Of a stretch of 64,000 nt of DNA, positions 1 to 64,000 are shown piece by piece. Each line of letters starts with the position of its first letter. Positions within the stretch are counted from its first letter, which is position 1. The stretch comes from Cyanidioschyzon merolae. Its lineage: Eukaryota. The DNA lies in assembly GCA_000091205.1 (NCBI GenBank), contig AP006490.2. One strand, given 5' to 3'. Below the pieces are notes generated by a model. That model worked only from the letters and a program-made list of their open reading frames with translations. It had not been told where the DNA came from and did not search any database. Position numbers and translations under genes: made by a program.

Positions 1-228
1 CCCAGAGGCGTCCCGTGATCACGGGGTACTCCAGCGGGCGCGGCAACGGAGCGGGGGCATCCACGGAATCCTTCCGTGCTCGTCGAGGGCATGGATCGAC
101 TGTTAGCACAGGCGTTCATGTGTCACAGGGCGGTGTTCAGAAGAGGAGATGCGGCGAACGCGTGAGAACACCAGACCCCAGTCAAGCGCTGCGGATGCAT
201 ATGGCGCACTGAGGCCGTCTACAACGAG
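1..228. repeat. Dispersed repeat, copy A; near-identical to 16628-16855. The window starts inside it, so its left boundary is unknown.
   Basis: Bases 1-228 align base-for-base (about 98-99%) with 16628-16855. Flanks diverge after 'ggccgtctacaacg'. ORFs 15..212 and 16588..16842 translate almost identically. Confidence 0.8.
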
Positions 229-709
229 AAATACATGGACCTAAACAGACAACATAGCACAGTTTGAAGCAGTCATGACGCGCCAACGTGCCGTGCGTAT
301 GCGTCGCAGCAGCTCAGCGCCCAATGTTTTCCGCGTTACGAAATCGACGTTTCTTATCCTGGCAACCCTGGATGTGCGCTGGTTATCGATAGCTATGGAC
401 GCTCCAGCGTAGACCGCCTCAGCGCTGGCTAGTAGACGCTATCGTCACGAGAGCGCCTACCGCCGCAGCACACTTGTTTGACAGATCTGAATCTTATTGT
501 AACATTACGTATAAAAATATATCTTATGGTCACGGGTGCATTGCGGCGGCGGCGATCGTCGGCGTCGATGCCCCTTGTCTCCCGTAGCCTGCATCGGCAG
601 CCTGTCTGGCGTTTGCACGAGCTTTGTTTCGAGCGCGCTGCACCACCCTAGGACACGAGGTGTCGACAACGTACCTCGTTCCGTGAGCAGTGTCTAGAGA
701 TCGAACGTC

Positions 710-1606
710 ATGGCGTTCGTCAAAGTCGTCAAAAACAAGGCATACTTCAAGCGGTTCCAAGTCAAGCCTCGACGCCGGCGGGAAGGGAAGACTGACTACC
801 ACGCTCGAAGGGCCTTGATCATCGTTGACAAAACCAAGTATAACACCCCAAAGTATCGTCTTGTCGTTAGGATTACGAACTCGGATGTGATCTGCCAGAT
901 TGTAACGGCTCGTGTTGAAGGAGACAAAGTGATAGCAGCGGCGTACGCGCACGAGCTCCCTCGTTATGGCATCAAGGTTGGTCTGACGAACTTTGCTGCA
1001 GCCTATGCCACTGGTTTACTCGTAGCCCGGCGGACGCTGACGATTCTCGGGCTTGCCGATGCATACCAGGGTAAGGTTGAGGCGGACGGCGAGCTTTACC
1101 AGGTGGAGCCGGTCGGGGAGACCCGCCCCTTCCGAGCGGTGCTGGACGTCGGGCTCGTGCGAACGACGACTGGCCATCGGGTGTTCGCGGCGATGAAAGG
1201 CGCGGTTGATGGAGGAATCGATATTCCACACAGCGAGAAACGTTTCCCAAAGTATAAGAAGGGATCCGAGTTCGACCCTGAGGAGCTGAAAGCACGCATA
1301 TATGGTAACCACGTGGCCGACTACATGCGAATGCTACGAGAGGAAGATCCCGAAAAGTACCAGCGGCAGTTCTCTCGTTATATTCAAGCAGGAATTGATC
1401 CCGATCAGTTGGAGGACATGTATCGGGAGGCCCATCGACGCATCCGAGAAGATCCACGCGCGGTTCTAACCGACAAGTCTCGTGTAACGAAGCGCCCACG
1501 AAAGACACCTAAGTTGAGTCGCGAAGAGAAGCAGGCGCGGCTGGCGGCGCGGTTAGCAGCGCTCGCCCGCTCTGGCGCCACGGAATCGATGGTAACCGTT
1601 TCATGA
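710..1606 (+). CDS. RPL5: 60S ribosomal protein L5 (uL18), full length, no intron
   Basis: 298-aa ORF '[34 protein letters not shown]...' is collinear with the eukaryotic L5/uL18 family. The basic C-terminal tail is present. Confidence 0.92.
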
Positions 1607-2586
1607 AATGGCAACACAGGCGTACCAAAAATGCTTACCGACGAGCACGGTCAGTCGGGTCGCGCGCTTCACCAAGGACAATGCGCAGCTAGCGCAACTC
1701 CCAAAACCGCACCAGACGCAGCGAAAGCTAAAGGAGTATCGTTGCCGTTCAAGAAGCTCGAGATGCTCCTTCTGTGTATCCAAGTTTTCAGCGCAGCCGC
1801 AACCTCGTCACAAACGGTACTCGATTCAGAGCGCAAAGACGCAGATTGCCATAGTACTTGAGCGCTCGTAAACCTGCCTGCTTTACGAGCCTACAACGAA
1901 CGCACATGGAATAGCCTTGAGCATGCCGCCTCCAGCGCTGTGGTGAAGAGCCCGATACGCGGTAGCGACTCCGATCGATGGACGCACACTGCTAGTCTAC
2001 AGCATCCAGCCAGGTTAGCTGAATCGATTGCTTGATCTACTGATTGACCGATTGATTGATTCTGTACGCCCGTCCGGAATACTCATGCGGCGCTGGTGGA
2101 ATCTAGAAGCGTCCGCAGACCAAAAGACGATGCTTTGACCGGTTCAGGAGCACGCGCATCTCGCGGGAATTCTGGGTATTTCCATCCATACGGTACCGTT
2201 CGAAAAACGCATCTATGCGGTGATTCTCAATGGTGCACGATCCAAACATATTTGTTGAGACTGCCGCGAGCGCTTGCAGTGCTTTCGAGAGCCTCGAAAG
2301 ACACCAGCGTAACTCGATAGGAAGAAAGCTGCGTTCGACAAACATCAGCCGGCATTCCCGCTGCGAAACTAGGTTCGCTCGATCCAGCTGCCTTTCTGGT
2401 GTCGAGCACGACGCAGGCGCTTGTCCCAGCACCGGATGCACTGTTGCCATAGTCGCGCTATGCAACTAGGACGTTGTTTCGGTACCGTAGAGGGGGTGTC
2501 GGGTCGCGGATCCAGGGGCGATACCCCTGTTTGGAATACCCCACCACGAAGCCGGTGCTGTCGTCGGGTATCCCCACAGGACACCC

Positions 2587-3450
2587 TTAGTTCAGCGGGA
2601 GCAGCGAGGCACGCAACTTCTCGATGTACGCCTGTGGACGTGGAACGTAGCCTGCACGGTGCTGCTCTACTGCTGCCAAATACTCAGAAAGAGGCATCCA
2701 TCGAACCTGCTCCACCTCTTCTTTTTGAAGGAGAAAAGTGTGCGACGTCGCTGACGTGCCGAGCGCATCGGCTTCATCGGCGTTGGCGGTGGCGGTAGCG
2801 GCCCCTGGGATGCACACAACGTAAACGCTCTGAACCTCGCGGTCCCGGAGGTGATCGTCGACGTACTCGCTCCGTACAGTAAACAAGAGTTCCGGCTCGA
2901 CGCTCCCAATACCGAGTTCTTCTTCGAGTTCCCGCTTAGCAGCTGTCGAGAGGTCGTGTTCGCCACTATGCAAGTGCCCAGCAGCAGACACATCCCAACA
3001 GAGCGGGTGCGTATCCTTAGCCGCACTTCGGAGCTGGAGGAGCACTGCATCAGACGCGGGGTCGTACAACCATACGTGCACCGCGCGATGCCAGTCGCCG
3101 TCCCGATGAACCTCGTGCCGCAACTTTTTCCCGACAATTGTATGCAAGTCAGTCTGGTCGAGAACATCGAACCACTCGGGCTTGCTGGTACCTCTATGAC
3201 GTATGTCGGTGTAGTGGCCGCGTAAGCCGCGAGCACCGCACGAGCGCTGCACGCGGTAAAAGCCACGCCACGACAAACCTGACAGCAAACCGCACCTTGC
3301 AGGAAGACTCGCCGGACCTGAAACACCGACACCCGACAGCTGCACAAAACCTGCTTGCATAAAAGCGGATCGGAAACCAAAACCCGGAGCTCGTTCCAGG
3401 CCAAACAAGCGCTCAGTTCCACAGTAGGGCAGTTGCAGCAACGCCAGCAC
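2587..3450 (-). CDS. Nudix hydrolase family protein; true start is probably an internal Met
   Basis: Nudix box G-x5-E-x7-REUxEExGU is visible as 'GHLHSGEHDLSTAAKRELEEELGI'. The ORF is 287 aa. Confidence 0.72.
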   Translation of the reverse strand: MLALLQLPYCGTERLFGLERAPGFGFRSAFMQAGFVQLSGVGVSGPASLPARCGLLSGLSWRGFYRVQRSCGARGLRGHYTDIRHRGTSKPEWFDVLDQTDLHTIVGKKLRHEVHRDGDWHRAVHVWLYDPASDAVLLQLRSAAKDTHPLCWDVSAAGHLHSGEHDLSTAAKRELEEELGIGSVEPELLFTVRSEYVDDHLRDREVQSVYVVCIPGAATATANADEADALGTSATSHTFLLQKEEVEQVRWMPLSEYLAAVEQHRAGYVPRPQAYIEKLRASLLPLN

Positions 3451-3550
3451 GCTGGCACGAAGTTTTCGCGCACTCGTCGGTGGTGCCTCCTGTTACCAGA
3501 TAACGGCAGCGTTGTAGCGCGAGAGCCGATACCTCGGTAACGACGCGCTC

Positions 3551-4507
3551 ATGCTCCGTCAACTGTCACTGGTCGTGACAAGTAGATCAACGAGCTCAAG
3601 GCTCTTCGTCTCTCTAACCAAGAGAAGAGGACTGGCGTCGGCGGGAAACGACGGCACCGAAGAACCGCCCAAGTCGCCGAAACCCCAGGTACCACCGGCT
3701 GACGTCCTCGACGAGGACCTGCTCACCGAGTTGTTCGCTGCTGATGAAGACCTGCGCAGGCTTGAGAAGCAGCGCCAGCTTGAAAGCGTCCAAGAAGAGG
3801 GTCAACGGCGTCAGGAGCAGGTCTCACCTGCTGCTACCTTCTTTGGTCCAGCGTTCGCAACGGACCTGGCGCCGGCGGAGGTAGCGGCGTTGCTCACGGA
3901 GCTGGAGAAGCGCATTACGCAGGACGTCGACCCGGATACGAAAACACCTGTATCCAGACTACACGTTTCACTGTTACCCCTGCTGCACTATGGAACTCGT
4001 CTCACGACGCATCGTATGTACGTTGCGGGGCACGAGCTGGGCGAGCACCCGATGGAACACAAAGCCTCCCTCGAGGTCGATACCGACGCACTCGTGCAAC
4101 GCGGCCTGATATCGCAGAGCTTGCGTAGAGCGATGGAGGTTATCGCGGGGCAGCGCTTTCAACCGCCGTCATGCATACGTCTAACATGTGGTCGTTTCGC
4201 AAGTCGTGCGGAAAACGTCCGCTGGCTTCTTTATGTTTTCGACTCGCTGGTACAACACGCACGCTACGCAGTAGGCGAATGGGACAGACAGCAGCTCCAG
4301 CGATGGCGGTATCCAGGCGGTACCGCGGATGCTCCATCATCACACGAGATGGACTGGTTGCAGTCGCGCTGGGACGCGTCCTCTGAGCGCCAATTGAACG
4401 GATATCTGGAAGGTCTGCCTCAGATCCTGGTCAACGAGCGGCAACGCTGGTTGCGTATTGATCGCGATCTCGGTGAGCCTTTTCCCTATCCAGGAAGCGA
4501 GCCCTGA
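3551..4507 (+). CDS. Hypothetical protein; N-terminus resembles a mitochondrial presequence (Arg/Ser-rich)
   Basis: 318-aa uninterrupted ORF in a GC-rich context. No motif recognised. Confidence 0.4.
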   Translation: MLRQLSLVVTSRSTSSRLFVSLTKRRGLASAGNDGTEEPPKSPKPQVPPADVLDEDLLTELFAADEDLRRLEKQRQLESVQEEGQRRQEQVSPAATFFGPAFATDLAPAEVAALLTELEKRITQDVDPDTKTPVSRLHVSLLPLLHYGTRLTTHRMYVAGHELGEHPMEHKASLEVDTDALVQRGLISQSLRRAMEVIAGQRFQPPSCIRLTCGRFASRAENVRWLLYVFDSLVQHARYAVGEWDRQQLQRWRYPGGTADAPSSHEMDWLQSRWDASSERQLNGYLEGLPQILVNERQRWLRIDRDLGEPFPYPGSEP

Positions 4508-4607
4508 GGCCCCGCTCCGAACCGCGCCGATATCGACCAGTGCCGGTGATCCAGGCGCGGCGTTCAATGACGATGATGAGACGATGATGATGGCGAAGCG
4601 ATCCGTC

Positions 4608-7052
4608 CTAGAGCGACGATGCTGGTGCCGTGTCTCGATGACCGTTGGGTTGTTCTCGGTCGAGTCGGCGTTGGTAGAAGAGAATATATGCAGAGGGCGA
4701 TACAATGCGTTTCGCGACCTCCTCTGGATCTTCGGGAAGCGCAGAGACGTAGGCATCATCGAAGTAGAACCAACGTGAACACGAAGCCCGATAGCAAGAC
4801 GCCGTGTAGTGGCCGCTACCAAGGCCGCCCATGTGATGGCTCACCGCATACAGGTCGTAGACGACGCGGTTGCCCGCAAAATCCAGCTCCAAATTGCGGA
4901 GCGGAAACTCTACGAGCACATCGAGTTTGTCCCGGAACCATGACGTGTACTGGAAACGCTTCAAATGAATGATAAGAATCGATGGTGCTCGATAGAGCGA
5001 CAGCTGCTTCCAGGCGCGTTGGTGCTTCTTGCACCGCGGACAATACCACAGATTGTCGTCATCGAGTTGCTCGGTTTCACTCCACAGATGGAGACACTGG
5101 TGGAGATCGATGGCGCCGTTCGAGTTCCGCCGATTGCCTCCGTTCGATTCACTGGCAGGGTTCAGTGCCAGAAAGCGATCGACCTGGGCAGCGTCTTCTG
5201 CGCGATGCCACTCCAGCTCGAACAAGAGCGCGCTATGCGGTGTGTGCGTTCGCGGACGAAGCGTATAGGCGTCAGCGTCGAGTTGCGGGAGTGCGCCTCG
5301 TAAACGCTCGTTGATCGACTTGCAGACTGAACGTTCATCGAGCGCATCCTGGGGTAGCGTGAACAGCAGGGGAATGCCAACGGGATCCCGATTCGGGCTG
5401 TACTGGTGTACTTCAACGAGTTTGGCGTCAGCGCCTGGGATCGCACCATTACCACACGCGGTTGCTCGCACCGCTTCCGGAATGGCGCTGAGAAGGCCTT
5501 TGCTTCCGCTCTGTGATCGCGTTCCGCGGCCCTCAAGCTGGGCCAAGGCGTCAGGGTCCTCAACTTGGATCGCTGCCAACTCCTCGACATCGCTCGCTTT
5601 CTCGATGCGTCTGCGGGCGGCTACGAGGCAACTCGTATCGAGGGCCAGACTCGCAGCCCCGCAATCCACCACAGCTATATCATCAGCATCGATGCCGGCT
5701 ACTTGCTGGAGTCGCTCTTTGAGCATGCGAATATTCGCCCGCCGTGGGATGCGCAAATCCAAACACTGTGGTGGCTTTCGATTCTGCATGTCGTCTAGAG
5801 TCCACAGTCGAATGGTGACCAGGCGTTCGCGTCGTCCTGGCAGTGGCAATGACAGATACATGAAGGGATCGTGTGTTACGCTGATTTTGTCGCATTCGGG
5901 ACACTGCACTCGAGAGCGGTACTGGCCGTGGAACAAATCGACGATAACCGAGTCATTTCGCGCCTTGTGATATCGCCATGCTTCATCCGGTGGAACGTCT
6001 TGGTCGGGATCCAGCGGTATGTACGGTTTTCGCCGTACTCGATTAAGGTCTTCGTGCAGACCGTCTAGCAGGAAAGTTATCCATTCTTGCGCATCGTGCT
6101 GGCCGTATCCCGAGAACTGGGGTGCATATCGAGAGACCTGGTACTTGAAGCGCCGCGGCGCCACCGTTCCCTGGCTCGTCGACCATAACTGGCGTACGAG
6201 CGCCGCGAACTCCTCCGCCAGCACACCGCCCGTTCCCAGTGGGTTGCTGCGGTTGAGATCCTTTCGATATTCGCCGGAGAGAAAGAACTCAGCCAACGGC
6301 ACTGTAGATGCCAAGCACTGAATAGCCGAATTCATGAAGCATGTGTTTCCCAGGTTACTGAGGCCAACAAGGCCTGTCGCCCGAGTTGCAGCGATCGCGT
6401 TTGTCTCTGTGGAGAGTTTTCGTACCCTCGCCCGTCGAAGACTCTCTTCACTCGAATACAATTCCGTATTATCCGTGATCATCGCATCGCGTACGGTGCC
6501 AGTAGCAGGTAGCGGCTCGGCGGAGTCCGCTAAGAAGAGCGGACCAGCGTGGAGACTCTGGATATCTGCCTCCTGGGAGATAAACCGCTCTTCGCCGTCG
6601 ACTAGGACACGCAGTGGGCGAACTTCAACAAGACCGTTGCTCATCAGAGGCAGCGGGTCTGGAAGCGGTGCGTCTGTGCCGTATTCCTCGGCGAGTTGCC
6701 GGTACTCGGAGTCCGGAATCAGTATAAAGTCCTCGTATTCAACGAGACCCGCGCGCAGGAGCTGGGGCCGCTGTGGATCCGTTAGTGTTGAAATAGGCAT
6801 CGCCTCCGGGTGTTCAACACGCTGTTGGACCTGCTCACGGTACCAAGTCGCTGGTACAGCCCCGTAATAGCGCGTTGGTGCAGCGCCGTTGTGCTTGGGG
6901 CCGGCGGGCTCCGCCTCGGTAGGCGCCTCGTGCGTGCAGCCGCCGTCACCAACAGGGGAAGCGCGCACTGCCCCGTTCAAGTCCGTTGCACTTTCCTGAC
7001 GTGCTGCACTCGCATTTGGTCGCTTGCTTTCCGGTTCCTGATAAAGTGTCAT
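4608..7052 (-). CDS. Ubiquitin carboxyl-terminal hydrolase (USP/UBP family deubiquitinase) with a DUSP-like N-terminal region
   Basis: Cys box 'GLSNLGNTCFMNSAIQCL' and His box 'YDLYAVSHHMGGLGSGHYTASC' are present. The ORF is 814 aa. Confidence 0.9.
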   Translation of the reverse strand: MTLYQEPESKRPNASAARQESATDLNGAVRASPVGDGGCTHEAPTEAEPAGPKHNGAAPTRYYGAVPATWYREQVQQRVEHPEAMPISTLTDPQRPQLLRAGLVEYEDFILIPDSEYRQLAEEYGTDAPLPDPLPLMSNGLVEVRPLRVLVDGEERFISQEADIQSLHAGPLFLADSAEPLPATGTVRDAMITDNTELYSSEESLRRARVRKLSTETNAIAATRATGLVGLSNLGNTCFMNSAIQCLASTVPLAEFFLSGEYRKDLNRSNPLGTGGVLAEEFAALVRQLWSTSQGTVAPRRFKYQVSRYAPQFSGYGQHDAQEWITFLLDGLHEDLNRVRRKPYIPLDPDQDVPPDEAWRYHKARNDSVIVDLFHGQYRSRVQCPECDKISVTHDPFMYLSLPLPGRRERLVTIRLWTLDDMQNRKPPQCLDLRIPRRANIRMLKERLQQVAGIDADDIAVVDCGAASLALDTSCLVAARRRIEKASDVEELAAIQVEDPDALAQLEGRGTRSQSGSKGLLSAIPEAVRATACGNGAIPGADAKLVEVHQYSPNRDPVGIPLLFTLPQDALDERSVCKSINERLRGALPQLDADAYTLRPRTHTPHSALLFELEWHRAEDAAQVDRFLALNPASESNGGNRRNSNGAIDLHQCLHLWSETEQLDDDNLWYCPRCKKHQRAWKQLSLYRAPSILIIHLKRFQYTSWFRDKLDVLVEFPLRNLELDFAGNRVVYDLYAVSHHMGGLGSGHYTASCYRASCSRWFYFDDAYVSALPEDPEEVAKRIVSPSAYILFYQRRLDREQPNGHRDTAPASSL

Positions 7053-7797
7053 ACTTCAGTACGCAGTTTATCACACCCGTGTGTGTCTGCAACGTCGAGC
7101 AACACAGCGTTCGCTGAGACGGCTACGCAAGCGCCCCGCGACTGGAGGAGTCCCTCTGCCAACGCAGGCGGCTCGTACGCGTGGCGTGTCGTCTGGGGCG
7201 GCAGCGGCTTCGCGAAACGCGCGTCGATGCCCTGTTGCCGCCGCGCTACACAGCGCGTCCGCACAAGCGATCTGCGGCAGCGGCCTGCGGAGCGCGGGTG
7301 CTGATCAGCGAATCGTCCAATGGATCTCTATGTCCACTTATAACAAACATGTATAGATACGTTCTACGTTAGACAACTTGTTAAGCGGATGCTGCCGTGG
7401 GCTTCCCTGTCCGTCTAGCACCATAATATACATTTATATTCTATATTGTATAGTTGTTTTAGAGCGTTCATGCCTGGATGGAGCATGCGCCTCGGTGTCG
7501 CGGCGTGCGGGCAACAGCGCGCGCCCGCTGCCTGTGGCAGCCTGCGCACAGATGGCAGCTGCAGCCACGGCCGCAGGTATGCGCCACCATGGACCGGTCG
7601 GTACGCTATACCGTACACGTTGACGCGCAAGCGATATACGGTGCAGGTGCGAAAAGCGTATTGCACCTGCACGAAGGGAGCTTGGCTACGGTTCCATTCA
7701 GGTGGTCGGGCTGGTTCGGTAGTGGGCGCGGACTGACGTCTGAGGATAGGTTCTCCTGTTGCTGCGTCGGTTGTCCAAAAGGGAACGCGCCTGTGCT

Positions 7798-8889
7798 ATG
7801 AGCTCGGCAGACTCCCGAGAGCATAAGCGGCTTGCCAACTTTTTGGCTGGTGCACTGTCGGGGCTAACGACCACGTTGGCGCTTCAACCGCTAGATGTCG
7901 TGAAGACGCGCATGCAACAGACGATGCTGTTCTCGAAGACCGTCGGGCTGCTGGACGAGAGCCGCGTTCGGTTCGATCCGAACCGCGCCCAGCTGCGGAA
8001 GCCGCCTTTTCGCCCAGGCAAGGCCTGGCGAGCTGCCCGCAGTGTCGTTGAAGAAAACGGTTTACTGGGTCTTTGGCGGGGCACAACGCCTACAATCCTG
8101 CGGAACATGATGGGCGTAGGCGTTTACTTTGTGACGCTAAACCAGCTCGCTACTCGCCTACGAGGCTCGGATCCGGAGCTTGCCCCACAATATGCGCTCC
8201 TGGCCGGTGCAACTGCCCGCTCCGTTTCCGCGACGCTGCTTTGCCCGCTGACCGTCATCAAGGCGCGATTCGAAGCTGCCGGGCCGCGCGAGTACCGACA
8301 TGTGTTTGATGCTCTCTACAAGATCGGTCGCTACGAGGGTATTCGGGGACTGTTCTCGGGGCTTTTGCCAACGGTTCTACGCGACGCCCCGTACTCGGCG
8401 CTTTATGTATTCATTTACTTGCGAACTCGCGATCGCGCCCAGGAACTCGCTCCCAATGTGAACAGCATGGTGATTAGTTTCACTTCGGGGTTTGTTGGTG
8501 GCGGCCTCAGCACGCTTCTGACTCAACCACAAGACGTTGTGAAAACTCGAATGCAGCTCGCTCGACATGTCGAACTAGAGCGCGATCAGTACGCAACGGT
8601 ACGAATGGCCATTAGACGCATCTGGCGCGAGGAAGGCATGTTCGGGTTTTTCCGAGGAGCATCGCCGCGAATACTAAAACGTTGCCTGGGATCCGCCATT
8701 ACGTGGATGATATACGAAGAGGTCGTCGTGGTGATCGACAGGTTGCTCGGGGCAGCGATTCCGGCGCCGGGAACATCGCCCGCTGCATTAGGTACGAGTG
8801 CGGACACCAAGACACGGCATGGTGGCACACGCCAGACTGCCGCTGCCGCCGCCGCCGTTGTTGGCTCGCCAGGTGCTTCGCAACGATGA
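7798..8889 (+). CDS. Mitochondrial carrier family (SLC25) protein; the ORF extends upstream to 7759
   Basis: Three carrier repeats carry P-x-D/E-x-x-K/R signatures: 'PLDVVKTRMQ', 'PLTVIKARFE', 'PQDVVKTRMQ'. About six TM helices, plus a low-complexity C-terminal tail. Confidence 0.85.
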   Translation: MSSADSREHKRLANFLAGALSGLTTTLALQPLDVVKTRMQQTMLFSKTVGLLDESRVRFDPNRAQLRKPPFRPGKAWRAARSVVEENGLLGLWRGTTPTILRNMMGVGVYFVTLNQLATRLRGSDPELAPQYALLAGATARSVSATLLCPLTVIKARFEAAGPREYRHVFDALYKIGRYEGIRGLFSGLLPTVLRDAPYSALYVFIYLRTRDRAQELAPNVNSMVISFTSGFVGGGLSTLLTQPQDVVKTRMQLARHVELERDQYATVRMAIRRIWREEGMFGFFRGASPRILKRCLGSAITWMIYEEVVVVIDRLLGAAIPAPGTSPAALGTSADTKTRHGGTRQTAAAAAAVVGSPGASQR

Positions 8890-9368
8890 CTGGCGAATCG
8901 TCCGTATCCAAAAACGTTGCAAACCTCCTTGATTCTACCAGGATGGGACGTGCACGCCCCAAGTTTGTGATTTGAAAGGAAATCAAAGCTCTGTGTACAT
9001 ATATGAATAGGAAATAGACCCACTCTCGATCGCTCCGACAGGCAACTCTTTCCCAGAGACCATTCATAGGTGCGAATCGGATGTCCCTGTCGCAGCAATA
9101 CCCCAAATACGTGGCATCCGCGGAACGAAAGCTGGGCGCTGTTCGAGCGATACGCAGCGTAGAGCGACCCGCTTACGGAATTATCGATACACGGATTCCT
9201 GCTCGATGCGGATAACTGGTTCACGTTTCTGCACAATTCCGTGCCTATGCGCTTGTTACACGATGCAATATGATCGCGACAAACGCACGGCTACGTGCAA
9301 CATATCAGCCGCAGAGGGATTCTCATGAATCGCTTCCACTTCCACACCCGAGTCCAGCGAGCGTTCGT

Positions 9369-9872
9369 CTACGTACTGGGCACGAAGTCGAGCAGTTCGA
9401 CCTCGAACTCGAGTGCTGCCGACGGAGGAATCACGCCGGGTATCCCGCGCTCGCCATACGCCTCACTGGGATCGCAGTAAATCCGAGCAAGTTCGCCTCT
9501 ATGCATGGAACTTATCGCGCGATCCCAGCAGGGAATCACTTGACCGATTCCGAGTTCGAAGGTAAAAGGCTTCCCTCGTTTGTATGAAGAGTCAAACTCC
9601 CGACCGGTATTGACAATAAAGCCGCGATAGTGCACAGTAACGATGCTATTCGCGGCGGGCTGCGAGCTCCTCGGGTCGCTGCCGGCGGCAGGTTCACCGG
9701 GTCGTAAAACCCGCTTTCGAACTCGTCTCGAAACGATCACGAAGTTGGTCACTCGGTTGAGTAGAATGATGAAACACACAACGACAAGGACCACGCGTAC
9801 GGTGTTTGCTCGCGTCCAGAAGCGGTTTGCAGTGCGCGCGGCGCTGGACGTGCCCCGCACAACCGAGGCCAT
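9369..9872 (-). CDS. FKBP-type peptidyl-prolyl cis-trans isomerase with an N-terminal hydrophobic anchor
   Basis: C-terminal FKBP domain 'VHYRGFIVNTGREFDSSYKRGKPFTFELGIGQVIPCWDRAI...GIPGVIPPSAALEFEVELLDF'. N-terminal TM-like 'VRVVLVVVCFIILL'. Confidence 0.8.
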   Translation of the reverse strand: MASVVRGTSSAARTANRFWTRANTVRVVLVVVCFIILLNRVTNFVIVSRRVRKRVLRPGEPAAGSDPRSSQPAANSIVTVHYRGFIVNTGREFDSSYKRGKPFTFELGIGQVIPCWDRAISSMHRGELARIYCDPSEAYGERGIPGVIPPSAALEFEVELLDFVPST

Positions 9873-11403
9873 CAGTGGAGGCGAATGAACTGGAACACGT
9901 CTCCTTCGCGACTGTTGAAGCTGTACTTATAGCAAAGCTTAGATGTTACGGATATATCTATGAAAATCGTTCTCTCGTACTTGTTCTTTTTCTAGTTGAA
10001 CACGGGGCACGCTTTCTGCAGTGGCAGATTCGCCTGGAGTCGTTGGTAGCGAACAACGCGGCGCGAGCGCAATGGTGTTTGCATTCGGATGCACTCGGAA
10101 GGATGGACAAGCCGGTGCAGGTGAGGTGTTTCTGGGCTACGACCTTGGCGTACTCTCGCTGAGCGTTTTCCAGTGGTCGCAGTATGCGCTTCCGTGCCGA
10201 CATTGGGAGCTTACGCTCGAGATTGTTTCATGTGAGACCTGTTATTCCCGCTGGGCAGAGCGTTCGCACGACAGTCGCATCCAACGTGACACATCGAGCA
10301 GACGCCCCTGCACACGAGGGTACTTTATAGTCGTTCTGTCTCCGCGCGGTGCGCACAGCAAGCACTCGGCATTCAGAGGGTCGTACGAACGGACCACGAC
10401 CCCCAAAGGCAAGTCTGGGTGACGGCTGCTGGCCCGCTGAGCTCTAGCGCTGGTTGATGCCTGCTTTCCTAGATGTCGATAGCTGACGCGCACTCGATGC
10501 TCCCTGCATAGATATAACGAGCCTGCACATTGAAGACTCCAAGGTAGCTCAGCGCTGGTGATAATGGAATTGGTCCTGATAATATGCCTCTTGTCTGGAG
10601 GCGTGCGTCGTACAACTCGTCTATGGAATGCACGCATATCTGGATCGGTCTCTTTCATGGTGTTTACATCTGTCCACAATGGACGCTATACGATGCCACG
10701 TGCGCTGCGCTTATCGAATCCATAACTCCACACGAATTCTGGGGTGCTTGCCTGCCTGCCTGCTGCCGGTAACCAGGGAGCAGTCCTCCGTTTCTCTGCG
10801 GACGATTCCGGAGTTCACGCGCTCCGGTCCACGATGTCCATCTAAAATCGCGGCTCGATGGATCCAGCAATGTTGTGGGTACCGAGCCTGTCGAGGGCGT
10901 TCGTCGCGGTGACGGATACGACAACGCAGTTTCCGTGTGGAGACGGCATCGCCGACGACGACGACGACGCCATATGGGCATGCGGCACCTCTAGTTGTAT
11001 GCGCTGCCGTCATTCCACCCAGACAGCTAGGTGCATTTCTGCATAGGAACGTTGCGTGCTCGTTTCAAACCGTGGTGCATTACGCGCGGACGCTCCTCCC
11101 GATGCGATCAAAAAGGCTGTCGCATTCACGATACCTGCTGGATCTATGGTCAATCGGTGAGCGCGCTCTGCCCACCGGAATCGAACAGGTTCCTGCATGA
11201 ACGATGCGTGGTGGACACGTCGCAAGCGGAACAGATCATGTGGATTAGTTTCCAGGGGTTCAATGCAGGTTTCAGTGGGCGCGTGGCCGTCCGTTCGCGC
11301 CCATGCCAAAGCGAGGAGCTGCTGGTGTCCCGTGCGCTCACGATGCAAGCCTCCACAAACGAGACGAAGCTTCACGGCGCGAAACGCATGTTTATATGGC
11401 CTG

Positions 11404-12495
11404 TTATCGCCAGAGGTCTGGAAACAGACGCTGTCGAGCTCGTTGCACATAGACGAGATCCTCGCCGGGGAAGCGTTCAAGGAACCATTCCGGAGTACGT
11501 GACGGGTCACCGAGTTGTCTCCTCCGGGTCGCTCGATAATAATGGCATTCATAGAGTTCGCGATTCTTTCGTCGATCAAAAATGGTGCTTCCCGACGGAT
11601 ACGGCGGCATAATGATATCGAGCATAGCGCACGGCTCTCGAACTGCAACGAGCTCGTGAATATTGCCTCCAGACCTGGGGTAAAGCGCCCAGGCGTCACC
11701 AGCTTCGCGCTCTGAGCGCTGAATTGTCGACTCTGCCCAGCCTCCATTGCAGTGCATCCATTCCAACTCTTCGTAGTTGGTGTAATGATCCGTCGCAAAA
11801 TCAAACGCGCGCATAACAAGTGAGCCCCAGAGCACACGCGAGACGACCACCATTCCAAAGTGGTCATGCAGTGGCAAGTACGCTCCCTTCGGCAGGTAAA
11901 ATACCCCGACGGAAAATAGATCAGACTGCTCGGCACCGAAGACGTACTGGATACGGCGAGTTGGCCACCTGCACTCCTCTGGCCAGCTGGCCTCCGGGAG
12001 CGACACGTCTTGGCTATGCTCCGCACCGTCCACAGCGCTAACTAGGTCCGATTCGGAAAGTTCGAACTGCGCAACGTCCACACTATTTACAACGGCCATG
12101 AGAGCGCTCACGTGCTGTCTAGCTTCGGCTTCGTACGCGTCGCTGAGAACGTGCGGCGTGCGCTGGCGTGCGTGTCGGAGCTCCAGCGCGACTCGCTGGA
12201 CGCTCTCCACGAGCACTTCCGCATCGCGCCTATGACTCGTGCCTTTACTCGCAGTGCCGCCCATGTACGGCCCGCAGTGACGCGAGCGTATACGAGTGCT
12301 TCTCAAACGAAACACGCTCCGAAAGCGAGGCACGGCAACGCGTACCCAAGACAGCATACCACGAGCGTCAACGATGAACGTCGGTACGCGCAGGCCACGT
12401 GCGTCGTCGCAGTGCGAAGCGCCCGGCATGCGCTGCCACCGCGGCAAAGCTACGAGGTAGAGTGTTTCGGAGGGGTTCAGAAGGAGGACACCCAT
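11404..12495 (-). CDS. PCO/ADO-family thiol dioxygenase-like cupin protein (2-aminoethanethiol / plant cysteine oxidase family); start probably an internal Met (MGGTASK...)
   Basis: Family-diagnostic stretch 'FYLPKGAYLPLHDHFGMVVVSRVLWGSLVMRAFDF' matches the ...iPlHdHPgM.v.sKvLyG.l.v..yDw pattern. The ORF is 363 aa. Confidence 0.65.
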   Translation of the reverse strand: MGVLLLNPSETLYLVALPRWQRMPGASHCDDARGLRVPTFIVDARGMLSWVRVAVPRFRSVFRLRSTRIRSRHCGPYMGGTASKGTSHRRDAEVLVESVQRVALELRHARQRTPHVLSDAYEAEARQHVSALMAVVNSVDVAQFELSESDLVSAVDGAEHSQDVSLPEASWPEECRWPTRRIQYVFGAEQSDLFSVGVFYLPKGAYLPLHDHFGMVVVSRVLWGSLVMRAFDFATDHYTNYEELEWMHCNGGWAESTIQRSEREAGDAWALYPRSGGNIHELVAVREPCAMLDIIMPPYPSGSTIFDRRKNRELYECHYYRATRRRQLGDPSRTPEWFLERFPGEDLVYVQRARQRLFPDLWR

Positions 12496-13199
12496 GTGGT
12501 CGTTTTTCTGCGGCAGTGAACACGTTGCCTAGTCTTCCGGAAAGTCTGAAGCCAACTGGAAAACGCTGCGTTGCTGCACTACTGCAGCGAGTCCTGTTTG
12601 AGAGCACGGGCCTGTGCTGGGTGTTGTTGTGGCTGCGCAAGGTGTCAGTGCCGGGTGTTGTTGTGTGATGCTTTCCGCGAAGAGGCGATGCAGAGCGCTG
12701 TAACTTGGGCTATTATGAGTCCAGAACCAGGGTCGTCACGCTAGAGCTTTCTTTGGAACAAGTCAGTTCCAAGATTGTACAGTATGATGTGCGGAACAGC
12801 GCTGCTGCGCGCGTTGTAACCTGTTCAACTTCTTTTCCAGAAACGCAGTGTTGAACGTGCGTGAAGAGTTTTGGGCTTCGATGAGCCTTGCTTGCGCTGC
12901 ACTAGTTCTGGTGCTACGATTGAAACCGGACCGGGTACAATACTCTATGCCAAAGGCGGCTCGGAACCGAGACTTGACCACAGCATAGCGAGCCCTCGAG
13001 GCCTTTTGCGGGTACGCGCTTGCCGCTTCTTGCGGACCGGGCCAACGCAACGCTTGCACGTGCAAACGTACCGTTGTGTTTCGTGACGTGACGTCGTCGC
13101 AGGAAAGAAACTCGAATCCCAGACTCGGGTGCGTACCGTTTCGGCGATATGGATACGAGGGCGTGTAGTCTTTCAACCCGAGTGCGATTCACCCCCAGG

Positions 13200-13725
13200 T
13201 GCATGATTTCAAATGCTTTTTCGCGGTTTATAGCAGATGCGTTCCAAGTGCGTGCATTTTGAAGAAATAATTATCTAATGAAAAGGCATGGAGATGGAAG
13301 GCGGGGGATCCTAGAGGGCCGGTGTCATCGGGGGCCGGAAAAGTAACGAAAAGAAATCCACTTCTCGCCGGCCAACGAGCGACAAAGAGCAAGGAATGAA
13401 GAAGAAGAAAGAGAAGCGGCGCGAGAGACGGGAATGTATTGGTACACAGGGCACGAGGTCCCGGCATCCTTGTAATGGTGCGTTCCATCAGCGGCAAGAA
13501 ACGGATGGAGTTCGTGAACCAAGACTTCAACGCAGTCATCAAAATCAGACGGTGTGCAGTGCTGAAGAGAAGAGACTCGAGGAACTGACGCAATCCAATT
13601 TTGCGGGGTTACCTTTCAGAGTCGAAGTGTACAACGAGAAACTCAAGCCGATAGCAGCCGGCCGGTCAAACAAGACTGGGAGGCGTCTGCGGGTGCGTAT
13701 GTGTATATACCCTCCATGGTCGTGA
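13200..13725 (+). mobile_element. Internally deleted (MITE-like) derivative of the TnpB/Fanzor-like element: about 250 bp of the 5' region fused to about 270 bp of the 3' terminus
   Basis: 13205-13290 'gctttttcgcggtttatagcagatgcgtt...' matches the copy at 27600-27700 ('gctttttcgcggtttagagcagagacgtt...'), with weaker homology to about 13450. 13455-13720 then encodes '...MEFVNQDFNAVIKIRRCAVL...VEVYNEKLKPIAAGRSNKTGRRLRV'. This matches the element C-terminus and its 'ggccggtc...gggaggcgtctgc' 3' module. Confidence 0.6.
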
Positions 13726-14327
13726 AACGTTGTTCGTTTTAATGGTCACATATAGCATGCGACTCAACGGAATGCTGCGACGCAGAAACGACCTACCGAC
13801 CTCAGTATCCATCATGCGTACTCTGCAAGCGTGGTCGGAACAGGTTCGTGGCGGGCCAGTCATGGACCATTGCATACGCTGCCACGAAGCTGAACGGGAT
13901 ACTGGACCCTTGTCGATGTATTCGACGACGACGTACGACTTGAAACTGTGATGATATTTGGTTTTACAAATGCCGCTGGTACATCCATGCCTGCGCACTT
14001 GAGCTTGTCTCTGCAATGTTCCCCGAATACCATCGCGCGCTTTAGATCATCAATACCTGTATTGCCAGAGATAAGCATATCGTATAAATTCGGATCATGT
14101 CTTCACATGGTTTGCATTGATTTCGATATCAACAGCTCGCACAGCGTGCCCCAGGCTGAGGCGTCGAGCGTCGCCTCGAGGTCGCGAGACGCTGCCAAGA
14201 GGTGCCGATGTGCCTTTGCGCAGCGTCTTCGCAGCGGGCCCAGCGCGTACCATACGTAACCGGCAACGCTGCACATGAATCCATGCCCTGCCACAGACCG
14301 ATGAACACATGACCTGTTTAACGAATC

Positions 14328-15908
14328 TTAGCTGTTCGGCCAGGCAACTGGAATCCGCAGCCTCGCCAAAACCGCAGAATGATCCGAGAGCGAAAAGTCC
14401 TCTTCAGGAAAAATGCGGGTTCGTGCCGCCTCCGGCACCGTGTAGCGATAGATGCGCACCGCACCGTTTTCGTCGCCATGCGCTATAACGGGTCCCTGCC
14501 GCGGATCAAACAGCAAATAATCGATACACTTTCCGTCATCAGTGATGGGATGCATCCCGCTGTGGGCAAGGCTGACTAGGTCGACGACCTGGAGGGCAGC
14601 GCCTTGTCGCGGTGCGCTTCCAAAGCGCTGCATCAGCTCCCGATACCAACGACTTTCATGCGGATTCTCCGGCGAGATTCGGGCGTTGATGTTGAAATCG
14701 CCAGTGATGAGTACCGGCCCTGCGTCATCCGCGACCTTGCGTGCGATAAAGTCACGCATTTCCTCCGCTTGATGAAAGCGAATCTCGGCGTGGTAGGCCT
14801 CCGGTTCATAGCCCGGTCGATCACCTGCTTGCATGTGCGTGCTGAAGATATGCAAGTAGCGTGCATTGGTCTGGCTCTCGACCCGCTTCGCTTGAACTGT
14901 GCTTGAAGGAAACGCGGAGCGATTCCATTTGCGCGGGAAGTCGGCAGGCCAGTACACTGGCAACTCAATGCGCGCATAGAGCACGCCCTTACCAACCAGC
15001 GCGTCGATCGTGTGGTACACCACGTTTCGATAGTGAATATAGTCCCATGCAACGATCGGGAAACGGCTGAAGATGCTGACGCCTCCATCGACGAATTTCG
15101 GAGGTATGCCAAGGATCCGCTTTGGCAGATAGACATGGTGGCGCAGGCCGTATTCCTTGAGCGCCGCCTGCATGGCTGAACGGCGATTGCTGTAGGCATC
15201 AAAGAGCTCTTGGAAGCATATGATGTCGAAGGAGGCAAGCTCAGGGAGCAGAAGTTTGAGGCGCTCATCTTTCAAGTCGTCACCGCTGGAGCCGGACACA
15301 CCTGGCGGCCGTACGCATATATTGTATGAGAGGAGGCGTACCGGCAGGCCCCGGCTACATACGTCATCCAACGCCGGGTCGGCGAAGAGGCGCGCTCTGT
15401 GCTGCCGCGCCACAGCGATGTATTCGCGGGTCCGGCGTCGATAGCTGTTCACCAACGTTGCTGCACCGAGCAGGAGCAATGCAAGGCCGAACGCCAGGGC
15501 AACAATATTCACCTTGGTCCGGTGAGTCTGCAAAAACCCTCTGCCACCACCAGTATTCGACAGGAAAAAATACGCAGCACCAGAGTCGAGAAACGCTTCG
15601 CTCGAGTCGCTATTCGCACGTGCTCCGAAGTACACAAGACCCAGGCTTGCGGCAGGTAGAGTTAACATAAGAACAGGAAACAGCTTGCGCACACTGACGC
15701 CAAGAAGTGTGGCCTTTCGCACCTGCTGGAACGAGAAGAACAAGGCCAGCAGCAGCTCAGAGATAACGGTGACGCCAAGTGCGAGCCAACAACCTCTTTG
15801 TGTTATCCACTTTCTCCACCAGGTGCTCCAACGTTCCACAGCATGAGACACAGCCGATGCTAATCCAATGCATACCTGAGTTGCATATGTACTCGCATCT
15901 GATTCCAT
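14328..15908 (-). CDS. Endonuclease/exonuclease/phosphatase (EEP) family membrane protein, neutral-sphingomyelinase-like
   Basis: EEP domain 'LLSYNICVRPP...FDIICFQELFD...VLITGDFNINAR...SDHSAVLARL' follows about three predicted TM helices. The ORF is 526 aa. Confidence 0.7.
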   Translation of the reverse strand: MESDASTYATQVCIGLASAVSHAVERWSTWWRKWITQRGCWLALGVTVISELLLALFFSFQQVRKATLLGVSVRKLFPVLMLTLPAASLGLVYFGARANSDSSEAFLDSGAAYFFLSNTGGGRGFLQTHRTKVNIVALAFGLALLLLGAATLVNSYRRRTREYIAVARQHRARLFADPALDDVCSRGLPVRLLSYNICVRPPGVSGSSGDDLKDERLKLLLPELASFDIICFQELFDAYSNRRSAMQAALKEYGLRHHVYLPKRILGIPPKFVDGGVSIFSRFPIVAWDYIHYRNVVYHTIDALVGKGVLYARIELPVYWPADFPRKWNRSAFPSSTVQAKRVESQTNARYLHIFSTHMQAGDRPGYEPEAYHAEIRFHQAEEMRDFIARKVADDAGPVLITGDFNINARISPENPHESRWYRELMQRFGSAPRQGAALQVVDLVSLAHSGMHPITDDGKCIDYLLFDPRQGPVIAHGDENGAVRIYRYTVPEAARTRIFPEEDFSLSDHSAVLARLRIPVAWPNS

Positions 15909-16627
15909 CAGTTCTAGTTGGCTACAAAGGATATTACGGCTTAACGGAATCCATGGTTAACGCGGCTATCATGGTGTTCCGGAAGGTCGGCTCCGATCCA
16001 GAGCCGCAACCCGCGATCTGGACGGCGCGATTTGATCCGTTTTGTTCGCCGATCGTTGCGCGATCGTCAACGGTATCTGCACGCGTTTCAGATGCCGCGG
16101 GAATACCAGACCGCTGGCTCTATTCCGGCTTTGCGATCTTTTCGGAGCCTGTTCAGACTTATTGTCTCTATTTTCAAATTTAAGCGATAAGGGCTTACGG
16201 ATTCAGATGCAGTTCTAGGATGCTGTGTCGTCGTTTCGGAGACGTTCGTTCGAGTCTCTCTGCCACTGCAACTCGTTACGTCAGTGGAATCAAGATGCTA
16301 CGCGGCATTCCGGAATGTGCGTTCGTAAAATAACCGACAGCATGATGCCGTGCATGTGAGCAAGCTTCCGTGCTTCTTGTTGCTCCATGAAACACCGCCA
16401 TGAACTCGTTCACATGGGTCATCGCAGCGATAACTTCCAGCAGGGCGTGCGTCGACGTTTTGCATGAAGCGACCAGAGACGCATCGAAGTTTCGTGACGT
16501 GGTATCCAGCGTGGATTCCCATTCCTCTACCAGTTCTATCATGGGCAACGTCGAGTTTCACAAATCCTCGGTCGAATTGAATGGAGCGTGCTTGCGCGTG
16601 CAGCTGGCACAGTGCTCGCCGAACAGA

Positions 16628-16855
16628 TCGCCCAGAGGCGTCCCGTGATCACGGGGTACTCCAGCGGGCGCGGCAACGGAGCGGGGGCATCCACGGAATC
16701 CTTCCGTGCCCGTCGAGGGCATGGATCGACTGTTAGCACAGGCGTTCATGTGTCACAGGGCGGTGTTCAGAAGAGGAGATGCGGCGAACGCGTGATGACA
16801 CCAGACCCCAGTCAAGCGCTGCGGATGCATATGGCGCACTGAGGCCGTCTACAAC
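16628..16855. repeat. Dispersed repeat, copy B (see 1-228)
   Basis: Near-identical to window positions 1-228. Confidence 0.8.
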
Positions 16856-17815
16856 GGAGATGAATACAGCAGGCGTGGCGTGGATCGCAACTTGCTGCTT
16901 TGCACGAAATGCGTGAAAAATCACCCAAAGCAGCGGAATCGGGATTTGGACCATGCCATCGACACGCTGCGACTGTTGACATCGGAGCTGGAGGGTGGGG
17001 AGAGATCGGTGTATTTAAAGGCAGGGGAAAAGAGAAACAGAAAACAGGGGTCTCAGAACAGGCGCACAAAGGCTGATATTGATGGCCTCGCGAAGACGAG
17101 ACACAACCTTAGTCGTACACAACCGAGTCAGAGGGTACGACCCTTTCTATTTCATCCTGCTATGTACATAGAACAGTGTCGATTCTTCAGCACCAGACCT
17201 GAATAGATTCGATTTAGCGTTGAGCGCGTCTAGTGACGGGCAACGCCTACCGTCCACGACACCAAGATTGCGTTTTACGATCTGGGACAGAGGTCCTGCG
17301 GACTAGACACGTCCGCAGGGCTCGTGCTGTGTGCGCCACCACGGCAGCGACTGCAGAGGCGGTGCAGGCGCAGTCCCAATGCAGCGCATCTCAGTCAGGC
17401 TGACCCCGCTGGAACGAGGGAGAGTGGCGTCTCCATCGTCGCCGGGATTTCTCCAGCATACCGCTCCGTGCAGCCAGCACGAGATCTGCATGCACCAACG
17501 GTTTGGTCCTAGGAAGAAGTCGAATTCTGCCCTTGAATGGTATCACTCACTCCAGAATCCGAAGGCTGCGATGTTTCGCAAAGCCGCAGTATCACCAGGG
17601 TATGACCGCGACGACGCGTAGCGTAGCGCAGCGAGCGCGCACGGCAGGCTCCTGTTCAAGGAGGCTGCAGGGTCCAGCGTACATATTCTCCTCAGAAACA
17701 CTGCTCTACGGTTGAAGTAAGCAGAAACGTATTTGCAGCGATAAAATCTCTTCCAAATTCACCAGCAGCGTCTACGTACCTCAAAGAATCCGGTTCAAAA
17801 TATCCATCTCATTGC

Positions 17816-20152
17816 TTGATAACATTCAAACGAAACTTTTTGATGCTCTTTGCACATGAGGCAACCTGTCGAAGCGCGTCGCAGATGCACACAGCCGGAT
17901 CGACATATTACCGGAAGCGCTATTCCGCTTCGTGGCGCGAGAACAGAGCGGCTGGTTTGTGGACGTGGCTGCGGATGTCGGTGGACCCCCAGACGCGAGT
18001 TTTGGTCGATGAGCTTCATAGACTGGGATTTGTTGTAGAACCAGCTGCTGTTTACTTGCTGCAGGAACGATTTTGCTCTGATCTTGAGCTTAGTCTTCTG
18101 GATGAAGAGGAACGAGTCGCGGCACTAGCAAGCCTTGTGCAGCGCTTGCGGGAAACTGCACTCGAGCAGGGAACGCGAACAATATCCACGGAGGCAGTGG
18201 AGCGAACACTGAAACTGGGTTCAGGCGGCAGTTTCGGAACGGATCGGAGTGGGACTGGCGCTGGCATAACGAAACACGGGCGCGTGAACGTGGCGAACGG
18301 GTGGAAGCTCCATGTTACCCGAGAGTTGAAGGAAACAGACTTGCTGCAACTGCCGCCCATAGCCAAACGCAGGGAAGCGCTAGCGTTTCGATATCAGACG
18401 CTTTACAAAGATCTTGAGCGTTGTTTGCAGATATCTGCTCTACGTAGGGAAGGTACAACACAGGAGAGTCCCTGGCCAAGGCAAGTCGTTCCTGTTGGCG
18501 TTTTGCGATCTGCCCGTGCGAGCGAAAACCGCCTGCAGATCGTGATGGGCATGCTCAGTGCTCAGGGTGTGGATGAGTGGTTGCTCGAAGATCCGACTGG
18601 ATCGATCGCTCTTCGGCTACATGGAGAACGTTCTGCTGTGGACGATTACCGGCTCTGTGGCACGAAATCGTGCTCGCTCGTGTGCGCAGGATGTATGCTC
18701 GTTGTAATTGGCGTTTACGACCCGATAGGAGATGCGATTGTCGTGCGCGAGCTTCGACAACCTCCGCTTTGTCCTGACTGGAGCATGAAGTTGCTGCCGC
18801 TGGAAGAGACTCCGGAATCATCAGCACCGCTGAGCCATGCGGGCGACCTGAGATTCACTGGGACCACAACTCTGGATGCTTCGCTGGACGCGCACGCCAG
18901 CGATTGCTCGGTCAGGTTGCCTCACCCAGAGTCACCGCAGGTAATGGATGCTTCTCGCGGGAATCTATTGGCCGCGAAGGATTTTCCTGAGGTACATGGC
19001 GACGTATCCGTGGCGCAGGAATTACAAGGCAATGTATCTCTTCCTCGAGCGGATCCTGAGAGCGAGGTCGAATCCCTGGACGACCCGGACGGCGAACTGC
19101 ATATTCTGTTTGCGGCCGATTTGGCCCTTGATGACAGCACCTCGTACGCAAAGTGGCGAAAGCTGCTCAGGGAACTCTACCTACCGAACGAAGCCTCAAC
19201 GATGCAGGGGACGAGCACACTGCCTCCGACCGATGAAGCGGCCGAACACCCTTCCAGGCCAGAGGCCTCCTTGCCTCACTGCATTTTTGTCCTTTGCGGG
19301 CCATTCCTAGGTTCAAAATGCATGTCGTGGCCGCCAGTCACGGAGCCTGCCCATGAAGATGCACCAACGGCTGGTGCTGTGCAAGGCGAGTCCTCGCTCA
19401 CGCCGAACGAGCAAGCGTTGCTTCTGGCTTTGCGACGTTTTGGGAAGATGCTGGCAGCGTTCCGAGCCCCATTGCGGTCGTCTGGCTCTGAGTTCATTCT
19501 GATCCCAGCGGAGCGGGATATGGATTGCTTTGGTGAGGTGTTGCCGCGGCCGCCTCTGTCGAACCTCTTTGTGGAAACGTTGAGAGTGCATAGTGGACTC
19601 CGAACTGAGCAGATCCGCACGCTCTCGGATCCAGCACGATTCGATGTGCTGCGGGGAGAGCGCTGCCGCTACAGCGTCCTCGTCCACGCAACGGAACGCC
19701 TGTGTGAACGTCTAGCTGCAGAAGCACTTCCATGGCCAGCGGAACGTGAGCAGCGCAACTACGCTGCGGATATGCAGCAGTTCGCTTCCAATGTTTTCCG
19801 CACGATTCTTCACCAGCGTCATGTCGCCCCGTTGCCTGTATACAAGCAGCCTATATTTTGGACGTTTGACCGGCAATATTTATGGACGCTCACAGACCCT
19901 AACCGTTTTGTTGATTTTCTCGTGCTCGCCGACAATACGCTTCCGTTGTGCATGGAGACATATGCAGTTGGCGGCTTCGCATCTCTCGCGGGCGGTCTCG
20001 AACCCAGCATGGTTCTCTGCATTGCCCCGGGAAGCTTTTCACGTGATGGAACTGCAGTATGGATTCGGCTTACTGGTCAGGCGCAGCAGCGTATTCAGCC
20101 ACGATCGCTGCATCTCGTTGCAGGGCAACAAGCAGAGCCGAGCGACCTGTAG
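17816..20152 (+). CDS. Hypothetical protein, 778 aa
   Basis: Long uninterrupted ORF in the sense frame. No motif recognised. Frames on the opposite strand are fragmented. Confidence 0.45.
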   Translation: MITFKRNFLMLFAHEATCRSASQMHTAGSTYYRKRYSASWRENRAAGLWTWLRMSVDPQTRVLVDELHRLGFVVEPAAVYLLQERFCSDLELSLLDEEERVAALASLVQRLRETALEQGTRTISTEAVERTLKLGSGGSFGTDRSGTGAGITKHGRVNVANGWKLHVTRELKETDLLQLPPIAKRREALAFRYQTLYKDLERCLQISALRREGTTQESPWPRQVVPVGVLRSARASENRLQIVMGMLSAQGVDEWLLEDPTGSIALRLHGERSAVDDYRLCGTKSCSLVCAGCMLVVIGVYDPIGDAIVVRELRQPPLCPDWSMKLLPLEETPESSAPLSHAGDLRFTGTTTLDASLDAHASDCSVRLPHPESPQVMDASRGNLLAAKDFPEVHGDVSVAQELQGNVSLPRADPESEVESLDDPDGELHILFAADLALDDSTSYAKWRKLLRELYLPNEASTMQGTSTLPPTDEAAEHPSRPEASLPHCIFVLCGPFLGSKCMSWPPVTEPAHEDAPTAGAVQGESSLTPNEQALLLALRRFGKMLAAFRAPLRSSGSEFILIPAERDMDCFGEVLPRPPLSNLFVETLRVHSGLRTEQIRTLSDPARFDVLRGERCRYSVLVHATERLCERLAAEALPWPAEREQRNYAADMQQFASNVFRTILHQRHVAPLPVYKQPIFWTFDRQYLWTLTDPNRFVDFLVLADNTLPLCMETYAVGGFASLAGGLEPSMVLCIAPGSFSRDGTAVWIRLTGQAQQRIQPRSLHLVAGQQAEPSDL

Positions 20153-20810
20153 GACGTTCCCGGCAAACGGTCCTGAACTGCAAGATGCAACGCATCAACG
20201 ACGAGGCGGCGTTGAGCGCGCCAGCTCGGTTGGCGGAATAATCTGTCAAAGAGAGGTTGCTGCACTGGTCGGGCGCATGCATTTGCGCGATGATCTCTGA
20301 TGATAAACATTTTGTTCGGCGAAGCGTACGGAATACAAGTTTCCTGACGATGATTAGGGGAGCGAAAATTTCGCTACTGCATGGTTCATACAGCTGAGAC
20401 CCAGCATGGTCACCATTCAATACTTGTTTGCAGCATACCCATGTTGATCGTGGCATGCAGCAGGCTTTCATTACCGAAGCTGACTTTTCAACATACGAGT
20501 AGCCGCCCAAAAGTGACAGGTAGTCCCAGCAGCACGATGCTACGGAGCTCGTTGAGGATGCACTGCGAGCAAACCGCCCAGCAGCGCTCTTTTGCACGTA
20601 CCGTAACTTGCAGGCGTATGCGATGACCAAAGTGATTTGGATGGCGTGCGTTGTTGCCTGACAAGAAGCTCGACTGTTCACGGAGGCGTCGCAGACCCGT
20701 CGTCGTTCACAAGATGTATGCACACGTACGAGCACAGTGTCCATCGCTATTCGATTTCTACGCATGCTGCTGAACAGGAATGCATGCATCCGAGCACACG
20801 CATCGATTCG

Positions 20811-20882
<72 letters not shown>
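20811..20882. repeat. (TGCG)n microsatellite, about 18 units
   Basis: 'tgcgtgcgtgcg...' run. It produces the (THAR)n and (ACVR)n artefact ORFs around it. Confidence 0.95.
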
Positions 20883-20883
<1 letters not shown>

Positions 20884-21335
20884 GGTTTCAAGCAGACTGC
20901 GACTTTTGCACGAACGACGAGTGAAGGTCGTTGTCGCATATGCTGTAAGCGTGTCTGCACGGTTCGGGAGTGGAATGCTGACAGACGCAGATTTATTGCG
21001 CTTAACGTTGCGGTTAGGTTTCTTCGTCTGGATCTGCGTCGTTCTTTACGTTTTTCTCGCGGTACCTCTTCCGTCAAAGCAAACAAGCGAGGCCAAGGGT
21101 CGTGCAGTGACTCTCGCAAGTGCGGCAGGCCCAGCGAGCTCGCGAGACAAGTCTGGGCGGCGCTGACGCTCCTGTTCTAGGTGAACGGTTACAGCATACT
21201 GAGCTAACGCTTGCTCTTTGATATACTAGGACGGATCAGTACTGTGTCCGAGGCGGTGCGGAGATAGGTCGACGAGTATCTGCAGACTCGCGTATCCACC
21301 GGAATACTCCTGAGACGGCCACAAAATATTTCGTC

Positions 21336-22004
21336 ATGGTCTATCTGCGTTCGTTGAAAGTCCCAAGAGGATACGCGGCGGCCTTTATGGTGGCTGGACC
21401 ATACGCAAGGTCGGGTTGCTGCTCCCGTGGGGCGTGCGTGCATCGTCGAACAACCGTACGAGGGTGCGAGACCAGTAGCGCGCCGCTGGCGCCTCGCGTT
21501 GCTGTATCCTCTGTGGTCTGGCAGCTGCCGGAGGCGGCCGCGCAGGCGTTTCAGGAGCGCAACTGGCAGGACTGTGCTTCTATTCTCGTGGAGACTCCCG
21601 TTCAGACTGCACAGTGCTTGTTAGTACAGCGCACGAAAGAGCCGGCAGCGAACCTTTGGTCTTTTCCCGGTGGCAGTTTGCACTTCGGCGAGTCAGTGCT
21701 CGACGGCATAGCTCGTGAGCTCTTTGAAGAGACTGGCCTCGCCCGGTCTGACGTCATGCTTGGATCAGAATACGAGGTGTATGAGTACATTGCACGTGAA
21801 TGGCACTACATTATCTTGACTGCAGTTGGGCTGGCGCGCCACGGTGTAGAGCCTGTTGCCGGTGATGATGCTCGCCGAGCTTGCTGGGTGCCGCTTCGTG
21901 ATCTGATGAATCCGAACTTTCCGAGTACAACACGCTGTCTGGAAACAGCGAGGAAGCTTTGGGACCGACTAAGAGTACATTCTACTTCAGCCCGACATAG
22001 TTAA
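21336..22004 (+). CDS. Nudix hydrolase family protein (second Nudix gene in the window)
   Basis: Nudix box 'GGSLHFGESVLDGIARELFEETGL'. The ORF is 222 aa. Confidence 0.72.
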   Translation: MVYLRSLKVPRGYAAAFMVAGPYARSGCCSRGACVHRRTTVRGCETSSAPLAPRVAVSSVVWQLPEAAAQAFQERNWQDCASILVETPVQTAQCLLVQRTKEPAANLWSFPGGSLHFGESVLDGIARELFEETGLARSDVMLGSEYEVYEYIAREWHYIILTAVGLARHGVEPVAGDDARRACWVPLRDLMNPNFPSTTRCLETARKLWDRLRVHSTSARHS

Positions 22005-22685
22005 TTGGGGGAAGGTGCGTGGGATCGTCGAGACGTTTCGCTGGAAAGCGCCCATTTGGTCTGTATGAGGCGTTTGCGCACTGCTCGTCCGCCCATAACT
22101 CCGCCATGGCTTTCTCCAGTGAATCCTTTGACGCCAGCCTCCAAGCGCGGCCAAGTTAGAACGGGATAGCCTCCTGGTCCAATGGACAGGATTATCGCGG
22201 GACAATGCTCGACTGTCTCCGTGTTGTTCGTTTGCAGGAATGTAGGTGATCGAGGCAGACACCCAGTTGTGCTCGCTCTATTGGAAACAGAGGTTTCGAT
22301 TACGTGCTCGGTTTCGCTCTGTCCAGAGCTGCGAAAGATCCACGACGGCCGCGGCTGCTATGGTGCGTACAGTGTCTGCGATCGTCAGAATACGTAAAAA
22401 TCAGGGTGCGGAAAGATTGCTGGAAACGTTTTCTGGCGTCATAGCGCCTATGAGACCCCTTTTCCCTGGGAGTCGAGCGACAAGCGGTGGCGCGTTCCCT
22501 TGGCTGTCTATCGGACAAGGAAGATAGGTTGAAAGCAAGTCTCGAGCATGACGGTAAAGGGGACGTATATGTTCAAGTGCTCAAGAGCTTTCTCGGCTGT
22601 AAGGCTATAGCACTATTGCCACGTGCACGGTGGACTTTTAGCGGGTAGTGAAAGTAGGTGAAGCGACTTGGCTTCTGACAAAAGG

Positions 22686-22821
22686 TTGCCATCGCGCGGG
22701 ATCGAACCGCGGACCTTTGCATCGCTCGACCGATTGCTGACGATCGTTGCGAGTGCCTTCAGTGCAACGCTTTCGGGCGAGCATCGAATGATGACTCCTC
22801 TCCCTGCTGAGCTACAATGGC
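22686..22821 (-). tRNA. tRNA-Phe(GAA)-like gene carrying intervening sequences: a canonical-position 34-nt intron after anticodon position 37, plus an extra roughly 28-nt insert 5' of the anticodon stem. It may be an unusually spliced tRNA or a pseudogene.
   Basis: The minus-strand read gives acceptor GCCATTG/CGATGGC (7 bp with one G-U), discriminator A and D-arm 'TAGCTCAGCAGGGAGAGG' (Phe-like). The anticodon stem TTGCA/TGCAA carries loop 'CTGAAG...A'. Variable loop is AGGTC and T-arm is CGCGG-TTCGATC-CCGCG. Confidence 0.5.
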
Positions 22822-23351
22822 AACATTCATGTGATATCGATTGCATAAATTGGATATAAAGGCTTGTTGGCGTCCGCTCCCACGCGCAGTTGGACAATCA
22901 TGACTTTAGCGTATATTTATGTATTAAACGGACACACTTCTCTGCATTCCGTTTTGCGGCTCTCCGCATGGGTGTCGATCACGGCTAGGCGAGCCCATTC
23001 CGAGCAACTAGGCGTCAATCGCTGGCGCTGCGACCCACGGACTGATAGGACGCGCTTTAGACAGAATGGCCCATTGTCTTGCTCCTAGCGCGCTGCGTGC
23101 CGCGTCTCCATACGCGTCGGACTCGTCGCGGCAACGTTGCGAAGACCCGTCGCCTCCGCGGCTGTTCGTTTTGTACACGGCAGAGCGGCGACTCGGTCCT
23201 GGACCATGCGCGTGATGCCTGTCGTCGCCCCGCAAAACGGCTGTCTCTCTAAGCGCTACACGTTTGCGCATTGTTTGCGTGTCGGCATGACGCGCAACTG
23301 GCAGAACAGCGCCGTATAGCACTCGCACAGACGCGAGCGTGGACAGAAAAG

Positions 23352-23422
23352 CAGGTACAGGCATAGGTACAGGCATAGGTACAGGCATAGGTACAGGCAT
23401 AGGTACAGGCATAGGTACAGGT
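23352..23422. repeat. 12-bp minisatellite (GTACAGGCATAG)n, about 6 units. The homologous site in the other palindrome arm (about 27105-27125) has about 2 units.
   Basis: 'gtacaggcataggtacaggcatag...' run. It generates the (PMPV)n and (YACT)n artefact ORFs. Confidence 0.9.
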
Positions 23423-23620
23423 GTGGGCTCCAGGTCGGCCCCGGAGAAGGAAGCGTGTGCAAGTACCATGGCGGCTAAAAATCGTTCGCAAAATATCACT
23501 TTATAGGCATCGAGGCTACGCATCAACGCACGGACGATCACTCACTCGCTTTCCATAGGTCGTATCCTTCCTCCATTGCATCCGGTCTTCCTTACATCAA
23601 GGCTTTCACCGCTCTCCGCT

Positions 23621-23914
23621 TTAGTTCCCCTGGAACTTTTCCTTGGTGGCATCTGCTGCGTGCTCTATTCCTTTCTTCGCAGACTGACCGGTTTCCTTCA
23701 GGTGATCCACTGCATCACCCGCCTTGTCTTGAGCTTTCTCCTGTGCGGACTTTTGCCCGGTGAGATCACGGAACTTGTCAGAGATCGTCTCCTTCGCCGA
23801 TGAAAACGCACCAGTGACAGACTCTTTCGCAGAATCCAAAGCGCCACCCGCTTTCTTCTCCGTATCTTTGAGAGCCGACTGTGCTGAGCTTGTATCTTGA
23901 GCTCCGGAAGACAT
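23621..23914 (-). CDS. Small hydrophilic stress-protein-like gene, copy A (97 aa; CsbD/LEA/Con-6-like, K/E/A/Q/G-rich)
   Basis: 'MSSGAQDTSSAQSALKDTEKKAGGALDSAKESVTGAFSSAKETISDKFRDLTGQKSAQEKAQDKAGDAVDHLKETGQSAKKGIEHAADATKEKFQGN*'. The paralog in the other arm has the same length and about 75% aa identity. The listed ORF 23621..24934 is a chance read-through from the upstream element. Confidence 0.6.
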   Translation of the reverse strand: MSSGAQDTSSAQSALKDTEKKAGGALDSAKESVTGAFSSAKETISDKFRDLTGQKSAQEKAQDKAGDAVDHLKETGQSAKKGIEHAADATKEKFQGN

Positions 23915-24040
23915 ATCACAATTTATAATGCTTTCGTAAACTCGAAAAATGCATATGCAAATGAGGTACCACGGCGCGCGCGGTGGCCGCACAGCCACAA
24001 ACACAGGAGATTTTACCGCAACAGGACCCGCACGCACCGC

Positions 24041-25320
24041 AGTTTGAAAGTCGAACGACGGCGGTGTACAGTAGCGGCGAACGATGCGCCCTAGACGACG
24101 TCTCCAACTGAGGTGCAGACGCCTCCCGGCCTTTTTGGACCGGCCACCCGCTACTGCTTCCAACTTTTTCTCAAATAATTCCACTTTGGGAGGTTGTCCA
24201 ATAACGTTCTCTCGTGGCAACTCTGGAGGTCTGCTCTCGAGCACCGCACATGTCGTTATCTTGATAGCGGCGTTAAAGTCTCGGTTCACAAACTCCATAC
24301 GTTCCGTGCCATCATTGGTTGTACTTACTAATGCAAGCAGTCCCCGAACTTTCGCCCTCCTTTCCATTTGCGCTTCCGTCAGCGGTCCGTACTTTGCTAT
24401 TCCCTCAGGGCTGCTCCGACACTTTTCTATCTCGACACTTTGAAGTGTACACCCCAGTTCATGGTGTGTATACGATGTTCGGAACTCATCTATCGATATC
24501 GTAACAAAACGTCGTGCACACTCTATGTACGTTCTCGTCGTTAGAGCTGGTGTACACCTTTTTTGGGTCTTCCAGCGCCCTGATCCGTACGCTACTACCA
24601 GCCTTTGGCTCTCGTCCTCCTTCAGGGCGTTCAACTCATTGAAAAAGTTCGCGAGCACGCGCTGCCTCCCACCGTATAGACTCATTCGCAGACGAGCCCA
24701 CCGGGGCTTTGTATACTCCTCCCGTAGCGCCTCCCGATGAGGAACACGAACTTCCATGACTTTCCGAGAAGCTTGAAAGTGTGCTCCGCGGCCCGTCACC
24801 TCGCTCAAAGCTTCCAGGTGATCCTTCATTCCTGCATCCCATGCAGGAATTTTCTTCCTCGCATTCATGACTCCCGATTCTCGATAGTATCTTGCTCTCG
24901 GGAACCTCAAAAGACGCATGTCTTTCTGACGCAAGGAACCGTCAGTACTATCTTCCGCACGCTACGCTGCGCGATGGTTATGATACTCGTATTCTCAGGG
25001 TCCGCGCCAACGACAAAGCCGTTATCTTGCACTTTCTGCACCGCAGGATCCGCCTCCTTCTCATCTTCATGCTGCACCACGTCAACGACAAAGTCGTTAT
25101 CCTGCACTTTCTGCGTCGCGGTACCCGCCTCCTTCTCATCTTCTTGCTGCGCCACGTCAACGACAAAGTAGTTATCCTGCACTTCCTGTGTGGCAGGATC
25201 CGCCTCTTTGTTTTCTGCATCCTTCGTCACGGGCGGAGCCGAGGGCGGAACTGGCCGATCTGTCTTCAACCGCCGATAGTGTACACACAAGGCTACTCCA
25301 TCGGTTTCGATCATCCCAGT
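24041..25320 (-). mobile_element. TnpB/Fanzor-like element, copy 1. The 3' about 1.3 kb is present; the 5' end is truncated at the palindrome centre. It carries a frameshift shared with copy 3 and has lost its stop codon (TGA to TGT).
   Basis: ORFs 24907..25326 (- '...VGADPENTSIITIA') and 23621..24934 (- 'MRQKDMRLLRF...MEFVNRDFNAAIKITTCAVLE...GRSKKAGRRLHLSWRRRLGRIVRRY'). About 98% identical to the 3' half of the 27.4-30.1 kb copy. Confidence 0.8.
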
Positions 25321-25372
25321 GAACAACTTTTGTTTGCTGACTTTGAGCCGTTCGAAACTGAAGATATTCTTC

Positions 25373-26572
25373 GTTGGGATGATCGAAACCGATGGAGCAG
25401 CCTTGTGTGTACACTATCGGCGGTTTCAGGCGGATCATCCAGCTCCGTCTTCGACTTCGCCGGGACGGAGCATGAAGCGAAGAAAGAGGCGGATCGTGCC
25501 ACGCAGAAAGTGCAGGATAAAGAATTTCCCATTGACGCTACGAAGCATGAAGATGAGATGGAGGCGGATACCGCGACGCAGGAGATGCAGGATAACGACT
25601 TTGTCGTTGGCGCGGACCCTTGGAACACGAATATCATTGGCATGGCTGTACCCAAGCGTGCGGAAGATGGTATCAACGACAGCCCATTTCAGAGAGACAT
25701 GCGTCTGTTGAGATTCTCGAGAGCAAGATACTACCTAGAATTGGGAATCATGAATGCAAGGAAGGAAATTGAGGCATGGAATGCGGAAGTGAAAGAGCAT
25801 CAGGAAGCTTTGAGCGAGGTGACAAGCCGAGGAGCGGGCTTTCAAGCTTTTCTGAAATTCATGGAAGTTCGCATTGCGCACTGGGATGCATTGTGGGAGG
25901 AGTATACAAAGCCCCGGTGGGCTCGTTTGCAAATGAATCTATACGTTGGGAAGCAGCGGGCCTTCGCGAGTTTTTTCAATCAGTTGAGTGCCCTGAAGGA
26001 GGATGAAAATCAGAGGCTCGTAGTAGCGTATAGAGCAGGGCGCTGGGCGCCCAAGAAAGGCACTACGCCAGCTCCAACGACGGGGGCGTACAAGGAGTGC
26101 GCACGGCGTTTCGTCGCGATACCGATAGATGAGTTCCGTTCGTCCTATACACTCCATGAACTGGGGTGTACACTTCAGAGAGTGGAGATGGAAAAGTGCC
26201 AACGGAGCCCTGAGGAAATAGCAAAGTACGGACCTCTGACGGAAGAGCAAATGGAAAGGAGGGCGAAACTTCGGGGGCTACTTGCATTAGTAAGTACAAC
26301 CAGTGATGGCAAGGAACGTATGGAGTTTTTAAACCGAGACTTTAACGTCGCTATCAATTTAAGGAGATGTGCGGTGCTGGAGACGAGACCTCCAGAGCTG
26401 ACAAGAGAGAACTTTGTTGGACAACCGCCCAAAGTAGAACTATATGAGAAAATATGGAATCAGTAGTAGGTGGCCGGTCCAAAAAGGCTGGGAGGCGTCT
26501 GCACGTCAGTGGGAGATGTTTCGTCTAGGGCGCGTGCTTCGCCACTATTGTACACCGTTGGCGTCGTTCGAG
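25373..26572 (+). mobile_element. TnpB/Fanzor-like element, copy 2. The 3' about 1.2 kb is present; this is an older, more diverged subfamily member and is in-frame through the RuvC-I region.
   Basis: ORF 24892..26466 from '[16 protein letters not shown]' onward reads '...DNDFVVGADPWNTNIIGMA...ERMEFLNRDFNVAINLRRCAVLETRPPELTRENFVGQPPKVELYEK'. About 80% aa identity to other copies. The 3' module 'ggtggccggtccaaaaaggctgggaggcgtctgcacgtcag...gtacaccgttggcgtcgttcga' is present. Confidence 0.75.
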
Positions 26573-26605
26573 TGCGAAAGGTGTTCCCTTAGCGTCGCAG
26601 TGACA

Positions 26606-26899
26606 ATGTCTTCTGGGTCGCAGGATACCTCTTCTGGTCAATCAGTTCTCAAAGATGCCGAGGCGAAGGTAGGCAGTGCATGGGAATCCACGAAGGAGTC
26701 AGTTTCTGAAGCGTTCACTTCGGCCAAGGAGACTATCTCTGACAAGTATCGTGATCTCACCGGCCAAAAGTCCGCGCAGGAGAAAGCCCAAGACAAGGCG
26801 AGCGAGGCGGTGGATCACCTAAAGGAAACCGGTCAGTCCGCGAAGGAGAGTTTGCAGCACGCTGCAGATGCAGCCTCGGAAAAGTTAAAGGACGGCTAA
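26606..26899 (+). CDS. Small hydrophilic stress-protein-like gene, copy B (97 aa)
   Basis: 'MSSGSQDTSSGQSVLKDAEAKVGSAWESTKESVSEAFTSAKETISDKYRDLTGQKSAQEKAQDKASEAVDHLKETGQSAKESLQHAADAASEKLKDG*'. Same length as copy A, intact ORF, and it begins about 35 bp after the copy-2 element terminus. Confidence 0.6.
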   Translation: MSSGSQDTSSGQSVLKDAEAKVGSAWESTKESVSEAFTSAKETISDKYRDLTGQKSAQEKAQDKASEAVDHLKETGQSAKESLQHAADAASEKLKDG

Positions 26900-27703
26900 C
26901 GGAGAGAGCGTAGAAAGACTTGAGTGAAGGATGCACGGAAGTAAAACAGGAAGGATACGACCTATGGACAGCGAGTGAGTGATCGTCCGTGCGTTGATGC
27001 GTAGCCTCGATGCCTATAAAGTGATGTTTTGCGAACGATTTTTAGCCGCCATGGTACTTGCACACGCGTCCCGCTCCGGGGCCGACCCGCAGCCCACACC
27101 TGTACCTATGCCTGTACCTGCTTTCCTGTCCACGCCCGCGTCTGTGTGAGTGCTATACGGCGCTGTTCTGCCAGTTGCGCGTCATGCCGACACCCAAACA
27201 ATGCGCAAACGTATAGCGCTTATAGAGAGATAGTTGTTCCGCGGGGCGAGCGCCCGCAATCGCAGTCGAGGGCACAATCGACTCGATCGCTGCCGCACGG
27301 GGCGCGACGCATCGCACGCTGTGGTGCAGCGCAGCGCGTACCGGCCTCTGGAAGCAAGTTGTGCGCAGCAGCGATCTGAGGCCTTTATCCATCGGTGCAG
27401 CGTCTCGCGCGGTGCACGCATCGCGCTCGGTGAGCGTACCCGGGAGATCAGGCAGATATGAGACACGACGCGCATGTCGCCGCTGAAGGGAAACGCGATC
27501 CTGACCATTCGTTGACGTGTTGTTCTAACGTAAAACTTGTATTTGCATTGGAATCGTAACAGAATATATTGTTTCATCTCAGTCGTGTTTCAACCTTCAA
27601 GTAAAAATACTCGAGCGCTTTTTCGCGGTTTAGAGCAGAGACGTTAATAGTGCGTTCTAAATCAAAAAAAAAAAACTAAAAAAGGAAAGTTCTGGACAGC
27701 GAA

Positions 27704-30068
27704 GTGGAGGACCCTGGAGGGTCAGTATCGCTGGCAGGCGAGAAAAAAGGAGCAAAAGAGCCAAACATAGAAGAACGAGACAAGACGAAGAAGCAGACGG
27801 GGGAGGTCCTACGTCAATGGCTGCAAGAAAGACGACAGTACGACGAGATGGAGGTGAAAACCTGTCTTCTCGGCTATAGCAAGGATTCGTAGAAGAAAAA
27901 ATTGCGAGAGTCCATCAGAAACTGTGACGAGTCGGACTCCATGAGTTTTCGTAAGACTTCTTTAGGAATGATGCATCTAGCGAGGGAGATGTATCGCGAC
28001 GTGACGCACATGGAAACAGTCGATGTTCCAGAAAAATTTTGCAACAGGAACTTTATTCTTCACCTGATGCTTGGTACAGGGGAAACATCGAGGAGAAATG
28101 AGCGGGTTCACGCCCTCCACGAAAACTTCGCGGAATTCCGCTTCGAGGGTACTCGGTACAGAGGTGACTCGAATATTTACATATACGGGGCGATGAAGTA
28201 CCTCACGAATCTGAAGAACCATTTGACAGTGAACCTTGAACGTTTCATGAGACGCTCGGTGTTTGCACTCTACCGGGGCATCTCTCGCACAGGAATACGG
28301 GCGATTACCAATGGCATCACCAACGAGCACCAGAATGAAGATGAAGTCGAATTTGTCGACAAGAAGGCGTCAAACGAGCGCACGAATGAAGCCTCTGTAA
28401 TCCGTGCGGTTATACAAGAGCGCCGTGCAATCTTGGGGTTGGCGGATCCAATAGACAAGATACCAGAGTTGAAAAAAAATATAAGGAAAGACACTATCGC
28501 CTCATCCTGCGATATTTCGTGTTTTTGCACCGAGAGCCCGAACGCAGTGCGCAGATGAAGCCGAGTGAGGAAAAAATATGAAGAGTGGGAGAGACGGAAA
28601 GCTTTCCTAATGGGGAAGCGCTTCAACGTCGTTCCAATGTGCAGCATCAAGTCACATTTTGTGACTGTCGACCCAACGTACGTTACAGCAAATTGAAGGA
28701 GATCTGTCCGGAGTTCAATGTAAGGAAGACAGAGTTCGCCGGTGAAAACCGGGAGACGTACTGGAAGAACATCTTCAATTTCAAACGGCTCAAAGTCAGC
28801 AAACAAAAGTTGTTCACTGGGATGATCGAAACCGATGGAGTAGCCTTGTGTGTACACTATCGGCGGTTGAAGACAGATCGGCCAGTTCCGCCCTCGGCTC
28901 CGCCCGTGACGAAGGATGCAGAAAACAAAGAGGCGGATCCTGCCACACAGGAAGTGCAGGATAACGACCTTGTCTTGACGTGGAGCAGCATGAAGATGAG
29001 AAGGAGGCGGATACCGCGACGCAGAAAGTGCAGGATAACGACTTTGTCGTTGACGTGGTGCAGCATGAAGATGAGAAGGAGGCGGATCCTGCGGTGCAGA
29101 AAGTGCAAGATAACGGCTTTGTTGCTGGCGCGGACCCCGGGAATACGAATATCATCACCATCGCAGCACCGAGGCGTGCGGAAGATGGTACTGACGGTTC
29201 CTTGCGTCAGAAAGACATGGGTCTTTTGAGGTTCCGGAGAGCAAGATACTATCGAGAATCGGGAGTCATGAATGCGAGGAAGAAAATTCCTGCATGGGAT
29301 GCAGGAATGAAGGATCACCTGGAAGCTTTGAGCGAGGTGACGGGCCGCGGAGCACACTTTCAAGCTTCTCGGAAAGTCATGGAAGTTCGTGTTCCTCATC
29401 GGGAGGCGCTACGGGAGGAGTATACAAAGCCCCGGTGGGCTCGTCTGCGAATGAGTCTATACGGTGGGAGGCAGCGCGTGCTCGCGAACTTTTTCAATGA
29501 GTTGAACGCCCTGAAGGAGGACGAGAGCCAAAGGCTGGTAGTAGCGTACGGATCAGGGCGCTGGAAGACCCAAAAAAGGTGTACACCAGCTCTAACGACG
29601 AGAACGTACATAGAGTGTGCACGACGTTTTGTTACGATATCGATAGATGAGTTCCGAACATCGTATACACACCATGAACTGGGGTGTACACTTCAAAGTG
29701 TCGAGATAGAAAAGTGCCAGAGCAGCCCTGAGGGAATAGCAAAGTACGGACCGCTGACGGAAGCGCAAATGGAAAGGAGGGCGAAAGTTCGGGGACTGCT
29801 TGCATTAGTAAGTACAACCAATGATGGCACGGAACGTATGGAGTTTGTGAACCGAGACTTTAACGCCGCTATCAAGATAACGACATGTGCGGTGCTCGAG
29901 AGCAGACCTCCAGAGTTGCCACGAGAGAACGTTATTGGACAACCTCCCAAAGTGGAGTTATTTGAGAAAAAGTTGGAGGCAGTAGCGGGTGGCCGGTCCA
30001 AAAAGGCCGGGAGGCGTCTGCACCTCAGTTGGAGACGTCGTCTAGGGCGCATCGTTCGCCGCTACTGA
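27704..30068 (+). pseudogene. TnpB/Fanzor-like RuvC-family protein gene, disrupted (in-frame stop SKDS*; about 1-bp deletions near 28667 and 28960; a possible 100-nt GT..AG intron at 28530-28629)
   Basis: Reconstructed order: N-terminal '...MYRDVTHMETVDVPEKF...' is followed by a WED-like '...[36 protein letters not shown]'. An acidic 25-aa repeat of about three units precedes 'GADPGNT' (RuvC-I D). Next come '...LVVAYGSGRW' (RuvC-II position, Glu apparently replaced), a degenerate Zn-ribbon 'TSYTHHELGC...C', then 'NRDFNAAIKI' (RuvC-III D). Compare the TnpB consensus RDxNAAxNIxRRG. Confidence 0.7.
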
Positions 30069-30075
30069 ACCACTG
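29930..30075 (+). ncRNA. Candidate omegaRNA-like conserved 3'-terminal module, overlapping the ORF's last about 45 codons and ending at the element terminus
   Basis: A single string is conserved in all copies and in both solo fragments: 'ggtggccggtccaaaaaggccgggaggcgtctgcacctcagttggagacgtcgtctagggcgcatcgttcgccgctactg(tacaccgccgtcgttcgacttt)'. Short hairpins are visible: GGCC...GGCC, GAGG...CCTC, CGTCT...AGACG. By analogy, the TnpB/Fanzor guide RNA scaffold is encoded at the 3' end of the ORF and the right end. Confidence 0.3.
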
Positions 30076-30132
30076 GCGGCAGCGTTTTTCTTTTGAAAAG
30101 CGTTTGCTGCTCGGGGTGCTAGCGTTCCTGAA

Positions 30133-32073
30133 ATGGAACCGAAACCTACTGTGTTCAACTCTTTAACTCGTGAAAAGGAGCAGATTACCCTTTCATCGGA
30201 TCGCAGCTTTCTGAGCTGGTATATCTGCGGACCAACGGTCTACGATGCCGCACACGTGGGGCACGCGCGGAACTACGTCTCTTTCGACATCGTTCGACGC
30301 TTGCTCGTTGATTATTTCGGCATACCGGTACTTTATCAAATGAACATAACGGATGTTGACGATAAAATCATTCAAAAGTCGTTTGATTCTGGGGAGAGCT
30401 TCACAAACATAGCGCGTCGGTTCGAGGCGGACTTTTTCGACGACCTGGAAGCGCTGCACTGCCTGCCACCGGACGTTGTTACCCGAGTGACCGAGTACAT
30501 TCCTGAGATAACGGCATATGTTCGCAAACTTATGGAACGTGGATATGCCTACGAGGCGGCCTCTGGTTCCGTCTACTTTGACGTGGAAGCGTTTGAGCGA
30601 AGTGGACGACACCGTTTTGGGAAGCTCAGGCCTGCCGCTGCCGCAGCAGCAACGAGCGTTGAGACCCGACCGCATGCGGGTGCAAACGGGGTCGATCCTC
30701 CCAGCCTTGAGCAGCTCTCTGTCCAGGAAGAAAAACGGAACCCTCGAGACGCTGCTCTGTGGAAAGCCTCCAAGTCAGCAATGGAGCCAGGTTGGGAAAG
30801 TAACGGTCTAGCGCGGGGGCGTCCCGGCTGGCACATTGAATGTGCGGTCATGGCGTCGCTGGTCAGCTGTGCGGGTACGACACACTTGGATATTCACACC
30901 GGTGGTATCGATCTCGAGTTTCCGCATCATGACAATGAGATCGCGGAAGCGGAAGCGTACTTCGAGACCGACCTGTGGTCACGCTACTTTCTCCATTCGG
31001 GGCATTTGAATATTGAGGGCCTCAAAATGTCCAAATCGCTGAAAAATTTCATTACCATTCGTGAAGTTCTCCGTCGATGGAATTGGCGCCAACTACGTGT
31101 TCTGTTTCTCATGCACCATTACCAGACGACCATGAACTATTCTGAAGAGAGCATGACACATGCGGCAGCAGTCGAAAGGACCATCCAGGAATTTATGCGT
31201 TCTACAGAGGCAGAGCTGCGGGCGCACTTGCCCGAGGAACGCCATCGGAAGCCCACAAAAGTCGATCTAGAGCTCTTATACCAGGTACTGCCTGCAACTG
31301 AGGCCACTGTTCGTGCCCACCTGAGCGACAACTTCAACACACAGGACGCGTTGCAGGACTTGCTTACACTGATTCGCACGGTGAATCTCCATCGGCATGA
31401 AACACCGGGGGGCGTTGGATACGCCACTCTACATCACATACGCAGCTCCGTCGGTCGTATACTATCTTGTTTCGGTCTTGACTACGACGTCAAGGATGAT
31501 GTCGCGTCCCAGGGCGGAGCTGCACTGGCCTCCGTCGAACCGTGGATTCAGGGGGCCGTGCGCCTCCGCGACCAGATTCGCGAAGTTGTACTTTCGGCGG
31601 ATGCAAATACTGACGCGAACGCCCTCAAAGAAAGTATTCTTGCGGTGTGCGACGAGTTTCGGGATGCGGTATTACCGCCTCTGGGGGTACGGCTCGAGGA
31701 TCGGACGTATCCGAAACCAGCAATCTGGAAATACGATGATCCTGCGGCTATTCAGGCGGACATCGAGCAGCGGCGGCAAGCCGAAGCTGCGCGAGCAGCG
31801 GAGAAAGAGGCCCGTCGTAGAGAAGCGGAACAGCGGCTCTTGAAAGAGCTCGAACAAGGTCGCACGCATCCTAGTCAAATGTTCCTGGACCCGAGTCTCT
31901 ATTCCCAATGGCGAGAGGACGGCATTCCGACGCATGACGCCGAGGGTCGCGAACTCGAAAAATCTCGCGTGAAGCGACTCTTGAAAGAGCAACAGCGTCA
32001 AGAGCGTCTACATCGCAAATTTCTGGAAGCACAGGCTTCGGGCCTCTTGTCCAAACTTGGCATGGAGCCTTGA
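30133..32073 (+). CDS. Cysteinyl-tRNA synthetase (class I aaRS), 646 aa
   Basis: HIGH motif 'AAHVGHARNY' and KMSKS motif 'KMSKSLKNF' are present and the protein is collinear with CysRS. The Lys/Arg/Glu-rich C-terminal extension is typical of eukaryotes. Confidence 0.9.
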   Translation: MEPKPTVFNSLTREKEQITLSSDRSFLSWYICGPTVYDAAHVGHARNYVSFDIVRRLLVDYFGIPVLYQMNITDVDDKIIQKSFDSGESFTNIARRFEADFFDDLEALHCLPPDVVTRVTEYIPEITAYVRKLMERGYAYEAASGSVYFDVEAFERSGRHRFGKLRPAAAAAATSVETRPHAGANGVDPPSLEQLSVQEEKRNPRDAALWKASKSAMEPGWESNGLARGRPGWHIECAVMASLVSCAGTTHLDIHTGGIDLEFPHHDNEIAEAEAYFETDLWSRYFLHSGHLNIEGLKMSKSLKNFITIREVLRRWNWRQLRVLFLMHHYQTTMNYSEESMTHAAAVERTIQEFMRSTEAELRAHLPEERHRKPTKVDLELLYQVLPATEATVRAHLSDNFNTQDALQDLLTLIRTVNLHRHETPGGVGYATLHHIRSSVGRILSCFGLDYDVKDDVASQGGAALASVEPWIQGAVRLRDQIREVVLSADANTDANALKESILAVCDEFRDAVLPPLGVRLEDRTYPKPAIWKYDDPAAIQADIEQRRQAEAARAAEKEARRREAEQRLLKELEQGRTHPSQMFLDPSLYSQWREDGIPTHDAEGRELEKSRVKRLLKEQQRQERLHRKFLEAQASGLLSKLGMEP

Positions 32074-32316
32074 CACCCATCTGATCAATATGCTTCTCGC
32101 ACCGAGACTGGTTTCATTCGCGAAGATGTAGACGTCGGGCTTACGATCTATCACGTACCATGAAAGTCTCCAGCGAGCGCTTGCTACGAAACAGCAGCGA
32201 ATTTGGCGCCGCCGGTTACGTTCGCAGACAATCGCTCAGCGCCAAGGCCAGCAACGTTATCGATACCCAAACGCATTCGGCCCGACAAGCGAGCTGTCGC
32301 GAAGGAACTGTACGTT

Positions 32317-33237
32317 TCAAAGCGAGCGGAAACGTTTCTGACTTGGCGTACGGCGCCGAGTGCGCAACCACTGCCAGTCCAGCGTTGGCAGAAGCGTGCA
32401 CAAGGCATCTTCTAGTCGCGGTTGATGACCATGATCTAAACGCCACCAGTACTCGACGACGTTCCAAAACACGAGTGGTGACACCTGTGCCATTTTCGCT
32501 GGTCGCAAATTCTCTCTATGTTCAGGAGGCATGCCGTAGACCTCCCGAATGATTTCCCGCAGCACATCCACAGGCAGACTGCGCACATGGGTGTCTTCGT
32601 GCATTGCCGTGCGTGCGCCCATCTTGGGATACTGCACGATCCAAAAGCGAGACGCATTCCCGGAAGCACCAGTGTCAGCGTGGTCGGACTCCTCGCGTAC
32701 CACGTGATATGAGCGTGCGAGTGCCGCTCGGTACCGATCCGCCGCTCGTACCTCCTGGTCGTGTTCAGTGCGCGCTTCACGCAGCGCTCTGCGAAACGCC
32801 TGTGCTTCCCGAGCACTCCCCGCTGAGCCCGATAACGCGTTTACGAGTTGCGTTCCCAGTGCAGCAGTCGCCTCAGCGGGTTGAATCGCTGCATCCGTTG
32901 CCAGTTGTTTCGCACCCCGGGTGCCAACAGGTCGCTTTCTATTTCTGGACGCAGTGTTCGTGTTCGTGCTCGGTCTTCGTCGATGGTGTGGCGTCTCAGG
33001 CACAGTGCTTTCCAGCAGAATCGTATCCAGGGGCTGAATATCCGCCGCAGTCTCCACTAACCGCGGTGGAACGCCAGCCCGCAGACGCTGACATGCAACG
33101 GGTACAGCGAACACCTGCTCAAGCCGCTGTCGCAGAGCCTCCAGACCGTGCTCGCCGGTCAAGTCGACCTCGTCGAGCACCTCCGCACGACCGGTACCCA
33201 CGTGCCGCACACATACACGAGCACAGTTGCGAGACAT
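32317..33237 (-). CDS. Hypothetical protein, 306 aa; the N-terminal roughly 70 aa have a ubiquitin-like fold pattern
   Basis: Uninterrupted ORF. No firm motif. Confidence 0.4.
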   Translation of the reverse strand: MSRNCARVCVRHVGTGRAEVLDEVDLTGEHGLEALRQRLEQVFAVPVACQRLRAGVPPRLVETAADIQPLDTILLESTVPETPHHRRRPSTNTNTASRNRKRPVGTRGAKQLATDAAIQPAEATAALGTQLVNALSGSAGSAREAQAFRRALREARTEHDQEVRAADRYRAALARSYHVVREESDHADTGASGNASRFWIVQYPKMGARTAMHEDTHVRSLPVDVLREIIREVYGMPPEHRENLRPAKMAQVSPLVFWNVVEYWWRLDHGHQPRLEDALCTLLPTLDWQWLRTRRRTPSQKRFRSL

Positions 33238-33482
33238 AGACTAAGAAATGAGTGGCGATACGGAGTAGCCGGTCAGGGCGCCACACGGACCATTGGTGCG
33301 TCAGCGTGTGGTCGATTTGCGGCCGCGTTCGTATCGCTGGTGTTGCGCTATGCGCCGACTCCAGGCTTTCGCTCGCTCCTTACTGGGCATTGTCGATACC
33401 TACATACGTACAGACGTACGAACAAATCGTAGACTCGGTGGAGTTGACGCGTTGACGGACTGGCGAACGACGGACGAGACGT

Positions 33483-34100
33483 ATGGCCTGTGCGCAAACC
33501 ATGTCTCTTTTGGTTGAAGACGAGGAGACCGGCCACGCTGACAAGGAAGGTCAAATCAGCGGGGCGCGTGTTCGGAAGGTGGTGCCAGCGCCCTGGTGTC
33601 GCAACCCGTTGGTCGAGATTCTGGTGATTTACAACGCCGACTCGACACTCGTGGGAGAGGTTCGATATTTTTTGCAAAAGGTGCTATTTCATAACTACTG
33701 CGCTGCTTGTGTGCTGACGCACGGACGGCGTAGCGAGAAGCCCGAGTGGGTCGCGCTCAAGTCCGGGCAGCACGACTGGGGTTCCAGGGTTCGCCTCCGG
33801 AACGTCCACCGAGACGAGATAGGACCAGAGGCCCGAAAGGTCGCCGGCAAACATCTGCCTTGTGTGCTGGGACGACTGGAGAACGGGTCGTACTTGTTGC
33901 TGCTCACGCGCGAGGAGCTCGAGCTCTGTAACGGCCACGTGGGCGGGTTCCGGGAGCGCCTCAGCGAAACCCTGGTCCGGCACGGTCTCTTTGTCTGGCT
34001 GGATGGCACTACAGGGGACGCGACCTTAACCAATGGTGCCTGCAAGATGGTCGCGGAGCACCTCGAGAATACGAATGCGACTGTAACGCATTCTCGATAG
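33483..34100 (+). CDS. Hypothetical protein, 205 aa
   Basis: Uninterrupted ORF with a plausible codon pattern. No motif recognised. Confidence 0.4.
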   Translation: MACAQTMSLLVEDEETGHADKEGQISGARVRKVVPAPWCRNPLVEILVIYNADSTLVGEVRYFLQKVLFHNYCAACVLTHGRRSEKPEWVALKSGQHDWGSRVRLRNVHRDEIGPEARKVAGKHLPCVLGRLENGSYLLLLTREELELCNGHVGGFRERLSETLVRHGLFVWLDGTTGDATLTNGACKMVAEHLENTNATVTHSR

Positions 34101-34959
34101 GGATGCTAGTCTGTGGTATATTGGTTGTGTGTTTGAATTTCACTGCATCCGAGCAGAAGCTCCCGGATGCGTCCGTGTTACGGGCAACCAGGACAAAAAC
34201 CCGGATTCTTCCTCGAATGCTTCCACTGTTGACGGGCCCAGTAGAGTTTTCCGGTAAGGAGCAGACAGCGGCGACATGCCGGCACCGTCCGCGTGCCGGC
34301 CTGAGCGCAAAACTCGCATCCAGACCGAACCGTTTTTGGCGGTAAGATGCGGATGTTTGCCCGATGCAAGGTACGGTTGCATGCCCCTTGAAGTGCTTTC
34401 TCGTGCGAATGCCACATTTATGTTCGTGAACACGATTGCTCATCATGTTGTTGGATACGGAGATCGATATAGCAATCAGACAGGAAGGATCCATACGAAC
34501 GGCCTGCGCGGTGCATTTGAAATCTCTTTTTTCAATCCATTATCGGCGTTGTTTGAACGCCGCCCCATACCACGCTGATTTAGCTGCTCCTTAAACCCCA
34601 GAGTACCTCAATTGTGGACCCGCTCTTGCAGTGAACGCTGGCGCACCTATTCTTGCGGTAGTCATTCGACCGCGGCGCTGAACAACGTTCCGAATGGCGC
34701 AGCGTGCCACGCCCGTGATAACTCCCGCTTCTGGGGTTCTGTGCAGTCCTGGGGCTCCCAGACTCGTAGCGTATTATTCTTGTCTATGCACGGCGGGTCC
34801 GGGTTCCCGTGCGCATCCCAGGATATTGCACTGGTTTGACGCTTGGGAACGTGTGCTCCCGACGCAAGGCGCCTCAGACTCGCATCGACTCGGTTTACGG
34901 CAGGGGCTCCTGCGCAAAGCCTTCATGCTTCGATACGCAACGATCTTGACACTTCGAAG

Positions 34960-35300
34960 CGCTATGATGAGCGAAGCACCCGTTGTACGCAGTTTTGCTG
35001 CGTCGTTCCGTGCAGGCCTCTGACGCACCTGTTTGCGTAGCAGCGGTCAAACGTGGAACGTCAGCAGACGAAAACTGCCCTGACGCATCGATTATACGCA
35101 GTTTTGCTGCGTCGTTCCGTGCAGGCCTCTGACGCACCTGTTTGCATAGCAGCGGTCAAACGTGGAACGTCAGCAGACGAAAACTGCCCTGACGCATCCA
35201 TTGTACGCAGTTTTGCTGCGTCGTTCCGTGCAGGCCTCTGACGCACCTGTTTGCATAGCAGCGGTCAAACGTGGAACGTCAGCAAACGAAAACTGCCCAG
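34960..35300. repeat. Tandem repeat of a 109-bp unit, about 3.2 copies. Each unit is bounded by an inverted repeat (GCAGTTTTGCTG...CAGACGAAAACTGC).
   Basis: Units start at 34989, 35098 and 35207 and are about 97% identical. The repeat generates the repeated 'RSFAASFRAGL' and 'MRQRPARNDAAKLR' artefact ORFs. Confidence 0.9.
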
Positions 35301-35437
35301 TATCAAGCCTCGCCACCCCGCGAGCCAGGCCATCGGCGCAGTGGGCAAGCGCGCAGCAGCGGCAACTGGAACGATCGGCATGGCGCAGTGAAGTCTTTAT
35401 ATACAAATTTTGTGGAACGTTCATAGCGAGTTCCTGT

Positions 35438-35571
35438 TTCTCGCGTGGTCTAGTGACCGCATCGAGCGACTAGATGTTAGCGTCAAATCGCGTCTGCCTG
35501 AAGCAGACCTTGACAACTCAGATGCCTGGCTTTCACCCAGGAGATCGCGGGTTCGAACCCCGCCGCGAGAA
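35438..35571 (+). tRNA. tRNA-Glu(UUC)-like gene with a roughly 60-nt insertion in the D-loop region. It may be a noncanonically interrupted tRNA or a pseudogene.
   Basis: Acceptor TCTCGCG/CGCGAGA with discriminator A. The Glu-like D-loop 'TGGTCTAGTG' is followed by an insert with two internal hairpins (TCTAGT..ACTAGA and GTCTGC..GCAGAC). Anticodon arm is CCTGG-CTTTCAC-CCAGG with anticodon TTC. T-arm is GCGGG-TTCGAAC-CCCGC. Confidence 0.45.
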
Positions 35572-36515
35572 ACCCCTTTTGACATCTTTTCGAATTGGCA
35601 GCGTACTGAGCAAGCGGCTCCCGCGCCGCGTTGGACGTGAAAACGCGTCACCTAAAGAGGCTGCCATCTGTTGTGCATAGTGCAGACTCGTGTTTTGCGT
35701 CGATCTTGCTTTTTGATGCCTATGGATGTGTGGGCATGAGGCCAGCATCATCAACGCTTTACCGTTCCATGCGCGCAAGTTCACGAGATCTGTCCGGGGC
35801 CCAGACGTTGCGTCGCACAGGTACGGTGTGCGAACGGGTATTCGACACTGAATGTGCCGCAGCGACGAAGCGGGTATTGTCGGGCGGGTACCCGGCGAGC
35901 GCTCTACCTACCAGCGCAAGCGCACGAGGGGTGCAAGGAGCAGTGAGCGGGCCCGGCGTCACGTCAGTAACGACGTTGTACGCGAGCATTTGGGGTACAG
36001 GTGTGCCAGGCTGGTACCCGGAGGACGTGTTGTTAGCACGCTCACAATGCGTCCATGCGGAGAATCCGGGGAATCCTTTTCTGCCGCGCAGTGCTTTCAA
36101 TATGCGGGGTCATGCAACCGAGTCAGCGCGTGCATGTTTTCGATCGCGACGCGGGTGCGATTCACGCTGCTGTACCCAGTGGGACGCTCAGTTGCGGAAA
36201 TAGCGTGGAGTTGGTGTGCAATGCTGGGGCCTGGTTGCTCGTGATCCGTTTCGCTGCAACCTGATCATGGGTTCTCGCATGGGGTGGCGGATGGCATTGG
36301 TAGTGCCGTTTGTCGGCTGTGCGCTTGAGCGGGCAAAAAAAGAGCCGGTTGAGAGCGCTGTATGATAGCCGTTACACCACGCCGGATGTGGACGGGGCGA
36401 TTTCCGGCGCCGGGATGTTCGAGGTGTCCGATCGAACCCGGATCTCAGCGGCGCTTTGCCGGAGCTGTCAAGTATAAGCGTGAAATCCGTATATAAAGCC
36501 TTGTGAGGCTTTGGA

Positions 36516-37532
36516 TTGATCGATGCCAGTCGGCTGATGCCTTGGGCGCTACGGGGTGCTGCAGCTTGCCGGTGTCGAGGATTCCAGCCCAGTATTGCAG
36601 TCTTTATGTGGGTCACGAGTGCGTATGCTCGTGGAAACCGGTTTGCAAGGTTCTTCGGCAGGCCCCGTTCTGCAGGAACGTGCGTCAGCGGGAGAATGTG
36701 TTCCATGGAGGTGCCCGCTCCAGCACACTATTCCGGGAACGTCAGCGACGACTTGGTCGCTCTCGCGCGAAGGATCGCTTCGGCCGGGTCTCAGGTGGTT
36801 GCTCGGCACTTTCGCCGAAAGGATTCCTACGTATCTTATACGAAAAAGGACCGCAGTCCTGTAACTGAGATTGACCGACAGGCCGAAGAGGCCATGCGTG
36901 CGGTTATTCGACGTGACGCGCCCGCAGCGCTGCAGGGGGTTCTCGGCGAGGAGCTGTCCGACTCGGACGTCAACCCACGCACTGGAGGCTTTCTCTGGGT
37001 GCTGGATCCGATTGATGGAACCAAAGCTTTCATGTGTGGAAAACCGACTTTTGCTACCCTGGTGGCCCTGCTGCGAGACGGCGAGCCCGTTCTCGGTATC
37101 ATTGAGCAGCCGTTTCTTGGCGAGTGCTGGCTTGGTGTCCACGGGCGACCGACGCTATGGAACACCCAAGTTGCGCATACTAACCAAACAAATACTGAGT
37201 TGTCAGCTGCAATTCTAAGCGCAACAACACCGGCTATGTTCCAGCACGCAAACCGCGAACGTTTCTTCGAGGGACTGGCAGCAAAAGTTTGGCAGGTGGT
37301 TTATGGCTGTGATAGCTACGCGTATGGCCTGCTCGCTGCCGGGTTCATCGACATCGTTGCTGAGGCAGATTTGAAACCCTGGGACTACATGGCCTTGGTT
37401 CCGATCGTTACTGGTGCTGGAGGTATCATCACTGACTGGAATGGTCAGGCGTTAACAGTGGAAAGCGACGGCCGAGTGTTAGCAGCTGCAAACCCCGAAC
37501 TTCACCGAAAAGCGCTCACAGCATTGCAGTAA
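36516..37532 (+). CDS. Inositol monophosphatase family protein (IMPase / histidinol-phosphatase / bisphosphate nucleotidase-like); start probably at the internal Met about 36705 (MEVPAPAHY...)
   Basis: Motifs 'WVLDPIDGTKAF' and 'KPWDYMALVPIVTGAGG' (WD-x-AAG) are present, plus a metal-binding 'EEL' region. Confidence 0.85.
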   Translation: MIDASRLMPWALRGAAACRCRGFQPSIAVFMWVTSAYARGNRFARFFGRPRSAGTCVSGRMCSMEVPAPAHYSGNVSDDLVALARRIASAGSQVVARHFRRKDSYVSYTKKDRSPVTEIDRQAEEAMRAVIRRDAPAALQGVLGEELSDSDVNPRTGGFLWVLDPIDGTKAFMCGKPTFATLVALLRDGEPVLGIIEQPFLGECWLGVHGRPTLWNTQVAHTNQTNTELSAAILSATTPAMFQHANRERFFEGLAAKVWQVVYGCDSYAYGLLAAGFIDIVAEADLKPWDYMALVPIVTGAGGIITDWNGQALTVESDGRVLAAANPELHRKALTALQ

Positions 37533-40332
37533 TCGTGGACGAGATGATCAGGCTGTTTGCAGTAATGCCCGCGTATTTCCTCAGGGCGCTCCGTACCGAT
37601 GGTGGCACCAATACAGGTACCTTGGAACCAGCATTCCACCTGCGTATCGGGGCGATTCCTGCTCGCTTTCAGAGTGCATTCTTTCGGTCGGTGTGCCTGC
37701 GTCGACGTGGTGCGGAAAAGCTGCGGTAGAGTTTGTTTTTGCGCGTGGTTCCGCTTGGTAGCATCGATTTATCCAGCCCCGGCAACTGAGCCGAGCTTAG
37801 CACGACAAGAGCATGCGCTCGCGCTTGTTCAGGGATATTCTGTGTACGCTCTAGGCGCTCTTTTTTTCTACATGGTAGAAACTCGAGTCCATGCGCCTCC
37901 AGCTGGTCGAGGTATCGCATGCACCTGCTGGTCTTGTTTTTGACCGCGAACCCGCCTCGCGCATCATTCGTACCGGTTTTATTCGGCTGTTGCTGCGCTT
38001 TGCAGAGAATTCCGGAACACCTGTACTAGCACGCCATTTTCTCTGGTAGGTATTCTATAGAAGAAATGTCTCTTGTAGATCGCGGGAAGATCGCGGAGAG
38101 ACTTGATGCATTCAACACATGCTCGAGACAAAAGGCCTTCATTCGATAGGTCTATGATTCTAACATCTGCAAGAGGATGAACCACGCTTGTCGTAGTCCT
38201 CATCCTGAACATCATGCACTAAAAGCAGGACTTGTGGCACTCTACGTATCAGAGCGTCTGCTCATTCATGCATTCCACACCGTAAGTAGTCTAAAAAGTC
38301 CCCCCCCCCCCCACCCCCAAAGAATCCATAAGATATAAAGTTTCCATACATTTGATTCGAAGGCTGACCAAGAGATGCGCATGGACATAGAATCATGTAC
38401 GCTTCTAACTGCGAATGTCGTGCGCTCAACAAAAATTCTGTCCATTCCGTACGGAAACCCGAACGCTCATTCCATTAGGAATTGATTTCGTCTCAGTCAG
38501 TGAAAGCCCATCCAGGAGAAACGATTCATCTCTAAATGGATACTATAAGAATACCCATGCAACGATGCTGGTGAAGAAGAGCTAAACGAGCACGACGAAG
38601 ATGCCATGCCAAGCAGCGGTACGGTCATGTGCTCGCCAACAAATCGGCAATCGGACAGAACGGATCTGCATTTCATCCTCTTTAAAAAAAGCTCTCTTCG
38701 CGGCTTCTCAATCCCGAATGCTTTTGGCCTGCACTCAGAAAACGTCGCTTTCCACCACACAAAAGCGATCAAGGAGTGCCTGGTTGAGACTGTGATTGAG
38801 CTGCTCTCCGTGGGAGCCCGGGTTCCGAGGTTCAGTCGAGTCAACGGCGTCTCCGCTGTTGACGAAAGCTCTGTTTCGGCTCACGGCTCATTCGACGAGT
38901 CGTTCGCATTCATGGCACCGAGAGCTGCCGGACGGCATTCGGGATGGTGTCGGTTCTTGCTCATGGGAGGCTCGGCGAGCTTCTCCCGCACTCCTGCAGC
39001 GTTTCGAGCATCCGAGGGTAGTAGTTCCGGAAGCGGTGATGTCAGTTGTCCGCATTCCTGTAGCATTTTTTCATCAAAACTTGGTGCAACAAGACAGCTG
39101 ATACTCGGGATCCAAGTCTAACACGGCCTCATCTTAGGATCAGAGATATGCACACACGCTTTCCGAAACCTCAAGAGAAGTAGCTGTACGTGGGTAATCA
39201 GAACGTCTACAGAGCAGGCGCCTGAAAGTATCCAACGAAACATTAAACCCGTATGCGGGTCAATGTCAATTGCTTCATGAAGCGCACCCTGTGGGCGTAG
39301 TACCCCCAACGTACCGGTCTTCGAAAAGCGAGTACTCATCACACAGGGGCCTTGGAATGTCCATGATGGCAAATGACGCGAGCGAGCATCGCCTCGGATC
39401 GTCCAGACCCATCGTGTAGCGCTTGGCTTCGGATCGACGAACGTTGTATCCAACGGATGGTGGGCGCGTCATGCCTGTCCTGCTTGCATCGTACGCTCCT
39501 ACGCTCTGCTGATTAGAGCTCTCCAGCACAGAGCAGACTCCATCCACGAATAGAAGAGGATAATCAATTAGAAACTGATACACAATATGACGGACGACAA
39601 GCCGCCCGGACTTGCGTTATCGAGACAATCGAATGCGAGATTCTCTCTACAGCGTGATCCTAGCAGCAAGCATGCGCACAAGCATTTCCTGAATCGAGAC
39701 TTGGGCGCCTCCAGCTGCATCTCAAAAAGCGTCGTGCTTCCGGAACGTGCAGCGGTATTGTTTCGAGCGAGCATCCCATGTAATGGTGTGGTACGCAGTG
39801 CGGGCAGCATCTGGAAACGCTCAAGACCTCCGTTTCGACCTAACCATTGGCCAGGAGTGCGGGTATTGGATTCTCGCCCGAAGCAAGGCACTCGTATGGC
39901 ACGGTCAGCGATCTAGCAAGGCTGCGATACCGTCCATATGGATCGTAAATAACTTTCCTGGGCTATTGGTGAACGATCGTGAAAGCCCATGATTCGATGC
40001 TACTTGGCATACTGCGCAGCCTCTGATGCGCGGCTCCCGGATCACTGGTGGAAAGATGGGTAGTAACGTCCATCGTTGCACATCCACAGGCATCTCTCTG
40101 TGTCTCTCTAATGCAAGACTCTTGGATTCCTGTTGAAAAAAAGGGCGTTGGCGTCTGTCGCTGTACAAAAACCGGCATCTCAGTGCGAGTGCCGCTGCCC
40201 TCAGACTGCTGCGACCGCGAGTCATCGCAGCGCCGCTCTGAACCTTGATCAGATGCTTTCACCAAGCGAACCCAGTGCTCTTTGCATCCGCCTTGTTAAA
40301 AAAAGGTCATCAGGGTTGGCACAACAAGTTCG

Positions 40333-41019
40333 TCACTCACCAAATGTGTTGGTTGCAGGGTGCGCGCTTCGCCACTGCTCGGCCCGCGGTGCGCTGAAAC
40401 ACGACGCGTTGCCCTCGACTTCCCCCAGGATACAACAACGCACGGCTATCCAGTCAGAAACTCGGTTATAATGGATCCAGCGAGCCTCCGAGGCGCCCTG
40501 TCCCGCCGCCTCAATAAGAACTGCCGCCAGTAGGTGCTTACATAACGATATGTCCGCACAGCTACACGAACAGCGTAGAGGGCACGATTCACACAGGTAG
40601 GGCGCCCCTGAAAGCGGTCGACCTGGTCGAACAAGCGCAAACCACTGAGCCTTAGTACAGTGCAGCGTGATGCGTTTTGATTCGCTCGCAGCGAGTTCCA
40701 GTGCTGCATCCAAGGTTGCCGCGTTGCAGCCACTCAGAACATAGAGCGCAACAAGCTGGTCGTTGGTTAGCGTGCCGCGACTTGCTCGAAGCTCTTCAAC
40801 GAGTCGATTGAAAAGCTCTTCCGTCCATAGTTCTGCTAAACGAGCTGCTGCGTCGTCGTCCAACCTGCTGTCTACGTCCATGACAACACAACAGAAAGGT
40901 GTGGGATTTTGAGATCTGACGTCAACGCGACGCGGTCTAGGCACCTCACCGTTGCAGCGAACGCGGCGCTTCCAGTCGTCAGAAGCAGCGTCTCGGAGCT
41001 CTATTTCTGAAACAAGCAA
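40333..41019 (-). CDS. SWIM-type zinc-finger protein (SWS1/Shu2-like?)
   Basis: The CxCxnCxH pattern appears as 'CSCSCADISLCKH' near the C-terminus. The ORF is 228 aa. Confidence 0.45.
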   Translation of the reverse strand: MLVSEIELRDAASDDWKRRVRCNGEVPRPRRVDVRSQNPTPFCCVVMDVDSRLDDDAAARLAELWTEELFNRLVEELRASRGTLTNDQLVALYVLSGCNAATLDAALELAASESKRITLHCTKAQWFALVRPGRPLSGAPYLCESCPLRCSCSCADISLCKHLLAAVLIEAAGQGASEARWIHYNRVSDWIAVRCCILGEVEGNASCFSAPRAEQWRSAHPATNTFGE

Positions 41020-41523
41020 CGCAAGAGCTTTTAACTTTATTTAAAAACACTATCCGCCAGACAAATACGATGGTGTCAGCGAAGAACGCTGTACGCAGAT
41101 CATACAACGAGCGGTGGAGCCGGACGAAGCACACGAACGACACCGTCGTGAATCCAAGCAGGGGCACTGGTGCCGTTCGAGCCCCCGTGGATACCATCGA
41201 GGCTCCAACGCGTTGACGCGAAGCACGAAAGGTTGCGGAACGCGCTATGCCGCAAATATGGCACTGCCGTGTCTGCTGGCTTTCGATCAGCAAACAAAAG
41301 GTTCAGTTGTGTGCTCTGAGACGCAACTCATCAATCCAGTGCATCGGTTTTGGAACCTTTGATGTGCAGCGCAAAGCATATCGTAATGCAGAGCGGGTGT
41401 TTCAGAAACACGCTTGGCCTCGCCCGCGGCATCAATGGCCGGTGCGGACGCTTGTGATCCTTCCGTGCACATGTGCAACATTCCCAGAGATGCCCGCCAT
41501 ATACTGATGCCCATGAGCGTCGT

Positions 41524-41550
41524 AGCAGCAGCAGCAGCAGCAGCAGCAGC
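41524..41550. repeat. (CAG)9 microsatellite
   Basis: 'agcagcagcagcagcagcagcagcagc'. Confidence 0.95.
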
Positions 41551-42011
41551 TTCTACGCAAATGCCCCGATAACCTGCCAACACCGCCGTATTCGCAAGCG
41601 ATCATCGTCTGAACGAACAGTGATCTCCAAAGGCAAGTCTCGATGGTGGCGATGGTGATGCCGATGGCATTCGCGTACCCAAAGATCCCTGCTTCAGTGC
41701 TAGAATCTCGCACACCATAAGAAAAGCGAGCGAACATGATGCTCCACTGACGTCTCATGGCGAGCGCATACCGGTGTCGATCGCCGTGCACGAGCAGCAT
41801 CGGCCCCGGCAAGCGCACAACACGACGCACGACAAGCAAAGTCGCAGGCGTGCAAAAATGTAACGCAAAGGCGAACTCGCTCGTTCATCTGGGAGCATCT
41901 GGTTGCTCGCTTCAGCTCTAGACCATAAATAAAGCGCGAACACAAACACATAACGTACCCTTGATCATATCCAGTGAATCCGGGCAGGGCACACCACAAC
42001 AGCCTTCGACA

Positions 42012-43370
42012 TCAACCAAACGTATCATAGTCACGGTTTGCATTACGGTTCGATGACCAGAAGGGTGCGCGTTGCAGAGGTCGCCACCGCGTGCCAGCGG
42101 CTGCTTGTCGCACTGGTGATATCGCTCCTGCTGGTGTGTCGAGAAGCAGAGGCTCGCTCAGAATCGGACCGACGGCAACGTTCGCGCTCGCTTCGTGATC
42201 GCGCTCCAGCGCCTGACTCGCCTCAGTGGCAGCTTCGTTTTCAGTTCGATGAGCGGCCCGCTCTTCCCAGCGGTAAATACACAGGCCAATGAGGATCACG
42301 ACAAGGCCAACGAGGTCATACCAGTCGACGGGTTGCGCCTCATCGCCCATGAAAAATGACATGCAGAATGCAAAGCTCACCAGAGGGAGACGGAGCGTCA
42401 TCAGCATCGTATAGAGCGTTGCACCCCCGTGTTTGATCACCAGGATGCCGAATACATTATACAAGATGTTCGCAATCATATACAGAAGAACTGGGAGCCA
42501 TGCCCCCCGACAATGGTCGCACGGCGGCAGGGATGTGCCGTCGTCCCCGCGCTCTATTATGCAGTCGGTGCGAAGGACATCTTGACCGAGTAAGCACTTG
42601 ATTCCGTTCAGAAGAAGGCTAGGCAAGTCATGCAGTGGGACGCGGGCCGGTCCAAAAAGCCGCAGGGAATTCACCGGAATCAAAGAGAGCCCGATCAAGG
42701 ACTGATACCAGGCGATGTAGAACATGACTATGAACACGCTCATCTCTTGGCCGCGAAGGGCGTATTCCTTGTACACATGGGCTAGAGATTGCGGCAGTTG
42801 TGCAGCGAGAAACACCAAATTGAAGAACAGGAGGTCAACAGTGCCTGTGCTTGTGCTCCCGCTGCTGTGGATACCAATGAGCCGTGGCGTTAACACGACA
42901 AGTGCCCCTCCGATGATGACGCCCGCCGCAACAAACTGATGTACGACGTATCGCGTCCCGAGAATGCAAGCGGACCAAAACATGGTCATGGGGATGCTGG
43001 CCTGGACGAGGATCATTTGTGTTGTGCCGCGAGTGTAGACACCTCCGAGGACGGTGCAGATTCCTGCGATTGCCTCTAGGAGACCGACAAAAGCGAGCTT
43101 GAGCTGCGGCAGCTCCTCATCTTCCAATGGCGACGGCCGATCGAAAACGCGCTTGAAGAGCAGCACGAGGCCCAGGACTGGCAAGTAAATCCAGCTCGTG
43201 ACCTGCGATAGAAAATAGGGATAATTTGGCATGGTATTTGTCATACGCTTGAAGAACACAGCATTCCAAACCGAGAAAAAAAGCAGTGCCGATGCATAAA
43301 CGCCCAGAACGCTCTGCTTTAGCCATCGGTCCGCAGGCTGGGACGGTTTCCAACTCGAAGCGCTGCTCAT
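42012..43370 (-). CDS. Polytopic membrane transporter, CRT-like (chloroquine-resistance-transporter-like) / drug-metabolite-transporter superfamily
   Basis: 452 aa with about 10 predicted TM helices. The overall architecture resembles CRT/CLT-family proteins. The assignment is by pattern, not by a strict motif. Confidence 0.5.
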   Translation of the reverse strand: MSSASSWKPSQPADRWLKQSVLGVYASALLFFSVWNAVFFKRMTNTMPNYPYFLSQVTSWIYLPVLGLVLLFKRVFDRPSPLEDEELPQLKLAFVGLLEAIAGICTVLGGVYTRGTTQMILVQASIPMTMFWSACILGTRYVVHQFVAAGVIIGGALVVLTPRLIGIHSSGSTSTGTVDLLFFNLVFLAAQLPQSLAHVYKEYALRGQEMSVFIVMFYIAWYQSLIGLSLIPVNSLRLFGPARVPLHDLPSLLLNGIKCLLGQDVLRTDCIIERGDDGTSLPPCDHCRGAWLPVLLYMIANILYNVFGILVIKHGGATLYTMLMTLRLPLVSFAFCMSFFMGDEAQPVDWYDLVGLVVILIGLCIYRWEERAAHRTENEAATEASQALERDHEASANVAVGPILSEPLLLDTPAGAISPVRQAAAGTRWRPLQRAPFWSSNRNANRDYDTFG

Positions 43371-43399
43371 ATTGCTCGCTTATCGCGTGCGCTACGCTG

Positions 43400-43732
43400 T
43401 CGACGGACAACGTACCAGGTTTTTTCGTCGTTCCAAACAGGTTCTGGATCTCGATGTGGTAACGCAATATCTTTGCCAGAATAAATACAGGACGCGTGTC
43501 CACGCAGCGCCTCCAGCTAAACGAAAGCGAGTTCCGGGCCCAGGTGCGTACGCCGCAGACGGACCGGAATCCTTCTACGAGGACTCGAAACTCGCAAGTG
43601 ACTGTTTGATGGAGCTTCTCGGTGATCCGCGGCGGAGTGAGCTCTTCATCGCCTTGACTGCAGCAGCGGAAAGCGGATGGGACTTTGTCGCGCTGGCTGC
43701 GCGATCGGCGAAGCCTGTGCTCACACACCAAC
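43400..43732 (+). pseudogene. Trehalase gene fragment. 43562-43732 is about 95% identical to 49329-49501 of the intact trehalase gene. Upstream there is weaker protein-level similarity ('RVHAAPPAK' vs 'RYHAPAAEG').
   Basis: 'ccggaatccttctacgaggactcgaaact.gcaagtgactgtt.gatgga.cttctcggtgatccgcggcggagtgagctcttcatcgccttgactgcagcagcggaaagcggatgggactt' is shared. The fragment's 'ESGWDFVALAAR' is a degenerate version of the trehalase 'ESGWDFSSRW' motif. It ends about 12 bp before the right end of the 43.7-kb element. Confidence 0.75.
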
Positions 43733-46046
43733 AACGCCGCTCTAAAGTCGAACGACGTCGGGCGTGTACAGTAGTGGCAGCAACCGCGCCCTCGACAAGA
43801 CGTCTCCAACTGACGCGCAGACGCCTCCCCGTCTTATTGGACCGGCCACCGATTACTGCTTCCAACTTTTTCTCATATAGTTCCACTTTGAGAGGTTGCC
43901 GCACAAAATTCTCTCTTGTCAGCGCTGGAGGTCTTCTTTCCAGCACCGCACATCTCCTGATATTGATAGTGGCATTAAAGTCTCGATTCACAAACTCCAT
44001 ACGCCTCTTGCCATCATTGGTTGTACTTACTAGTGCAAGTGGCCCTCACACTTTTGCCCTCCTTTCCATTTGCTCCTCCGTCAGCGGTCTATACTTCTTT
44101 ACATCTTCAGGGCTCCTCTGGCACTTTTCCATCTCGACCCTCTGAAGTGTACAACCCAGCTCGTGGTGTGTATAAGATGTTCGGAACTCATCTATCGGTA
44201 TTGTAACGAAACGCCGTGCGCACTCCTTGTACACCCTCGTCGTTGGAGCTGGCGTAGCTCCTTTCTTGGGCGCTCAGCGCCCTGCTCCGTACGCTACTAC
44301 CAGCCTTTGGCTCTCGTCCTCCTTCAGGGCGTTCAACTCATTGAAAAAGTTCGCGAGCACGCGCTGCCTCCCACCGTATAGACTCATTCGCAGACGAGCC
44401 CGCCGGGGCTTTGTATACTCCTCCCGTAGCGCCTCCCGATGAGGAACACGAACTTCCATGACTTTCCGAGAAGCTTGAAAGTGTGCTCCGCGGCCCGTCA
44501 CCTCGCTCAAAGCTTCCAGGTGATCCTTCATTCCTGCATCCCATGCAGGAATTTTCTTCCTCGCATTCATGACTCCCGATTCTCGATAGTATCTTGCTCT
44601 CGGGAACCTCAAAAGACGCATGTCTTTCTGACGCAAGGAACCGTCAGTACTATCTTCCGCACGCTACGCTGCGCGATGGTTATGATACTCGTATTCTCAG
44701 GGTCCGCGCCAACGACAAAGTCGTTACCCTGCACTTTCTGCGTCGCAGGACCCGCCTCCTTCTCATCTTCCTGCTTCACCGCGTCAACGACAAGATCGTT
44801 ATCCTCCACCTCCTGCGTCGCAGGATCCGCCGCTTTGTTTTCTGCATCCTTCGTCACGGGCGAAGCCGAGAGCGGGACTGAACGATCTTTCTTCAACCGC
44901 CGATAGTGTACACACAAGGCTACTCCATCGGTTTCGATCAACCCAGTGAATACCTTTTGTTTGCTCATTTTGAGCCGTTTGAAATTGAAGATGTTCTTCC
45001 AGTACGTCTCCAGGTTTTCACCGATGAACTCTTCCCTGTTAACATCGAACTCGGGAATGATCTCCCTCATGATGCCATAAAGGATTCTGGAGTCGATAGT
45101 CACAAAATGTGACTTGAAGTTGCACAACGGAACGACACTGAAGCGCTTACCCACTAGGGCAGCCTTCCGTCTCTCCCACTCTTCATTTTTCTCTCACTCA
45201 GCTTCATCTCTGCCTTGCGTTTGAGTTCTCGGTCCAAAATCACGAAATACCGCAGGACGAGGCGATAGTATCTTTCCTTATCTTTTTCAACTCTGATATC
45301 TTTTCTGTTGGATTAACCAACCCCAGTACCGCACGATGCTCTTGTATAACCGCGCGGATGACGGAATCCTCATTCGTGCTCTTGTTTGACGCCTTCTTGT
45401 CGACGACTTCGACCTCATCTTCATGCTTACGATCTTTCGTGATGCCATTGATAATCGCCCATTTTCCATTGCGAGATAGGCTCTGGTAGAGTGCAACCAC
45501 GGCGCGTATCATGAAACGTTCGAGGTTCGCTGTCAAATGGTTTTTCAGATTCGTGAGGTACTTCATCGCCCCATATGTGTAAATATCCCCGTCACCCTTG
45601 TATCGAGTACCATTGAAGCTGTAAAAGGGATGTTTTTCGTGGAGGGCATGCATTCGCTCGTTTTCCCTCCGCGCTTCCCCTGTAACAAGCATCAGCTGAC
45701 GAATAAAGGTCATGTCGAAAAACTCGTCCGGAATTTCGACTGTTTCCATATGCGTCACGTCGCGATACATCTACCTCGCCAAATGCATCAGTCCTGACGA
45801 CGCCTTGACAATACTCTCGGAGTCTGACGCAACACGTTTTTCGATAGCGTCTCGCAACGTTTCCCTGTTGGGATCCTTGATATGTTTAAGAAGACAGCCT
45901 TTAACCACCATCTCGTCGTACAGTTGTCTTTTTTGCCGGCTTCGACGTAGGACCTCACCTTTTGCTTCTTTTTCTCTTCCTTTTCTTCTGGAATCGGCAC
46001 TGTTTTTTGTTTTTTTTTCTGGCAGCCGGCGACACTGGGCCTCCAA
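43575..46046 (-). pseudogene. TnpB/Fanzor-like protein gene of copy 3, disrupted
   Basis: Same domain order as the 27.7-30.1 kb gene. The N-terminal half is about 75% aa identical to that copy and the C-terminal half about 98%. Confidence 0.7.
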
Positions 46047-46345
46047 GATCGTGGACTTGCTTTTTCATATCTTTCCTTTTTTTGTTTTTTTTGAAAAGGA
46101 ACGCTCTTTGGACGCTTGTGGTATATGCTGCGAAAAAACACTTGACTAGACTTGTTTGAAGTTTTAAACAAAAATGAGCTGAAAGACTGTACTTTGCTAC
46201 GAACTGAACGGAAATCCAACTTTTTACAGCTGAACAACACGCTTCTGATCGAGATCACGTTTCCCTTCAACGGCGAGATACATGTCGTGTCTCATGTCTG
46301 CCTGATCTCCCAGGTGCGCTCACCGATCGATGAAGGTCACGTGTC
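43745..46345 (-). mobile_element. TnpB/Fanzor-like element, copy 3. Near full length, minus strand. It carries a nonsense mutation (E to stop before MYRDVTH), the frameshift shared with copy 1, and others.
   Basis: Minus-strand ORF pieces 45771..46046, 45240..45770, 44609..45154, 44274..44636, 44046..44234 (other frame) and 43575..44000. The last reads 'MEFVNRDFNATINIRRCAVLERRPPALTRENFVRQPLKVELYEKKLEAVIGGRSNKTGRRLRVSWRR'. The 3' terminus is '...ctactgtacacgcccgacgtcgttcgacttt'. Confidence 0.8.
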
Positions 46346-48235
46346 CGACACCCCGCCTTGGCACTTGCGTGTTCGCATCGCGCAGCAGCAAAAATCAGGT
46401 GTCCTAAATCGAAAACTCACGTGGAGTAGTCTCGTGCTATAGGCTATGTCGCTGGTGCTGACGCTACTGCCCATCGCATTACCGCCCTGACAGACATGGA
46501 GCTGTTGGGGCCTGGCACGATACCTCTCGACGCTTCTATCAAATGCGTAGCGTTCTCTGCGGCTTACGCTTGTGTGGATAAGATACGCATCACTCTACTC
46601 AATAGGAATTTTGTTAGTTTTATTGATCGTAAACAAACAAGGTACGGTAGGATTCCTGAACACGGATACAAGTTTATTTCCTATGCTTGTAATGCATGCT
46701 GCACGGACGCTGGAATAAGGAACTGACATGAATTTTGCTTCTTTCCGGCGTCATGGGCTGGTACTGATGACCGTTCAAGTCATTTTCCATGCTATCGTCA
46801 TTGCCCAAGTTATGGTGCCTGCTACTGTCTCGGACCCGGTGATCTTGACAGAGGCATAGCACACAGGTAGCGTCCATATCTGCCACGACGTTTGAGCCTT
46901 GCATCTCGCCTGGCACGATCGAGGAACCCGATAAAAGCACATACTGTATTCTTATCTACTCTATAAGATTAGTTTCAAGAGCCTAACCTGTATGTAGTTG
47001 TGCAAGCACCAAACCGTAAACTTATCTGCACCCCCTACGCCCCCCGCCATTCCTTAAGCAAGCGGATGTTCGTTAGCCACCTGCTGATTTTTCCCTTCCA
47101 GTAGTAAAACTGCTCAAGAGACGGATTTTTTCTCTATCCCTTACCGTTCAATGGAAAGAAAACGTTTCACGACCATGTAGGGTAAATTAATATCCAATCA
47201 CAGACGTCTCCTAGCCTTTTCCACCGGCCCCCTGCTATCGGTTGCAGCTTCTCTTTGTACAATTCGACCCTGAGAGGATGTCCCAGAAAGGTGGACCGCG
47301 TCAGCTCCGCCGGTCGCGCCTCCATCACCATTCGTCTTCTGATATTGATGAGGTTTTGTCGAAAACGCTAGTGATAGAGCTGAGGTCAAGAAACGATCCA
47401 TCTTGACTGGCGCTATCAAACGATCGGTACCAGAAGCTGGAGGCTGCAGCCGGCACCAGGTGCTCTGGTGACGGCATGCTGGCCGTGAATAGTGCGCGAC
47501 GAAGCCGCACAGCATGCTACGGTTTCCTAGTACGTAGGTAAAACAAGCGCGTACCCTAAACGTTCATATTCAGGGCGATGACTAGTCGCCGCCACGGTAT
47601 CCTGGGAAAAATATGCGAGTGCACTTTGGTTGCTCGACTATCGAGCACCATCACGAGTATGGGTGCACTTCACTACACGGTTTCCAACGATCATTGAATC
47701 CACCATCATCCAAAAGTGACGAAAAGTCACAAGCGCACCGGCCTCGTACCTCCAAGTCAGGACTTGCCCATCAGCACGCACACAAATTTCGTGACCCGCT
47801 GCGCATTCACCAAACGAAAGGAAGCACGCGTTTCTTCATCCAGGGATAGAGGGTTCCAAATTCCTTCAGAGACTGCCGATGCTTCGCCCGAACCCAGACC
47901 ATCAGCTGCGGTATGCCCACGAGCATAAACCGGATGCCTGCGATTATCTGCGTCATCAATGTAAATCCTGCCCACACCAGTACCTCAAATGTGTGTCGTT
48001 CGGACACGACACAAGCTCGAAAACCAAGCCGTATGGGGCCTGTCGCAAGCGCCAGTGGCACACCAGGTTGCCAAGCTCACAAATGCCAAAGCACACCACG
48101 CCTATCCAAAAAAAGGCGGCAGCGTCAGCAGCGGAAAGCACCAGCTCTATTGATCAAGAAGCGCATCGATGCGCTTCTCGATCGACGAAACGCGAGCTCC
48201 GCGAGACGCATTCGCCATCAGTTGACGTATAGAAC

Positions 48236-50332
48236 GTGTGGTACTATGCAACTGTTCAGTACCGTAACCTGAGCACCATGACATTGAAAGTCATAGAAGC
48301 GTATGTGCATATGGCTTTTCGTCTGGGCGCGTTGGCGCCTGCATTTCCGAGTTCGGTTGTATACTGTGCCGCCAACTGCGCTGAAACTAGTGCCGGCTGT
48401 GAAAAGTCGCTGCTCGCAGTCGTTCAGCGACTCCGCATTTTCGCTGACTCAAAACACTTTGTGGATCTGCCTCTGCTACCTGGGCGAATACCGGAGCGGA
48501 TCATAGAGTACTGGGACGCTGAGTTCGGTCGCCGCGTTGTTGAGGAGCCGCTGGCGGGCCCAGGCGAAGCAACCAGCGGGCTCCGCGAGGCCGAGCGCGA
48601 GCCCCCTGTGCCCACCTTTCGGCTAGCACGTGTCGAGGGACCTGACACCGACTTCGAGGAGGTACGTCGCTTTCTGTTAGAGCACTTTGACTACGCGCCT
48701 GGTGGCGACTTGCTTGCCTGGATCCCGCGGGACTTGCCGCAGTTGGAGCTGGACCCTGAACCTGGAACGACAGCGACTGGTTCGCCACCGTTGCTGCACC
48801 AGATCTGGCGCTGGATGAAAGCACAGGATGTCGATGCGGGAAACTGGCTCATGGATATGGTCGCACGCTGGCGAAAACTCGGTCGCGAGACCTCGCCGAT
48901 GGTGTTCAGAGAACCTGAACGCTTCAGTCTGCTGCCCCTGAAACATCCATTCATCGTGGCTGGTGGTCGATTCCGCGAGTGCTACTACTGGGATACCTAC
49001 TTCATCGTTCGCGGCCTTCTGGTCTGCGGTATGTGGGAGACTGCGCGCTGCTGCGTTGAGAATCTTCTCGATCTGGTAGAGCAGTTCGGCTTTGTGCCCA
49101 ACGGTGCCCGCATCTACTATCTGAATCGTACCCAACCACCACTACTTTCGGATATGGTGCGCTGCATTGCAGAGCATGCACATGCCGGATGGGACGTGAT
49201 GACATTTTTGGGGCGAGCGTTGCCGCTTCTGGAGCGTGAATACAACTTCATGATGGAGCAACGGGCGGTAAAGATGCGCGCAGGGGGAACCCTAAATCGT
49301 TACCATGCGCCCGCAGCCGAAGGACCGCGACCGGAATCCTTCTACGAGGACTCGAAACTTGCAAGTGACTGTTCGATGGAACTTCTCGGTGATCCGCGGC
49401 GGAGTGAGCTCTTCATCGCCTTGACTGCAGCAGCGGAAAGCGGATGGGACTTTTCGTCGCGCTGGCTGCGCGACCGGCGAAGCATGTGCTCCATCCGAAC
49501 GCAGTTGATTATCCCTGTGTGTTTCAACAGTTTCATGCTTCGCATGGAACGCAATCTCGCTTTTCTCTACCAATGGTATATCAGCGGTAGCCGACCGGAA
49601 ACGGAAAAAGGTAGCATTTTCGAACAGCGGTTACCTGGAAATGAGGAGGTCCCCAATGACCCAGTGACAAGAGACTTGCTTGATCGAGTCCAACAGCGGG
49701 TCTCTACGATGCAAAAGTATTTATACGTACCAAGCCGGGATCAATGGATCGACTACGACCTGGAGGCCGATACAACGACCCTGCAAACGGTTGCAGATTG
49801 GCGGCAGACGGTGAGTTCGAGCAACTTTTTCCCGCTCTGGAGCGGCATCCTCGAGCATATCGAATCGGAACAAGCGGCTTCCATCGCGCGTGGCGTGCTC
49901 CAGTCGTTCGAGGAGAGTGGTCTCCTGCAAAACGGAGGCGTTGTTGCAACATTGGTGACCGATTCGGGTCAACAGTGGGATTACCCGAACGCGTGGCCAC
50001 CCGTGCAACTCCTGCTGCACGAAGCGTTTGCGTCGCTAGCGACGCAGTTTTCCGCGAATGAGCAAATCTCCAACCGAGCTCGCGAACTTTCTTTGCAGAT
50101 AGCCATCCGATTTCTGCGTTCTGTATACCAGGGCTGGCTTCGGAGTGGTGATCTTTTCGAGAAGTATCACGCGGAAAAGGTCGGAGAGAGTGGCAACGGC
50201 GGTGAATACGTTCCCCAGGTTGGATTCGGATGGACAATTGGGGTGAGCCTTGCGCTCTTGTCCAGTGTATGGCAGCTTGATCGAAGCCTGCTCGCACAAG
50301 TCTGGCAGAGGGTATCCGATGAAGCCACATAA
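48236..50332 (+). CDS. Trehalase (glycoside hydrolase family 37), about 690 aa; start may be the Met at about 48278
   Basis: Trehalase signature 1 'GGRFRECYYWDTYF' and signature 2 'QWDYPNAWPP' are present, plus 'AESGWDFSSRW'. Confidence 0.92.
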   Translation: MWYYATVQYRNLSTMTLKVIEAYVHMAFRLGALAPAFPSSVVYCAANCAETSAGCEKSLLAVVQRLRIFADSKHFVDLPLLPGRIPERIIEYWDAEFGRRVVEEPLAGPGEATSGLREAEREPPVPTFRLARVEGPDTDFEEVRRFLLEHFDYAPGGDLLAWIPRDLPQLELDPEPGTTATGSPPLLHQIWRWMKAQDVDAGNWLMDMVARWRKLGRETSPMVFREPERFSLLPLKHPFIVAGGRFRECYYWDTYFIVRGLLVCGMWETARCCVENLLDLVEQFGFVPNGARIYYLNRTQPPLLSDMVRCIAEHAHAGWDVMTFLGRALPLLEREYNFMMEQRAVKMRAGGTLNRYHAPAAEGPRPESFYEDSKLASDCSMELLGDPRRSELFIALTAAAESGWDFSSRWLRDRRSMCSIRTQLIIPVCFNSFMLRMERNLAFLYQWYISGSRPETEKGSIFEQRLPGNEEVPNDPVTRDLLDRVQQRVSTMQKYLYVPSRDQWIDYDLEADTTTLQTVADWRQTVSSSNFFPLWSGILEHIESEQAASIARGVLQSFEESGLLQNGGVVATLVTDSGQQWDYPNAWPPVQLLLHEAFASLATQFSANEQISNRARELSLQIAIRFLRSVYQGWLRSGDLFEKYHAEKVGESGNGGEYVPQVGFGWTIGVSLALLSSVWQLDRSLLAQVWQRVSDEAT

Positions 50333-50974
50333 ACCGTGCGGGTCCTGATGCTGTCATGACCTCTGCGTTTACCTCAGCGTAGATTGGCGCTCGACGATAG
50401 ATTTTTGTTTATGAATGCATGTTTATTTATGTGTATGTGCTCCAAGTTTCCCGCGCTGTTCATTCGCGAGCCCGCGATAAACACAGCCTCCAACGAGCGA
50501 CAAGAATCTTGATTTTATTCGAGACGATTGGCGTATCGCATATTTGATCGATTTGAGGCACTTGAAGACTGCAGAAGTTTTCCATCAGCCGAATACATGC
50601 ATAAATAGATGTATTGTCTCAAGGGAAGGGCAGTATCCCTTTCTCAATGATCCGCAGCTGGCTAGCTCGCTTTTTCTGAACGAGGTACCCAAAATCAGTC
50701 ACCGAACAACGTATCACCGGGTCAGGCTCGAAGCGTCTACGCTGCGTCCGGCGTGAACGTGCCTAGACTTGCTCTGTCCCGGATGCTGGACCCTGATAGG
50801 CCGTTGAAAGCACTCGAACCGTGCATTCCGCCTCGGATACGCGTTCAACAACGGAGTCGTATGTCGTTTCATCAATCTGCCGTCAGCAAGAAGGCAGCGG
50901 CAGCTGCGCTCGTACAGACTCGGCATAGCGAGGTCGATCTCGCATCGAGTTCGCCCGAGTATTCACGATTCGCA

Positions 50975-53743
50975 TCAGTTGCTGTCGTGGACAGTTGCGA
51001 GCACACAATGTTCACCAGTCAGTCGGTAGAGGAGGCGAGCGCGCTCCTCATTGTCTTCGGTTCGCGCTTCCAAGACATATTCCCGCATGTGCGGGGTTTC
51101 CAGAACAGCCGCCTCATCGAGGTCAAAGATCGAGCGCGTCAAGTACTCCAGAAGTGCTGTTTGCACCGGTGCTGCTGTTGGCGAAGCATACGGCCCCGGA
51201 AGCGTCAGCTGCCCATGTTGAAGCAATTCATCTAAAAGCTCCATACGATCCTGGAAGACTCGTCGCAAAAGTTGCACGTGCACCCAAAGCGTCAGCAGTT
51301 GATCGATCTCGTCCATGCTGTGCTGCAGGTGCGCACCCAGAACACCAGTCTCTGGCACAGAGGACTGGAAAAGCGCAGCACACGCAGCCGCTGTGGACTC
51401 GAAACAGCGACGAAAGCCCGTTACATACTGGCGTTCGATGCTAGACTGGCAGCAGATCGCTTGCCAGAGCGCTCTCACACACTGCATAGCCCCGAACTCG
51501 AGCAGTCTCTGCCATTGCTGTCGACTTGGTTCCGAGTCATCCGGAAAGAAAGATGCCTCAGCTTTGGCAGTCGCGTTGCCCGTGGGTGTCCCATTGGCCC
51601 CTGGATTTGCGTCGTACAGGGATGCGCACCGGTGTGGATCGTTTTCAACAGAAAAGATGCCTTCCGTCGAGGTGTCATCCGCGGCAACCGGCATTTGCGC
51701 ATCAGAATCCACTTCAGCCTGGCCTAGCGCCTCAGGATCCGACTTTACAGCATGCTCGCTTGCCGCACCATGCAGTTGCTTTCGTGTGCCGGCCGTCTGC
51801 AGGTGGCCCGGTCTACTGGGTACAGGCGCTGGCTCAGGTGACGGGAGCGAAGCTGAAGCAACCCCTTGCCCAGGGCTGACGGAGCCCAAAGCGCGTCCCG
51901 GCACCCGTACTGTGTATGCCTGCGATCCGAATGCATCGGACGCAAACGCTACTGCCGTTTGCTCAAGAGCTACCGCACCGGCCTCTCCGCGAATTCCAGC
52001 GTTCAGCGCATACACAGGCGTAGCAGAGGGAGCCTGTGCTCCAGCGCTCTTTTCAGATGCGACGGCTCCTCGATTCCTGGCAGCTGGGCATGTGCTTTCC
52101 ACTGGAACCCGTTGAGATTCTACGCTAGCCGCTGCGGCGTCAAGAGGTGTCGCCTCCGGTGTTGATTTCTGCAGATTCGCACTCGCCAGTCTATTCAAGC
52201 TCTCTAGTGTCACACGAAGTTCTGCCGCAACCGTCCCGTCGTTCTCGCTGTGCAGCCCTTTTGGCCATGAATTTGCAATCAAGGCGTCGTCGACGCACGC
52301 TCTCAACGCTTCCAAGAGCGGACAAATCAGGTGCCTTGACGTGAACACCCTGCTGGGCTGCTCTGGATCCAGGGACTGCTCAGTATCACTGATCGATACG
52401 GAGCGGAGGATGCGAATCAGTTGCACAAGTCGTCTGACGAGTTGTCTCAACAGTCGCATCTGTGTCCAGTGTGGCACCGGCATTACTTTCCGTGGCATGC
52501 TGGACATGGGTTCGGCGTCCAGGCTTTCGCTCGGTAACCAGAGGATCCACTCTGGTGCATCCAGCAGATCCATGCTTTCGTAGGCAGCGAGCGACCTCAG
52601 TGGCCATCGCAGCATCAACGCAAGCCGCAGGGCATCCGCATCTACAAGAGGCGATGTGACTAAGCCCTCGGACTCGACCGCTTCGGGTTCCAGCACTACC
52701 TCATAGGTCAGGGCAATCTCAAGCCGCTCTTGTGTGATGCTCCTGTTCGTCTCCGTGGCGCCTGGCGAGAGCGAAGGTGTTACGATATGCTGGCGAAAGA
52801 ATGCCAACAAGGATTCCAGATCCTCGATATTCGCAGGAGGTGTAGATAGCACGCGCATTTCGTAATGCCGCAATGCAAACCCATCACCAATCCCTAGTCC
52901 GCGGTACTCGGTTGCAGCTTCCGTCATCGTAGCGCTTGTTTCAACGAAAACTGTCGTGGGCATCATTGTCATCGAGACGCTGGTGCAGTGCTTACGGTCC
53001 TGGGGCTCAGTCGACTCTACAGAGTGTGTGCTTCCGTTTCGCTTGTTGAGCGTCGTGCACTTCCTCCTGGGACCAGTCTCGACGTCTGAGGTACAGTCGG
53101 GTGTCATACACTGGCGCCCCGCTCCGCGAGACTGCCATAGAACGCACGCGCTTTCACCAGGCTGGTCTTGATCGGTCTGTAGACAGGTCGTGGCAACGAA
53201 GAAAAGTGCGCCAACTGCAGCTTGAACCCAGTCACGATATGACGATAGTGCTGGCGTCAAACGGAGTAGCCAGTACGCAGGAACGCCAAAGAGTCTCACG
53301 AGCCCCAGAGGTTGCGCCACCTGCCAGGTTTCATCGCATACGAGGAAGAGCTCTGCAGACACACGAGTGCTTGTCGATGCGTCTTCCCTGCAGGTCGTCC
53401 AAGGTGTCCAGGGTGTCCGGTCCAGTGCTGGTGGCAGTGCGACCGTCAACGACTGTCGTACGGCTCCGGGTACGGTATTACGAGTTGCCACCTGCGTAAC
53501 CAAGGCCTTTGCGGCTTCTTCTAAAGCGTACACGAGGTCCTCCCAGGGCGTGTTCCGACTGAAGTCTTGCGTGACGCTGGATTCTCTTGGTAATAGCAGG
53601 CGGAAGCCCGGGATACGCAGGTTTGGCCACCGGAAGTCTGCTGGCGTGCCACCGCTGGGCACTTGTTGCTCCTCAGCGTCGGAGCGGCCTGCCATAGGCA
53701 CCTGACAGCCTTGAGGCTGGGCCCGGAATGGACGCCTACGCAC
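50975..53743 (-). CDS. Hypothetical large protein, 922 aa
   Basis: Long uninterrupted ORF. No motif recognised. Antisense frames are fragmented, except for a 266-aa low-complexity antisense ORF. Confidence 0.45.
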   Translation of the reverse strand: MRRRPFRAQPQGCQVPMAGRSDAEEQQVPSGGTPADFRWPNLRIPGFRLLLPRESSVTQDFSRNTPWEDLVYALEEAAKALVTQVATRNTVPGAVRQSLTVALPPALDRTPWTPWTTCREDASTSTRVSAELFLVCDETWQVAQPLGLVRLFGVPAYWLLRLTPALSSYRDWVQAAVGALFFVATTCLQTDQDQPGESACVLWQSRGAGRQCMTPDCTSDVETGPRRKCTTLNKRNGSTHSVESTEPQDRKHCTSVSMTMMPTTVFVETSATMTEAATEYRGLGIGDGFALRHYEMRVLSTPPANIEDLESLLAFFRQHIVTPSLSPGATETNRSITQERLEIALTYEVVLEPEAVESEGLVTSPLVDADALRLALMLRWPLRSLAAYESMDLLDAPEWILWLPSESLDAEPMSSMPRKVMPVPHWTQMRLLRQLVRRLVQLIRILRSVSISDTEQSLDPEQPSRVFTSRHLICPLLEALRACVDDALIANSWPKGLHSENDGTVAAELRVTLESLNRLASANLQKSTPEATPLDAAAASVESQRVPVESTCPAARNRGAVASEKSAGAQAPSATPVYALNAGIRGEAGAVALEQTAVAFASDAFGSQAYTVRVPGRALGSVSPGQGVASASLPSPEPAPVPSRPGHLQTAGTRKQLHGAASEHAVKSDPEALGQAEVDSDAQMPVAADDTSTEGIFSVENDPHRCASLYDANPGANGTPTGNATAKAEASFFPDDSEPSRQQWQRLLEFGAMQCVRALWQAICCQSSIERQYVTGFRRCFESTAAACAALFQSSVPETGVLGAHLQHSMDEIDQLLTLWVHVQLLRRVFQDRMELLDELLQHGQLTLPGPYASPTAAPVQTALLEYLTRSIFDLDEAAVLETPHMREYVLEARTEDNEERARLLYRLTGEHCVLATVHDSN

Positions 53744-54231
53744 TCAAAAACCGGCTAGGTGCCGTCGAGTGCAAGCTCTGCCGCACCGTCCACCCCAGCG
53801 AGGCGAACTACCTCGTACACACTCGGGGGCGTCGTCACCGTCAGGCTGTGAAGCGTCGCGAAGAGCGCGACACCCTGCGACGACGCTTTCCCGAAACAGG
53901 AGTCGTCTCTGGGTCGGTTGTAAACACAAAACTCGAAAGCAGACGCTCGGAAGGAACCGAAGCAAGCCCGCATACACCAAAAGTCGAGTGCTGGCGTCTT
54001 CCGGGGAACGCGGGGTTTCGGATAGCCACAGAGCTGTCAGCAAGCGCGGACGTTGAGGTGCTGGTTACCCCGCAACCCAGACGTCTGGGTCAAGAGATCT
54101 GGCTGATTCCCGATGTCGCTTGTATGCGGCTTGAGCAGGGGAGTTTTGTGACACGCGTACGGACACGTAGGTTCCCGGTTTGCTCTGGTGCTGTGCGTTT
54201 CGAGGTGGATCTGTATGTGCGAAGAGACTAG
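53728..54231 (+). CDS. SF3A2/PRP11-like splicing factor fragment with a matrin/U1-type C2H2 zinc finger. At 167 aa it is shorter than typical, so it may be partial or lack an exon.
   Basis: 'KNRLGAVECKLCRTVHPSEANYLVHTRGRRHRQ' parallels SF3a66 'KNHLGSYECKLCLTLHNNEGSYLAHTQGKKHQTN'. Confidence 0.55.
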   Translation: MDAYALKNRLGAVECKLCRTVHPSEANYLVHTRGRRHRQAVKRREERDTLRRRFPETGVVSGSVVNTKLESRRSEGTEASPHTPKVECWRLPGNAGFRIATELSASADVEVLVTPQPRRLGQEIWLIPDVACMRLEQGSFVTRVRTRRFPVCSGAVRFEVDLYVRRD

Positions 54232-55294
54232 CGCGTGTTCCGTTCACTGCGCCTTGGGGTATGCATCGAGCGCATTCAGTATCGAAACGATGAGTTAAGC
54301 CAGCGAAAACGGCTTTTGTTTCGATGCGGAGGCATCTTACGTGCATACAACAGTGATTGCACCCAGGAGGGAATGAAGCATGGAGCGCTACAGCAGCAAC
54401 ATCTCCGATCATGCGACTGCTGTATGAGCTAGTTAGCGAAGGACGGACGCTCGCGTCTGCTGCACTGCTGTGGTTGTCGCTGACGTTGAGCCTTCAAAGG
54501 TGATGATGAGGCGGGAAGCGTTTCGGGTCCAGCGTTCGATAATGCGCTGGAGGTTGCGGGTACCTCGTCGCCTGTTTCCATGCTGTATGGAGTGGGCATC
54601 AGCTCAGAGGCTTCCAGTGGAGGCGCGTCATGGTTGCCTCTCCACTGCCACCTGTGGTTTTGTATGTATCGTAAGCATCGGCAACGAATGCAAACGAGTA
54701 CAACATGTCATAGAGTGTTTATGAGCATGCTCGCACCAAGAAGCAAGCAGGCCGTCCGACGCTGCGTTGCCTATAGCGATTGTCGGTGGCTGCGAACCAG
54801 TCCTCGCTGACGGATGCCTCGCGACTCTTGAATCCTGTTCTTCTACATCTCCGTTACAGAGCTGGCGTTTAGCTTGCCGAGTGCATATCCATTAGCACGT
54901 TTATCAGCTCCGTATCTCGAAAATGGAGAACGCAGTCATCTGGACTATGGACACCTGAGCGAAGGATACACAGCGGAACTCGGTACTGAGGAGAGCTCAG
55001 GCGCTTCAAAGGCTGCTGGTGACGATTGCCGCGCTCTGCAACCGAATCAAGGTTCGATTATCCCCGTTTGTCGTTCGTATCTGGAGGTATCCGGGTGAGC
55101 ACATTGAAAAGAGCGCAGCGCTTTGTAGATAAACACCTGCTATACCAGTTGCCAGGCGCGATGCTCCAGCGCGATCACTGCACATGTTTCGATGTGAAGG
55201 CGCACGAGGCTTTGATACCTGACCCAGCGATCTCGACCTGTGCACTACGTTCGAGATGCTAGCTTGCGCATTCCAGTGCATGCTTCAGCAAACC

Positions 55295-56245
55295 TCATAA
55301 TTTGGACGGTGCTAGCGAGACACCAGGTGGTAGCGCTCTGGGGTCCTTCGCGGTTGATGCCCACGGTTTGCGTGGAGGCCAGGCTCGCTCTGGCTCCACA
55401 TCTGGATCGCAGCGGTACTGGGAAAAGTCTCGGACACCGCGGGAGCGCAGGTAGTCTTCGTCGATGAGCGCACGACCGCTCAATGCGTTGCGCTCAGGGT
55501 CATGGAGAAGCATGTGGACGCAATCAGCGATAATGCTGGCTTTTCGCCATTGCGAGCGATCTCCGAGCTGGAAGTTCTTCGTCGCGAAAGACTCTACCAT
55601 CGTAGCTGGCCAAAGAGCCACCGAGGTGACGCCAGTGCCGGCAAGCTCGCCACCAAGCCCGTGAACCAGCATGGTCATTCCGAACTTGCTTATCAAATAC
55701 CCGGTCATTCCGGGAAGCGCGTCAAGCTCTACCGGCGGCGACATCGTTATAATGAGGCCGTTCTTTTGACGCACCATAGCGGGCAGAACTGCGCGGGCAC
55801 AGGCAAACGAGCCTCGGGCGTTGACACCATGGACGAGATCGAAGCGCTCGAGGGGCGTCTCGGCCACCGGTTTCCACCATAAAGCACCAGCGTTGCACAC
55901 CAGCACGTCGATTCGACCGAATCGCTGTAGCGTCTCGTGCACCATTCGCTCGATCCCTTGGTCGTCACGGACGTCAAGCGGGAACGGGAGAACCGCAGCA
56001 GCACCACGAGCCAGGCACTCGTCAGCGACGCTCTGCACTGTTCCAGGCAGGTTTGCACGAGACACCCGGCTCTTAGCCGCGAGTACGAGAACCATGCGGT
56101 CCCTCTCGGCAAGGGTCAAGGCGATAGCCCGACCTATCCCCCGGGATGCACCCGTTATGATAGCTACCGGCTGGCTCGAGCCGAACGATGCCTCTTTGGC
56201 TTGGAGCATCGCGCTGTTACGACTGTTGCGGGAGCTGTAAAACAA
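55295..56245 (-). CDS. Short-chain dehydrogenase/reductase, HSDL2-like
   Basis: 'IITGASRGIGRAIALTLAE' (TGxxxGxG), 'VLVCNAGA' and catalytic 'YLISKFG' (YxxxK) are present. The protein is collinear with hydroxysteroid dehydrogenase-like 2, including 'ISPPL'. Confidence 0.85.
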   Translation of the reverse strand: MFYSSRNSRNSAMLQAKEASFGSSQPVAIITGASRGIGRAIALTLAERDRMVLVLAAKSRVSRANLPGTVQSVADECLARGAAAVLPFPLDVRDDQGIERMVHETLQRFGRIDVLVCNAGALWWKPVAETPLERFDLVHGVNARGSFACARAVLPAMVRQKNGLIITMSPPVELDALPGMTGYLISKFGMTMLVHGLGGELAGTGVTSVALWPATMVESFATKNFQLGDRSQWRKASIIADCVHMLLHDPERNALSGRALIDEDYLRSRGVRDFSQYRCDPDVEPERAWPPRKPWASTAKDPRALPPGVSLAPSKL

Positions 56246-58554
56246 GGATTGTCGCCGACTTGCGTCTCCACTTCCGGAAACACACGAACGTCGTCCAGTC
56301 CCGACTTGGACGAAGCGCTCTTTCGAACCGAACGTGATACGTATGAAAGCGCTTTTGAACGGTATCCGGTGCCTGCACTTGCTTCAAGCCACGAACGGAA
56401 GCTGTTTTGGGATGCTTTGCACCCGTTCCGCCACGTCGGGAGATGTAGCTCGCCCAGCGCCACGCTTCTCGACGGGCTGCTTCCCACACGTGTACCCAGC
56501 TGACTGCGTTCGGTATGCTCCAGCATATCCTGGACAGTGGTGAAGCGGGTTCGCCAATGGACCCTGACGGTGAGGTGCGGAACAAGCGACACGCTCTCGG
56601 ATACCAGTGAGCGTCGTGCAGTGGGGAATCCCTGGTCATGGTAAACGATCCTCTATTCTCGGGAAAGATTCTAGCTGGTAGGCATTTAACCATGGCGCTT
56701 GCCATCGATGGGTGCAGTGAGAAAAACATCGAATCCTGCGAGTGAAGTCTTCTTTGCAGGCACGATACGCGTGTTCTGTGCTGAGATGCCCGCGTTTGCT
56801 GGTGCTATGTCCGGTGCTGGACTAGGATTCAACGCTTGGAAGCTCGTTTGGTGAATGAAACGCTCATTCTCGATAGTCAGACTGGAGCGTGATTCACGTG
56901 ACCCAGAGGTCTCCGAAGCACATGAGGGCTCGCTTCCCTGGGTATAGGCAGCGGTTGTATATCCCGGGCATTGCTGGTCAGATTCGTGGATCAATCATCA
57001 AAAGATATCTCGCCTTGACGCTATTTGGAAGCAGTGCTTCGCGCGGCTACCCGCACAGCATCGCGCCTGTGTTTTTGATCGACGGAACCCCCAGAGGAAC
57101 CGACGACGCGCTATTGTACGCGAAAGGTATCGACATAAGTGAAAACGCCCATCATGCCGCATCCGACCTCCAAGTTAAGCTAGTCACTGAACATGCTTCC
57201 CTTCGGAGTGCATGCCCAGTTCATATGTCACTCGGGGTGCTGTGTGCCTGCTGCTGTGCCCGGCAATGCACGGAGAGAAGACGCAGCGGCGGGTAGAATC
57301 GTGTGCATGAGCAATCTCGAAGAAACGAAATGCGCACTAGCAACTCGAGAACCTGGTGTTTGAATGGATATGGTGAGCGATGAAAGGGGAAAACATTCCC
57401 TGTATATTCGACCATTTACGTCTAAGAGGCAGGTCCTGCGAGCCGGATGAGTGTTCTGGGCCAGCGCTTTGTGTGCTTCTGCACTGGCGGGTGCTGAGCC
57501 AATACATGGCTGCTTGTCCGAAACGCATTTCATTCTGGGAATCGTAGCTGGTAAGCTGCGTAGGGGCGTCGCTATGGTCGCAGTGGACTCCTAGCACATC
57601 GCTTCGCGCCTCCACAGGCAGTGCTTCCGTATGCGCAGGATTCAGGCTCCCAGAATGATAATGCATCCCGATTTTGTGACTAGTGAAGCGTGCCTCGAGC
57701 CGACGCTCCCGAGAGTATTTCGAAGCCGTTTCGTCTCCGTACTGAATCCGCACCGGTTGTATGGGCGTTATTGCGGGTGCTCAAGACAGCCTCGGCAGTT
57801 TTTTGTCGCAGGAAATGACCAGAATCTCCGAGAACGAGTATAAATAATCTAACGTGGATGTAGCGTCAAGAATGATCTGCGCGTTCCTGGATGTCACTAT
57901 CCATCGCGGAATCTAGCATCCCTAGTCCATACAAGCATTCTGTCCAATAAACGATAATCTTCGATCAGCGCCGAGTACCCGCCTTGCGGAACCCGCAATA
58001 GCGCCTAATTCGCTGATGCAGGTGCATCATAGAGACAGGACGGCTTTGCCGTACCACAGAGGGCGTCGGCTCAAGCAATGCTTCACCTGAAACGGAGTCG
58101 GAGTACCTGATCATTCTGGGAGCCTCCAAATTGTACAGACAGACCGACTGCCTGCGGCAGCGCGAGGCGATGTATACTAGGAGAGCACCACGACCAGGAC
58201 GACGTCGAGACGGATTCTCCCCAATGCGAGCCCCAGAATATACTGCGTATCGGAGAGTCTGCTCAGATTTCACTACAACACCAGGCACTGGTGGCGGAGG
58301 CACATGAAGCACAAGTCTAGCAGAAACGTGCGGCTCGCGGCAACTTCCACCTAGACGGTAATCGTTCACCAATATGAAAACCTTTACCCCCTTTCAACGC
58401 TTATCATACAAGCCGAACGACATTGTTATCTCGTCACTAGTTAGCGCTTGCCTTCTCTTCTACCATGTATTCGAGCCTGCTTATCGATCCGGATGCTTCT
58501 GTGCTGTAGTAGCGCTGCATCCTTCGTCGCCGCTTCGCGGCGATCCTTCAAGCT

Positions 58555-60375
58555 TTGCAGCGAGCTTTGCAGGTACGGCGTGGCGTTGCGCTCGAGTATT
58601 TTGGTATCGTGACGATGTTTGTGGTGTCTGGACACACTACAGTAAAGAGCTTTCGAAAACCCTTGGTAGGTAGTCGCTATGCTGGTGCTCCCCTAGAAAG
58701 AAGACTCTGGAACAAACGAAAGTGCGCTCGGCTCTGGATGCAACAAACGAGTAGCGCGGGAACTGCCGGAACTGGAACGGCGGACGCTTCATCCACGGAC
58801 TCGAAACCAACCGCAGGGGTAGGTACGGTTGCCGTTTTTGGGGCAAGCGGTCGGACCGGTAAGCAGCTTCTGCGGCAACTCTGTTCACAGCGGGCTTGCC
58901 GCCAGGTACGAGCCATTGTACGTGACGCGAGTCGACTGCGGAGCGAGCTTGCATCCTGGAAGCAAGACCCGTCCCTCAGTGGTGTGCATGTTGACGTCAG
59001 GGCCGTTGGTGACTTAACCAGACTTGACTCCAATGCGTTGAGTGAACTCGTACGAAGTGCCGACGCGATCATATGGAGTGCGGGAGCTTCCGGTGGTCGT
59101 GACGGGTTCCAGACGTCGCCAGCTGCGCTCGATGAGGCCACGCTACAGCGTTTATGTAGTGTGCTCGCCACGGAGTCGACCGCAAACGGTGTGACATTCC
59201 GTTCTCCGGATGAAATGGTACGCGTGCTGGACTTTGGACGCGGGCCGCTAGTACCTGCAGCCTTCACAGCAGTTGACGACGTCATTATGGGTGGCCAGTC
59301 GAAAAGCAGCTTTCACTTCGACAGCAACGACTCGGTAGGGCTTTTCACAGGGCTCGTGACGACCGATGGAGGTGGTGGCTTCTGCCACGTTCGCTGCGAC
59401 GCGTCTGCGGTGATGCCAGCGGAGCGCTTCGGAGACGCACCTCTGGTCAACGTTGACGAAAACGGTCGAAGCGTCCCTCACTGGGACTTGGCGGCATACG
59501 ATGGTATCGCGCTAGTCGTACGCGGCGATGGACGTCGCTACAAAGTCAACCTCAAGACATCATCTGAGCCAGAATTGGTTTTCCAACAGGAGTTTGTGAC
59601 AAGTGATGACTTACCGCCGGGCACCTTCGAAACGCATTTCCTCCCGTTCGCGGACTTTGTTCCCGTACGACGCGGAGAGCCCGTGTACAGCACCGGCAGT
59701 GCGCAGTTATACGCCATGAAGCTTGATCCGAATCGTATCCGTTCTGTGGGGCTCGTCTACTCGAAAGTAGCCATCGGTGGTGGACCCGCCATCGACTTTA
59801 GACCCGGAAGGTTCCATCTGGCCTGTCGTCGCATCTGCGCATATCGTCAGGTGCCGCCACGCTTCCTTGCGTTGTCGTCGGCAGCGGTCACCCGTCCGTA
59901 CTGGCCACCGTTGAAACGCCAAGCGTACCCGGAGCTCGCGCAGGTACCGATTGTGAAGCTCAACCCCGCCGGAGTTCTTGGTCACAAACTCGCTGGCGAA
60001 GACGCTGTACGGACACTGGTGAGTCATCGCTCGAGTTTGGGAGCACCCTACGCTATCGTGCGGGCAGTGGGACTCAACGACGGCGATGATCCTGATTTTC
60101 CGGGAGCTGCCCAGGGCGAGCTACGGTTCGGCCAAGGTGATCTTATGGTTGGGAAAATCTCGCGGACGGTTCTGGCGGAGCTTCTTGTGAACCTGTTGAA
60201 TGAACCCGAAGGTTTCTGCAAGACCTTTGAAGTGAAGCAGGAACCCAAGACGATGTCGCGTAATGGCACAGGGGCATCCGCTGCAACGCTTTCGCTCGCG
60301 GAGAAACTGCGACAACTGCGTACCGACGTGGCGCGTGCCCTGAAGCCCTGGAACCCGCCTCCCTCGCTATCATGA
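58555..60375 (+). CDS. NAD(P)-binding (NmrA-like) plus CIA30-domain protein (complex I intermediate-associated protein 30-like)
   Basis: 'VAVFGASGRTGKQLLRQL' is a Rossmann GxxGxxG motif. The CIA30 core reads 'DDVIMGGQSKSSFHFDSNDSVGLFTGLVTTDGGGGFCHVRC'. Start codon uncertain. Confidence 0.72.
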   Translation: MQRALQVRRGVALEYFGIVTMFVVSGHTTVKSFRKPLVGSRYAGAPLERRLWNKRKCARLWMQQTSSAGTAGTGTADASSTDSKPTAGVGTVAVFGASGRTGKQLLRQLCSQRACRQVRAIVRDASRLRSELASWKQDPSLSGVHVDVRAVGDLTRLDSNALSELVRSADAIIWSAGASGGRDGFQTSPAALDEATLQRLCSVLATESTANGVTFRSPDEMVRVLDFGRGPLVPAAFTAVDDVIMGGQSKSSFHFDSNDSVGLFTGLVTTDGGGGFCHVRCDASAVMPAERFGDAPLVNVDENGRSVPHWDLAAYDGIALVVRGDGRRYKVNLKTSSEPELVFQQEFVTSDDLPPGTFETHFLPFADFVPVRRGEPVYSTGSAQLYAMKLDPNRIRSVGLVYSKVAIGGGPAIDFRPGRFHLACRRICAYRQVPPRFLALSSAAVTRPYWPPLKRQAYPELAQVPIVKLNPAGVLGHKLAGEDAVRTLVSHRSSLGAPYAIVRAVGLNDGDDPDFPGAAQGELRFGQGDLMVGKISRTVLAELLVNLLNEPEGFCKTFEVKQEPKTMSRNGTGASAATLSLAEKLRQLRTDVARALKPWNPPPSLS

Positions 60376-60489
60376 GCGCAACTTTCGGGGGGCGCAGTAA
60401 AAACGCAGTTGCGTGTGGTGTGGTTTCTTTCCTCGGCGGCGGGTTTATGTCGGTGTAGAGCATTGTAAAGGTTTGGTAAGCATGAAGCG

Positions 60490-60720
60490 ATAGGGCATCG
60501 AGTTGGCCTCGAAATGCGATCGTGAAAAGTCGTGAGACGTGTCGGCAAACGCTGTGGCGCCAGCGTAGCACGCGTGGTGACGAGAGCGAACCTAGTGGGG
60601 CAACCGCTCCTGATCGAGGTGTGCCAGGAGAAGCTGAAACCGATAGCATGCGGTCGGTCGAAAAACAAAAGGCTGGGAGGCGTCTCCATGTCGGTGCAGA
60701 GACGTGCACTCTATGGGTGT
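60490..60720 (+). mobile_element. Solo 3'-terminal fragment of the TnpB/Fanzor-like element, more diverged, lying 115-345 bp downstream of the CIA30-domain gene stop
   Basis: It encodes '...RANLVGQPLLIEVCQEKLKPIACGRSKNKRLGGVSMSVQRR', matching the element's '...RENVIGQPPKVELFEKKLEAVAGGRSKKAGRRLHLSWRRR'. DNA 'ggtcggtcgaaaaacaaaaggctgggaggcgtctcc' matches the 3' module 'ggccggtccaaaaaggccgggaggcgtctgc'. Confidence 0.6.
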
Positions 60721-61157
60721 CACAGGGAGCGCATGCTGCTCGAAGGAGGCCGCTGTAGCGGAAAGCAACGCGTAACACCGGCAGTACGCGTGGTGCTTGA
60801 CGATGCAGGGATACACACACGGGGGCATGCTTGTGTCGAGGCCGCTTCGCATCCGAAAGCTAAGACAAAGACTGGTGCTGCGCTAGCGGACTAGGAAGAG
60901 AGAGACGGATTACCGCATCCGCGCGCTCCGAAAGGCAAACGTATTGCCGCAGAGACCTGCTGTCGTTCAAATCTCGCAAAGCAGGAAAGCCAGTATAGCG
61001 TATGGAAACAATGCTTGATCTGTGCGGTGAGTGTGCATCTCGACGCTGACCGCCGCAAAGGGGACTCGTGTACGACTCGTTGGGTGCAGCTGGCGCCGGC
61101 AACGGCATCACGCGACAGGTACCGTCACCAACACGGCCAAATCATTCGTCGAGCTGC

Positions 61158-63938
61158 TCAGCCGGGCTCAGATACGTTCGAGCGAAAGAATGCCCCCTTC
61201 GAGATCCAGGCTTTGACGCGTGCCCGCCGTCGCTCCCGGCACCGTCGGAGCAAATGACCCAACGCCTGCCCGTGTGCTATGCGGCTCGCTATACAGGCGA
61301 TATCCTCAAATGCAACGCATGCAGCGCAGGCGTCTGCATCGTTCTCTGGACTGGCGTGCCAAGTGGTGTAGGGCGTCGCGTCGACGACATGCGCATCCAG
61401 TGCGCTCTCGTAGCATCGATACTGGCAATGTTCAAAGTGAATGAGCGGATACACCGGGCTAATGCGTGCATCGGTGCCATTCGATGACCGCGAATCTAGT
61501 GCCAGACAACGAGGTGGATGCACTGCGTCCTCGTAGCGCAGCCTGATGACAAGGAGCGGTCCGTCCGGGTCGTCGGCAGCGTATGCGTACCGCTGCGCCT
61601 GGCGTATATCGCCGCCGCGCAGCGCACCCACGTACAGCAGGCGCAAGCCAGGTGCTGCGTCAAACGTATCGAACGGGGTTAGCGTTTCCAGCCCCGATAC
61701 CCGGATGCGTTGCCGAGGCCAGTGGACATATACGCGACGCGTGAACACACGAGCACCCAACTTGCCGTCAGTCTCGAGTGGAACGATATTCACACCGAAT
61801 TTGGCGGAGCCTAGTAGCCGCCACACCCCGGGCTGTGCAGATACCGGCACGACACAACAGAGACGCACGAGCGAGCCCTCGTATTTGGTTCGCAGGAGCT
61901 GTGCTAGGTCCAGTGGACAATCCCAAACCTCTACCTTGGCTAAATGTTTGCCCAGCGGGTCCGCCACGCCAAGCGTTAACAAGGAGCCTATTTTTGGCGG
62001 GAATTTGTCTACGTGTCCTGATGCGTGCACCGCATCCGTGCACGCATCGCTTTCGAGATGCTCAGGGTGCCCGCACGCAGACCAGGCGCCAGGCGTACGA
62101 GGCGCCGCATCTGGGCTCCACGAAAATATGGGTACAGGGCAGGCATGGAGTTGCCCGTGTTCAGCATCTGCGACGATCTGTGCGGTGTAGGTTGCGCTCA
62201 GAAGGTATCTTGGCTTTCCGGGGAGAGTTCCCGGCTGACGGGGTGAAACATAGGCCCCATTTTTGTCCAACTGTCGTTGTTGTTGGTGGTGGTGTAGCGT
62301 TTCCGCGACGAACCTTAGTGGATGGACTCGGTGCAGGACGACGTCCAGGGCGGGAACGGTGCCGCCCAAGGGATCGGTCTGTGGCAGGGTCACCGCCATC
62401 AATGCGGATTGCACACGACCTATTGCCTGATGAACGGAATCGCCGATACGTTTCATCGACCAGCGCTGCTTCTGGAACAGTGGCGCTGGATGGACGCTGT
62501 TCAGGGACAGGGTTAAAGAGATTCGCTCGATCTGTGCAGCCGCTGTACGGATGGAGCGCCTGCTGGCATGGTGCGGTGCCGCAGCGCTGCACTCTACCCG
62601 AGCCGCACCGATGTAAAGACAACCTGCCCTGGTCCATAGGCGATGAGGTGCAGAAACCGATCTGTAGCCAATCTGCGGTCGATATTGTAACGCTCGCTCC
62701 GTTGCTGCGAATACGCGCAGGTGATGCAGCCACGCTTCAACGGGCTGGGTACCTTTCGCAAAAACCAAGTAATGCCCGTCGCAAAGCAATAAGCATACAT
62801 GCTCAGTCTCGATGCTCGTTTCGCAATCGTAGCCTGGAACGAGGAGGAGTCTCATCGGGGGCAGATAACTAAAAGCGTCTGGAGCTCGAGCAATCGCTTC
62901 AAACATGGAACTAGAGCGTTGCTGTTCCATGCGACGATGGCAACGCCAGAAGCGCCCGATGAGTTGATACAGCACTTGCCATACGGTTAAGACGCGACCG
63001 AATAGTGCTTGCGGCACAGCGAGCTCTATGAGACTCATCTCGTAAATAATCAAGCACCAGTAACGACGAAACCAAGCAAGGGAACCTACTCGATTGACAA
63101 CCTGGGAGGCATTAACAGTCGGCTCGAAATCTTGCTGAGACACCAGCCAAAAGGTGTCCGTTGGATCCGGCTTTGGGTTTTCTTGAACGGTATCGTCAAC
63201 GCAGAAGAAACAGAAGAAATCCCACGCATCTAGGACTGCACCTTGGGCACGCAGTTTTGTAACAAGGCGCTCAGTGGCAGTGTCGTCGCGCCCAGTCGCA
63301 TGCAGCGACTCGAGTTTCGTGATCAGGGCATCCGCATCGTTGCGAGAGCACTTGAACCGGAAACGTATGCTTTCCCAGGGCGCAAACGCCGCACGAATCG
63401 CATGCACGGAAGGATGTTCCAGGTCGATATCACATGGAGGGCGCGGAAAACACTTTGGAACCAAAGCTGGCGACCAGTATCCCGTGCGGCGTGCCGCATC
63501 GCCGCGGAAGGCAGCATGTGCACCAGCCTTTGGGTCATGTTCAGGGCAGACAGGCAGTGACTGGATCTCTGGTGCATCCCCTGCTCCATGAGCATCGGTA
63601 CTTGTCTTGCTTCGATGGATGCTTGTCATTGGTGCCTCAGCCTTTGACGGTGGCGTGAAGCGTCGGGCCCGCGAACTGAGCGGTCTTGCAGGCGCTTCTA
63701 CCGAAGTCACGTCTGCAAACGGTGGTCGAGCGTGACAAACGGATATTCCATTGTCTTGATCGTTGATGTTTCCCGCCCGTTTCGAATTGTCCATGGAGCA
63801 CGGCGGCCTTTTTCGTGGAAGATTACTATTTGAAGCGGGCCAGATGCATCGCTTGCTGGGAGCTGCGTATGCATTGACGCACGAGCTCGGGCCCATATGC
63901 GCTACTTGTGGCTCATTCATTCCACAATCAATAGACAT
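61158..63938 (-). CDS. Hypothetical large protein, 926 aa
   Basis: Long uninterrupted ORF. No motif recognised. Confidence 0.45.
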   Translation of the reverse strand: MSIDCGMNEPQVAHMGPSSCVNAYAAPSKRCIWPASNSNLPRKRPPCSMDNSKRAGNINDQDNGISVCHARPPFADVTSVEAPARPLSSRARRFTPPSKAEAPMTSIHRSKTSTDAHGAGDAPEIQSLPVCPEHDPKAGAHAAFRGDAARRTGYWSPALVPKCFPRPPCDIDLEHPSVHAIRAAFAPWESIRFRFKCSRNDADALITKLESLHATGRDDTATERLVTKLRAQGAVLDAWDFFCFFCVDDTVQENPKPDPTDTFWLVSQQDFEPTVNASQVVNRVGSLAWFRRYWCLIIYEMSLIELAVPQALFGRVLTVWQVLYQLIGRFWRCHRRMEQQRSSSMFEAIARAPDAFSYLPPMRLLLVPGYDCETSIETEHVCLLLCDGHYLVFAKGTQPVEAWLHHLRVFAATERALQYRPQIGYRSVSAPHRLWTRAGCLYIGAARVECSAAAPHHASRRSIRTAAAQIERISLTLSLNSVHPAPLFQKQRWSMKRIGDSVHQAIGRVQSALMAVTLPQTDPLGGTVPALDVVLHRVHPLRFVAETLHHHQQQRQLDKNGAYVSPRQPGTLPGKPRYLLSATYTAQIVADAEHGQLHACPVPIFSWSPDAAPRTPGAWSACGHPEHLESDACTDAVHASGHVDKFPPKIGSLLTLGVADPLGKHLAKVEVWDCPLDLAQLLRTKYEGSLVRLCCVVPVSAQPGVWRLLGSAKFGVNIVPLETDGKLGARVFTRRVYVHWPRQRIRVSGLETLTPFDTFDAAPGLRLLYVGALRGGDIRQAQRYAYAADDPDGPLLVIRLRYEDAVHPPRCLALDSRSSNGTDARISPVYPLIHFEHCQYRCYESALDAHVVDATPYTTWHASPENDADACAACVAFEDIACIASRIAHGQALGHLLRRCRERRRARVKAWISKGAFFRSNVSEPG

Positions 63939-64000
63939 AGATGAAGCGTCTTGGTTGCGGAACTCGCATGGAAAAGCTCGCGAATTTGCAAACTCTTGCC

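Follow-up and report, generated by a model that had tools for sequence, protein, structure and literature searches.

A decayed, internally deleted ~600-bp derivative of the Fanzor1-carrying element CMe-1 in Cyanidioschyzon merolae, very probably one copy of a nonautonomous family

In the 64,000-nucleotide stretch of Cyanidioschyzon merolae DNA analysed here (“the window”) lies a short, non-coding derivative of the CMe-1A transposon family, which is very probably a decayed copy of a ~600-bp nonautonomous family descended from an old lineage of Fanzor1-carrying CMe-1 elements. It is clearly a derivative of CMe-1A and not a coding member of it: the end of the parental leader and the start of the Fanzor1 ORF run directly into the last part of the ORF and the 3′ terminus. 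The modules of this candidate element, and the other features of the window, are listed in Table 1.

The parent is the published CMe-1A Fanzor1 transposon of C. merolae (Bao & Jurka 2013, Mobile DNA 4:12; Repbase; PMC3627910). The portion of that paper concerned with CMe-1A gives ~150 copies in the genome, each ~80% identical to the consensus, describes the element as being without terminal inverted repeats (TIRs) and with undetermined target-site duplications (TSDs), leaves its class unassigned, and names as a separate element TE-N2_CMe, which equals the 5′ 635 bp of the CMe-1A consensus (PMC3627910). Our reference throughout is the 3169-bp CMe-1A consensus of Additional file 2 of PMC3627910, in which the ORF occupies positions 906–3110 and encodes 734 amino acids. 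That this protein is a Fanzor1, a RuvC nuclease of the TnpB superfamily, emerges from a profile (A7) composed of the CMe-1 protein P0007 and the distant relatives found by exhaustive profile search: it matches the solved Fanzor1 of Parasitella parasitica (9cf0, E 9e-19) and the Fanzor1 of Guillardia theta (9cer, E 3.5e-7), and the D and RDxNAAxN columns are invariant in the alignment of P0007 with its distant relatives. Single-sequence searches of Pfam and the PDB with the element proteins gave no significant match, the sole hint from single sequences being a sub-threshold Pfam match to Cas12f1-like_TNB at the RDxNAA motif; a Pfam search of ten distant relatives gave no match, and the AlphaFold2 model of P0007, made from a shallow family alignment, was too poor for use (pLDDT 40). 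Inside the Fanzor1 ORF, immediately upstream of the RuvC-I motif “GADPGNTN,” sits a 75-bp in-frame tandem repeat of 2.6–2.7 copies (window 28930–29122 and 25008–25206), whose number of units varies between family proteins and is larger in P0007.

Table 1. Features of the window, with the evidence by which each was delimited.
Feature	Position in window	Strand	Evidence
Whole short element, decayed ~600-bp internally deleted CMe-1 derivative	13164–13749 (586 bp)	+	nhmmer with short-family profile, hmm 2–603, E 2e-155
5′ leader remnant, CMe-1A consensus 785–905	13164–13287	+	Local alignment; three-way alignment with copies A and B
Fanzor1 ORF-start remnant, ATG at 13288, ~50 codons	13288–13426	+	Consensus 906–968; to ~1070 via family consensus
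Deletion junction zone	13427–13449	+	Aligns to consensus ~1046–1070 and ~2809–2834
Remnant of last ~95 Fanzor1 codons	13450–13695	+	tblastn with CMe-1 protein; DNA alignment, consensus 2840–3084
3′ untranslated tail and terminus, decayed hairpin at 13717–13748	13696–13749	+	Inter-copy homology ends here
Copy A, full-length but frameshifted CMe-1A, consensus 648–3169	27422–30102	+	blastn, 80% over 2686 bp
Copy B, full-length, degenerate, “variant 2” leader	43735–46992	−	blastn, consensus 650–3169 at 46329–43735; leader homology with L017
Copy C, CMe-1 3′ half	25372–24056	−	blastn against consensus
Copy D, CMe-1 3′ half	25370–26563	+	blastn against consensus
Fragment E, solo 3′ fragment, old lineage	47147–47350	−	nhmmer, hmm 395–600; “KLQPIA”; same 3′ terminus as short family; CMe-1A consensus match at 47349–47201
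Fragment F, solo 3′ fragment, old lineage	60578–60720	+	nhmmer, hmm 442–577; tblastn aa 692–720, “KLKPIA”; CMe-1A consensus match at 60578–60716
Solo TE-N2_CMe	17274–17649	−	Consensus 160–536
Solo TE-N2_CMe	57321–57944	−	Consensus 5–629
Solo TE-N2_CMe	57960–58461	+	Consensus 142–634
CysRS gene (BAM79775.1)	30133–32073		Identical to C. merolae 10D protein
CMH080C gene	14328–15908	−	Identical to C. merolae 10D protein

Both parts of the candidate are directly homologous to the CMe-1A consensus, and the two similarities are co-linear and on the plus strand. By blastn, the 5′ module (13163–13352) corresponds to consensus 785–968 with 74.9% identity over 191 bp (E 1e-30), and the 3′ module (13397/13403–13690) to consensus 2792/2794–3084 with 70% identity over ~300 bp (E 9e-36); the extreme 3′ motif of the consensus (3150–3167) is recognisable at 13728–13745. 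Against dinucleotide shuffles the 5′ part scores z = 58, the 3′ part z = 64, and the stretch 13205–13290 by itself z = 27.6. An earlier note, made by a model from the sequence alone, had claimed that the 5′ region of an element is here joined to its 3′ terminus, and with both matches so far above shuffles that claim holds. The direct alignment of 13205–13290 with 27600–27700, in the copy that the note used as its reference (copy A, whose ORFs are broken across three frames), scores 30, where shuffles average 7.5 (z 17) and 0 of 1000 attain that score. The stretch between the modules (13353–13447) has, taken alone, no significant match to the CMe-1A consensus (z 1.6), and its homology is visible only via the family alignment, in which 13164–13426 corresponds to consensus 785–~1070 and 13450–13749 to consensus ~2835–3169. 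The extent of 13200–13725 originally assigned to the element was slightly too narrow, the nhmmer match running from 13164 to 13749.

Within these limits, the leader remnant includes a 21-nt block, TTTTTCGCGGTTTATAGCAGA (13217–13237), that is identical to the CMe-1A consensus, and the ORF-start remnant has an in-frame stop and indels. The 3′ module holds a remnant of the RuvC-III motif, MEFVNQDFNAVIKIRR (13505–13552), and one frameshift near 13555–13573, and tblastn identifies its C-terminal remnants as amino acids 636–688 and 682–728 of the 734-aa Fanzor1. Of the coding sequence, only roughly codons 1–50 and the final 95 are left, with stops and a frameshift, and since consensus 1–784 and ~1071–2834 are absent, the candidate cannot encode Fanzor1. 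Compared with TE-N2_CMe, it has no match to consensus 1–784. On the short element in metagenome assemblies, gene callers have called a 109-aa ORF (13396–13725, plus strand; 8184–8513 in L004), which crosses two frames of the Fanzor remnant and can almost certainly be dismissed as spurious; for annotation, it is the short element that explains the ORF at this locus.

The candidate is one of several such copies. Eighty loci were fetched from metagenome contigs via alignment of the C-terminal peptide, and the candidate can be aligned over its full length, junction included, with sequences in many of them at 63–69% identity (blastn). After places that recurred across samples had been merged, nhmmer gave nine distinct full-length short copies including the candidate, and two further partial matches to the short family at locus ends (L029 and L039). 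The multiple alignment shows the whole ~600 bp to be homologous among the short copies, including ~100 bp round the junction, and all nine full-length copies have one junction, in which consensus ~1070 is joined to ~2835. Their flanks, both upstream and downstream, are unrelated, except for two pairs with common extra 5′ element sequence. The identical breakpoint at multiple loci that the earlier note had named as evidence for movement of the deleted form is thus present in the candidate and eight other copies.

The flanking genes tell of dispersal as well: those beside four of the copies form clusters with C. merolae 10D proteins encoded on records of 902,900, 908,485, 1,232,258, and 1,621,617 bp, compared with 739,753 bp for the chromosome of the candidate (C. 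merolae 10D chromosome 8), and one of the neighboring proteins is an exact match to a C. merolae 10D protein. The paralogous short copies come from metagenome contigs of C. merolae-like populations, not from the 10D assembly; from the shared junction, the unrelated flanks, and the near-identical metagenomic genomes we conclude that this is a dispersed multi-copy family in the species lineage. The candidate locus itself was recovered from eight metagenomic strains, where it is 99.45–99.65% identical to the window with the same short copy present. The candidate is fixed in all sampled strains, and the comparison shows no empty site.

This fixation, unchanged and with no polymorphism that would show movement, is what one would expect had a full-length or 5′-truncated CMe-1 insertion simply lost its interior on the spot, the short form never having moved, and the degenerate state of all family copies in the window would fit such a history too. 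Eight further full-length copies, whose flanks are unrelated and which lie on other chromosomes, however have the same junction, together with ~100 bp round it, and we consider local decay very improbable. More improbable still, to the point of being negligible, is a chance meeting of two unrelated family fragments, one from the 5′ side and one a solo 3′ piece. Solo 3′ fragments are indeed present in the vicinity (E and F), but the modules of the candidate are co-linear, share one strand, and have diverged to a similar degree, and the other short copies align with its 586 bp over the full length.

How the short form arose can be read from its junction. The 602-bp short-family consensus aligns to CMe-1A 785–1070 and 2809–3084, and its positions 274–298 fit both ~1046–1070 and ~2809–2834, an imperfect microhomology of ~25 nt; because this stretch fits both places, the deletion is taken to have occurred at imperfect microhomology. 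It amounts to ~1764 bp (consensus ~1071–2834) rather than the ~2.1 kb given in the earlier note, and preserves the reading frame in the family consensus. An NJ tree built on the 3′ 240 columns places the short copies in one old, long-branched clade with the full-length sisters L025 and L089, and the ~45 CMe-1A-type copies, 0 of which carry the deletion, form a separate clade; with 240 columns and ~35% divergence the tree is poorly resolved, and its short clade includes the non-deleted L030 3935–4243. A “KLKPIA” C-terminal variant (listed as “KLQPIA” for E) and a 3′ tail of their own unite the short copies with fragments E and F. The best reading of these sequence relationships is that a single deletion took place in an old CMe-1 sub-lineage and was followed by amplification.

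Two other histories would also place the junction where it is. In the first, the two similar ~25-nt stretches of the ORF act as a deletion hotspot, at which many full-length copies lost their interior separately, as a junction within imperfect microhomology and the one non-deleted copy inside the short clade would allow. Recurrent deletion is nonetheless very improbable, given that none of the ~45 younger CMe-1A-type copies is deleted, that the short copies have lineage-specific substitutions (“KLKPIA”), a 3′ tail, and a hairpin version of their own in common, and that several of them start alike at consensus ~785–790. In the second, splicing took out the 1.76 kb as an intron, and the spliced transcript was then reverse-transcribed and inserted to give the short form; within the microhomology the junction can indeed be placed so that the removed segment begins with GT and ends with AG, and the 5′ start common to several copies could be a transcription start. 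Against this, the removed segment encodes the conserved Fanzor1 core, no full-length copy lacks it, there is neither a poly(A) tail nor a target duplication, one short copy (L061) has ~640 bp of extra leader, and GTGGTG is, to our knowledge, not a typical C. merolae splice donor, all of which makes a retrocopy extremely improbable.

On this reading, one in-frame loss of ~1.76 kb between the two similar ~25-nt ORF stretches joined the end of the leader and the first ~50–55 codons to the last ~95, the joined 3′ part also bringing with it the 3′ tail and the terminal hairpin, and the deleted form then multiplied to many unlinked sites. The loss probably came about by template switching or abortive repair at the microhomology, and the copying was probably done in trans by whatever machinery moves CMe-1. 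Such copying may well have been anchored at the 3′ end, which would fit the kept hairpin, the kept region that in Fanzor elements encodes the guide RNA, and the variable or truncated 5′ ends. Of the earlier description of the element as a nonautonomous derivative mobilised in trans, the internal deletion and subsequent amplification are borne out by the shared junction, and mobilisation in trans is likely.

The amplification is clearly old. Short copies are ~65% identical to each other and 73–82% identical to their consensus (81.5% for the candidate), and all of them have stops. No conserved blocks emerged when the short copies were searched for them: the best 15-nt window scores 0.77, whereas the maximum over column shuffles averages 0.79. 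Identities of 73–82% and the lack of conserved blocks mean that the short copies are neutral relics, and the candidate is such a relic, with no sign of present function. The suggestion that the retained ends mark the sequences needed in cis gains little here: the short copies are evenly conserved along their length, and no cis-element stands out beyond the boundaries that they share. We did not find the short family described in the literature searched, though Repbase may hold it; the related short element in the portion of Bao and Jurka on CMe-1A is TE-N2_CMe, not the ~600-bp form (PMC3627910).

The two ends of the element differ in how they were kept. Every short copy has the same hairpin-bearing 3′ terminus, which in the short-family consensus reads GGTCGTGAAACG-TTTT-CGTTTCAC(T)GACC and forms 13 bp (dG −17.8, z −6.4), while in the candidate the hairpin is decayed (dG −7.5, z −1.1). 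At this position the full-length copies have two other versions of the hairpin, CGTTCGA-CTT-TCGAACG and AACGTTTTTC-ATTT-GAAAAACGTT (z −2 to −3.3), and the existence of three sequence versions of the terminal hairpin indicates that structure has been kept while sequence changed.

The 5′ end, on the other hand, lies at consensus ~785, inside the leader, and of the two ends thought to be retained only the 3′ terminus is. Consensus 785–790 (“RGTCTTTCA”), give or take a few bases, is where the candidate, L042, L048, and L070 begin, with L073 starting nearby, whereas L061 has ~640 bp of additional leader, a full variant-2 leader, L030a reaches consensus 683 and then abuts an inverted TE-N2, and L028 and L077 have yet another 5′ region in common. 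This last region (L028 3600–3700, L077 2940–3040) resembles the 3′ terminus of another short element ~60–100 nt upstream, and L028 and L077 are possibly a tandem or dimer subfamily. Full-length elements extend ~140 to ~800 bp further into the leader than the candidate and have at least two alternative leaders, either the TE-N2-like consensus 1–647 or the ~830-bp “variant 2.” With the leaders of full-length elements so varied and its own start at ~785, the candidate is without the parent's 5′ terminus; the 200 bp upstream of it (12963–13162) has no significant similarity (z 0.7–2.5).

The full-length copies of the window are without the TE-N2-like 5′ 647 bp and have instead the ~830-bp leader, which contains a perfect palindrome, GGACACGTGTCC. 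The variant leader is seen at window 46329–46992 (minus strand) and in L014, L017, L022, L061, and L073, and in several loci an old 3′ fragment from a different CMe-1 copy lies before it (in the window, fragment E), which points to composite units that were seemingly copied as a whole. The sequence “CGATCAATAAAAC” was first taken as a 5′ terminus preceded by TTA; it is internal to the variant-2 leader.

In the window, the 3′ region is kept by all seven family pieces and the 785–1000 region by three of the seven; the fetched loci have variable 5′ starts, and as they were anchored on the 3′ peptide, only the window count is unbiased. Fragment E is 72% identical to 13536–13738, but its 5′ truncation falls elsewhere and it has no 5′ module. 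A T-rich 5′ flank accompanies both of the two TE-N2-type starts and about one of five short copies. That most short copies are without the parent's 5′ terminus is awkward for any mechanism that acts on both ends.

Neither end carries the marks that the term MITE, used in the earlier note, would call for. No inverted repeat was found between the two ends of 13100–13810, and in the TSD search the longest word common to the 5′ and 3′ flanks of the same copy averages 5.2 nt, as against 5.3 nt for mismatched flank pairs, so that duplications are not above chance; no target motif was found either. With no TIRs and no TSDs, the family is not a MITE in the strict sense, although it is MITE-like in size and number (~600 bp, non-coding, at least nine full-length copies), and the term fits only loosely.

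The Fanzor guide RNA has its coding region in the 3′ part of the element, where it overlaps both the end of the ORF and the right end (PMC10530073). The short elements might thus have been guide-RNA satellites, in which the promoter-proximal leader and the 3′ omega RNA module would programme Fanzor1 from full-length elements in trans. Were this so, Fanzor1 would cut the short elements' own empty sites and so drive their retention or homing, and the family would be a eukaryotic counterpart of the protein-less, guide-bearing IS200/IS605 derivatives, which would explain why the 3′ end is always kept. We regard it as unlikely.

RNAalifold on 22 3′ ends returned a weak consensus structure (−8.3 kcal/mol) with one compensatory pair, and an Rfam search gave no relevant match.

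In many single-sequence folds, the coding stretch CAGTAGTGG (“AVVGG” codons) forms a helix with CCACTACTG, located ~85 nt downstream in the 3′ tail, as in the full-length 3′ ends at window 29963–30110 and 43727–43874. The same helix appears with ribosum scoring and with an apparent compensatory change in L021, and is absent from the RNAalifold run. We have not relied on it.

Among known systems, the closest is of course CMe-1A itself, which like the candidate family has direct DNA homology in both modules, no TIRs, no detectable TSDs, and copies ~80% identical to their consensus and of similar age; the candidate differs in coming from an older sub-lineage, with “KLKPIA,” a shorter 3′ tail, and a different terminal hairpin sequence. 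The sections of Bao and Jurka devoted to Chlamydomonas reinhardtii describe CRe-1, CRe-2, and CRe-3 as Fanzor1-carrying nonautonomous Helitron2 elements with 5′ truncation and internal deletion but intact 3′ ends, the 5′ ends being truncated or bearing captured sequence, and read this as 3′-anchored, “one-ended” rolling-circle copying (PMC3627910). The short family is like them in its 3′ terminal hairpin, excess of 3′ ends, 5′ truncations, and internal deletions, and unlike them in that the CRe elements have TSDs of 7–19 bp, none of which were found in the C. merolae short copies. Insertion after TTTT, as in the CRe elements, applies to only a minority of the C. merolae copies; the CRe elements also have asymmetric terminal inverted repeats (ATIRs) and a 5′ hairpin. 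In its variable 5′ and constant 3′ ends, then, the short family appears to resemble the Helitron2-type Fanzor1 carriers, although no RepHel partner is known for C. merolae.

Ds of Ac, KP of the P element, and MITEs likewise lost their coding interior at a microhomology junction and were still amplified, but they keep both termini with TIRs and make TSDs, whereas the short family does neither and most of its members are without the parent's 5′ terminus. The PATEs of IS200/IS605 are short, protein-less derivatives of the TnpB family that keep the hairpin-bearing ends and potentially the guide-RNA region. They are alike in principle to the short family, with the difference that no HUH transposase, left-end hairpin, or guide RNA is known for the C. 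merolae elements.

The short family is no new kind of system, but an ordinary and clean case whose copies are long dead. What it adds is that a Fanzor1-carrying element of unassigned class gave rise to a protein-less derivative that still multiplied, apparently narrowing the cis needs of CMe-1 to the 3′ ~300 bp, with the 5′ terminus dispensable, and that a red-algal element can tentatively be linked to the 3′-anchored behaviour of the Helitron2-type Fanzor1 carriers of Chlamydomonas.

The window also holds several rearrangements and repeats in their own right. A palindromic duplication occupies 23225–27249 (center ~25370), where the 5′-truncated copies C and D abut head to head at consensus ~2000; its arms, ~78–83% identical, continue into a duplicated LEA-like gene (23621–24000 and 26600–26899), and the flank at 23225–23520 matches 27000–27249. 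Similar head-to-head pairs occur in the fetched loci L030 (3113–3359/3935–4243), L074, L058, and L051, and two of the solo TE-N2_CMe copies in the window (57321–57944 and 57960–58461) form a head-to-head inverted pair 16 bp apart. Finally, there is a 109-bp tandem repeat at 34986–35298 (2.9 copies, 98% identical), unrelated to the short element, a perfect (CGTG)18 microsatellite at 20809–20882, and a perfect 12-mer repeat, AGGTACAGGCAT × 5.8, at 23353–23421, which reads as PVPM repeats in one ORF.

Follow-up and report, generated by a model that had tools for sequence, protein, structure and literature searches.

Crenarchaeal tRNA genes can carry multiple introns, ectopic introns set in bulge-helix-bulge (BHB) motifs and an upstream TATA-like box. 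The disrupted tRNA genes of Cyanidioschyzon merolae have become the textbook case of ectopic, archaeal-like tRNA introns in the nucleus of a eukaryote and are relevant to the evolution of the tRNA-splicing endonuclease. Soma et al. (2013; Sci Rep 3:2321, PMC3728597) report introns in 27 of 43 nuclear tRNA genes in C. merolae, many of which are ectopic or occur several to a gene, and tRNA-Phe(GAA) serves as their example of a gene with two introns (their Fig. 3B). Intron 1 is placed there in the D-stem and classed as hBHBh', with a free energy of -11.1 kcal/mol, and intron 2 lies at 37/38 with a 'no H' motif and a free energy of +1.15 kcal/mol. Mature tRNA-Phe was seen by these authors on a northern blot, and RT-PCR followed by sequencing detected the full precursor, the intermediate without intron 1 and the mature tRNA. 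Among the products described there, an intermediate lacking only intron 2 was never detected, indicating that intron 1 is removed first. [quoted passage not shown] Its inventory gives one gene per nuclear tRNA, with Gly(CCC) as the sole exception, and a 2026 review still puts the number of nuclear tRNA genes at 43. In the later literature that we checked, nothing specific to C. merolae tRNA-Phe has been added since 2013.

Our analysis concerns a window of 64,000 nucleotides (the whole stretch of DNA under study), and the locus described here is the two-intron C. merolae tRNA-Phe(GAA) gene already known from Soma et al. (2013). As read from the sequence, the gene occupies minus-strand positions 22821..22687 and is 135 nt long, ending at the discriminator A73 (Table 1). 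An earlier note on this DNA had set its length at 136 nt, which counts one extra A, base 22686. Every canonical tRNA-Phe element named in that note was found, in order, on the minus strand: the acceptor strand GCCATTG, which pairs with CGATGGC; TAGCTCAGCAGGGAGAG; the anticodon stem TTGCA and TGCAA with the loop CTGAAG..A; the variable loop AGGTC; the T-arm CGCGG-TTCGATC-CCGCG; and the 3' acceptor strand CGATGGC. With the inserts written as [...], the 5' half of the locus reads GCCATTG-TA-GCTC-AGCAGGGA-GAG[...]CG-TTGCA-CTGAAG[...]A, and the 3' half reads TGCAA-AGGTC-CGCGG-TTCGATC-CCGCG-CGATGGC-A.

Table 1. Parts of the tRNA-Phe(GAA) gene and sequence elements in its flanks (positions in the window).
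Feature	Position	Strand	Description
Exon 1, 22 nt	22800..22821	-	acceptor 5' strand, U8 A9, D-stem 5' strand, D-loop, G22
Intron 1, 28 nt	22772..22799	-	3' strand of D-stem; coordinates for the 22/23 cut
Exon 2, 15 nt	22757..22771	-	A23 G24 C25 G26, anticodon stem 5' strand, loop 32-37 with GAA
Intron 2, 34 nt	22723..22756	-	canonical 37/38 position
Exon 3, 36 nt	22687..22722	-	A38, anticodon stem 3' strand, AGGTC, T-arm, acceptor 3' strand, A73
TATA-like TTTATAT	22854..22860	-	-39 to -33 from the mature 5' end; found by sequence
Second AT-rich element TTTATG	22844-22849	-	-28 to -23
TTTT run	22680..22683	-	starts 4 nt after the discriminator; read from sequence

Removal of the 28-nt and 34-nt segments in silico left 73 nt that ARAGORN folded into a perfect cloverleaf and called tRNA-Phe(GAA). 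Its stems measure 7, 4, 5 and 5 bp, all 21 pairs are formed (one of them G.U), the 7-nt anticodon loop carries GAA at positions 34-36, and the variable loop has 5 nt. The mature junctions produced in this way are CAGGGAG-AGCGTTGCA (GGGAG/AGCG, equivalently GAG/CG, with the slash at the junction) and CTGAAG-ATGCAA. The conserved U8, A14, G18, G19, G20, A21 and U33, the T-loop TTCGATC and A73 are all present in the spliced product. The identity bases G20, G34, A35, A36 and A73 could be read directly from the sequence; they are the same five that Sampson and colleagues are said to have defined in 1989 as the identity set of yeast PheRS. At 29 of 31 non-stem positions the spliced product equals ordinary eukaryotic tRNA-Phe (reference genes among the matches listed), and this agreement, combined with perfectly paired stems of its own, excludes a chance resemblance. 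CCA is absent from the gene-encoded 3' end.

The 34-nt insert had been assigned by the earlier note to the canonical intron site, and both the junction geometry and the published junction primer agree with the 37/38 position. For the second insert, the proposed length of roughly 28 nt was right and the proposed site, between the D-arm and the anticodon stem, was not: the segment lies outside the canonical site and interrupts the 3' strand of the D-stem, between 22/23 and 24/25, and by the ARAGORN fold its removal is required for the D-stem to be restored. Self-splicing group I or group II introns, which span hundreds of nucleotides around a conserved catalytic core, were ruled out, as the inserts have only 28 and 34 nt and no Rfam intron family matches them at E<=1.

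The published primers tie this locus to the gene of Soma et al. (2013). Primer F5'-1 matches the window once, at 22800-22821, and is identical to exon 1; F5'-2 likewise has one match (22796-22821), as does F3'-1 (22687-22703), the reverse complement of which is the 3' end of the gene. For the junction primer F3'-2 there is no match in the genomic sequence; it matches only the RNA spliced in silico, across TGAAG/ATGCAA. Because the genomic primers match uniquely and the junction primer fits the spliced RNA only, the locus can be equated with the published tRNA-Phe gene. The window belongs to the nuclear genome of C. merolae 10D: three proteins encoded in it are residue-for-residue identical to C. 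merolae 10D BAM79767, BAM79773 and BAM79775, which come from a chromosome of 739,753 bp. The GC content of the window is about 55%. Given the one-gene-per-tRNA inventory in the account of PMC3728597, there would be no canonical tRNA-Phe gene elsewhere to substitute, and by that inventory the locus is most likely the only nuclear tRNA-Phe(GAA) gene.

ARAGORN, which the earlier note had suggested running, gave a divided answer. In default mode on the window it reported no tRNA at 22687-22821, and in intron mode it took the locus, still unspliced, for a tRNA-Arg(TCG) gene that has a 57-nt anticodon-loop intron, a miscall; the correct call came from the spliced sequence. When intron 1 alone had been removed, ARAGORN -i moved the 34-nt intron by one base and called Val(GAC), a register that we rejected because the 37/38 cut suits the junction geometry and matches the published junction primer F3'-2. 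Rfam yielded no tRNA match at the locus, either at the gathering threshold or at E<=1. The tRNA-Phe gene is thus readable from the sequence although ARAGORN and Rfam both miss this multi-intron locus, and the literature on an organism should be compared before novelty is claimed for any multi-intron tRNA locus in it.

Three registers of intron 1 (22/23, 23/24 and 24/25) yield the identical spliced product, with ends that shift by 1 or 2 nt. Only in the 22/23 register does each cut follow the second base of a 3-nt bulge, with the two bulges flanking a GGG/CCC helix. The outer helix h then consists of 2 bp (G15-C53 and C16-G52), the central helix H of three Watson-Crick pairs (G18-C47, G19-C46 and G20-C45) and an A.G mismatch (A17.G48), the bulges are AG/A and AA/A, and the inner h' hairpin pairs GAG with CTC and CATC with GATG. 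We evaluated the energy of this fold at -9.7 kcal/mol, compared with the published -11.1 kcal/mol, for which the segment and parameters may differ. Since H has an A.G in place of the fourth pair and h has only 2 bp, the published hBHBh' label is reproduced only loosely. In a brute-force scan, 15 of 5495 irrelevant cut pairs also gave BHB-like arrangements that passed a similar filter; the geometry of intron 1 is weakly discriminating and serves as supporting, not decisive, evidence. The modelled intron 1 would form a BHB-like fold that fits the 22/23 cut, the sequence alone leaving three registers.

The best strict-register BHB-like arrangement anywhere in the precursor was a different one, in which part of intron 1 (pre-tRNA positions 33-41) pairs with the end of intron 2 (92-103). 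Its cuts fall after pre-tRNA positions 41 and 97, H and h have 4 bp each, and the excision would delete the anticodon. This cross-pairing between the introns is probably a chance complementarity.

Intron 2 looks like a normal, relaxed eukaryotic 37/38 junction. Its central helix has two of four pairs only (C32-G and U33-A), which corresponds to the published 'no H' class, with C32 pairing the third-from-last intron base (-3), and a 3-nt bulge, CG/A, lies at the 3' splice site. The reference set for this comparison came from a metagenome pattern scan for tRNA-Phe with an insert after the D-stem GAG. Among the matches listed, it comprised 39 ordinary eukaryotic tRNA-Phe 37/38 introns; the pattern of two pairs in four was the commonest in them, and the full four-pair central helix occurred in none. 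At least 42 matches of the scan passed a cloverleaf screen, and all of those listed were ordinary tRNA-Phe genes, either with a 37/38 intron or intronless. The scan pattern had caught a second CTGAAG, made up of the 3' anticodon stem and the variable loop; for this reason the matches listed are uninformative on D-stem introns in other lineages.

Relatives of the locus were retrieved via the neighbouring MutT-like gene, which gave about 19 environmental contigs that contain it at 97-100% identity. Variable sites numbered 0 of 73 in the exons versus 10 of 187 in the introns and flanks (hypergeometric P = 0.035), a modest statistic, and relatives that are all at least 97% identical are too close for covariation of the BHB. 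Two of the substitutions concern the introns: in intron 1, A49C affects the first base of the 3' bulge, and in the intron 2 hairpin a G.U becomes an A-U pair through G92A. The invariance of the exons next to varying introns and flanks in these close relatives is consistent with a functional, spliced gene. That the exon bases are all fixed in environmental populations, and that both intron substitutions can be accommodated in the proposed folds, is a minor addition to what was known of this gene.

In two contigs the match to the window breaks off close to where intron 1 has its 3' end (about 22770-22782). L008:1900-2295 continues there into unrelated sequence. In L137:1836-2147, exon 2, intron 2, exon 3 and the downstream flank are repeated, the repeat measuring 183 nt (window 22587-22769) and being joined at a GAAAGC microhomology, with different strain SNPs in the two copies. 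Both departures probably stem from faulty assembly; if the tandem duplication in L137 were real, it would be relevant to how permuted tRNA genes arose.

The relatives also cover the flanking elements. TTTATAT is kept in all those that extend over it, and by analogy with the upstream sequence named for most C. merolae tRNA genes it may act as the promoter of tRNA-Phe; the A-box region of the gene is interrupted by intron 1. The downstream TTTT run is invariant and is a probable RNA polymerase III terminator.

Directly beside the tRNA gene, window positions 23200-30100 hold a complex of inverted and direct repeats. Segments 24066-24970 and 29166-30070 are 99% identical over 905 nt, and 24166-24929 and 25689-26452 are 83% identical. 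An ORF family occurs there in three copies, at 23621-24934 (-), 24892-26466 (+) and 28980-30068 (+), for which we found neither a Pfam domain nor a related sequence in the PDB. Probably the region represents a repeated or mobile element, of a type left unassigned by the Pfam and PDB searches. A TnpB/Fanzor identity of the ORF family, considered for a likeness of 'IDEFRTSYTHHELGC' / 'IDEFRTS' to the RuvC motifs of those proteins, gained no support from Pfam or PDB sequences. The minus-strand copy, a 437-aa ORF, was also considered as cmSen34 (CMH233C, 435 aa) and rejected, as it has no Pfam endonuclease domain and is part of the repeated element, and no Sen34 was found among the other ORFs of the window.

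Further features accompany these repeats. The ORF at 26444-26899 (+) and the C-terminal part of 23621-24934 (-) are inverted copies of a small K/E/A/S-rich repeat protein, LEA-like or apolipoprotein-like by weak Pfam matches only, and each copy lies within the repeat arms. A near-perfect hairpin of about 136 nt at 25277-25416 scored 56 bits against Rfam MIR4227 on both strands (gathering score 100). It is not credible as a miRNA and corresponds to the middle of the palindrome within the repeat element, where the inverted repeat is 25232-25326 / 25367-25461. Also inside the element, positions 25002-25231 contain a 75-nt unit three times in tandem, the later copies matching the first at 76-86% identity. 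A 177-aa ORF at 23008-23541 (-), situated between the tRNA gene and the repeats, has a (PMPV)x6 repeat and is likely to be non-coding low-complexity sequence.

The earlier note had left the choice between a lineage that processes noncanonical tRNA introns and a disrupted pseudogene or tRNA-derived element. The second possibility, which would make the locus a dead tRNA copy or a SINE-like tRNA-derived repeat with no functional tRNA, could draw on the silence of the standard tools and on the adjoining repeat-rich region at 23.2-30.1 kb. The repeats, however, begin past 23.2 kb and lie clear of the tRNA, which has one copy only within the window. Excision of both inserts gives a flawless cloverleaf in which the conserved tertiary and identity bases are all kept, and the exons are invariant in environmental relatives while flanks and introns vary. 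Moreover, the account of PMC3728597 documents the mature product by northern blot and RT-PCR with primers that map only here within the window. We therefore consider a pseudogene or tRNA-derived repeat extremely improbable, and the first possibility stands: C. merolae makes mature tRNA-Phe from this gene. A gene of the archaeal multi-intron type found in Thermoproteales, in an archaeal genome, would share with the locus its multiple introns, the ectopic BHB-like D-stem intron and the upstream TATA-like box, features in which the genes described in PMC3728597 resemble crenarchaeal ones. This origin is refuted by the neighbouring genes, which encode a ubiquitin-specific protease, mitochondrial carriers, 60S ribosomal protein L5 and DNA polymerase alpha/epsilon subunit B, and by the exact C. 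merolae 10D protein matches in the window (BAM79767, BAM79773 and BAM79775); the mature sequence, too, is of the eukaryotic tRNA-Phe type.

We have very little doubt that the locus is the nuclear tRNA-Phe(GAA) gene of C. merolae 10D, expressed as one precursor from which intron 1 is cut first via a BHB and intron 2 thereafter in eukaryotic style. In the proposed pathway, a single precursor of about 135 nt would be transcribed from the upstream TATA-like promoter to the downstream T-run. Intron 1 and its flanking exon bases would fold into an archaeal-style BHB and be cut first, presumably by the tRNA-splicing endonuclease. After ligation of this junction, the D-arm and the mature tRNA body would be able to form, and intron 2, with its relaxed junction, would be cut next in the ordinary body-dependent way of eukaryotes. 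Ligation and CCA addition would then give the 73-nt (+CCA) tRNA-Phe. The order of the two removals is a published experimental result; its cause would lie in the stability of the motif or in dependence on a folded body.

These two causes lead to different views of the enzyme. One possibility, to which we give somewhat less than even odds, is that a single endonuclease works in two modes, recognising intron 1 by a position-independent BHB and intron 2 by a body-dependent ruler once the D-arm has folded; the 2013 authors already raised it in their discussion of these genes (PMC3728597). If it is true, tRNA splicing in C. merolae would be a living intermediate between the archaeal and the eukaryotic kind, with an enzyme that possibly works without Sen15. 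It seems rather unlikely that both introns are instead recognised by one body-independent BHB mechanism, the order being set by motif stability only. The published order does track the BHB free energies (-11.1 versus +1.15 kcal/mol), and this is one of the two explanations offered in PMC3728597. Intron 2, however, has no complete central helix, so that a purely BHB-driven enzyme would find little to recognise in it. Its junction resembles ordinary eukaryotic 37/38 junctions, which according to the same source are cut by a ruler mechanism in yeast, and in each of the three C. merolae tRNAs examined there the anticodon-arm motif was the last to be processed.

Compared with the tRNA-Phe gene of Soma et al. 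(2013), nothing substantive differs. The locus is the same, and the organism, the number and positions of the introns and the spliced junction all agree; the intron 1 motif is rated slightly imperfect here, against their hBHBh' label. With ordinary eukaryotic tRNA-Phe genes, such as that of yeast pre-tRNA-Phe, the locus shares the 37/38 site, the pairing of C32 at -3, the 3-nt bulge at the 3' site and a highly similar mature sequence. Unlike them, it has an extra intron in the D-stem, which interrupts the A box. Its intron 2 also lacks a TTC complementary to the anticodon, which is present in 34 of the 39 reference introns (among the matches listed), and contains in its place a TCAG complementary to positions 32-35.

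The multi-intron tRNA genes of Crenarchaeota (Thermoproteales) have in common with this gene an ectopic stem intron, a BHB-like fold at the junction and more than one intron per gene. In C. merolae, by contrast, the gene resides in a eukaryotic nucleus, its mature tRNA belongs to the eukaryotic type and its 37/38 intron has no BHB; in the genes described in PMC3728597 the introns are not nested, and the endonuclease components reported there are homologues of Sen2, Sen34 and Sen54, with no Sen15 found. The same genome also contains circularly permuted tRNA genes (Soma et al. 2007), which share with tRNA-Phe the BHB-like motifs, the splicing endonuclease, and the TATA-like promoter and T-stretch. 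Unlike theirs, the exons of tRNA-Phe are colinear, and no circular intermediate is therefore required.

What the first reader, a model, noticed from the sequence alone, without database searches (positions are those of the whole stretch)
23070..27350. A roughly 4.3-kb palindromic (head-to-head) inverted duplication built around two 5'-truncated element copies
The two arms are reverse complements around a 52-bp unique centre at 25321-25372. Each arm holds a TnpB/Fanzor-like copy truncated at the same internal point ('...[11 protein letters not shown]|' and '|GMIETDG...'). Each arm also holds a small-protein gene and about 700 bp of shared flank. Arm identity drops from near-identical next to the centre to about 70% at the edges. 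The two element arms belong to different subfamilies (about 80% aa identity). The minisatellite differs between arms, about 6 units against about 2. This looks like a fold-back or hairpin-mediated duplication, or repeated gene conversion. Palindromes of this size tend to be unstable and can drive rearrangement.
Basis: seen in the sequence. Interest (0 to 1): 0.6.

Follow-up and report, generated by a model that had tools for sequence, protein, structure and literature searches.

The report
Old inverted duplication carrying Fanzor remnants
This is a real but ancient and stable head-to-head duplication in a hot-spring red alga that copied the tail of a Fanzor transposon together with a small stress-protein gene; it is an ordinary kind of rearrangement, not a fragile palindrome or an assembly error.

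Summary
The inverted duplication is real. Its arms are 23225-25326 and 25367-27249, separated by a 40-nt loop. Two independent metagenome contigs cross the centre. Each arm holds three things: the 3' 1.2-1.3 kb of a Fanzor1 element, an intact 97-aa LEA-like gene, and about 350 bp of downstream DNA.

- The "52-bp unique centre" is just the extra 5' end of the left element copy. It is 94% identical to the full-length copy at 28764-28815.
- Arm identity does not fall from the centre outwards. It is 71-85% near the centre, 62% at the element/gene spacer, and 92-97% in the outermost 300 bp.
- The structure is not young or fragile. The two small genes have dS of about 1 and dN/dS of 0.16.

Cyanidiococcus yangmingshanensis and a second relative have, at the syntenic locus, one copy of the small gene on the minus strand and no Fanzor. 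The left arm therefore keeps the ancestral orientation, and the right arm is the derived copy.

The best explanation is an old fold-back or template-switch inverted duplication, followed by patchy gene conversion. The left remnant is 98% identical to the neighbouring full copy, and the outer flanks were homogenised between arms. This is a known kind of event and of moderate interest.

The parts
23225..25326 (-). Left arm of the inverted duplication. It keeps the ancestral orientation.
   Evidence: Inverted-repeat pairs I1, I2, I9, I10, I13, I18 and I19. BLAST. Sharp outer end at 23225. The outgroups have their single small gene on this strand.
25367..27249 (+). Right arm of the inverted duplication. 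This is the derived, inverted copy.
   Evidence: The outer end at 27249/27250 is inferred to be the second (novel) junction, because the outgroups have no plus-strand copy of the small gene.
25327..25366 (.). 40-nt unpaired loop between the arms. It is part of left copy A, not unique DNA.
   Evidence: Pair I10. Homology of 25321-25372 to C 28764-28815 and to D.
25367..25372 (.). A|B junction. The hexamer TTCTTC can be assigned both to the 5' end of A (reverse complement GAAGAA, 6/6) and to the start of B (TTGTTC in C, 5/6). It is complementary 5/6 to GAACAA at 25321-25326. This is junctional microhomology at the base of the loop.
   Evidence: Sequence read directly and alignment A1. The same junction is present in L019 and L020.
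24047..25372 (-). Copy A: a 5'-truncated Fanzor1 element remnant. It is 97.7% identical to C 28764-30070 and has a frameshift at about 24971.
25373..26571 (+). Copy B: a 5'-truncated Fanzor1 element remnant of a different lineage. It is about 82% identical to A, C and D, and frameshifted.
23621..23914 (-). F': an intact 97-aa LEA-like small-protein gene in the ancestral position. It is the faster-evolving paralogue.
   Evidence: Pfam gives only weak or faint LEA/apolipoprotein-like hits.
26606..26899 (+). F: an intact 97-aa LEA-like small-protein gene. This is the derived copy and is closer to the outgroup orthologues.
23225..23590 (-). O': the segment downstream of F'. It is 92-97% identical to its partner 26930-27249 and contains a 12-nt minisatellite at 23353-23421 (5.8 units).
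26930..27249 (+). O: the segment downstream of F, with 2 units of the 12-nt repeat at 27099-27122. It is inferred to be an inter-arm gene-conversion tract that stops about 30 nt short of the homology boundary.
27424..30070 (+). Copy C: a full-length but frameshifted Fanzor1 element, 175 bp beyond the right arm and 63 bp upstream of the CysRS start codon. It is the gene-conversion partner of A.
   Evidence: The C-CysRS junction is present in six other contigs.
43744..46329 (-). Copy D: a full-length degenerate Fanzor1 element. It shares a 99-100% identical tract of about 300 bp with A and C, inside sequence that is otherwise 80-90% identical.

Best explanation
The window is nuclear DNA of an uncultured cyanidiophycean red alga.

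Ancestral state. The locus read NUDIX(+), a split tRNA-like gene, one LEA-like small gene F on the minus strand, then CysRS(+). There was no transposon.

Proposed history in this lineage:
1. A Fanzor1 element (the CMe-1A kind: about 2.65 kb, no terminal inverted repeats) sat just upstream of F, in the same orientation.
2. A break or a stalled fork inside that element led to fold-back priming or a template switch. The exposed 3' end, ...TTCTTC, paired with GAACAA 40 nt back on the same strand and copied outward through the element's 3' 1.2 kb, through F, and through about 350 bp beyond it.
3. The new end was then joined at 27249/27250.

The result is element-remnant/F pairs lying head to head and transcribed away from the centre.

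Later changes. Both F copies were kept as working genes. The intervening DNA diverged strongly. Gene conversion then overwrote parts of the structure. The left remnant A and the neighbouring full copy C became about 98% identical. A, C and the distant copy D share a near-identical 300-bp tract. The outer flanks were homogenised between the arms to 92-97%.

Shown versus inferred. Shown: the anatomy, the ancestral single-copy state, selection on both genes, and the mosaic identity. Inferred: the fold-back step, the order of events, and the direction of the conversions.
For: Host. CysRS is 70-71% identical to Cyanidiococcus yangmingshanensis and a close relative, and more distant from other red algae.

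Anatomy and junction. The junction is reproduced in independent contigs.

The element is Fanzor1.
- A profile of 65 family members hits solved Fanzor1 structures: Parasitella 3.8e-21, Spizellomyces 2.5e-14, Guillardia 1.1e-7.
- The RuvC motifs [15 protein letters not shown] and NRDFNAA are present.
- C. merolae CMe-1A is described as about 3 kb, with no TIRs and copies about 80% identical to the consensus (PMC3627910).

Ancestral state. In the syntenic loci L025 (C. yangmingshanensis, GCA_013995675.1) and L026/L027, tblastn finds one F on the minus strand between NUDIX or PolE-B and CysRS, and no Fanzor. F and F' share 7 states and an indel against both outgroups.

Both genes are functional and old. 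Both are 97 codons with no indels, dN/dS 0.16 and dS 1.05. F' is accelerated: at 12 sites F matches an outgroup and F' does not, against 2 sites the other way.

Near-symmetric truncation. The two truncation points are 46-52 bp apart in a 2.65-kb element. By my estimate an unrelated pair of breakpoints would land that close about 4% of the time.

Gene conversion.
- A-C has dS 0.011, against A-B dS 0.41.
- A-C differences are 0.5% outside the 75-nt repeat. Three mismatches are packed into A's terminal 20 nt.
- A, C and D are 99-100% identical over about 300 bp.
- The outer flank is about 95% identical, falling to about 80% in the last 30 nt.

Mechanism precedent. Inverted duplications with short spacers and microhomology form by fold-back (PMC3907307, PMC10622511; listed).
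Against: - The element remnants (A-B pS 0.31, dN/dS 0.33, long open frames) are much less diverged than the synonymous sites of F/F' (pS 0.57) and than the element-F spacer (62% identity with gaps). A single event therefore needs both remnants to have been refreshed later by conversion from other element copies.
- The distance from the element end to the F start codon differs between arms, 133 bp against 35 bp.
- The microhomology is only 5/6 today. Because the arms have diverged, the original state cannot be read.
- No intermediate state (one element upstream of a single F) was found.
Confidence: 0.6

Rival explanations
1. Two-step palindrome. An older inverted duplication copied only the small gene and its surroundings. 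A Fanzor1 element entered one arm later and was copied into the other arm by arm-to-arm gene conversion. A 'centre-break' deletion at the palindrome's axis then trimmed both element copies almost symmetrically and produced the present junction.
For: F/F' are more diverged at synonymous sites (pS 0.57) than the element remnants (pS 0.31). The element-to-ATG distance differs between the arms. Arm-to-arm conversion is evident in the outer flank. Central deletions of palindromes are a known stabilising process (my own knowledge, not checked here).
Against: It needs more steps. The age difference is equally explained by conversion from other element copies, which is directly visible in the A-C and A/C-D tracts. 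No relative with the intermediate state was found.
Confidence: 0.2
2. Two independent insertions of 5'-truncated elements from different subfamilies, each upstream of one of two pre-existing inverted F paralogues, which happen to abut.
For: A and B belong to different lineages: 82% identity with dN/dS 0.33, meaning divergence accumulated under selection rather than in place. All four element copies in the window point their 3' end at the start of the next gene.
Against: It requires both copies to be truncated within about 50 bp of the same internal position and to be joined directly, with microhomology. Truncated insertions are not a known property of this element type. A's lineage identity is explained by conversion from C.
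Confidence: 0.08
3. The small gene and its flank belong to a 3.6-kb mobile or circular unit (element + F + flank), and the arms are two copies of that larger unit rather than duplicated host DNA.
For: Contig L008 closes on itself (its first 123 nt equal its last 123 nt), giving a 3610-bp cycle of spacer, full element, F' and flank. L007, L023 and L024 join parts of this unit to Mito_carr, Arf and PsbQ genes.
Against: F is a resident single-copy gene at the syntenic locus in two outgroup genomes that have no element there. Copies C and D lack F. The L008 cycle is what an assembly graph gives when A/C and the two outer flanks collapse. The 123-nt overlap suggests a MEGAHIT k=123 assembly, possibly of RNA (my inference). 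At both odd joins the window sequence continues with GT, like a splice donor, and both are followed by the same 12-mer, which points to chimeric or spliced RNA.
Confidence: 0.05
4. Assembly artefact: a chimeric or collapsed join at 25.32-25.37 kb.
For: None was found, beyond the general risk that repeats pose to assemblies.
Against: The arms are only about 82% identical, so reads place uniquely. The same junction is assembled in two other metagenomes, with strain-level SNPs.
Confidence: 0.02

Closest known systems
Fold-back (inverted) duplications formed by intrastrand priming or template switching at short inverted repeats (human germline cases, PMC3907307; DSB-induced in yeast, PMC10622511)
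   Same: Two inverted arms abut around a short single-copy spacer (40 nt here). The bases at the junction can be assigned to both arms (5-6 bp). Outgroups show a single-copy ancestral state.
   Different: This one is small and interstitial, with arms of about 2 kb and a second junction at 27249/27250. There is no evidence of a terminal deletion or a dicentric intermediate. It is evolutionarily old, with arms now 62-97% identical. The mechanism is inferred from the scar, not observed.
Fanzor1 element family CMe-1A of Cyanidioschyzon merolae (Bao and Jurka 2013, PMC3627910)
   Same: Same algal class. The element is about 2.65-3 kb, encodes only a Fanzor1 protein, and has no terminal inverted repeats or detectable target duplications. 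Copies are about 80% identical yet show a purifying-selection signature.
   Different: All four window copies are broken. The protein carries a variable 25-aa tandem repeat just before the first RuvC motif.
Arm-to-arm and ectopic gene conversion in genomic palindromes and dispersed repeats (for example primate sex-chromosome palindromes; my own knowledge)
   Same: There are patches of near-identity bounded a few tens of nt inside the homology limits (outer flanks; A versus C).
   Different: Conversion here is patchy, not arm-wide. Most of the arms are strongly diverged, and the coding parts of the two small genes have not been homogenised.

Membership tests
Fanzor1 (eukaryotic TnpB-like RNA-guided nuclease) | Significant sequence or profile similarity to experimentally characterised Fanzor1 proteins | tested here: met
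   A profile of 65 relatives, searched against PDB sequences, hits Parasitella Fanzor1 (3.8e-21), Spizellomyces Fanzor1 (2.5e-14) and Guillardia Fanzor1 (1.1e-7). There were no other hits.
Fanzor1 (eukaryotic TnpB-like RNA-guided nuclease) | Split RuvC domain with the D...E...D catalytic motifs in order | tested here: met
   [15 protein letters not shown] and NRDFNAA are present in the translations of A, B, C and D and in the homologues. They align to the same motifs of Fanzor1. The family alignment has invariant D and E columns and a nearly invariant (at least 90%) D.
Fanzor1 (eukaryotic TnpB-like RNA-guided nuclease) | Pfam TnpB/Cas12f-type C-terminal (TNB / zinc-ribbon) domain | tested here: inconclusive
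   No Pfam family hits the window ORFs or close homologues. One distant relative gives a sub-threshold PF07282 hit, E = 0.0023.
Fanzor1 (eukaryotic TnpB-like RNA-guided nuclease) | Structured guide RNA (omega RNA) encoded at the 3' end of the element | tested here: inconclusive
   The last ~110 nt are the best conserved part of the four copies. RNAalifold on six sequences gives only weak covariation, -0.19 kcal/mol.
Fanzor1 (eukaryotic TnpB-like RNA-guided nuclease) | Intact, potentially active gene in this window | tested here: not met
   A and B lack the N-terminal half and are frameshifted. C has frameshifts and a stop. D is split into several ORFs.
Fold-back inverted duplication | Inverted arms directly abutting, with a short single-copy spacer | tested here: met
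   The arms meet at 25326/25367 with a 40-nt loop.
Fold-back inverted duplication | Short inverted repeat or microhomology at the base of the spacer | tested here: inconclusive
   GAACAA (25321-25326) pairs with TTCTTC (25367-25372) at 5 of 6 positions. The hexamer can be assigned to both element copies. After about 18% arm divergence the original state cannot be recovered.
Fold-back inverted duplication | Single-copy ancestral state of the duplicated segment | tested here: met
   There is one F gene on the minus strand, and no Fanzor, at the syntenic locus of C. yangmingshanensis and a second relative.
Unstable long perfect palindrome (cruciform-prone) | Near-identical arms with little or no spacer | tested here: not met
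   The arms are 62-97% identical, about 80% overall, with a 40-nt loop. The centre is the same in three assemblies that differ by 1-1.5%.
LEA-like small hydrophilic protein (F/F') | Pfam LEA-family domain above threshold | tested here: inconclusive
   Only weak Apolipoprotein/DUF hits and a faint precomputed PF27970 LEA1_2_D7_KIN2 hit on a 62%-identical relative.

The most novel reading that the evidence does not exclude
The palindrome may be a natural scar of Fanzor activity. Under this reading, a Fanzor-associated double-strand break inside or next to the element triggered the fold-back that duplicated a neighbouring stress gene. The element's conserved 3' end would then have been retained in both arms, and repeatedly refreshed by conversion, because it now serves as the promoter or 5' leader of the two LEA-like genes. 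That would link RNA-guided transposon nucleases to host gene duplication and regulatory co-option in a streamlined eukaryotic genome.
Probability: 0.07. Interest if true: 0.65.

Novelty: new member of a known kind. Interest (0 to 1): 0.3.

Why it matters
This is a cleanly reconstructed example, with outgroup genomes giving the ancestral state, of how a transposon remnant and an adjacent host gene can be duplicated head to head in a very compact algal genome. It also shows how the result can persist: both gene copies stay under selection while gene conversion keeps rewriting the transposon parts. It warns against reading arm identity as age, because the most similar parts here are conversion tracts. 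Finally, it documents a Fanzor1 family in an uncultured cyanidiophyte. It does not reveal a new mechanism.

Tried and rejected
- Pfam scans of the element ORFs and of close and distant homologues gave no usable hit. A single-sequence search against PDB found nothing. Only the 65-member profile reached Fanzor1.
- ARAGORN found no tRNA in the window. Rfam at E<=1 gave only generic sub-threshold miRNA-hairpin matches at the palindrome centre, which simply reflect the inverted repeat.
- I tested whether the 16 nt just beyond each element's 3' end (the position of a TnpB-type guide) matches the break site or any other place in the window. There were no matches beyond self.
- I tried to use contigs L007, L008, L023 and L024 as alternative architectures. 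I rejected them as unreliable, because they look like graph cycles or chimeric or spliced joins. The shared 12-mer after two of the joins is not enriched in the window.
- An exact-sequence look-up of the 151-aa right-arm ORF found nothing.
- I looked for terminal inverted repeats or target duplications at the ends of the full copies. None was seen.
- The upstream regions of F in the outgroups could not be aligned to either arm.
- The omega-RNA covariation test was inconclusive.
- No paper in the library links Fanzor to Cyanidiophyceae beyond Bao and Jurka 2013.

Full report
**What is there.** A self-comparison of the region shows four copies of one ~2.65-kb repeat in the window:
- A, 24047-25372, minus strand
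- B, 25373-26571, plus strand
- C, 27424-30070, plus strand, full length
- D, 43744-46329, minus strand, full length

A and B lie head to head. Beyond each of them comes a further inverted match, 23225-23914 against 27249-26606. The symmetric region is therefore 23225-27249, about 4.0 kb. The arms are 23225-25326 and 25367-27249, with 40 unpaired nucleotides between them (pair I10). The outer ends are sharp. Both arms finish with ...GCGGGGCGA, and nothing aligns beyond that. As single-stranded DNA, the central 296 nt would fold at -108 kcal/mol, z = -17.

**Is it an artefact?** No. I scanned JGI metagenome contigs for a 20-mer spanning the junction and found two contigs from other samples. L019 is colinear with the window from 25159 to 29368 at 98.9% identity. 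L020, part of an 88-kb contig, is colinear from 28984 back to 24308 at 98.5%. Both have the same centre, with one or two SNPs. Three further contigs run from the NUDIX gene into the left arm, and six contigs contain the C/CysRS junction. Because the arms are only about 82% identical, they cannot be collapsed by an assembler.

- The "52-bp unique centre" (25321-25372) is the 5' end of copy A. Read on the minus strand, it matches C 28764-28815 with 3 mismatches in 52, and it also matches D.
- A therefore starts at C-equivalent 28764 and B at about 28810-28815. The truncation points are 46-52 bp apart, not identical.
- The hexamer TTCTTC (25367-25372) can be read as the end of A (GAAGAA, 6/6) or as the start of B (TTGTTC in C, 5/6). 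It is complementary 5/6 to GAACAA at 25321-25326. This amounts to microhomology at the foot of a 40-nt loop.
- The identity profile is not a decline from the centre. In 100-nt windows it is 71-85% near the centre, 77-92% in the rest of the element, 62% (with gaps) at the element/gene spacer, 70-89% in the small gene, and 92-97% in the outermost ~300 bp.
- The 12-nt minisatellite does differ between arms, 5.8 against 2 units. A 75-nt repeat inside the element also varies.

**What the element is.**
- Host: CysRS is 70-71% identical to Cyanidiococcus yangmingshanensis and a close relative, so the host is an uncultured cyanidiophycean red alga.
- Pfam gives nothing for the element ORFs. Homologues are abundant: 1138 cluster representatives at E<=0.001.
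- A profile built from 65 of them hits only Fanzor1 structures in the PDB: Parasitella 3.8e-21, Spizellomyces 2.5e-14, Guillardia 1.1e-7.
- The RuvC motifs [15 protein letters not shown] and NRDFNAA are present.
- Bao and Jurka described a Fanzor1 family, CMe-1A, in Cyanidioschyzon merolae. It is about 3 kb, has about 150 copies some 80% identical to the consensus, lacks TIRs, and has unknown transposition chemistry (PMC3627910). The element here fits that description. I saw no TIRs or target duplications at its ends.
- All four window copies are pseudogenes.

**The small gene.** Each arm has an intact 97-codon ORF (23914->23621 and 26606->26899) encoding a hydrophilic, weakly LEA-like protein. 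The two ORFs differ by no indels. They have dN/dS 0.16 and dS about 1.05. Both are therefore maintained genes, and the duplication is old.

**Ancestral state.** The syntenic regions of C. yangmingshanensis (GCA_013995675.1) and of a second relative keep the same gene order: Exo_endo_phos, PolE-B, NUDIX, CysRS, Inositol_P, CRT-like transporter. Between NUDIX and CysRS, tblastn finds a single F gene on the minus strand and no Fanzor sequence. F and F' share seven states and an indel against both outgroups, so the duplication followed the split. The left arm keeps the ancestral strand and neighbourhood. The right arm is the new, inverted copy, and 27249/27250 is the second junction. Oddly, the ancestral-position copy F' is the faster-evolving one: at 12 sites F matches an outgroup while F' differs, against 2 sites the other way.

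**Gene conversion.**
- A and C are 97.7% identical over 1.3 kb (dS 0.011), while A-B, B-C and B-D are about 82% (dS 0.41-0.47).
- Outside the 75-nt repeat, A and C differ at about 0.5% of sites. Three mismatches are packed into A's terminal 20 nt. That is what a conversion tract stopping just inside the homology limit would leave.
- A, C and D share a 99-100% identical stretch of about 300 bp within sequence that is otherwise 80-90% identical.
- The outer flanks are about 95% identical, falling to about 80% in the last 30 nt. This again looks like a tract that needs a homology anchor.
- A-B divergence has dN/dS 0.33. It therefore accumulated largely in selected element lineages rather than in place, which fits remnants being overwritten from other copies.

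**Most likely history.** A Fanzor1 element lay upstream of the ancestral F. A break or fork collapse within it led to fold-back priming or a template switch at a short inverted repeat. The element's 3' part, F and about 350 bp beyond were copied in inverted orientation, and the end was rejoined at 27249/27250. Fold-back inverted duplications with short spacers and microhomology are well documented (PMC3907307, PMC10622511). By my estimate, unrelated breakpoints would fall this symmetrically only about 4% of the time.

The main difficulty is that the element remnants are younger-looking than F/F' (pS 0.31 against 0.57). I attribute this to later conversion. The alternative is a two-step history: F duplicated first, the element spread between arms later, and a central deletion followed. 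That history cannot be excluded, and I give it 0.2.

**What it is not.**
- It is not a young, fragile palindrome.
- It is not a mobile "element + F" unit. The contigs suggesting that (L007, L008, L023, L024) behave like graph cycles or chimeric or spliced joins, and F is a resident gene in the outgroups.
- There is no sign that a guide-like sequence next to any element copy targets the break site.

**Verdict.** The structure is real, well supported and old. The kind of event is known, and the Fanzor family is known from a sister genus. Interest is moderate to low (0.3). It is best described as a new member of a known kind.

Noticed in passing
window 22685-22826 (minus strand): A block about 75% conserved across three cyanidiophyte species, lying in otherwise unalignable intergenic DNA. 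On the minus strand it reads like a tRNA split by intervening sequences: a 5' part GTTGCCATTGTAGCTCAGCAGGGAGA and a 3' part GGTCCGCGGTTCGATCCCGCGCGATGGCA. ARAGORN and Rfam both miss it. Cyanidioschyzon is known for highly disrupted tRNA genes (my own knowledge).
   Followed up: partly
window 25002-25226, 25461-25605, 28905-29123; proteins P0007, P0011: The Fanzor1 ORF carries a 75-nt (25-aa, [20 protein letters not shown]-like) tandem repeat between the 'IETDG' segment and the first RuvC motif. It has 2-3 units in the window copies and more in some metagenome homologues.
   Followed up: partly
window 24047, 26571, 30070, 43744: All four element copies point their 3' end at the start codon of the next gene on the same strand, at distances of 133, 35, 63 and 374 bp. 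In A and in P0001, the Fanzor frame even runs on into the small gene as one ORF.
   Followed up: no
L007:3100, L023:979 (equivalent to window 23499 and 23688): Two contigs leave the F' region at different points, and both continue with the same 12-mer ATTTTTTTTCGC followed by the start codon of an unrelated gene (Mito_carr, Arf). At both points the window sequence continues with GT, like a splice donor. This could be chimeric or spliced RNA if these are metatranscriptome assemblies. It remains unexplained.
   Followed up: partly
L008 (3733 bp): The contig's first and last 123 nt are identical, giving a 3610-bp cycle of spacer, full element, F' and outer flank. This is most simply an assembly-graph cycle through the collapsed A/C and flank repeats. 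A tandem or circular form was not excluded.
   Followed up: partly
window 13448-13573 (+), with weaker similarity at 60578-60686: An isolated fragment of the Fanzor1 RuvC-III region. tblastn gives 60% identity over 43 aa, and blastn gives 75% to a fragment in contig L021.
   Followed up: no
window 34973-35298: A repeat unit of about 110 bp differs in copy number or arrangement between the window and contigs L001 and L002 from other samples.
   Followed up: no
window about 20780-20900: A short tandem repeat, visible as runs of ...CVRACVRACVRA... and ...THARTHARTHAR... in the ORF translations on opposite strands, lies between the PolE-B and NUDIX genes.
   Followed up: no

Follow-up and report, generated by a model that had tools for sequence, protein, structure and literature searches.

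Introduction

[quoted passage not shown] According to that report, the consensus of the element measures 3,169 bp and the CMe-1 protein 734 aa, approximately 150 copies exist genome-wide at ~80% identity to the consensus, TIRs are absent, TSDs were undetermined, and the 5′ region is related to TE-N2_CMe. Some CMe-1A copies were also found to retain intact ORFs despite ~20% divergence, which implies selection. CMe-1A is a ~3.2-kb non-TIR element, the single ORF of which encodes CMe-1, a TnpB homologue of the Fanzor1 clade. A DPG motif and a Glu in an alternative position have been described as signatures of Fanzors (PMC10711439, PMC10530073; Yoon et al. 2023, Jiang et al. 2023).

The CMe-1A family is therefore not new, having already featured in the paper that established the Fanzors; the copies described below are dead. 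The novel elements of the present analysis are the conserved 3′-terminal hairpin, the alternative 5′ regions, the restriction of genuine truncation to the 5′ side, and the existence of a zinc-finger-less clade.

A decayed CMe-1A element on chromosome 8

The stretch of DNA analysed, 64,000 nucleotides in length (hereafter, the window), is located on chromosome 8 of C. merolae 10D: the products of the neighbouring genes CysRS, CRT-like transporter, UBP15 and CMH080C are sequence-identical to proteins of this strain (BAM79767/79771/79775/79780). An origin in a giant virus or an oomycete, which the composition of the window had brought into consideration, is ruled out by this identity. Related sequence occurs at four places within the window, here termed copies A to D, with 79-98% mutual DNA identity (self-BLAST, MAFFT). 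The region at 27,380-30,104 (copy A) is a decayed copy of CMe-1A, the Fanzor1-encoding transposable element of C. merolae. Its features are as follows:

About 27,380-30,104 (+): copy A, a CMe-1 pseudogene without most of the 5′ region (blastn, boundary reading)
27,692-30,068 (+): degenerate Fanzor1 frame of copy A (tblastn, ORF list, three-frame translation)
28,807-28,866 (+): conserved 'IETDGVA' β-hairpin, just upstream of RuvC-I (HMM alignment)
28,901-29,124 (+): three tandem 75-bp (25-aa) repeats, an acidic linker from the TDG hairpin to RuvC-I (repeat search, copy alignment)
29,127-29,165 (+): RuvC-I motif with the DPG signature and catalytic Asp (alignment)
29,643-29,687 (+): IDEFRTSYTHHELGC, the relocated RuvC-II Glu followed by the first CxxC position, HHEL (alignment with P0050/P0051)
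29,850-29,879 (+): RuvC-III motif NRDFNAAIKI (alignment, profile)
29,981-30,104 (+): conserved 3′ end, proposed omega-RNA scaffold and/or transposition end (column identity, folding)

The published CMe-1A consensus aligned with all four copies at 83-88% identity (blastn), and the published CMe-1 protein spans both A and B, from residue ~1-4 to 730-734 (tblastn). As in the published family, the host is C. merolae, TIRs are absent and TSDs are undetectable, and nucleotide identity of ~80% or more extends over most of the element; the 5′ ~635 bp shared with TE-N2_CMe is present in neither A nor B. A sequence-only reading of the window had considered that the family may be undescribed and that it had been recently amplified. 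The clustering of several related sequences within 64 kb is compatible with this proposal, as is the lack of a named Pfam domain, the precomputed Pfam match being merely a DUF (PF26935/DUF8286). Nevertheless, it is almost certainly wrong, since the DNA and protein consensuses in print since 2013 match the window copies and the supplementary CMe-1 consensus protein includes the very motif strings that had been quoted. Furthermore, the copies are old (~80-88% identical to the consensus in general, and 84-88% by the comparison bearing on amplification) and every one is broken, while the sole near-identical pair, A and C at 98%, lies within one locus adjoining an inverted duplication and reflects local duplication or gene conversion; recent amplification is thereby refuted. 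We consider it highly probable that the locus is explained as a whole by decayed CMe-1A copies and by a mechanism (active site, 3′ omega-RNA) that would be shared with Fanzor1 homologues.

Positions 671-3169 of the consensus correspond to 27,446-30,102 of copy A at 84-87% identity (blastn), and self-BLAST and MAFFT placed this copy at 27,424-30,070 (+). Residues 1-730 of CMe-1 are split over three frames of copy A, with 62-80% identity in three pieces (tblastn), the longest open piece being 362 aa (28,980-30,068). The frames of A and of B can be rebuilt only across at least two frameshifts and several stops each. An ORF of about 720 codons, previously attributed to all copies, is intact in none, as frameshifts and stop codons interrupt all four; since the window copies are all pseudogenes, the protein cannot be made from any of them. 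The peptides that had been quoted (WED-like, RuvC-I, IDEFRTSYTHHELGC and NRDFNA) were located in copy A at 28,807-29,879. The RuvC-III string had been given as NRDFNA(A/T)INIRR, which is exact in copy B only (NRDFNATINIRR), with A reading NRDFNAAIKITT and D reading NRDFNVAINLRR. The DPG motif is intact in A (GADPGNT), whereas B and C read DPE at this site and D reads DPW. The number of 75-bp repeats also differs between elements.

Further copies and their origin

The remaining CMe-1A-related sequences in the window are the following:

13,163-13,731 (+): internally deleted old derivative, consensus 785-968 joined to 2862-3084 at 74-75% (blastn)
24,047-25,372 (−): copy C, a 5′-truncated 3′ half, left arm of an inverted duplication (self-BLAST, blastn)
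25,375-26,571 (+): copy D, a 5′-truncated 3′ half, right arm of the same duplication (self-BLAST, blastn)
43,722-46,992 (−): full-length copy B, a pseudogene with a 5′ region of 675 bp ('class 1'; blastn)
47,160-47,351 (−): old 3′-end fragment, lying upstream of copy B and ~170 bp from its 5′ end (consensus search)
57,383-57,944 (−): 5′-region-only copy, TE-N2_CMe-like, consensus 5-567 at 73% (blastn)
57,968-58,444 (+): 5′-region-only copy, TE-N2_CMe-like, consensus 151-617 at 79% (blastn)
60,577-60,700 (+): old 3′-end fragment (consensus search)

Copy B is 79-88% identical to A over 46,329-43,786 (−), and consensus positions 660-3137 correspond to 46,319-43,764 at 85-88% identity. Copy C, aligned with A over 25,372-24,066 (−), shares 98% identity with its 3′ half and matches consensus 1976-3140 at 87%. 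Copy D, aligned over 25,367-26,553 (+), is 82% identical to A and matches consensus 2030-3145 at 83-87%. The four copies are thus present where they had been placed previously, with the true limits of A and B being wider. The earlier count of six related sequences needs revision in two respects: C and D are the two arms of a single inverted duplication, which also takes in a flanking host gene, and the short derivatives, formerly put at two, proved more numerous when the published consensus was used as the query.

Copies C and D arose via inverted segmental duplication, and C was later homogenised with A. This raises the question as to whether the multiplicity of the element in this repeat-rich patch is due mainly to segmental (inverted) duplication and gene conversion as opposed to repeated transposition, which we regard as probable. 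C and D lie head-to-head with no spacer and a common 5′ truncation point, their flanks (a 97-aa LEA-like gene plus ~650 bp each) are likewise inverted repeats with 78% identity, and C is 98% identical to A yet its duplication partner D just 82%. However, unrelated flanks and distinct modes of truncation are seen in copies A and B and in the fragments located at 13.2, 47.2, 57.4-58.4 and 60.6 kb, so that no fewer than five or six separate insertion events must still be assumed, and the ~150 copies scattered across the genome (PMC3627910) also speak for transposition.

The 5′ part of the element proved to be variable. Consensus positions 1-660 gave no alignment to A or B in the blastn comparison of the CMe-1A consensus with the window. 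The 675-bp 5′ region of copy B (46,320-46,992) is common to other loci; it was considered as the published TE-N2_CMe-like head and rejected as such, as it differs from the published consensus. Because the published 5′ part does not align and B carries this different region, A and B are, by sequence comparison, a CMe-1A subfamily with an alternative 5′ part. The two 5′-region-only copies at 57,383-58,444 are arranged head-to-head. At least three interchangeable 5′ regions occur among CMe-1A-type elements.

CMe-1 belongs to the Fanzor1 clade

A profile (A1), for which the reconstructed protein was combined with its relatives, was searched against PDB sequences (hmmsearch). It matched PpFz1 (9CF0; E=9.6e-20), SpuFz1 (8GKH; E=4.4e-14) and GtFz1 (9CER; E=1.7e-3), and no Fanzor2 or TnpB chain at E≤1; 6,317 representative clusters are matched by the profile. 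For structural comparison, P0001, the one intact relative, was modelled with AlphaFold (AF2). The best seven Foldseek matches of this model were all Fanzor1 proteins (SpuFz, GtFz, PpFz) with E-values of 8e-11 to 1.5e-8 and a probability of 1.00, followed by Cas12f at E=0.14. The model itself is modest (pLDDT 59, pTM 0.38), and its TM-scores to Fanzor1 structures are 0.23-0.33; global superposition is therefore poor. Both profile similarity to characterised Fanzor1 proteins and a Fanzor1 fold thus assign CMe-1 to this clade.

The catalytic D...E...D positions align with those of canonical Fanzors. Copy A and the family consensus both contain GADPGNT, with P and G invariant in alignment A1. The canonical RuvC-II strand reads VVAYGAGRW, without a Glu, and the alternative Glu is found ~6 residues before the first CxxC position, where IDEFRTS aligns with DEFRTSKCCASCG of P0050/P0051 and with DEFRTS of PpFz1. 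The RuvC-III block RD(x)NAA(x)NI is represented by NRDFNAAI(K/N)I. Outside the active site, the TDG motif of the 'IETDGVA' hairpin aligns with the TDG of PpFz1 and SpuFz1 (HMM alignment), and in the P0001 model the matching residues form part of strands 350-358 and 362-370. At the position of the 75-bp-repeat linker, this model is disordered. The N-terminus is Lys/Arg-rich. The recognition, from raw sequence, that a multi-copy element of a eukaryote here encodes a RuvC protein of the TnpB/Fanzor type is hence borne out by the Fanzor1 profile and Foldseek matches and the aligned D...E...D, and significant similarity to Fanzor1 extends beyond the RuvC-III motif.

The Pfam models proposed for this comparison gave a negative result for this family: the window ORFs were not matched by PF01385 or PF07282 at E≤1, nor were P0001 and the relatives of ~30% identity at E≤0.1. 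Only the distant zinc-finger-bearing relatives P0050/51, which align over 92% of the length, gave scores with PF07282, of 25-26.9 bits against a cutoff of 26.3. The silence of the Pfam TnpB models on this family is due to loss of the C4 zinc finger and not to lack of homology.

Zinc-finger loss and nuclease competence

The C4 zinc finger is a hallmark of the NUC domains of TnpB and Fanzor proteins. A Zn-ribbon position had been marked in the sequence-only reading, where in fact the cysteines are lost: the first CxxC position reads HHEL and the second region ALVSTTNDGK. Both CxxC pairs were called strictly conserved by Bao & Jurka (PMC3627910), and SpuFz1 keeps both, whereas CMe-1 has neither. 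Since Pfam matches and CxxC pairs are both missing, nuclease competence of an intact CMe-1 is not guaranteed.

It may be asked, therefore, whether CMe-1 and its zinc-finger-less relatives are RNA-guided nucleases any longer, or instead serve in RNA/DNA binding, as transposition accessories, or persist as relics. In a regex census, the zinc finger was found to be missing in 115 of the 143 nearest representative relatives; in addition, just one of 71 related metagenomic loci carries an intact ORF, and no in vitro cleavage was seen for CrFNuc-1, a Fanzor from an alga (PMC10530073). Loss of nuclease function nonetheless appears unlikely to us, because the zinc-finger-less clade keeps its catalytic positions (DPG in 136/143, RDxNAA in 123/143, and a nearly universal DEFRTS Glu), which is not as expected of an inactivated nuclease, and because the intact ORFs among diverged CMe-1A copies imply selection (PMC3627910).

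The conserved 3′ end and the mode of transposition

The 3′ end is where the omega-RNAs of Fanzor elements are encoded. In CMe-1A, the best-conserved part of the element is the 3′ ~125 nt, made up of the terminal portion of the ORF and of ~60 nt of sequence that is non-coding in the consensus; column identity is 0.8-0.99 up to the boundary and collapses beyond it. Conservation ends at a terminal hairpin (30,081-30,104 in copy A), at which the published CMe-1A consensus also stops. The last 124 nt of the consensus fold with z=-3.75, and the terminal 30 nt form the most stable window within the last 170 nt. Most copies possess a hairpin at the extreme 3′ end, which exists in two sequence versions with pairing kept in both, and at one locus this terminal position is occupied by a perfect hairpin of unrelated sequence; the boundary is often followed by short (GNT)n-like tracts. 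RNAalifold predicted no consensus structure for 38 independent 3′ ends, and no covariation above shuffled controls was detected with a transferred consensus-MFE structure (81% paired cells), MAFFT misaligning the register of the two hairpin types. Rfam gave no match in the window at gathering thresholds. From these sequence properties, we propose the 3′ end as a candidate omega-RNA scaffold and/or transposition end.

Genuine 5′-truncated copies exist, and genuine 3′-truncated copies do not, all apparent 3′ truncations being contig edges. A repeat search found no TIRs in the element. For 12 copies with defined ends, the longest word shared by the flanks was 4-6 nt in length, compared with a mean of 5.9 for the background, and a few G/T-rich look-alikes of TSDs were judged to be due to chance. 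Among the window ORFs, which were screened for a transposase partner or a reverse transcriptase, only host genes were found; an Exo_endo_phos ORF at 14,328-15,908, considered as a LINE endonuclease, was rejected, being host gene CMH080C.

The hairpin could alternatively be primarily a signal for transposition in trans and not an omega-RNA stem, acting via RNA, in a manner resembling the 3′ stem-loop and simple-repeat tails of stringent LINE/SINE pairs, or via ssDNA, resembling the right ends of IS200/IS605 or the 3′ hairpins of Helitrons. The 5′-only truncation, absence of TIRs, preserved pairing across two hairpin versions, unrelated hairpin at one locus, (GNT)n-like tracts and at least three interchangeable 5′ regions are all in agreement with this possibility. 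We consider it doubtful, however, as TSDs do not rise above background, neither the window nor the element contains an ORF of the reverse transcriptase, HUH or RepHel type, no Helitron-type CTRR end was found, and the covariation test was not significant. Moreover, the two roles are compatible: the right-end region of IS200/IS605 serves both transposition and the omega-RNA.

Proposed function and significance

By homology to SpuFz1, GtFz1 and PpFz1, an intact CMe-1 would act as a nuclear RNA-guided dsDNA endonuclease. As in Fanzor1 proteins, its Lys/Arg-rich basic N-terminus would provide the nuclear localisation signal, and its split RuvC active site would be composed of the Asp of GADPG, the relocated Glu of DEFRTS and the Asp of NRDFNAA. 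The omega-RNA may be transcribed from the conserved 3′ ~125 nt and end in the terminal hairpin at the boundary, with the guide portion, on the Fanzor1 model, presumably read from the DNA flanking the element.

The locus provides a positive control, in that a TnpB-type nuclease so highly diverged as to be missed by Pfam was identified by reading the raw sequence. Motif searches for Fanzors that require CxxC would miss the large zinc-finger-less clade nearest to CMe-1. Furthermore, the bounded 3′ hairpin and the 5′-truncation pattern provide testable hypotheses on the movement of transposase-less elements, for which Cyanidioschyzon hot-spring metagenomes may be employed. A more far-reaching proposal is that CMe-1 is the first protein to have been noticed from a large sub-clade within Fanzor1, one that lacks the zinc finger, keeps D-E-D and spreads by a mechanism undescribed for Fanzors. 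The lack of a transposase and TIRs, the interchangeable 5′ regions, the 5′-only truncation, and the selected 3′ hairpin with its repeats would suggest such a mode of spread, though we believe the proposal as a whole to be quite improbable. If true, the sub-clade would encompass hundreds of representative clusters, the spread would be by retroposition or by hairpin-dependent single-strand transfer in trans, and the 3′ hairpin would also provide the final stem of the guide RNA.

Comparison with known systems

The window copies share with the published CMe-1A the organism, the 734-aa protein, the motif strings, the absence of TIRs and a 3′ hairpin ending in ...GCGTTTTTCTTTTGAAAGGCG, with 83-88% DNA identity over consensus ~660-3169. 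They differ in possessing two to three units of a 75-bp repeat, of which the consensus has one, and in being pseudogenes throughout.

Compared with the characterised Fanzor1 proteins SpuFz1, PpFz1 and GtFz1, CMe-1 is alike in the TDG hairpin, the RuvC-I DPG, a helical insert, the DEFRTS Glu and RuvC-III, as well as in its basic N-terminus, single ORF and conserved 3′ element end. In contrast, identity in the structural alignment is ~12-13%, the NUC domain is devoid of a C4 zinc finger, RuvC-I is preceded by an acidic linker of 25-aa tandem repeats, and CMe-1A has no associated transposase or TIRs.

With TnpB of IS200/IS605 elements (e.g. ISDra2), the common layout is that of a RuvC gene with a conserved 3′ and element end, and the RDxNAAxNI block of RuvC-III and a (sub)terminal right-end hairpin are shared. 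CMe-1 differs in having DPG instead of D-hydrophobic-G and a Glu in the alternative position, in lacking the zinc finger, a TnpA partner and a Pfam match (E≤1), and in residing in a eukaryotic nuclear genome. Finally, Fanzor2 proteins (e.g. ApmFz2, IS607-type) and CMe-1 both belong to the eukaryotic or viral RuvC nucleases derived from TnpB, but no Fanzor2 is found among the profile or fold matches of CMe-1, CMe-1A has no serine recombinase, and CMe-1 possesses the longer N-terminal half typical of Fanzor1.

Identity and decay of the CMe-1 copies

Self-BLAST of positions 27,001-30,400 against the window, together with a MAFFT alignment, recovered four related stretches (copies A-D, A being the one under study) close to where the sequence-only reading had placed them. 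The published consensus DNA of the C. merolae transposable element CMe-1A (Bao & Jurka 2013, PMC3627910) matches all four, and its Fanzor1 protein, CMe-1, maps on copy A (residues 1-730) and copy B (residues 4-734). The element family is therefore already known, and the suggestion that it was undescribed is refuted.

CMe-1 elements and derivatives in the window, with matches to the published 3,169-bp consensus
27,424-30,070, plus strand: copy A (self-BLAST/MAFFT); 27,446-30,102 matches consensus 671-3169, 84-87% identity
46,329-43,786, minus strand: copy B, 79-88% identity to A; 46,319-43,764 matches consensus 660-3137, 85-88%
25,372-24,066, minus strand: copy C, 98% identity to the 3' half of A; 25,372-24,061 matches consensus 1976-3140, 87%
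25,367-26,553, plus strand: copy D, 82% identity to A; 25,375-26,563 matches consensus 2030-3145, 83-87%
13,163-13,731: internally deleted old derivative, consensus 785-968 joined to 2862-3084
47,160-47,351: old 3' fragment (published consensus as query)
60,577-60,700: old 3' fragment (published consensus as query)
57,383-57,944 and 57,968-58,444: the published 5' region by itself, as two copies in head-to-head arrangement

[quoted passage not shown] The element is about 3 kb long (3,169 bp in the supplementary table, with a 734-aa single-exon protein), has no TIRs, undeterminable TSDs and an unknown class, and shares its 5' 635 bp with TE-N2_CMe. The supplementary protein file of the same paper contains the 13-letter RuvC-I string quoted in the sequence-only reading, DEFRTSYTHHELGC and NRDFNAAINIRR. 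Furthermore, rhodophytes were listed among Fanzor hosts by Jiang et al. 2023 (PMC10530073).

The shared reading frame of about 720 codons that had been proposed does not exist in the window: three-frame translation revealed no intact ORF in any of copies A-D. Copies A and B each carry several stops and at least two frame changes, in copy A no open stretch exceeds 362 aa (28,980-30,068), and the DPG of RuvC-I is degraded to DPE in copies B and C and to DPW in D. The peptide strings quoted earlier are all found in the window, the exact NRDFNATINIRR in copy B only. Recent amplification is likewise refuted, since the copies have diverged from the consensus by 12-16% and every one is inactivated. 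The original observation was real but overstated, right as to the kind of element and wrong as to its novelty and age. The window copies do nothing apart from filling intergenic space.

In the derivative at 13,163-13,731, a 5' UTR/N-terminal coding part is fused straight to a C-terminal/3' end part. Its 3' tail (...GTATGTGTATATACCCTCCATGGTCGTGAAACGTT...) differs from that of the main family and recurs in both old 3' fragments of the window (47.2 kb and 60.6 kb) and in one fragment of the metagenomic locus L061.

Genomic setting and local history

The premise of a eukaryotic genome is correct. Four ORFs are sequence-identical to proteins of C. merolae 10D, all located by locus tag on chromosome 8, and the composition of the window (~55% GC, intron-less genes on both strands) is consistent with this genome.

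Host genes in the window
4,608-7,052: UBP15, identical to BAM79767.1
14,328-15,908: ORF with locus tag CMH080C, identical to BAM79771.1
30,133-32,073: cysteinyl-tRNA synthetase (CysRS), identical to BAM79775.1
42,012-43,370: CRT-like transporter, identical to BAM79780.1
23,621-23,914, minus strand: 97-aa LEA-like/apolipoprotein-like gene, left flank of C/D
26,606-26,899, plus strand: 97-aa LEA-like/apolipoprotein-like gene, right flank of C/D

The 3' end of copy A (base 30,104) lies 29 nt upstream of the CysRS start codon. Metagenome contigs with an identical CysRS (L001-L003) break 100-300 nt upstream of it, at the repeat.

Copies C and D are truncated at the same point and lie face to face without a spacer, and their flanks are inverted repeats of 78% identity (23,225-23,914 versus 27,249-26,606); C and D are thus the two arms of one inverted duplication. 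Each arm comprises a 5'-truncated CMe-1 3' half, the LEA-like gene and ~650 bp of flank. The whole of 23,225-27,249 forms a near-perfect palindrome centred near 25,370, with arms 78-82% identical. Since copy C is 98% identical to A as against 82% to its partner D, later gene conversion between C and A is suggested. Two copies joined head-to-head at their (often truncated) 5' ends, 0-24 bp apart, were seen in three separate cases: window 57,383-58,444, window 25,372/25,375, and loci L046, L047 and L063 around 560-665.

The element ends

For comparison, 71 related loci were fetched from metagenomes, mostly on Cyanidioschyzon-like contigs. Only one, L004, retains an intact reading frame with the three catalytic motifs; its product, P0001, was called at 752 aa, with 819 codons between stops.

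Alignment of the loci revealed a sharp 3' boundary, with column identity of 0.8-0.99 collapsing directly after ...TTCGACTTTCGAAAGGCGTT. In copy A the boundary falls at base 30,104, and it coincides with the end of the published consensus. As the published ORF stops at consensus position 3110, the last ~60 conserved nt are non-coding. The terminal 24-27 nt fold into a hairpin in most copies (30,081-30,104 in A; equivalents in B, C, D and L004-L074). Two sequence versions occur, both preserving the pairing, with stems of ~11-12 bp and ~10 bp. Between them one G-C pair is replaced by U-A, a double change, and there are several wobble-compatible single changes. In locus L031 an unrelated perfect 13-bp hairpin takes this position. 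Within the last 170 nt, stability peaks in the terminal 30-nt window, and the consensus 124 nt of the 3' end gave a folding z of -3.75. However, RNAalifold returned no consensus structure for the 3' ends, and the number of covarying pairs there was not above that of shuffled controls; RNA structure at the 3' end is therefore plausible rather than demonstrated.

Simple sequence of (GNT)n-like type often makes up the first 7-30 nt beyond the boundary (window 43,715-43,722 and 30,105-30,120; ~20 loci), for example GATGGTG, GTTGGTG, GGTGGTGGTG, GCTGCTGCTG and GGCGGTGGCGG. Insertion preference for such targets, or a tail acquired on insertion, could account for this.

Among the relatives, the common Fanzor-coding body is joined to any of at least three unrelated 5' regions, each 400-675 bp long or more; the junction lies near consensus ~660-700.

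5' regions, and 3'-end modules upstream of class 1
Class 1: window 46,320-46,992 (copy B); L007, L008, L029, L038, L060, L072
Class 2 (published type): L017, L020, L040, L041, L051, L058, L073
Class 3: L016, L019, L022, L025, L033
3'-end module: window 47,160-47,351 (upstream of 46,992); L038 ~1,230-1,330; L007 ~920-1,020; L072/L060 ~1,520-1,950

Copy A retains just the last ~65 bp of the class 1 region of copy B. Some copies are genuinely truncated at the 5' end, whereas apparent truncations at the 3' end all proved to be contig edges. At three independent loci, the 3'-end module of another copy, hairpin included, sits 25-170 nt upstream of a class 1 region; either insertion beside 3' ends already present or a composite structure of the element could explain this.

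No TSDs were detectable at the element ends, and neither the element nor the window encodes a transposase or reverse transcriptase. The ends are compatible with a hairpin-dependent mechanism acting in trans, by an RNA or single-strand DNA route.

The encoded protein is a Fanzor1

The Pfam comparison proposed earlier did not recover the family: raw window ORFs matched no TnpB-type domain at E≤1, because the C4 zinc finger has been lost. A 707-aa frameshift-corrected protein was rebuilt from copies A and B and used as a search query. It retrieved 43 close relatives from hot-spring metagenomes (53-85% identity), six at ~30% identity, and two more distant ones, P0050/P0051, which align across 92% of the length with 25% identity. 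The latter (VDEFRTSKCCASCG...RRCDSTDC..FVDRDDNAARNI) score about at the model threshold against Pfam Cas12f1-like_TNB/OrfB_Zn_ribbon.

A family profile made from the rebuilt protein and the relatives found with it matched the solved Fanzor1 sequences PpFz1 of Parasitella (E=9.6e-20), SpuFz1 of Spizellomyces (E=4.4e-14) and GtFz1 of Guillardia (E=1.7e-3). P0001, the sole intact relative and 72% identical to the rebuilt protein, was modelled with AlphaFold2. The model is of modest quality (pLDDT 59), with strands and helices where RuvC elements are expected. In a Foldseek search of the PDB with this model, seven Fanzor1 structures ranked first (E 8e-11 to 1.5e-8, probability 1.0), followed by Cas12f at E=0.14. 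The significant profile and structural similarity whose absence was to have refuted the Fanzor/TnpB assignment is thus present, and the assignment holds, specifically as Fanzor1. At E≤1e-3 an exhaustive profile search returned 6,317 representative clusters, of which 841 also reached E≤1e-30.

Between the TDG beta-hairpin and RuvC-I lies a 75-bp tandem repeat encoding an acidic segment of 25 aa (28,901-29,124; 25,001-25,231; 25,469-25,616; 44,704-44,858), with three units in A and C, two in B and D, one in the published consensus and four in P0001. This segment is predicted to be disordered.

Loss of the zinc finger and proposed function

Fanzors are distinguished from ordinary TnpBs by DPG at RuvC-I, loss of the canonical RuvC-II Glu and an alternative Glu before the zinc finger (PMC10711439, PMC10530073). 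The CMe-1 family carries DPG, lacks the canonical RuvC-II glutamate and has the alternative glutamate just before the zinc-finger position. The C4 zinc finger, regarded as strictly conserved by Bao & Jurka (PMC3627910), is absent from the family alignment: HHEL stands where the first CxxC would be, and the region of the second is likewise devoid of cysteines. Of the 143 full-length representatives nearest to CMe-1 (clusters of relatives of at least 450 aa, P0044-P0198), DPG is present in 136 and RDxNAA in 123, but CxxC pairs in only 25-28; the finger is missing from 115, and relatives without it mostly retain DPG, the DEFRTS glutamate and RDxNAA. The loss is not pseudogene decay. Regex searches for Fanzors that demand CxxC would overlook such relatives.

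In precomputed Pfam annotation, many family members, P0001 included, are assigned weakly to PF26935 (DUF8286). It seems, therefore, that a DUF entry for the zinc-finger-less Fanzor1 group exists with no link to TnpB/Fanzor.

Characterised Fanzor1 enzymes suggest how an intact CMe-1 would act: its basic N-terminus would direct it to the nucleus, and it would bind an RNA transcribed from the element's own conserved 3' end. Guided by flank-derived sequence, it would then use its split RuvC site to cut matching DNA beside a TAM. The hairpin lying exactly at the element boundary would suit the final stem of the scaffold, ahead of the guide. Loss of the zinc finger leaves a low but appreciable chance that this clade has another activity. 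The family differs from SpuFz1, which has the C4 zinc finger, and aligns with the solved Fanzor1 proteins in the 'TDG' hairpin, RuvC-I, the helical insert, 'DEFRTS' and 'nRDxNAAxNIr'.

What the first reader, a model, noticed from the sequence alone, without database searches (positions are those of the whole stretch)
29930..30075. Conserved 3'-terminal noncoding/coding-overlap module, a candidate omegaRNA scaffold, also present as solo copies
The last roughly 150 bp are the most conserved part of every copy. The string 'ggtggccggtccaaaaaggccgggaggcgtctgcacctcagttggagacgtcgtctagggcgcatcgttcgccgctactgtacaccgccgtcgttcgacttt' recurs in the solo fragments at 13.6 kb and 60.6 kb. Those fragments carry only about 200-270 bp of the element. 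Short stems are visible (GGCC/GGCC, GAGG/CCTC, CGTCT/AGACG). In TnpB and Fanzor systems the guide RNA scaffold is encoded at exactly this position, the ORF 3' end and right end, with the guide taken from flanking DNA. Conservation beyond coding need would fit an RNA function.
Basis: inference. Interest (0 to 1): 0.75.

Follow-up and report, generated by a model that had tools for sequence, protein, structure and literature searches.

The report
Candidate guide-RNA end of Fanzor transposon
The flagged stretch is the right-hand end of decayed copies of a known Fanzor1 transposon family of the red alga Cyanidioschyzon merolae; it folds like the guide-RNA scaffold such elements carry, but no test available here shows that it works as an RNA.

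Summary
The window comes from Cyanidioschyzon merolae 10D: its CysRS protein is identical to BAM79775.1. The repeat is the Fanzor1 family that matches CMe-1A of Bao and Jurka (2013) in host, size, age and lack of terminal inverted repeats. A protein profile hits solved Fanzor1 structures (PpFz1 E=3e-17).

The quoted string is real. It is exact only in copy B, and its first 80 nt are exact in copy A.

The last ~150 bp are not the most conserved part. The "solo copies" are coding relics, at least two of them from a related subfamily with a different tail.

The ancestral ORF stops at a TAG (30043-30045 in A).

The consensus module folds far better than shuffles on the sense strand only (z=-6.8). 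It has a closing helix, a 7-bp stem, a GGCG:CGCC stem and a terminal hairpin. Homology among copies ends ~2 nt after that hairpin.

Covariation is not above controls, synonymous sites show no extra constraint, and all four window copies are pseudogenes.

Verdict: a plausible omegaRNA scaffold (about 0.55) and an expected feature of a known family. Interest is modest.

The parts
27382..30106 (+). Copy A of the Fanzor1 element. It is the Fanzor body without the ~620-bp 5' module. The right end could lie as far as ~30118.
   Evidence: Homology to 11 other loci starts exactly at 27382. The nhmmer module ends at 30106. Similarity specific to type-2 copies continues to ~30118.
28980..30068 (+). C-terminal Fanzor1 ORF fragment of copy A, with RuvC motifs [16 protein letters not shown] and NRDFNAA. 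The upstream parts lie in two other frames, so A is a pseudogene. The tail after WRR is a frameshift artefact.
   Evidence: A 2-nt deletion relative to the family consensus is seen.
29979..30111 (+). Candidate omegaRNA scaffold in copy A: a domain closed by helix P1, followed by the terminal hairpin.
   Evidence: RNA fold of 29955-30112 gives -64.8 kcal/mol, z=-3.0, against -47.1, z=-2.0 for the antisense strand. The consensus has z=-6.8.
29979..29988 (+). P1 5' arm (GCAGTAGCGG, inside codons A-V-A/V-G).
   Evidence: Pairs with 30059-30068. Present in 19-23 of 36 single-sequence MFE folds. 90-92% of cells are paired. The U-A to C-G double change is specific to copies A and B.
30013..30039 (+). 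P2: 7-bp stem GGCGTCT / AGACGTC with a 13-nt loop, inside the last codons.
   Evidence: 86% of cells paired.
30043..30045 (+). Ancestral stop codon TAG of the family. It is out of frame in A and B because of the 2-nt deletion.
   Evidence: The consensus ORF of 784 aa ends ...GRRLHVSWRRFV*.
30046..30060 (+). P3: GGCG...CGCC hairpin, noncoding.
   Evidence: 94% of cells are paired. Column identity is 0.955 in the stems and 0.63 in the loop. The inner pair is C-G in 16 copies and G-C in 10.
30057..30073 (+). Conserved noncoding block CGCCRCTACTGTACAC, which includes the P1 3' arm at 30059-30068.
   Evidence: Column identity is 0.90-0.95, like nonsynonymous sites and above the third-codon-position value of 0.83-0.85.
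30075..30111 (+). Terminal hairpin of copy A, type 2 (core AGCGTTTTTC-TTTT-GAAAAGCGTT at 30081-30104).
   Evidence: -20.9 kcal/mol. The same subtype occurs in 7 other independent loci.
24035..24181 (-). 3' module of copy B, with a type-1 terminal hairpin (core 24060-24038).
26437..26586 (+). 3' module of copy C, the inverted-duplicate partner of B. Its hairpin is degenerate.
43731..43883 (-). 3' module of copy D, with a type-1 hairpin (core 43757-43735).
43733..46992 (-). Copy D, a complete ~3.26-kb element made of the 5' module (46992-~46372) plus the Fanzor body. Its ORF is fragmented.
13491..13690 (+). It holds RuvC-III to ...GRRL coding sequence of a related subfamily, then a different tail. 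A left-end piece lies at 13215-13253.
47201..47350 (-).
60578..60715 (+). It is a diverged coding 3' fragment only.

Best explanation
The module is the right end of the Cyanidioschyzon merolae Fanzor1 transposon family that fits the published description of CMe-1A. It most likely encodes, or encoded in active master copies, the omegaRNA scaffold of that Fanzor.

Inferred mechanism: a sense-strand transcript covers the last ~20 codons plus the ~60-75-nt noncoding tail. It folds into a domain closed by a long-range helix (GCAGUAGUGG : CCACUACUGU). That domain contains a 7-bp stem (GGCGUCU/AGACGUC) and a GGCG:CGCC stem. A stable terminal hairpin follows. The RNA would continue into flanking DNA, which would supply the guide for the RuvC nuclease.

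Shown here: host identity, Fanzor1 homology, element anatomy, the ancestral stop codon, the strand-specific fold, and the end of homology just after the last hairpin.

Inferred only: transcription, protein binding and guide use.

The four copies in this window are pseudogenes. At these loci the module is a relic that could act only with protein supplied from an intact copy elsewhere.
For: - Host: the CysRS protein is identical to C. merolae 10D BAM79775.1.
- Family: the features match CMe-1A as published, namely ~150 copies about 80% identical to the consensus, ~3 kb, no TIRs (PMC3627910). Measured here: identity to consensus 0.80-0.84 and copy D of 3.26 kb.
- Protein: a profile of 45 relatives hits PpFz1 9cf0 (E=2.9e-17), SpuFz1 8gkh (2e-10) and GtFz1 9cer (7e-5). 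The DPG, DEFRT and NRD..NAA motifs are aligned.
- Position: known Fz1 omegaRNAs are 75-150 nt, lie at or overlap the ORF's 3' end, and extend 14-15 nt past the conserved region (PMC10432273; PMC11423790).
- Fold: consensus -76.7 kcal/mol against -52.1 +/- 3.6 for shuffles, z=-6.8.
- Fold along the element: the 3'-terminal 160-nt window has z=-4.3 on the sense strand and -0.9 on the antisense strand. It is the strongest window of the Fanzor body.
- Hairpin strand asymmetry: -27.6 (sense) against -13.8 (antisense) for type 1, and -20.5 against -10.0 for type 2. Type 1 has 5 G.U pairs.
- Two hairpin subtypes both keep a hairpin. Only 1.8% of random 8-substitution variants are as stable as type 2.
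- Noncoding stems are more conserved (0.92-0.955) than loops (0.63) and than third codon positions (0.83-0.85).
- Column identity falls to background ~2 nt after the hairpin core.
Against: - Covariation is not above controls. The four-helix model gives 81.1% of cells paired against 80.8% in shuffles, reached by 119 of 500 shuffles.
- The MFE 'rod' model is only marginal (15-23 of 500 shuffles). The hairpin extension shows nothing.
- Derived G.U (34) and A.C (28) states in stems are balanced.
- Synonymous sites in the overlapping codons are not extra-conserved, and stem third positions equal non-stem third positions (0.847 against 0.864).
- The whole noncoding tail averages ~0.81 identity, the same as neutral-like sites.
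- Orthologous copies in different strains diverge in the tail at the flank rate: 0.82% against 0.84%.
- There is no Rfam match even at E<=1.
- The fold is also an outlier with DNA parameters (z=-4.9), so an ssDNA role is not excluded.
- No intact ORF lies in the window.
- No expression data were available.
Confidence: 0.55

Rival explanations
1. The conserved block and terminal hairpin are DNA-level transposition signals. They would be a right end recognised by an unknown, trans-acting mobilisation machinery, possibly as a single-stranded hairpin as in IS200/IS605 or Helitron ends. No RNA role, or only a secondary one. This does not exclude an omegaRNA: in IS200/IS605 the same right end serves both purposes.
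For: - The fold is also significant with DNA parameters (z=-4.9).
- The hairpin sits at the very end of the element.
- Copy B/C (sharing one truncation point in an inverted duplication) and an RE-only fragment in L024 are 5'-truncated with intact 3' ends; copy A lacks the 5' module.
- L020 has a tandem duplication of the last ~48 nt.
- RE fragments lie 25-34 nt upstream of another copy's left end in 2 of 3 junctions.
- Bao and Jurka found no TIRs and could not determine TSDs or the element class.
Against: - No transposase is associated with the family.
- No Helitron CTRR end or TC start was seen.
- The 5 G.U pairs make the hairpin strand-specific and far weaker as G.T or A.C pairs in DNA.
- The closing helix P1 joins coding and noncoding sequence ~80 nt apart, which is more typical of an RNA domain.
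Confidence: 0.2
2. The module is the 3' UTR of the Fanzor mRNA. Its structures would serve 3'-end formation or mRNA stability, for example a UGUA-containing signal followed by a hairpin, rather than guiding.
For: - It lies directly after the ancestral stop codon on the sense strand.
- The conserved CTGTACAC block contains UGUA.
- The structure is specific to the sense strand.
Against: - P1 and P2 reach ~65 nt into the coding sequence.
- The structure ends exactly at the element boundary, with no further UTR.
- No evidence on C. merolae poly(A) signals was examined here.
Confidence: 0.1
3. There is no present function. The similarity is common descent of decaying pseudogene copies, and the good fold is a compositional or historical accident.
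For: - All window copies are pseudogenes.
- Tail divergence between orthologous copies equals the flank rate.
- There is no covariation and G.U/A.C states are balanced.
- The tail's mean identity equals that of third codon positions.
Against: - z=-6.8 against dinucleotide shuffles, with strong strand asymmetry, while the rest of the Fanzor body shows nothing comparable.
- Stems are clearly more conserved than loops.
- The hairpin is retained in two sequence subtypes.
Confidence: 0.15

Closest known systems
Fanzor1 omegaRNAs (SpuFz1 ~90 nt, GtFz1 ~150 nt, PpFz1 ~75 nt; Saito et al. 2023, Xu et al. 2024)
   Same: - Same protein family by profile homology.
- Lies at or overlaps the 3' end of the ORF on the sense strand, as the GtFz1 omegaRNA overlaps 17 codons.
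- Several stem-loops, including one of 7 bp.
- Ends at the transposon right end, with flank sequence following.
- A predicted scaffold of ~130 nt is within the known range.
   Different: - No RNA-seq, pull-down or cleavage evidence.
- No sequence or Rfam similarity to any described RNA.
- No inverted repeats at the ends, unlike Spu-1 elements.
- No 'ghost' scaffold-only loci in this window.
- All window copies are pseudogenes.
TnpB omegaRNA of IS200/IS605 (e.g. ISDra2)
   Same: The scaffold is derived from the tnpB 3' end plus the right end, including the subterminal hairpin. The guide is the DNA just beyond the right end.
   Different: - Eukaryotic host.
- No TnpA partner.
- The left-end flank motif (TAM) could not be defined (n=3).
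- No pseudoknot or triplex was tested.
CMe-1A / TE-N2_CMe transposon families of C. merolae (Bao and Jurka 2013, Repbase)
   Same: Host, Fanzor1 ORF, ~3-kb length, ~80% identity to the consensus, no TIRs, and a separable ~620-635-bp 5' module.
   Different: The Repbase consensus was not available for direct alignment. The paper does not describe the 3' structures, the two hairpin subtypes or an RNA.
Helitron 3' subterminal hairpin
   Same: A stable hairpin lies within a few nt of the 3' end. Some copies are 5'-truncated, and there are tandem end duplications.
   Different: No CTRR 3' end, no TC 5' end, no RepHel gene. The hairpin depends on G.U pairs.

Membership tests
Fanzor1 (eukaryotic TnpB-like RNA-guided nuclease) | Sequence or profile homology to characterised Fanzor1 proteins | tested here: met
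   The A8 profile hits PpFz1 9cf0 (E=2.9e-17), SpuFz1 8gkh (2e-10) and GtFz1 9cer (7.4e-5). Single sequences give no PDB or Pfam hit.
Fanzor1 (eukaryotic TnpB-like RNA-guided nuclease) | RuvC catalytic motifs (D ... E ... D) | tested here: met
   [16 protein letters not shown] and NRDFNAA are present in copy A's ORF 28980-30068. They align to the PpFz1/SpuFz1 motifs. The zinc-finger cysteines are incomplete.
Fanzor1 (eukaryotic TnpB-like RNA-guided nuclease) | Intact full-length ORF at this locus | tested here: not met
   Copy A is split over three frames. B and C are 5'-truncated. D is fragmented. The consensus ORF is 784 aa. The longest ORF among 80 related loci is 778 aa and ends early.
omegaRNA (OMEGA guide RNA) | Encoded at or overlapping the nuclease ORF's 3' end, on the same strand, reaching the transposon right end | tested here: met
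   The ancestral stop is at 30043-30045. The structured domain spans 29979-30111. Homology ends ~2 nt after the hairpin core.
omegaRNA (OMEGA guide RNA) | Conserved secondary structure supported by covariation | tested here: inconclusive
   Thermodynamic support is strong (z=-6.8, strand-specific). Covariation is not above shuffles or only marginal. G.U and A.C states are balanced. Power is low because the copies are decayed.
omegaRNA (OMEGA guide RNA) | A stable transcript that extends a fixed length into the flank (the guide) | not testable with these tools
   No expression data were accessible.
omegaRNA (OMEGA guide RNA) | Binds the cognate nuclease and directs TAM-dependent DNA cleavage | not testable with these tools
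   This needs biochemistry. Only 3 independent left-end junctions were recovered, too few to define a TAM.
CMe-1A transposon family (Repbase; Bao and Jurka 2013) | C. merolae host, ~3 kb, ~80% identity to the consensus, no TIRs, separable 5' ~635-bp module | tested here: met
   Host. Identity to consensus 0.80-0.84. Copy D of 3.26 kb with a ~620-bp 5' module. Description in PMC3627910. Direct alignment to the Repbase consensus was not possible.
Any Rfam 15 RNA family | Covariance-model match | tested here: not met
   No match at gathering score in the whole window. No match at E<=1 in 29850-30160.
Helitron-type 3' end | Hairpin ~10-12 nt before a CTRR 3' terminus, a 5' TC start, and a RepHel gene in the family | tested here: not met
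   A hairpin is present, but homology ends ~2 nt after it at GGCGTT. There is no CTRR. The 5' end reads TACRGG. RepHel was not searched for.

The most novel reading that the evidence does not exclude
CMe-1A could be a 'Fanzor-only' mobile element that spreads without any transposase. Its omegaRNA-Fanzor complex, together with the right-end hairpin, would drive copying into cut sites. This would account for several odd features: long-lived coding capacity, 5'-truncated copies with intact 3' ends, tandem right-end duplications, and right-end fragments lying 25-34 nt upstream of another copy's left end. It would also give a Fanzor1 with a ~130-nt guide scaffold from a thermoacidophile that grows at ~42 C and pH 2.
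Probability: 0.1. Interest if true: 0.7.

Novelty: new member of a known kind. Interest (0 to 1): 0.3.

Why it matters
If confirmed, this would be the first omegaRNA assigned to a red-algal Fanzor1. It would add a guide scaffold from a genetically tractable thermoacidophile to the small set of characterised eukaryotic RNA-guided nucleases. It could also help explain how a family with no transposase, unclassified since 2013, persisted and spread.

As it stands, the finding is the expected architecture of a known family, seen in pseudogenised copies and without functional evidence.

Tried and rejected
- RNAalifold on 36 independent copies gave only a weak consensus (-4 kcal/mol). I therefore tested explicit structures.
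- Covariation was tested on three structure models: four helices plus hairpin, the MFE rod, and the hairpin extension. None clearly beat the shuffles.
- The G.U against A.C asymmetry of derived states gave 34:28, no signal.
- Subfamily consensus comparison failed because the copies form a star-like tree with no usable subfamilies.
- An empty-site search through contigs encoding the identical CysRS found that all 8 contigs carry the insertion or break inside it.
- More divergent copies (P0107, P0049) and a distant relative (P0135) gave no alignable 3' tails.
- Single-sequence Pfam and PDB searches gave nothing. Only a broad profile reached the Fanzor1 structures.
- Rejected: copy A is 3'-truncated at CTACTG. 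It carries the type-2 hairpin subtype.
- Rejected: the 9-bp extension of the terminal hairpin is part of the element. Its columns are at background identity and show no covariation.
- Rejected: a Helitron2-like asymmetric inverted repeat. Only a 5-7-nt match (TACAG) was seen by inspection of the, 47 sequences, too weak to use.
- The TCGAYG motif 20-35 nt beyond the hairpin occurs in only ~6 of ~47 ends and was chosen after the fact.
Full report
**What is there**

The window is eukaryotic. The gene just downstream of the finding (30133-32073) encodes a cysteinyl-tRNA synthetase identical in sequence to BAM79775.1/XP_005536061.1 of Cyanidioschyzon merolae 10D.

BLAST of the region against the window finds four copies of one repeat:
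- A: 27382-~30106, plus strand.
- B: 25372-~24035, minus strand, 98% identical to A, 5'-truncated.
- C: 25367-~26586, plus strand, about 82% identical.
- D: 46992-~43733, minus strand.

B and C are the two arms of a ~4-kb palindrome that also duplicates the flanking gene.

The quoted 102-nt string is exact only in B (24148-24047). Its first 80 nt are exact in A (29988-30067). C and D carry 88-90% versions.

**The protein and the family**

The ORF carries RuvC-like motifs: [16 protein letters not shown] and NRDFNAA. Single sequences hit nothing in Pfam or the PDB.

An exhaustive HMMER search found 1374 relatives. A profile of 45 of them hits the solved Fanzor1 proteins, with the catalytic motifs aligned:
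- Parasitella parasitica Fanzor1, 9cf0, E=2.9e-17.
- Spizellomyces punctatus Fanzor1, 8gkh, E=2e-10.
- Guillardia theta Fanzor1, 9cer, E=7e-5.

Bao and Jurka (2013, PMC3627910) described a C. merolae Fanzor1 family, CMe-1A. It has ~150 copies about 80% identical to the consensus, is ~3 kb long, has no TIRs, and its TSDs and class are undetermined. Its 5' 635 bp equal a separate element, TE-N2_CMe.

What I measured fits this description. Identity to the consensus is 0.80-0.84. Copy D is 3.26 kb and has a separable ~620-bp 5' module that copy A lacks. I could not align to the Repbase consensus itself.

A full-text search found no paper on an omegaRNA for this family.

**More copies**

One metagenome scan returned 80 related loci from hot-spring metagenomes. 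These represent 45 independent insertion sites, many sampled in two strains.

A majority consensus of 35 copies restores a 784-aa ORF, apart from one internal stop that I attribute to consensus error. It ends ...GGRSKKTGRRLHVSWRRFV* at a TAG. In copy A that TAG is at 30043-30045. A and B lack 2 nt just before it, so their longer tail (RRRLGRIVRRY) is a frameshift artefact.

The module is therefore the last ~20-25 codons plus ~60-75 nt of noncoding right end.

Copy A is not truncated at CTACTG as first appeared. It carries a second subtype of the terminal hairpin (core AGCGTTTTTC-TTTT-GAAAAGCGTT, 30081-30104). Seven other independent loci share this subtype.

Claim 1: the last ~150 bp are the most conserved part. 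This does not hold.
- Within the window, 29930-30075 is 0.96, 0.82 and 0.80 identical to B, C and D. At least one preceding 146-nt block scores higher in each comparison.
- Across 35 copies, the RuvC-coding half scores 0.91-0.93, 0.92-0.945 and 0.83-0.84 at codon positions 1, 2 and 3.
- The last 25 codons score 0.90, 0.91 and 0.845. There is no excess synonymous conservation.
- The noncoding tail averages ~0.81.

Claim 2: solo copies exist. This does not hold either.
- A profile search finds three fragments: 13491-13690, 47350-47201 (minus strand) and 60578-60715.
- All three are relics of the coding 3' part.
- S13 and S47 then continue into a different tail that they share with each other and with further relics in other loci. 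These belong to a second subfamily.
- S13 also keeps a piece of a left end, so it is an internally deleted element.
- True right-end-only fragments do exist elsewhere (L024 231-327, L058 1-65), but not in this window.

**Structure**

- The type-1 consensus (160 nt) folds at -76.7 kcal/mol against -52.1 +/- 3.6 for dinucleotide shuffles, z=-6.8.
- Copy A gives -64.8 (z=-3.0) on the sense strand and -47.1 (z=-2.0) on the antisense strand.
- Sliding a 160-nt window along the ~2.9-kb consensus, the 3'-terminal window has z=-4.3 on the sense strand and -0.9 on the antisense strand. Within the Fanzor body nothing else on the sense strand is as strong. Only the first ~220 nt of the alignment are comparable.

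Recurrent elements in single-sequence folds:
- P1: GCAGUAGUGG (in codons A-V-V-G) pairs with CCACUACUGU in the noncoding tail.
- P2: a 7-bp stem, GGCGUCU/AGACGUC.
- P3: GGCG/CGCC.
- P4: a terminal hairpin.

The type-1 hairpin scores -27.6 kcal/mol on the sense strand and -13.8 on the antisense strand, because it holds 5 G.U pairs. Type 2 scores -20.5 against -10.0. Only 1.8% of random 8-substitution variants of the type-1 core fold as well as type 2.

In the noncoding tail, stems are well conserved and the P3 loop and linkers are not:

| Element | Column identity |
|---|---|
| P3 stems | 0.955 |
| P1 3' arm | 0.917 |
| P4 core | 0.85 over all copies |
| P3 loop | 0.63 |

Column identity falls to background about 2 nt after the hairpin core, at GGCGTT. 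That is the scaffold-then-variable-flank layout expected of an omegaRNA.

**Tests that failed to support an RNA**

- On 36 independent copies, the four-helix model has 81.1% of cells paired against 35-55% for slid partners. Shuffles give 80.8%, and 119 of 500 reach the observed value. The covariation score equals the shuffle mean.
- The MFE rod model is marginal, with 15-23 of 500 shuffles reaching the observed values.
- The proposed 9-bp extension of the hairpin shows nothing.
- Derived G.U (34) and A.C (28) states in stems are balanced.
- In 21 orthologous-locus pairs the tail diverges at 0.82%, the same as the 3' flank at 0.84%.
- Third codon positions inside stems are no more conserved than those outside (0.847 against 0.864).
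- Rfam gives no match.
- The fold is also an outlier with DNA parameters (z=-4.9).

The copies form a star-like tree. Most substitutions are probably post-insertion decay, so the covariation tests have little power.

**Interpretation**

Known Fanzor1 omegaRNAs are 75-150 nt long. They sit between or across the stop codon and the right end, contain a 7-bp first stem-loop followed by variable stem-loops, and extend 14-15 nt into variable flank (PMC10432273; PMC11423790).

The C. merolae module matches that layout in position, strand, size (~130 nt from 29979 to ~30106-30111) and boundary behaviour. I therefore rank 'omegaRNA scaffold of CMe-1A, preserved as a relic in pseudogene copies' first, at about 0.55.

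The rivals are:
- a DNA-level transposon end signal, which does not exclude the RNA reading (0.2);
- an mRNA 3' UTR or 3'-end element (0.1);
- a functionless relic (0.15).

None of the four window copies encodes an intact Fanzor.

**Novelty**

The transposon family and the general rule that the omegaRNA lies at the Fanzor 3' end are both known. A specific scaffold model for the red-algal family appears not to have been published in the literature I could search. This is a new member of a known kind, of modest interest until RNA evidence exists.

Noticed in passing
window 23244-27228: A ~4-kb palindrome centred near 25346. Copies B and C, both cut at the same internal point, and the flanking LEA-like genes (ORFs 23621-24934 minus strand and 26444-26899 plus strand) form inverted arms 77-95% identical. 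This looks like an old inverted segmental duplication.
   Followed up: partly
window 28930-29122 (also in copies B, C, D): A 75-nt tandem repeat (2.6 copies in A) inside the Fanzor ORF. It encodes an acidic 25-aa unit (..[24 protein letters not shown]..). The copy number differs among family members.
   Followed up: partly
window 29213-29512 versus 44300-44600: Copies A/B and D are ~99% identical over ~300 bp but ~82% identical on either side. This suggests recent gene conversion between dispersed copies.
   Followed up: no
window 13215-13700, 47201-47350, 60578-60715; L040 ~5685, L072 ~572, L028 ~4712: Relics of a second, older Fanzor subfamily. Its 3' tail differs (..TACCCTCCATGGTCGTGAAACGTT..) and has its own hairpin, which appears as GGGTA/TACCC in some copies and GGCTG/CAGCC in another.
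   Followed up: partly
window 46372-46992 (copy D); L024 231-359; L058 1-88: A ~620-bp 5' module, like TE-N2_CMe, starting TACRGGTTAGGC. In 2 of 3 independent junctions it is preceded by a 5'-truncated right-end fragment of another copy. That fragment's hairpin ends 25 or 34 nt upstream, and both spacers end in TCGATG.
   Followed up: partly
L020 ~690-800: A tandem duplication of the last ~48 nt of the right end (CCGCCACTACTG...GGCGTTT, twice).
   Followed up: no
window ~27356-27580 (start of copy A) and the equivalent in other copies: The first ~220 nt of the family consensus also fold much better than shuffles on the sense strand (z about -4.9 against -2.3 antisense).
   Followed up: no
window 30106-30135: Copy A ends only ~15-25 nt upstream of the CysRS start codon (30133). 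All 8 contigs from other samples that encode the identical CysRS carry the same insertion or break inside it. No empty site was seen in the 8 contigs, which were selected for an identical CysRS protein.
   Followed up: yes
L089 435-3600: A distant Fanzor1 relative (P0135, 699 aa, brine metagenome) lies directly downstream of a DDE_3 (Tc1/mariner-type) transposase gene. The precomputed Pfam family on these proteins is PF26935 (DUF8286).
   Followed up: no
family consensus, codons 1-500 versus 500-784: Codon-position periodicity of conservation is strong in the RuvC half (0.92/0.94/0.83) and absent in the N-terminal half (~0.82/0.83/0.80). Selection during the family's divergence acted mainly on the nuclease core.
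   Followed up: no
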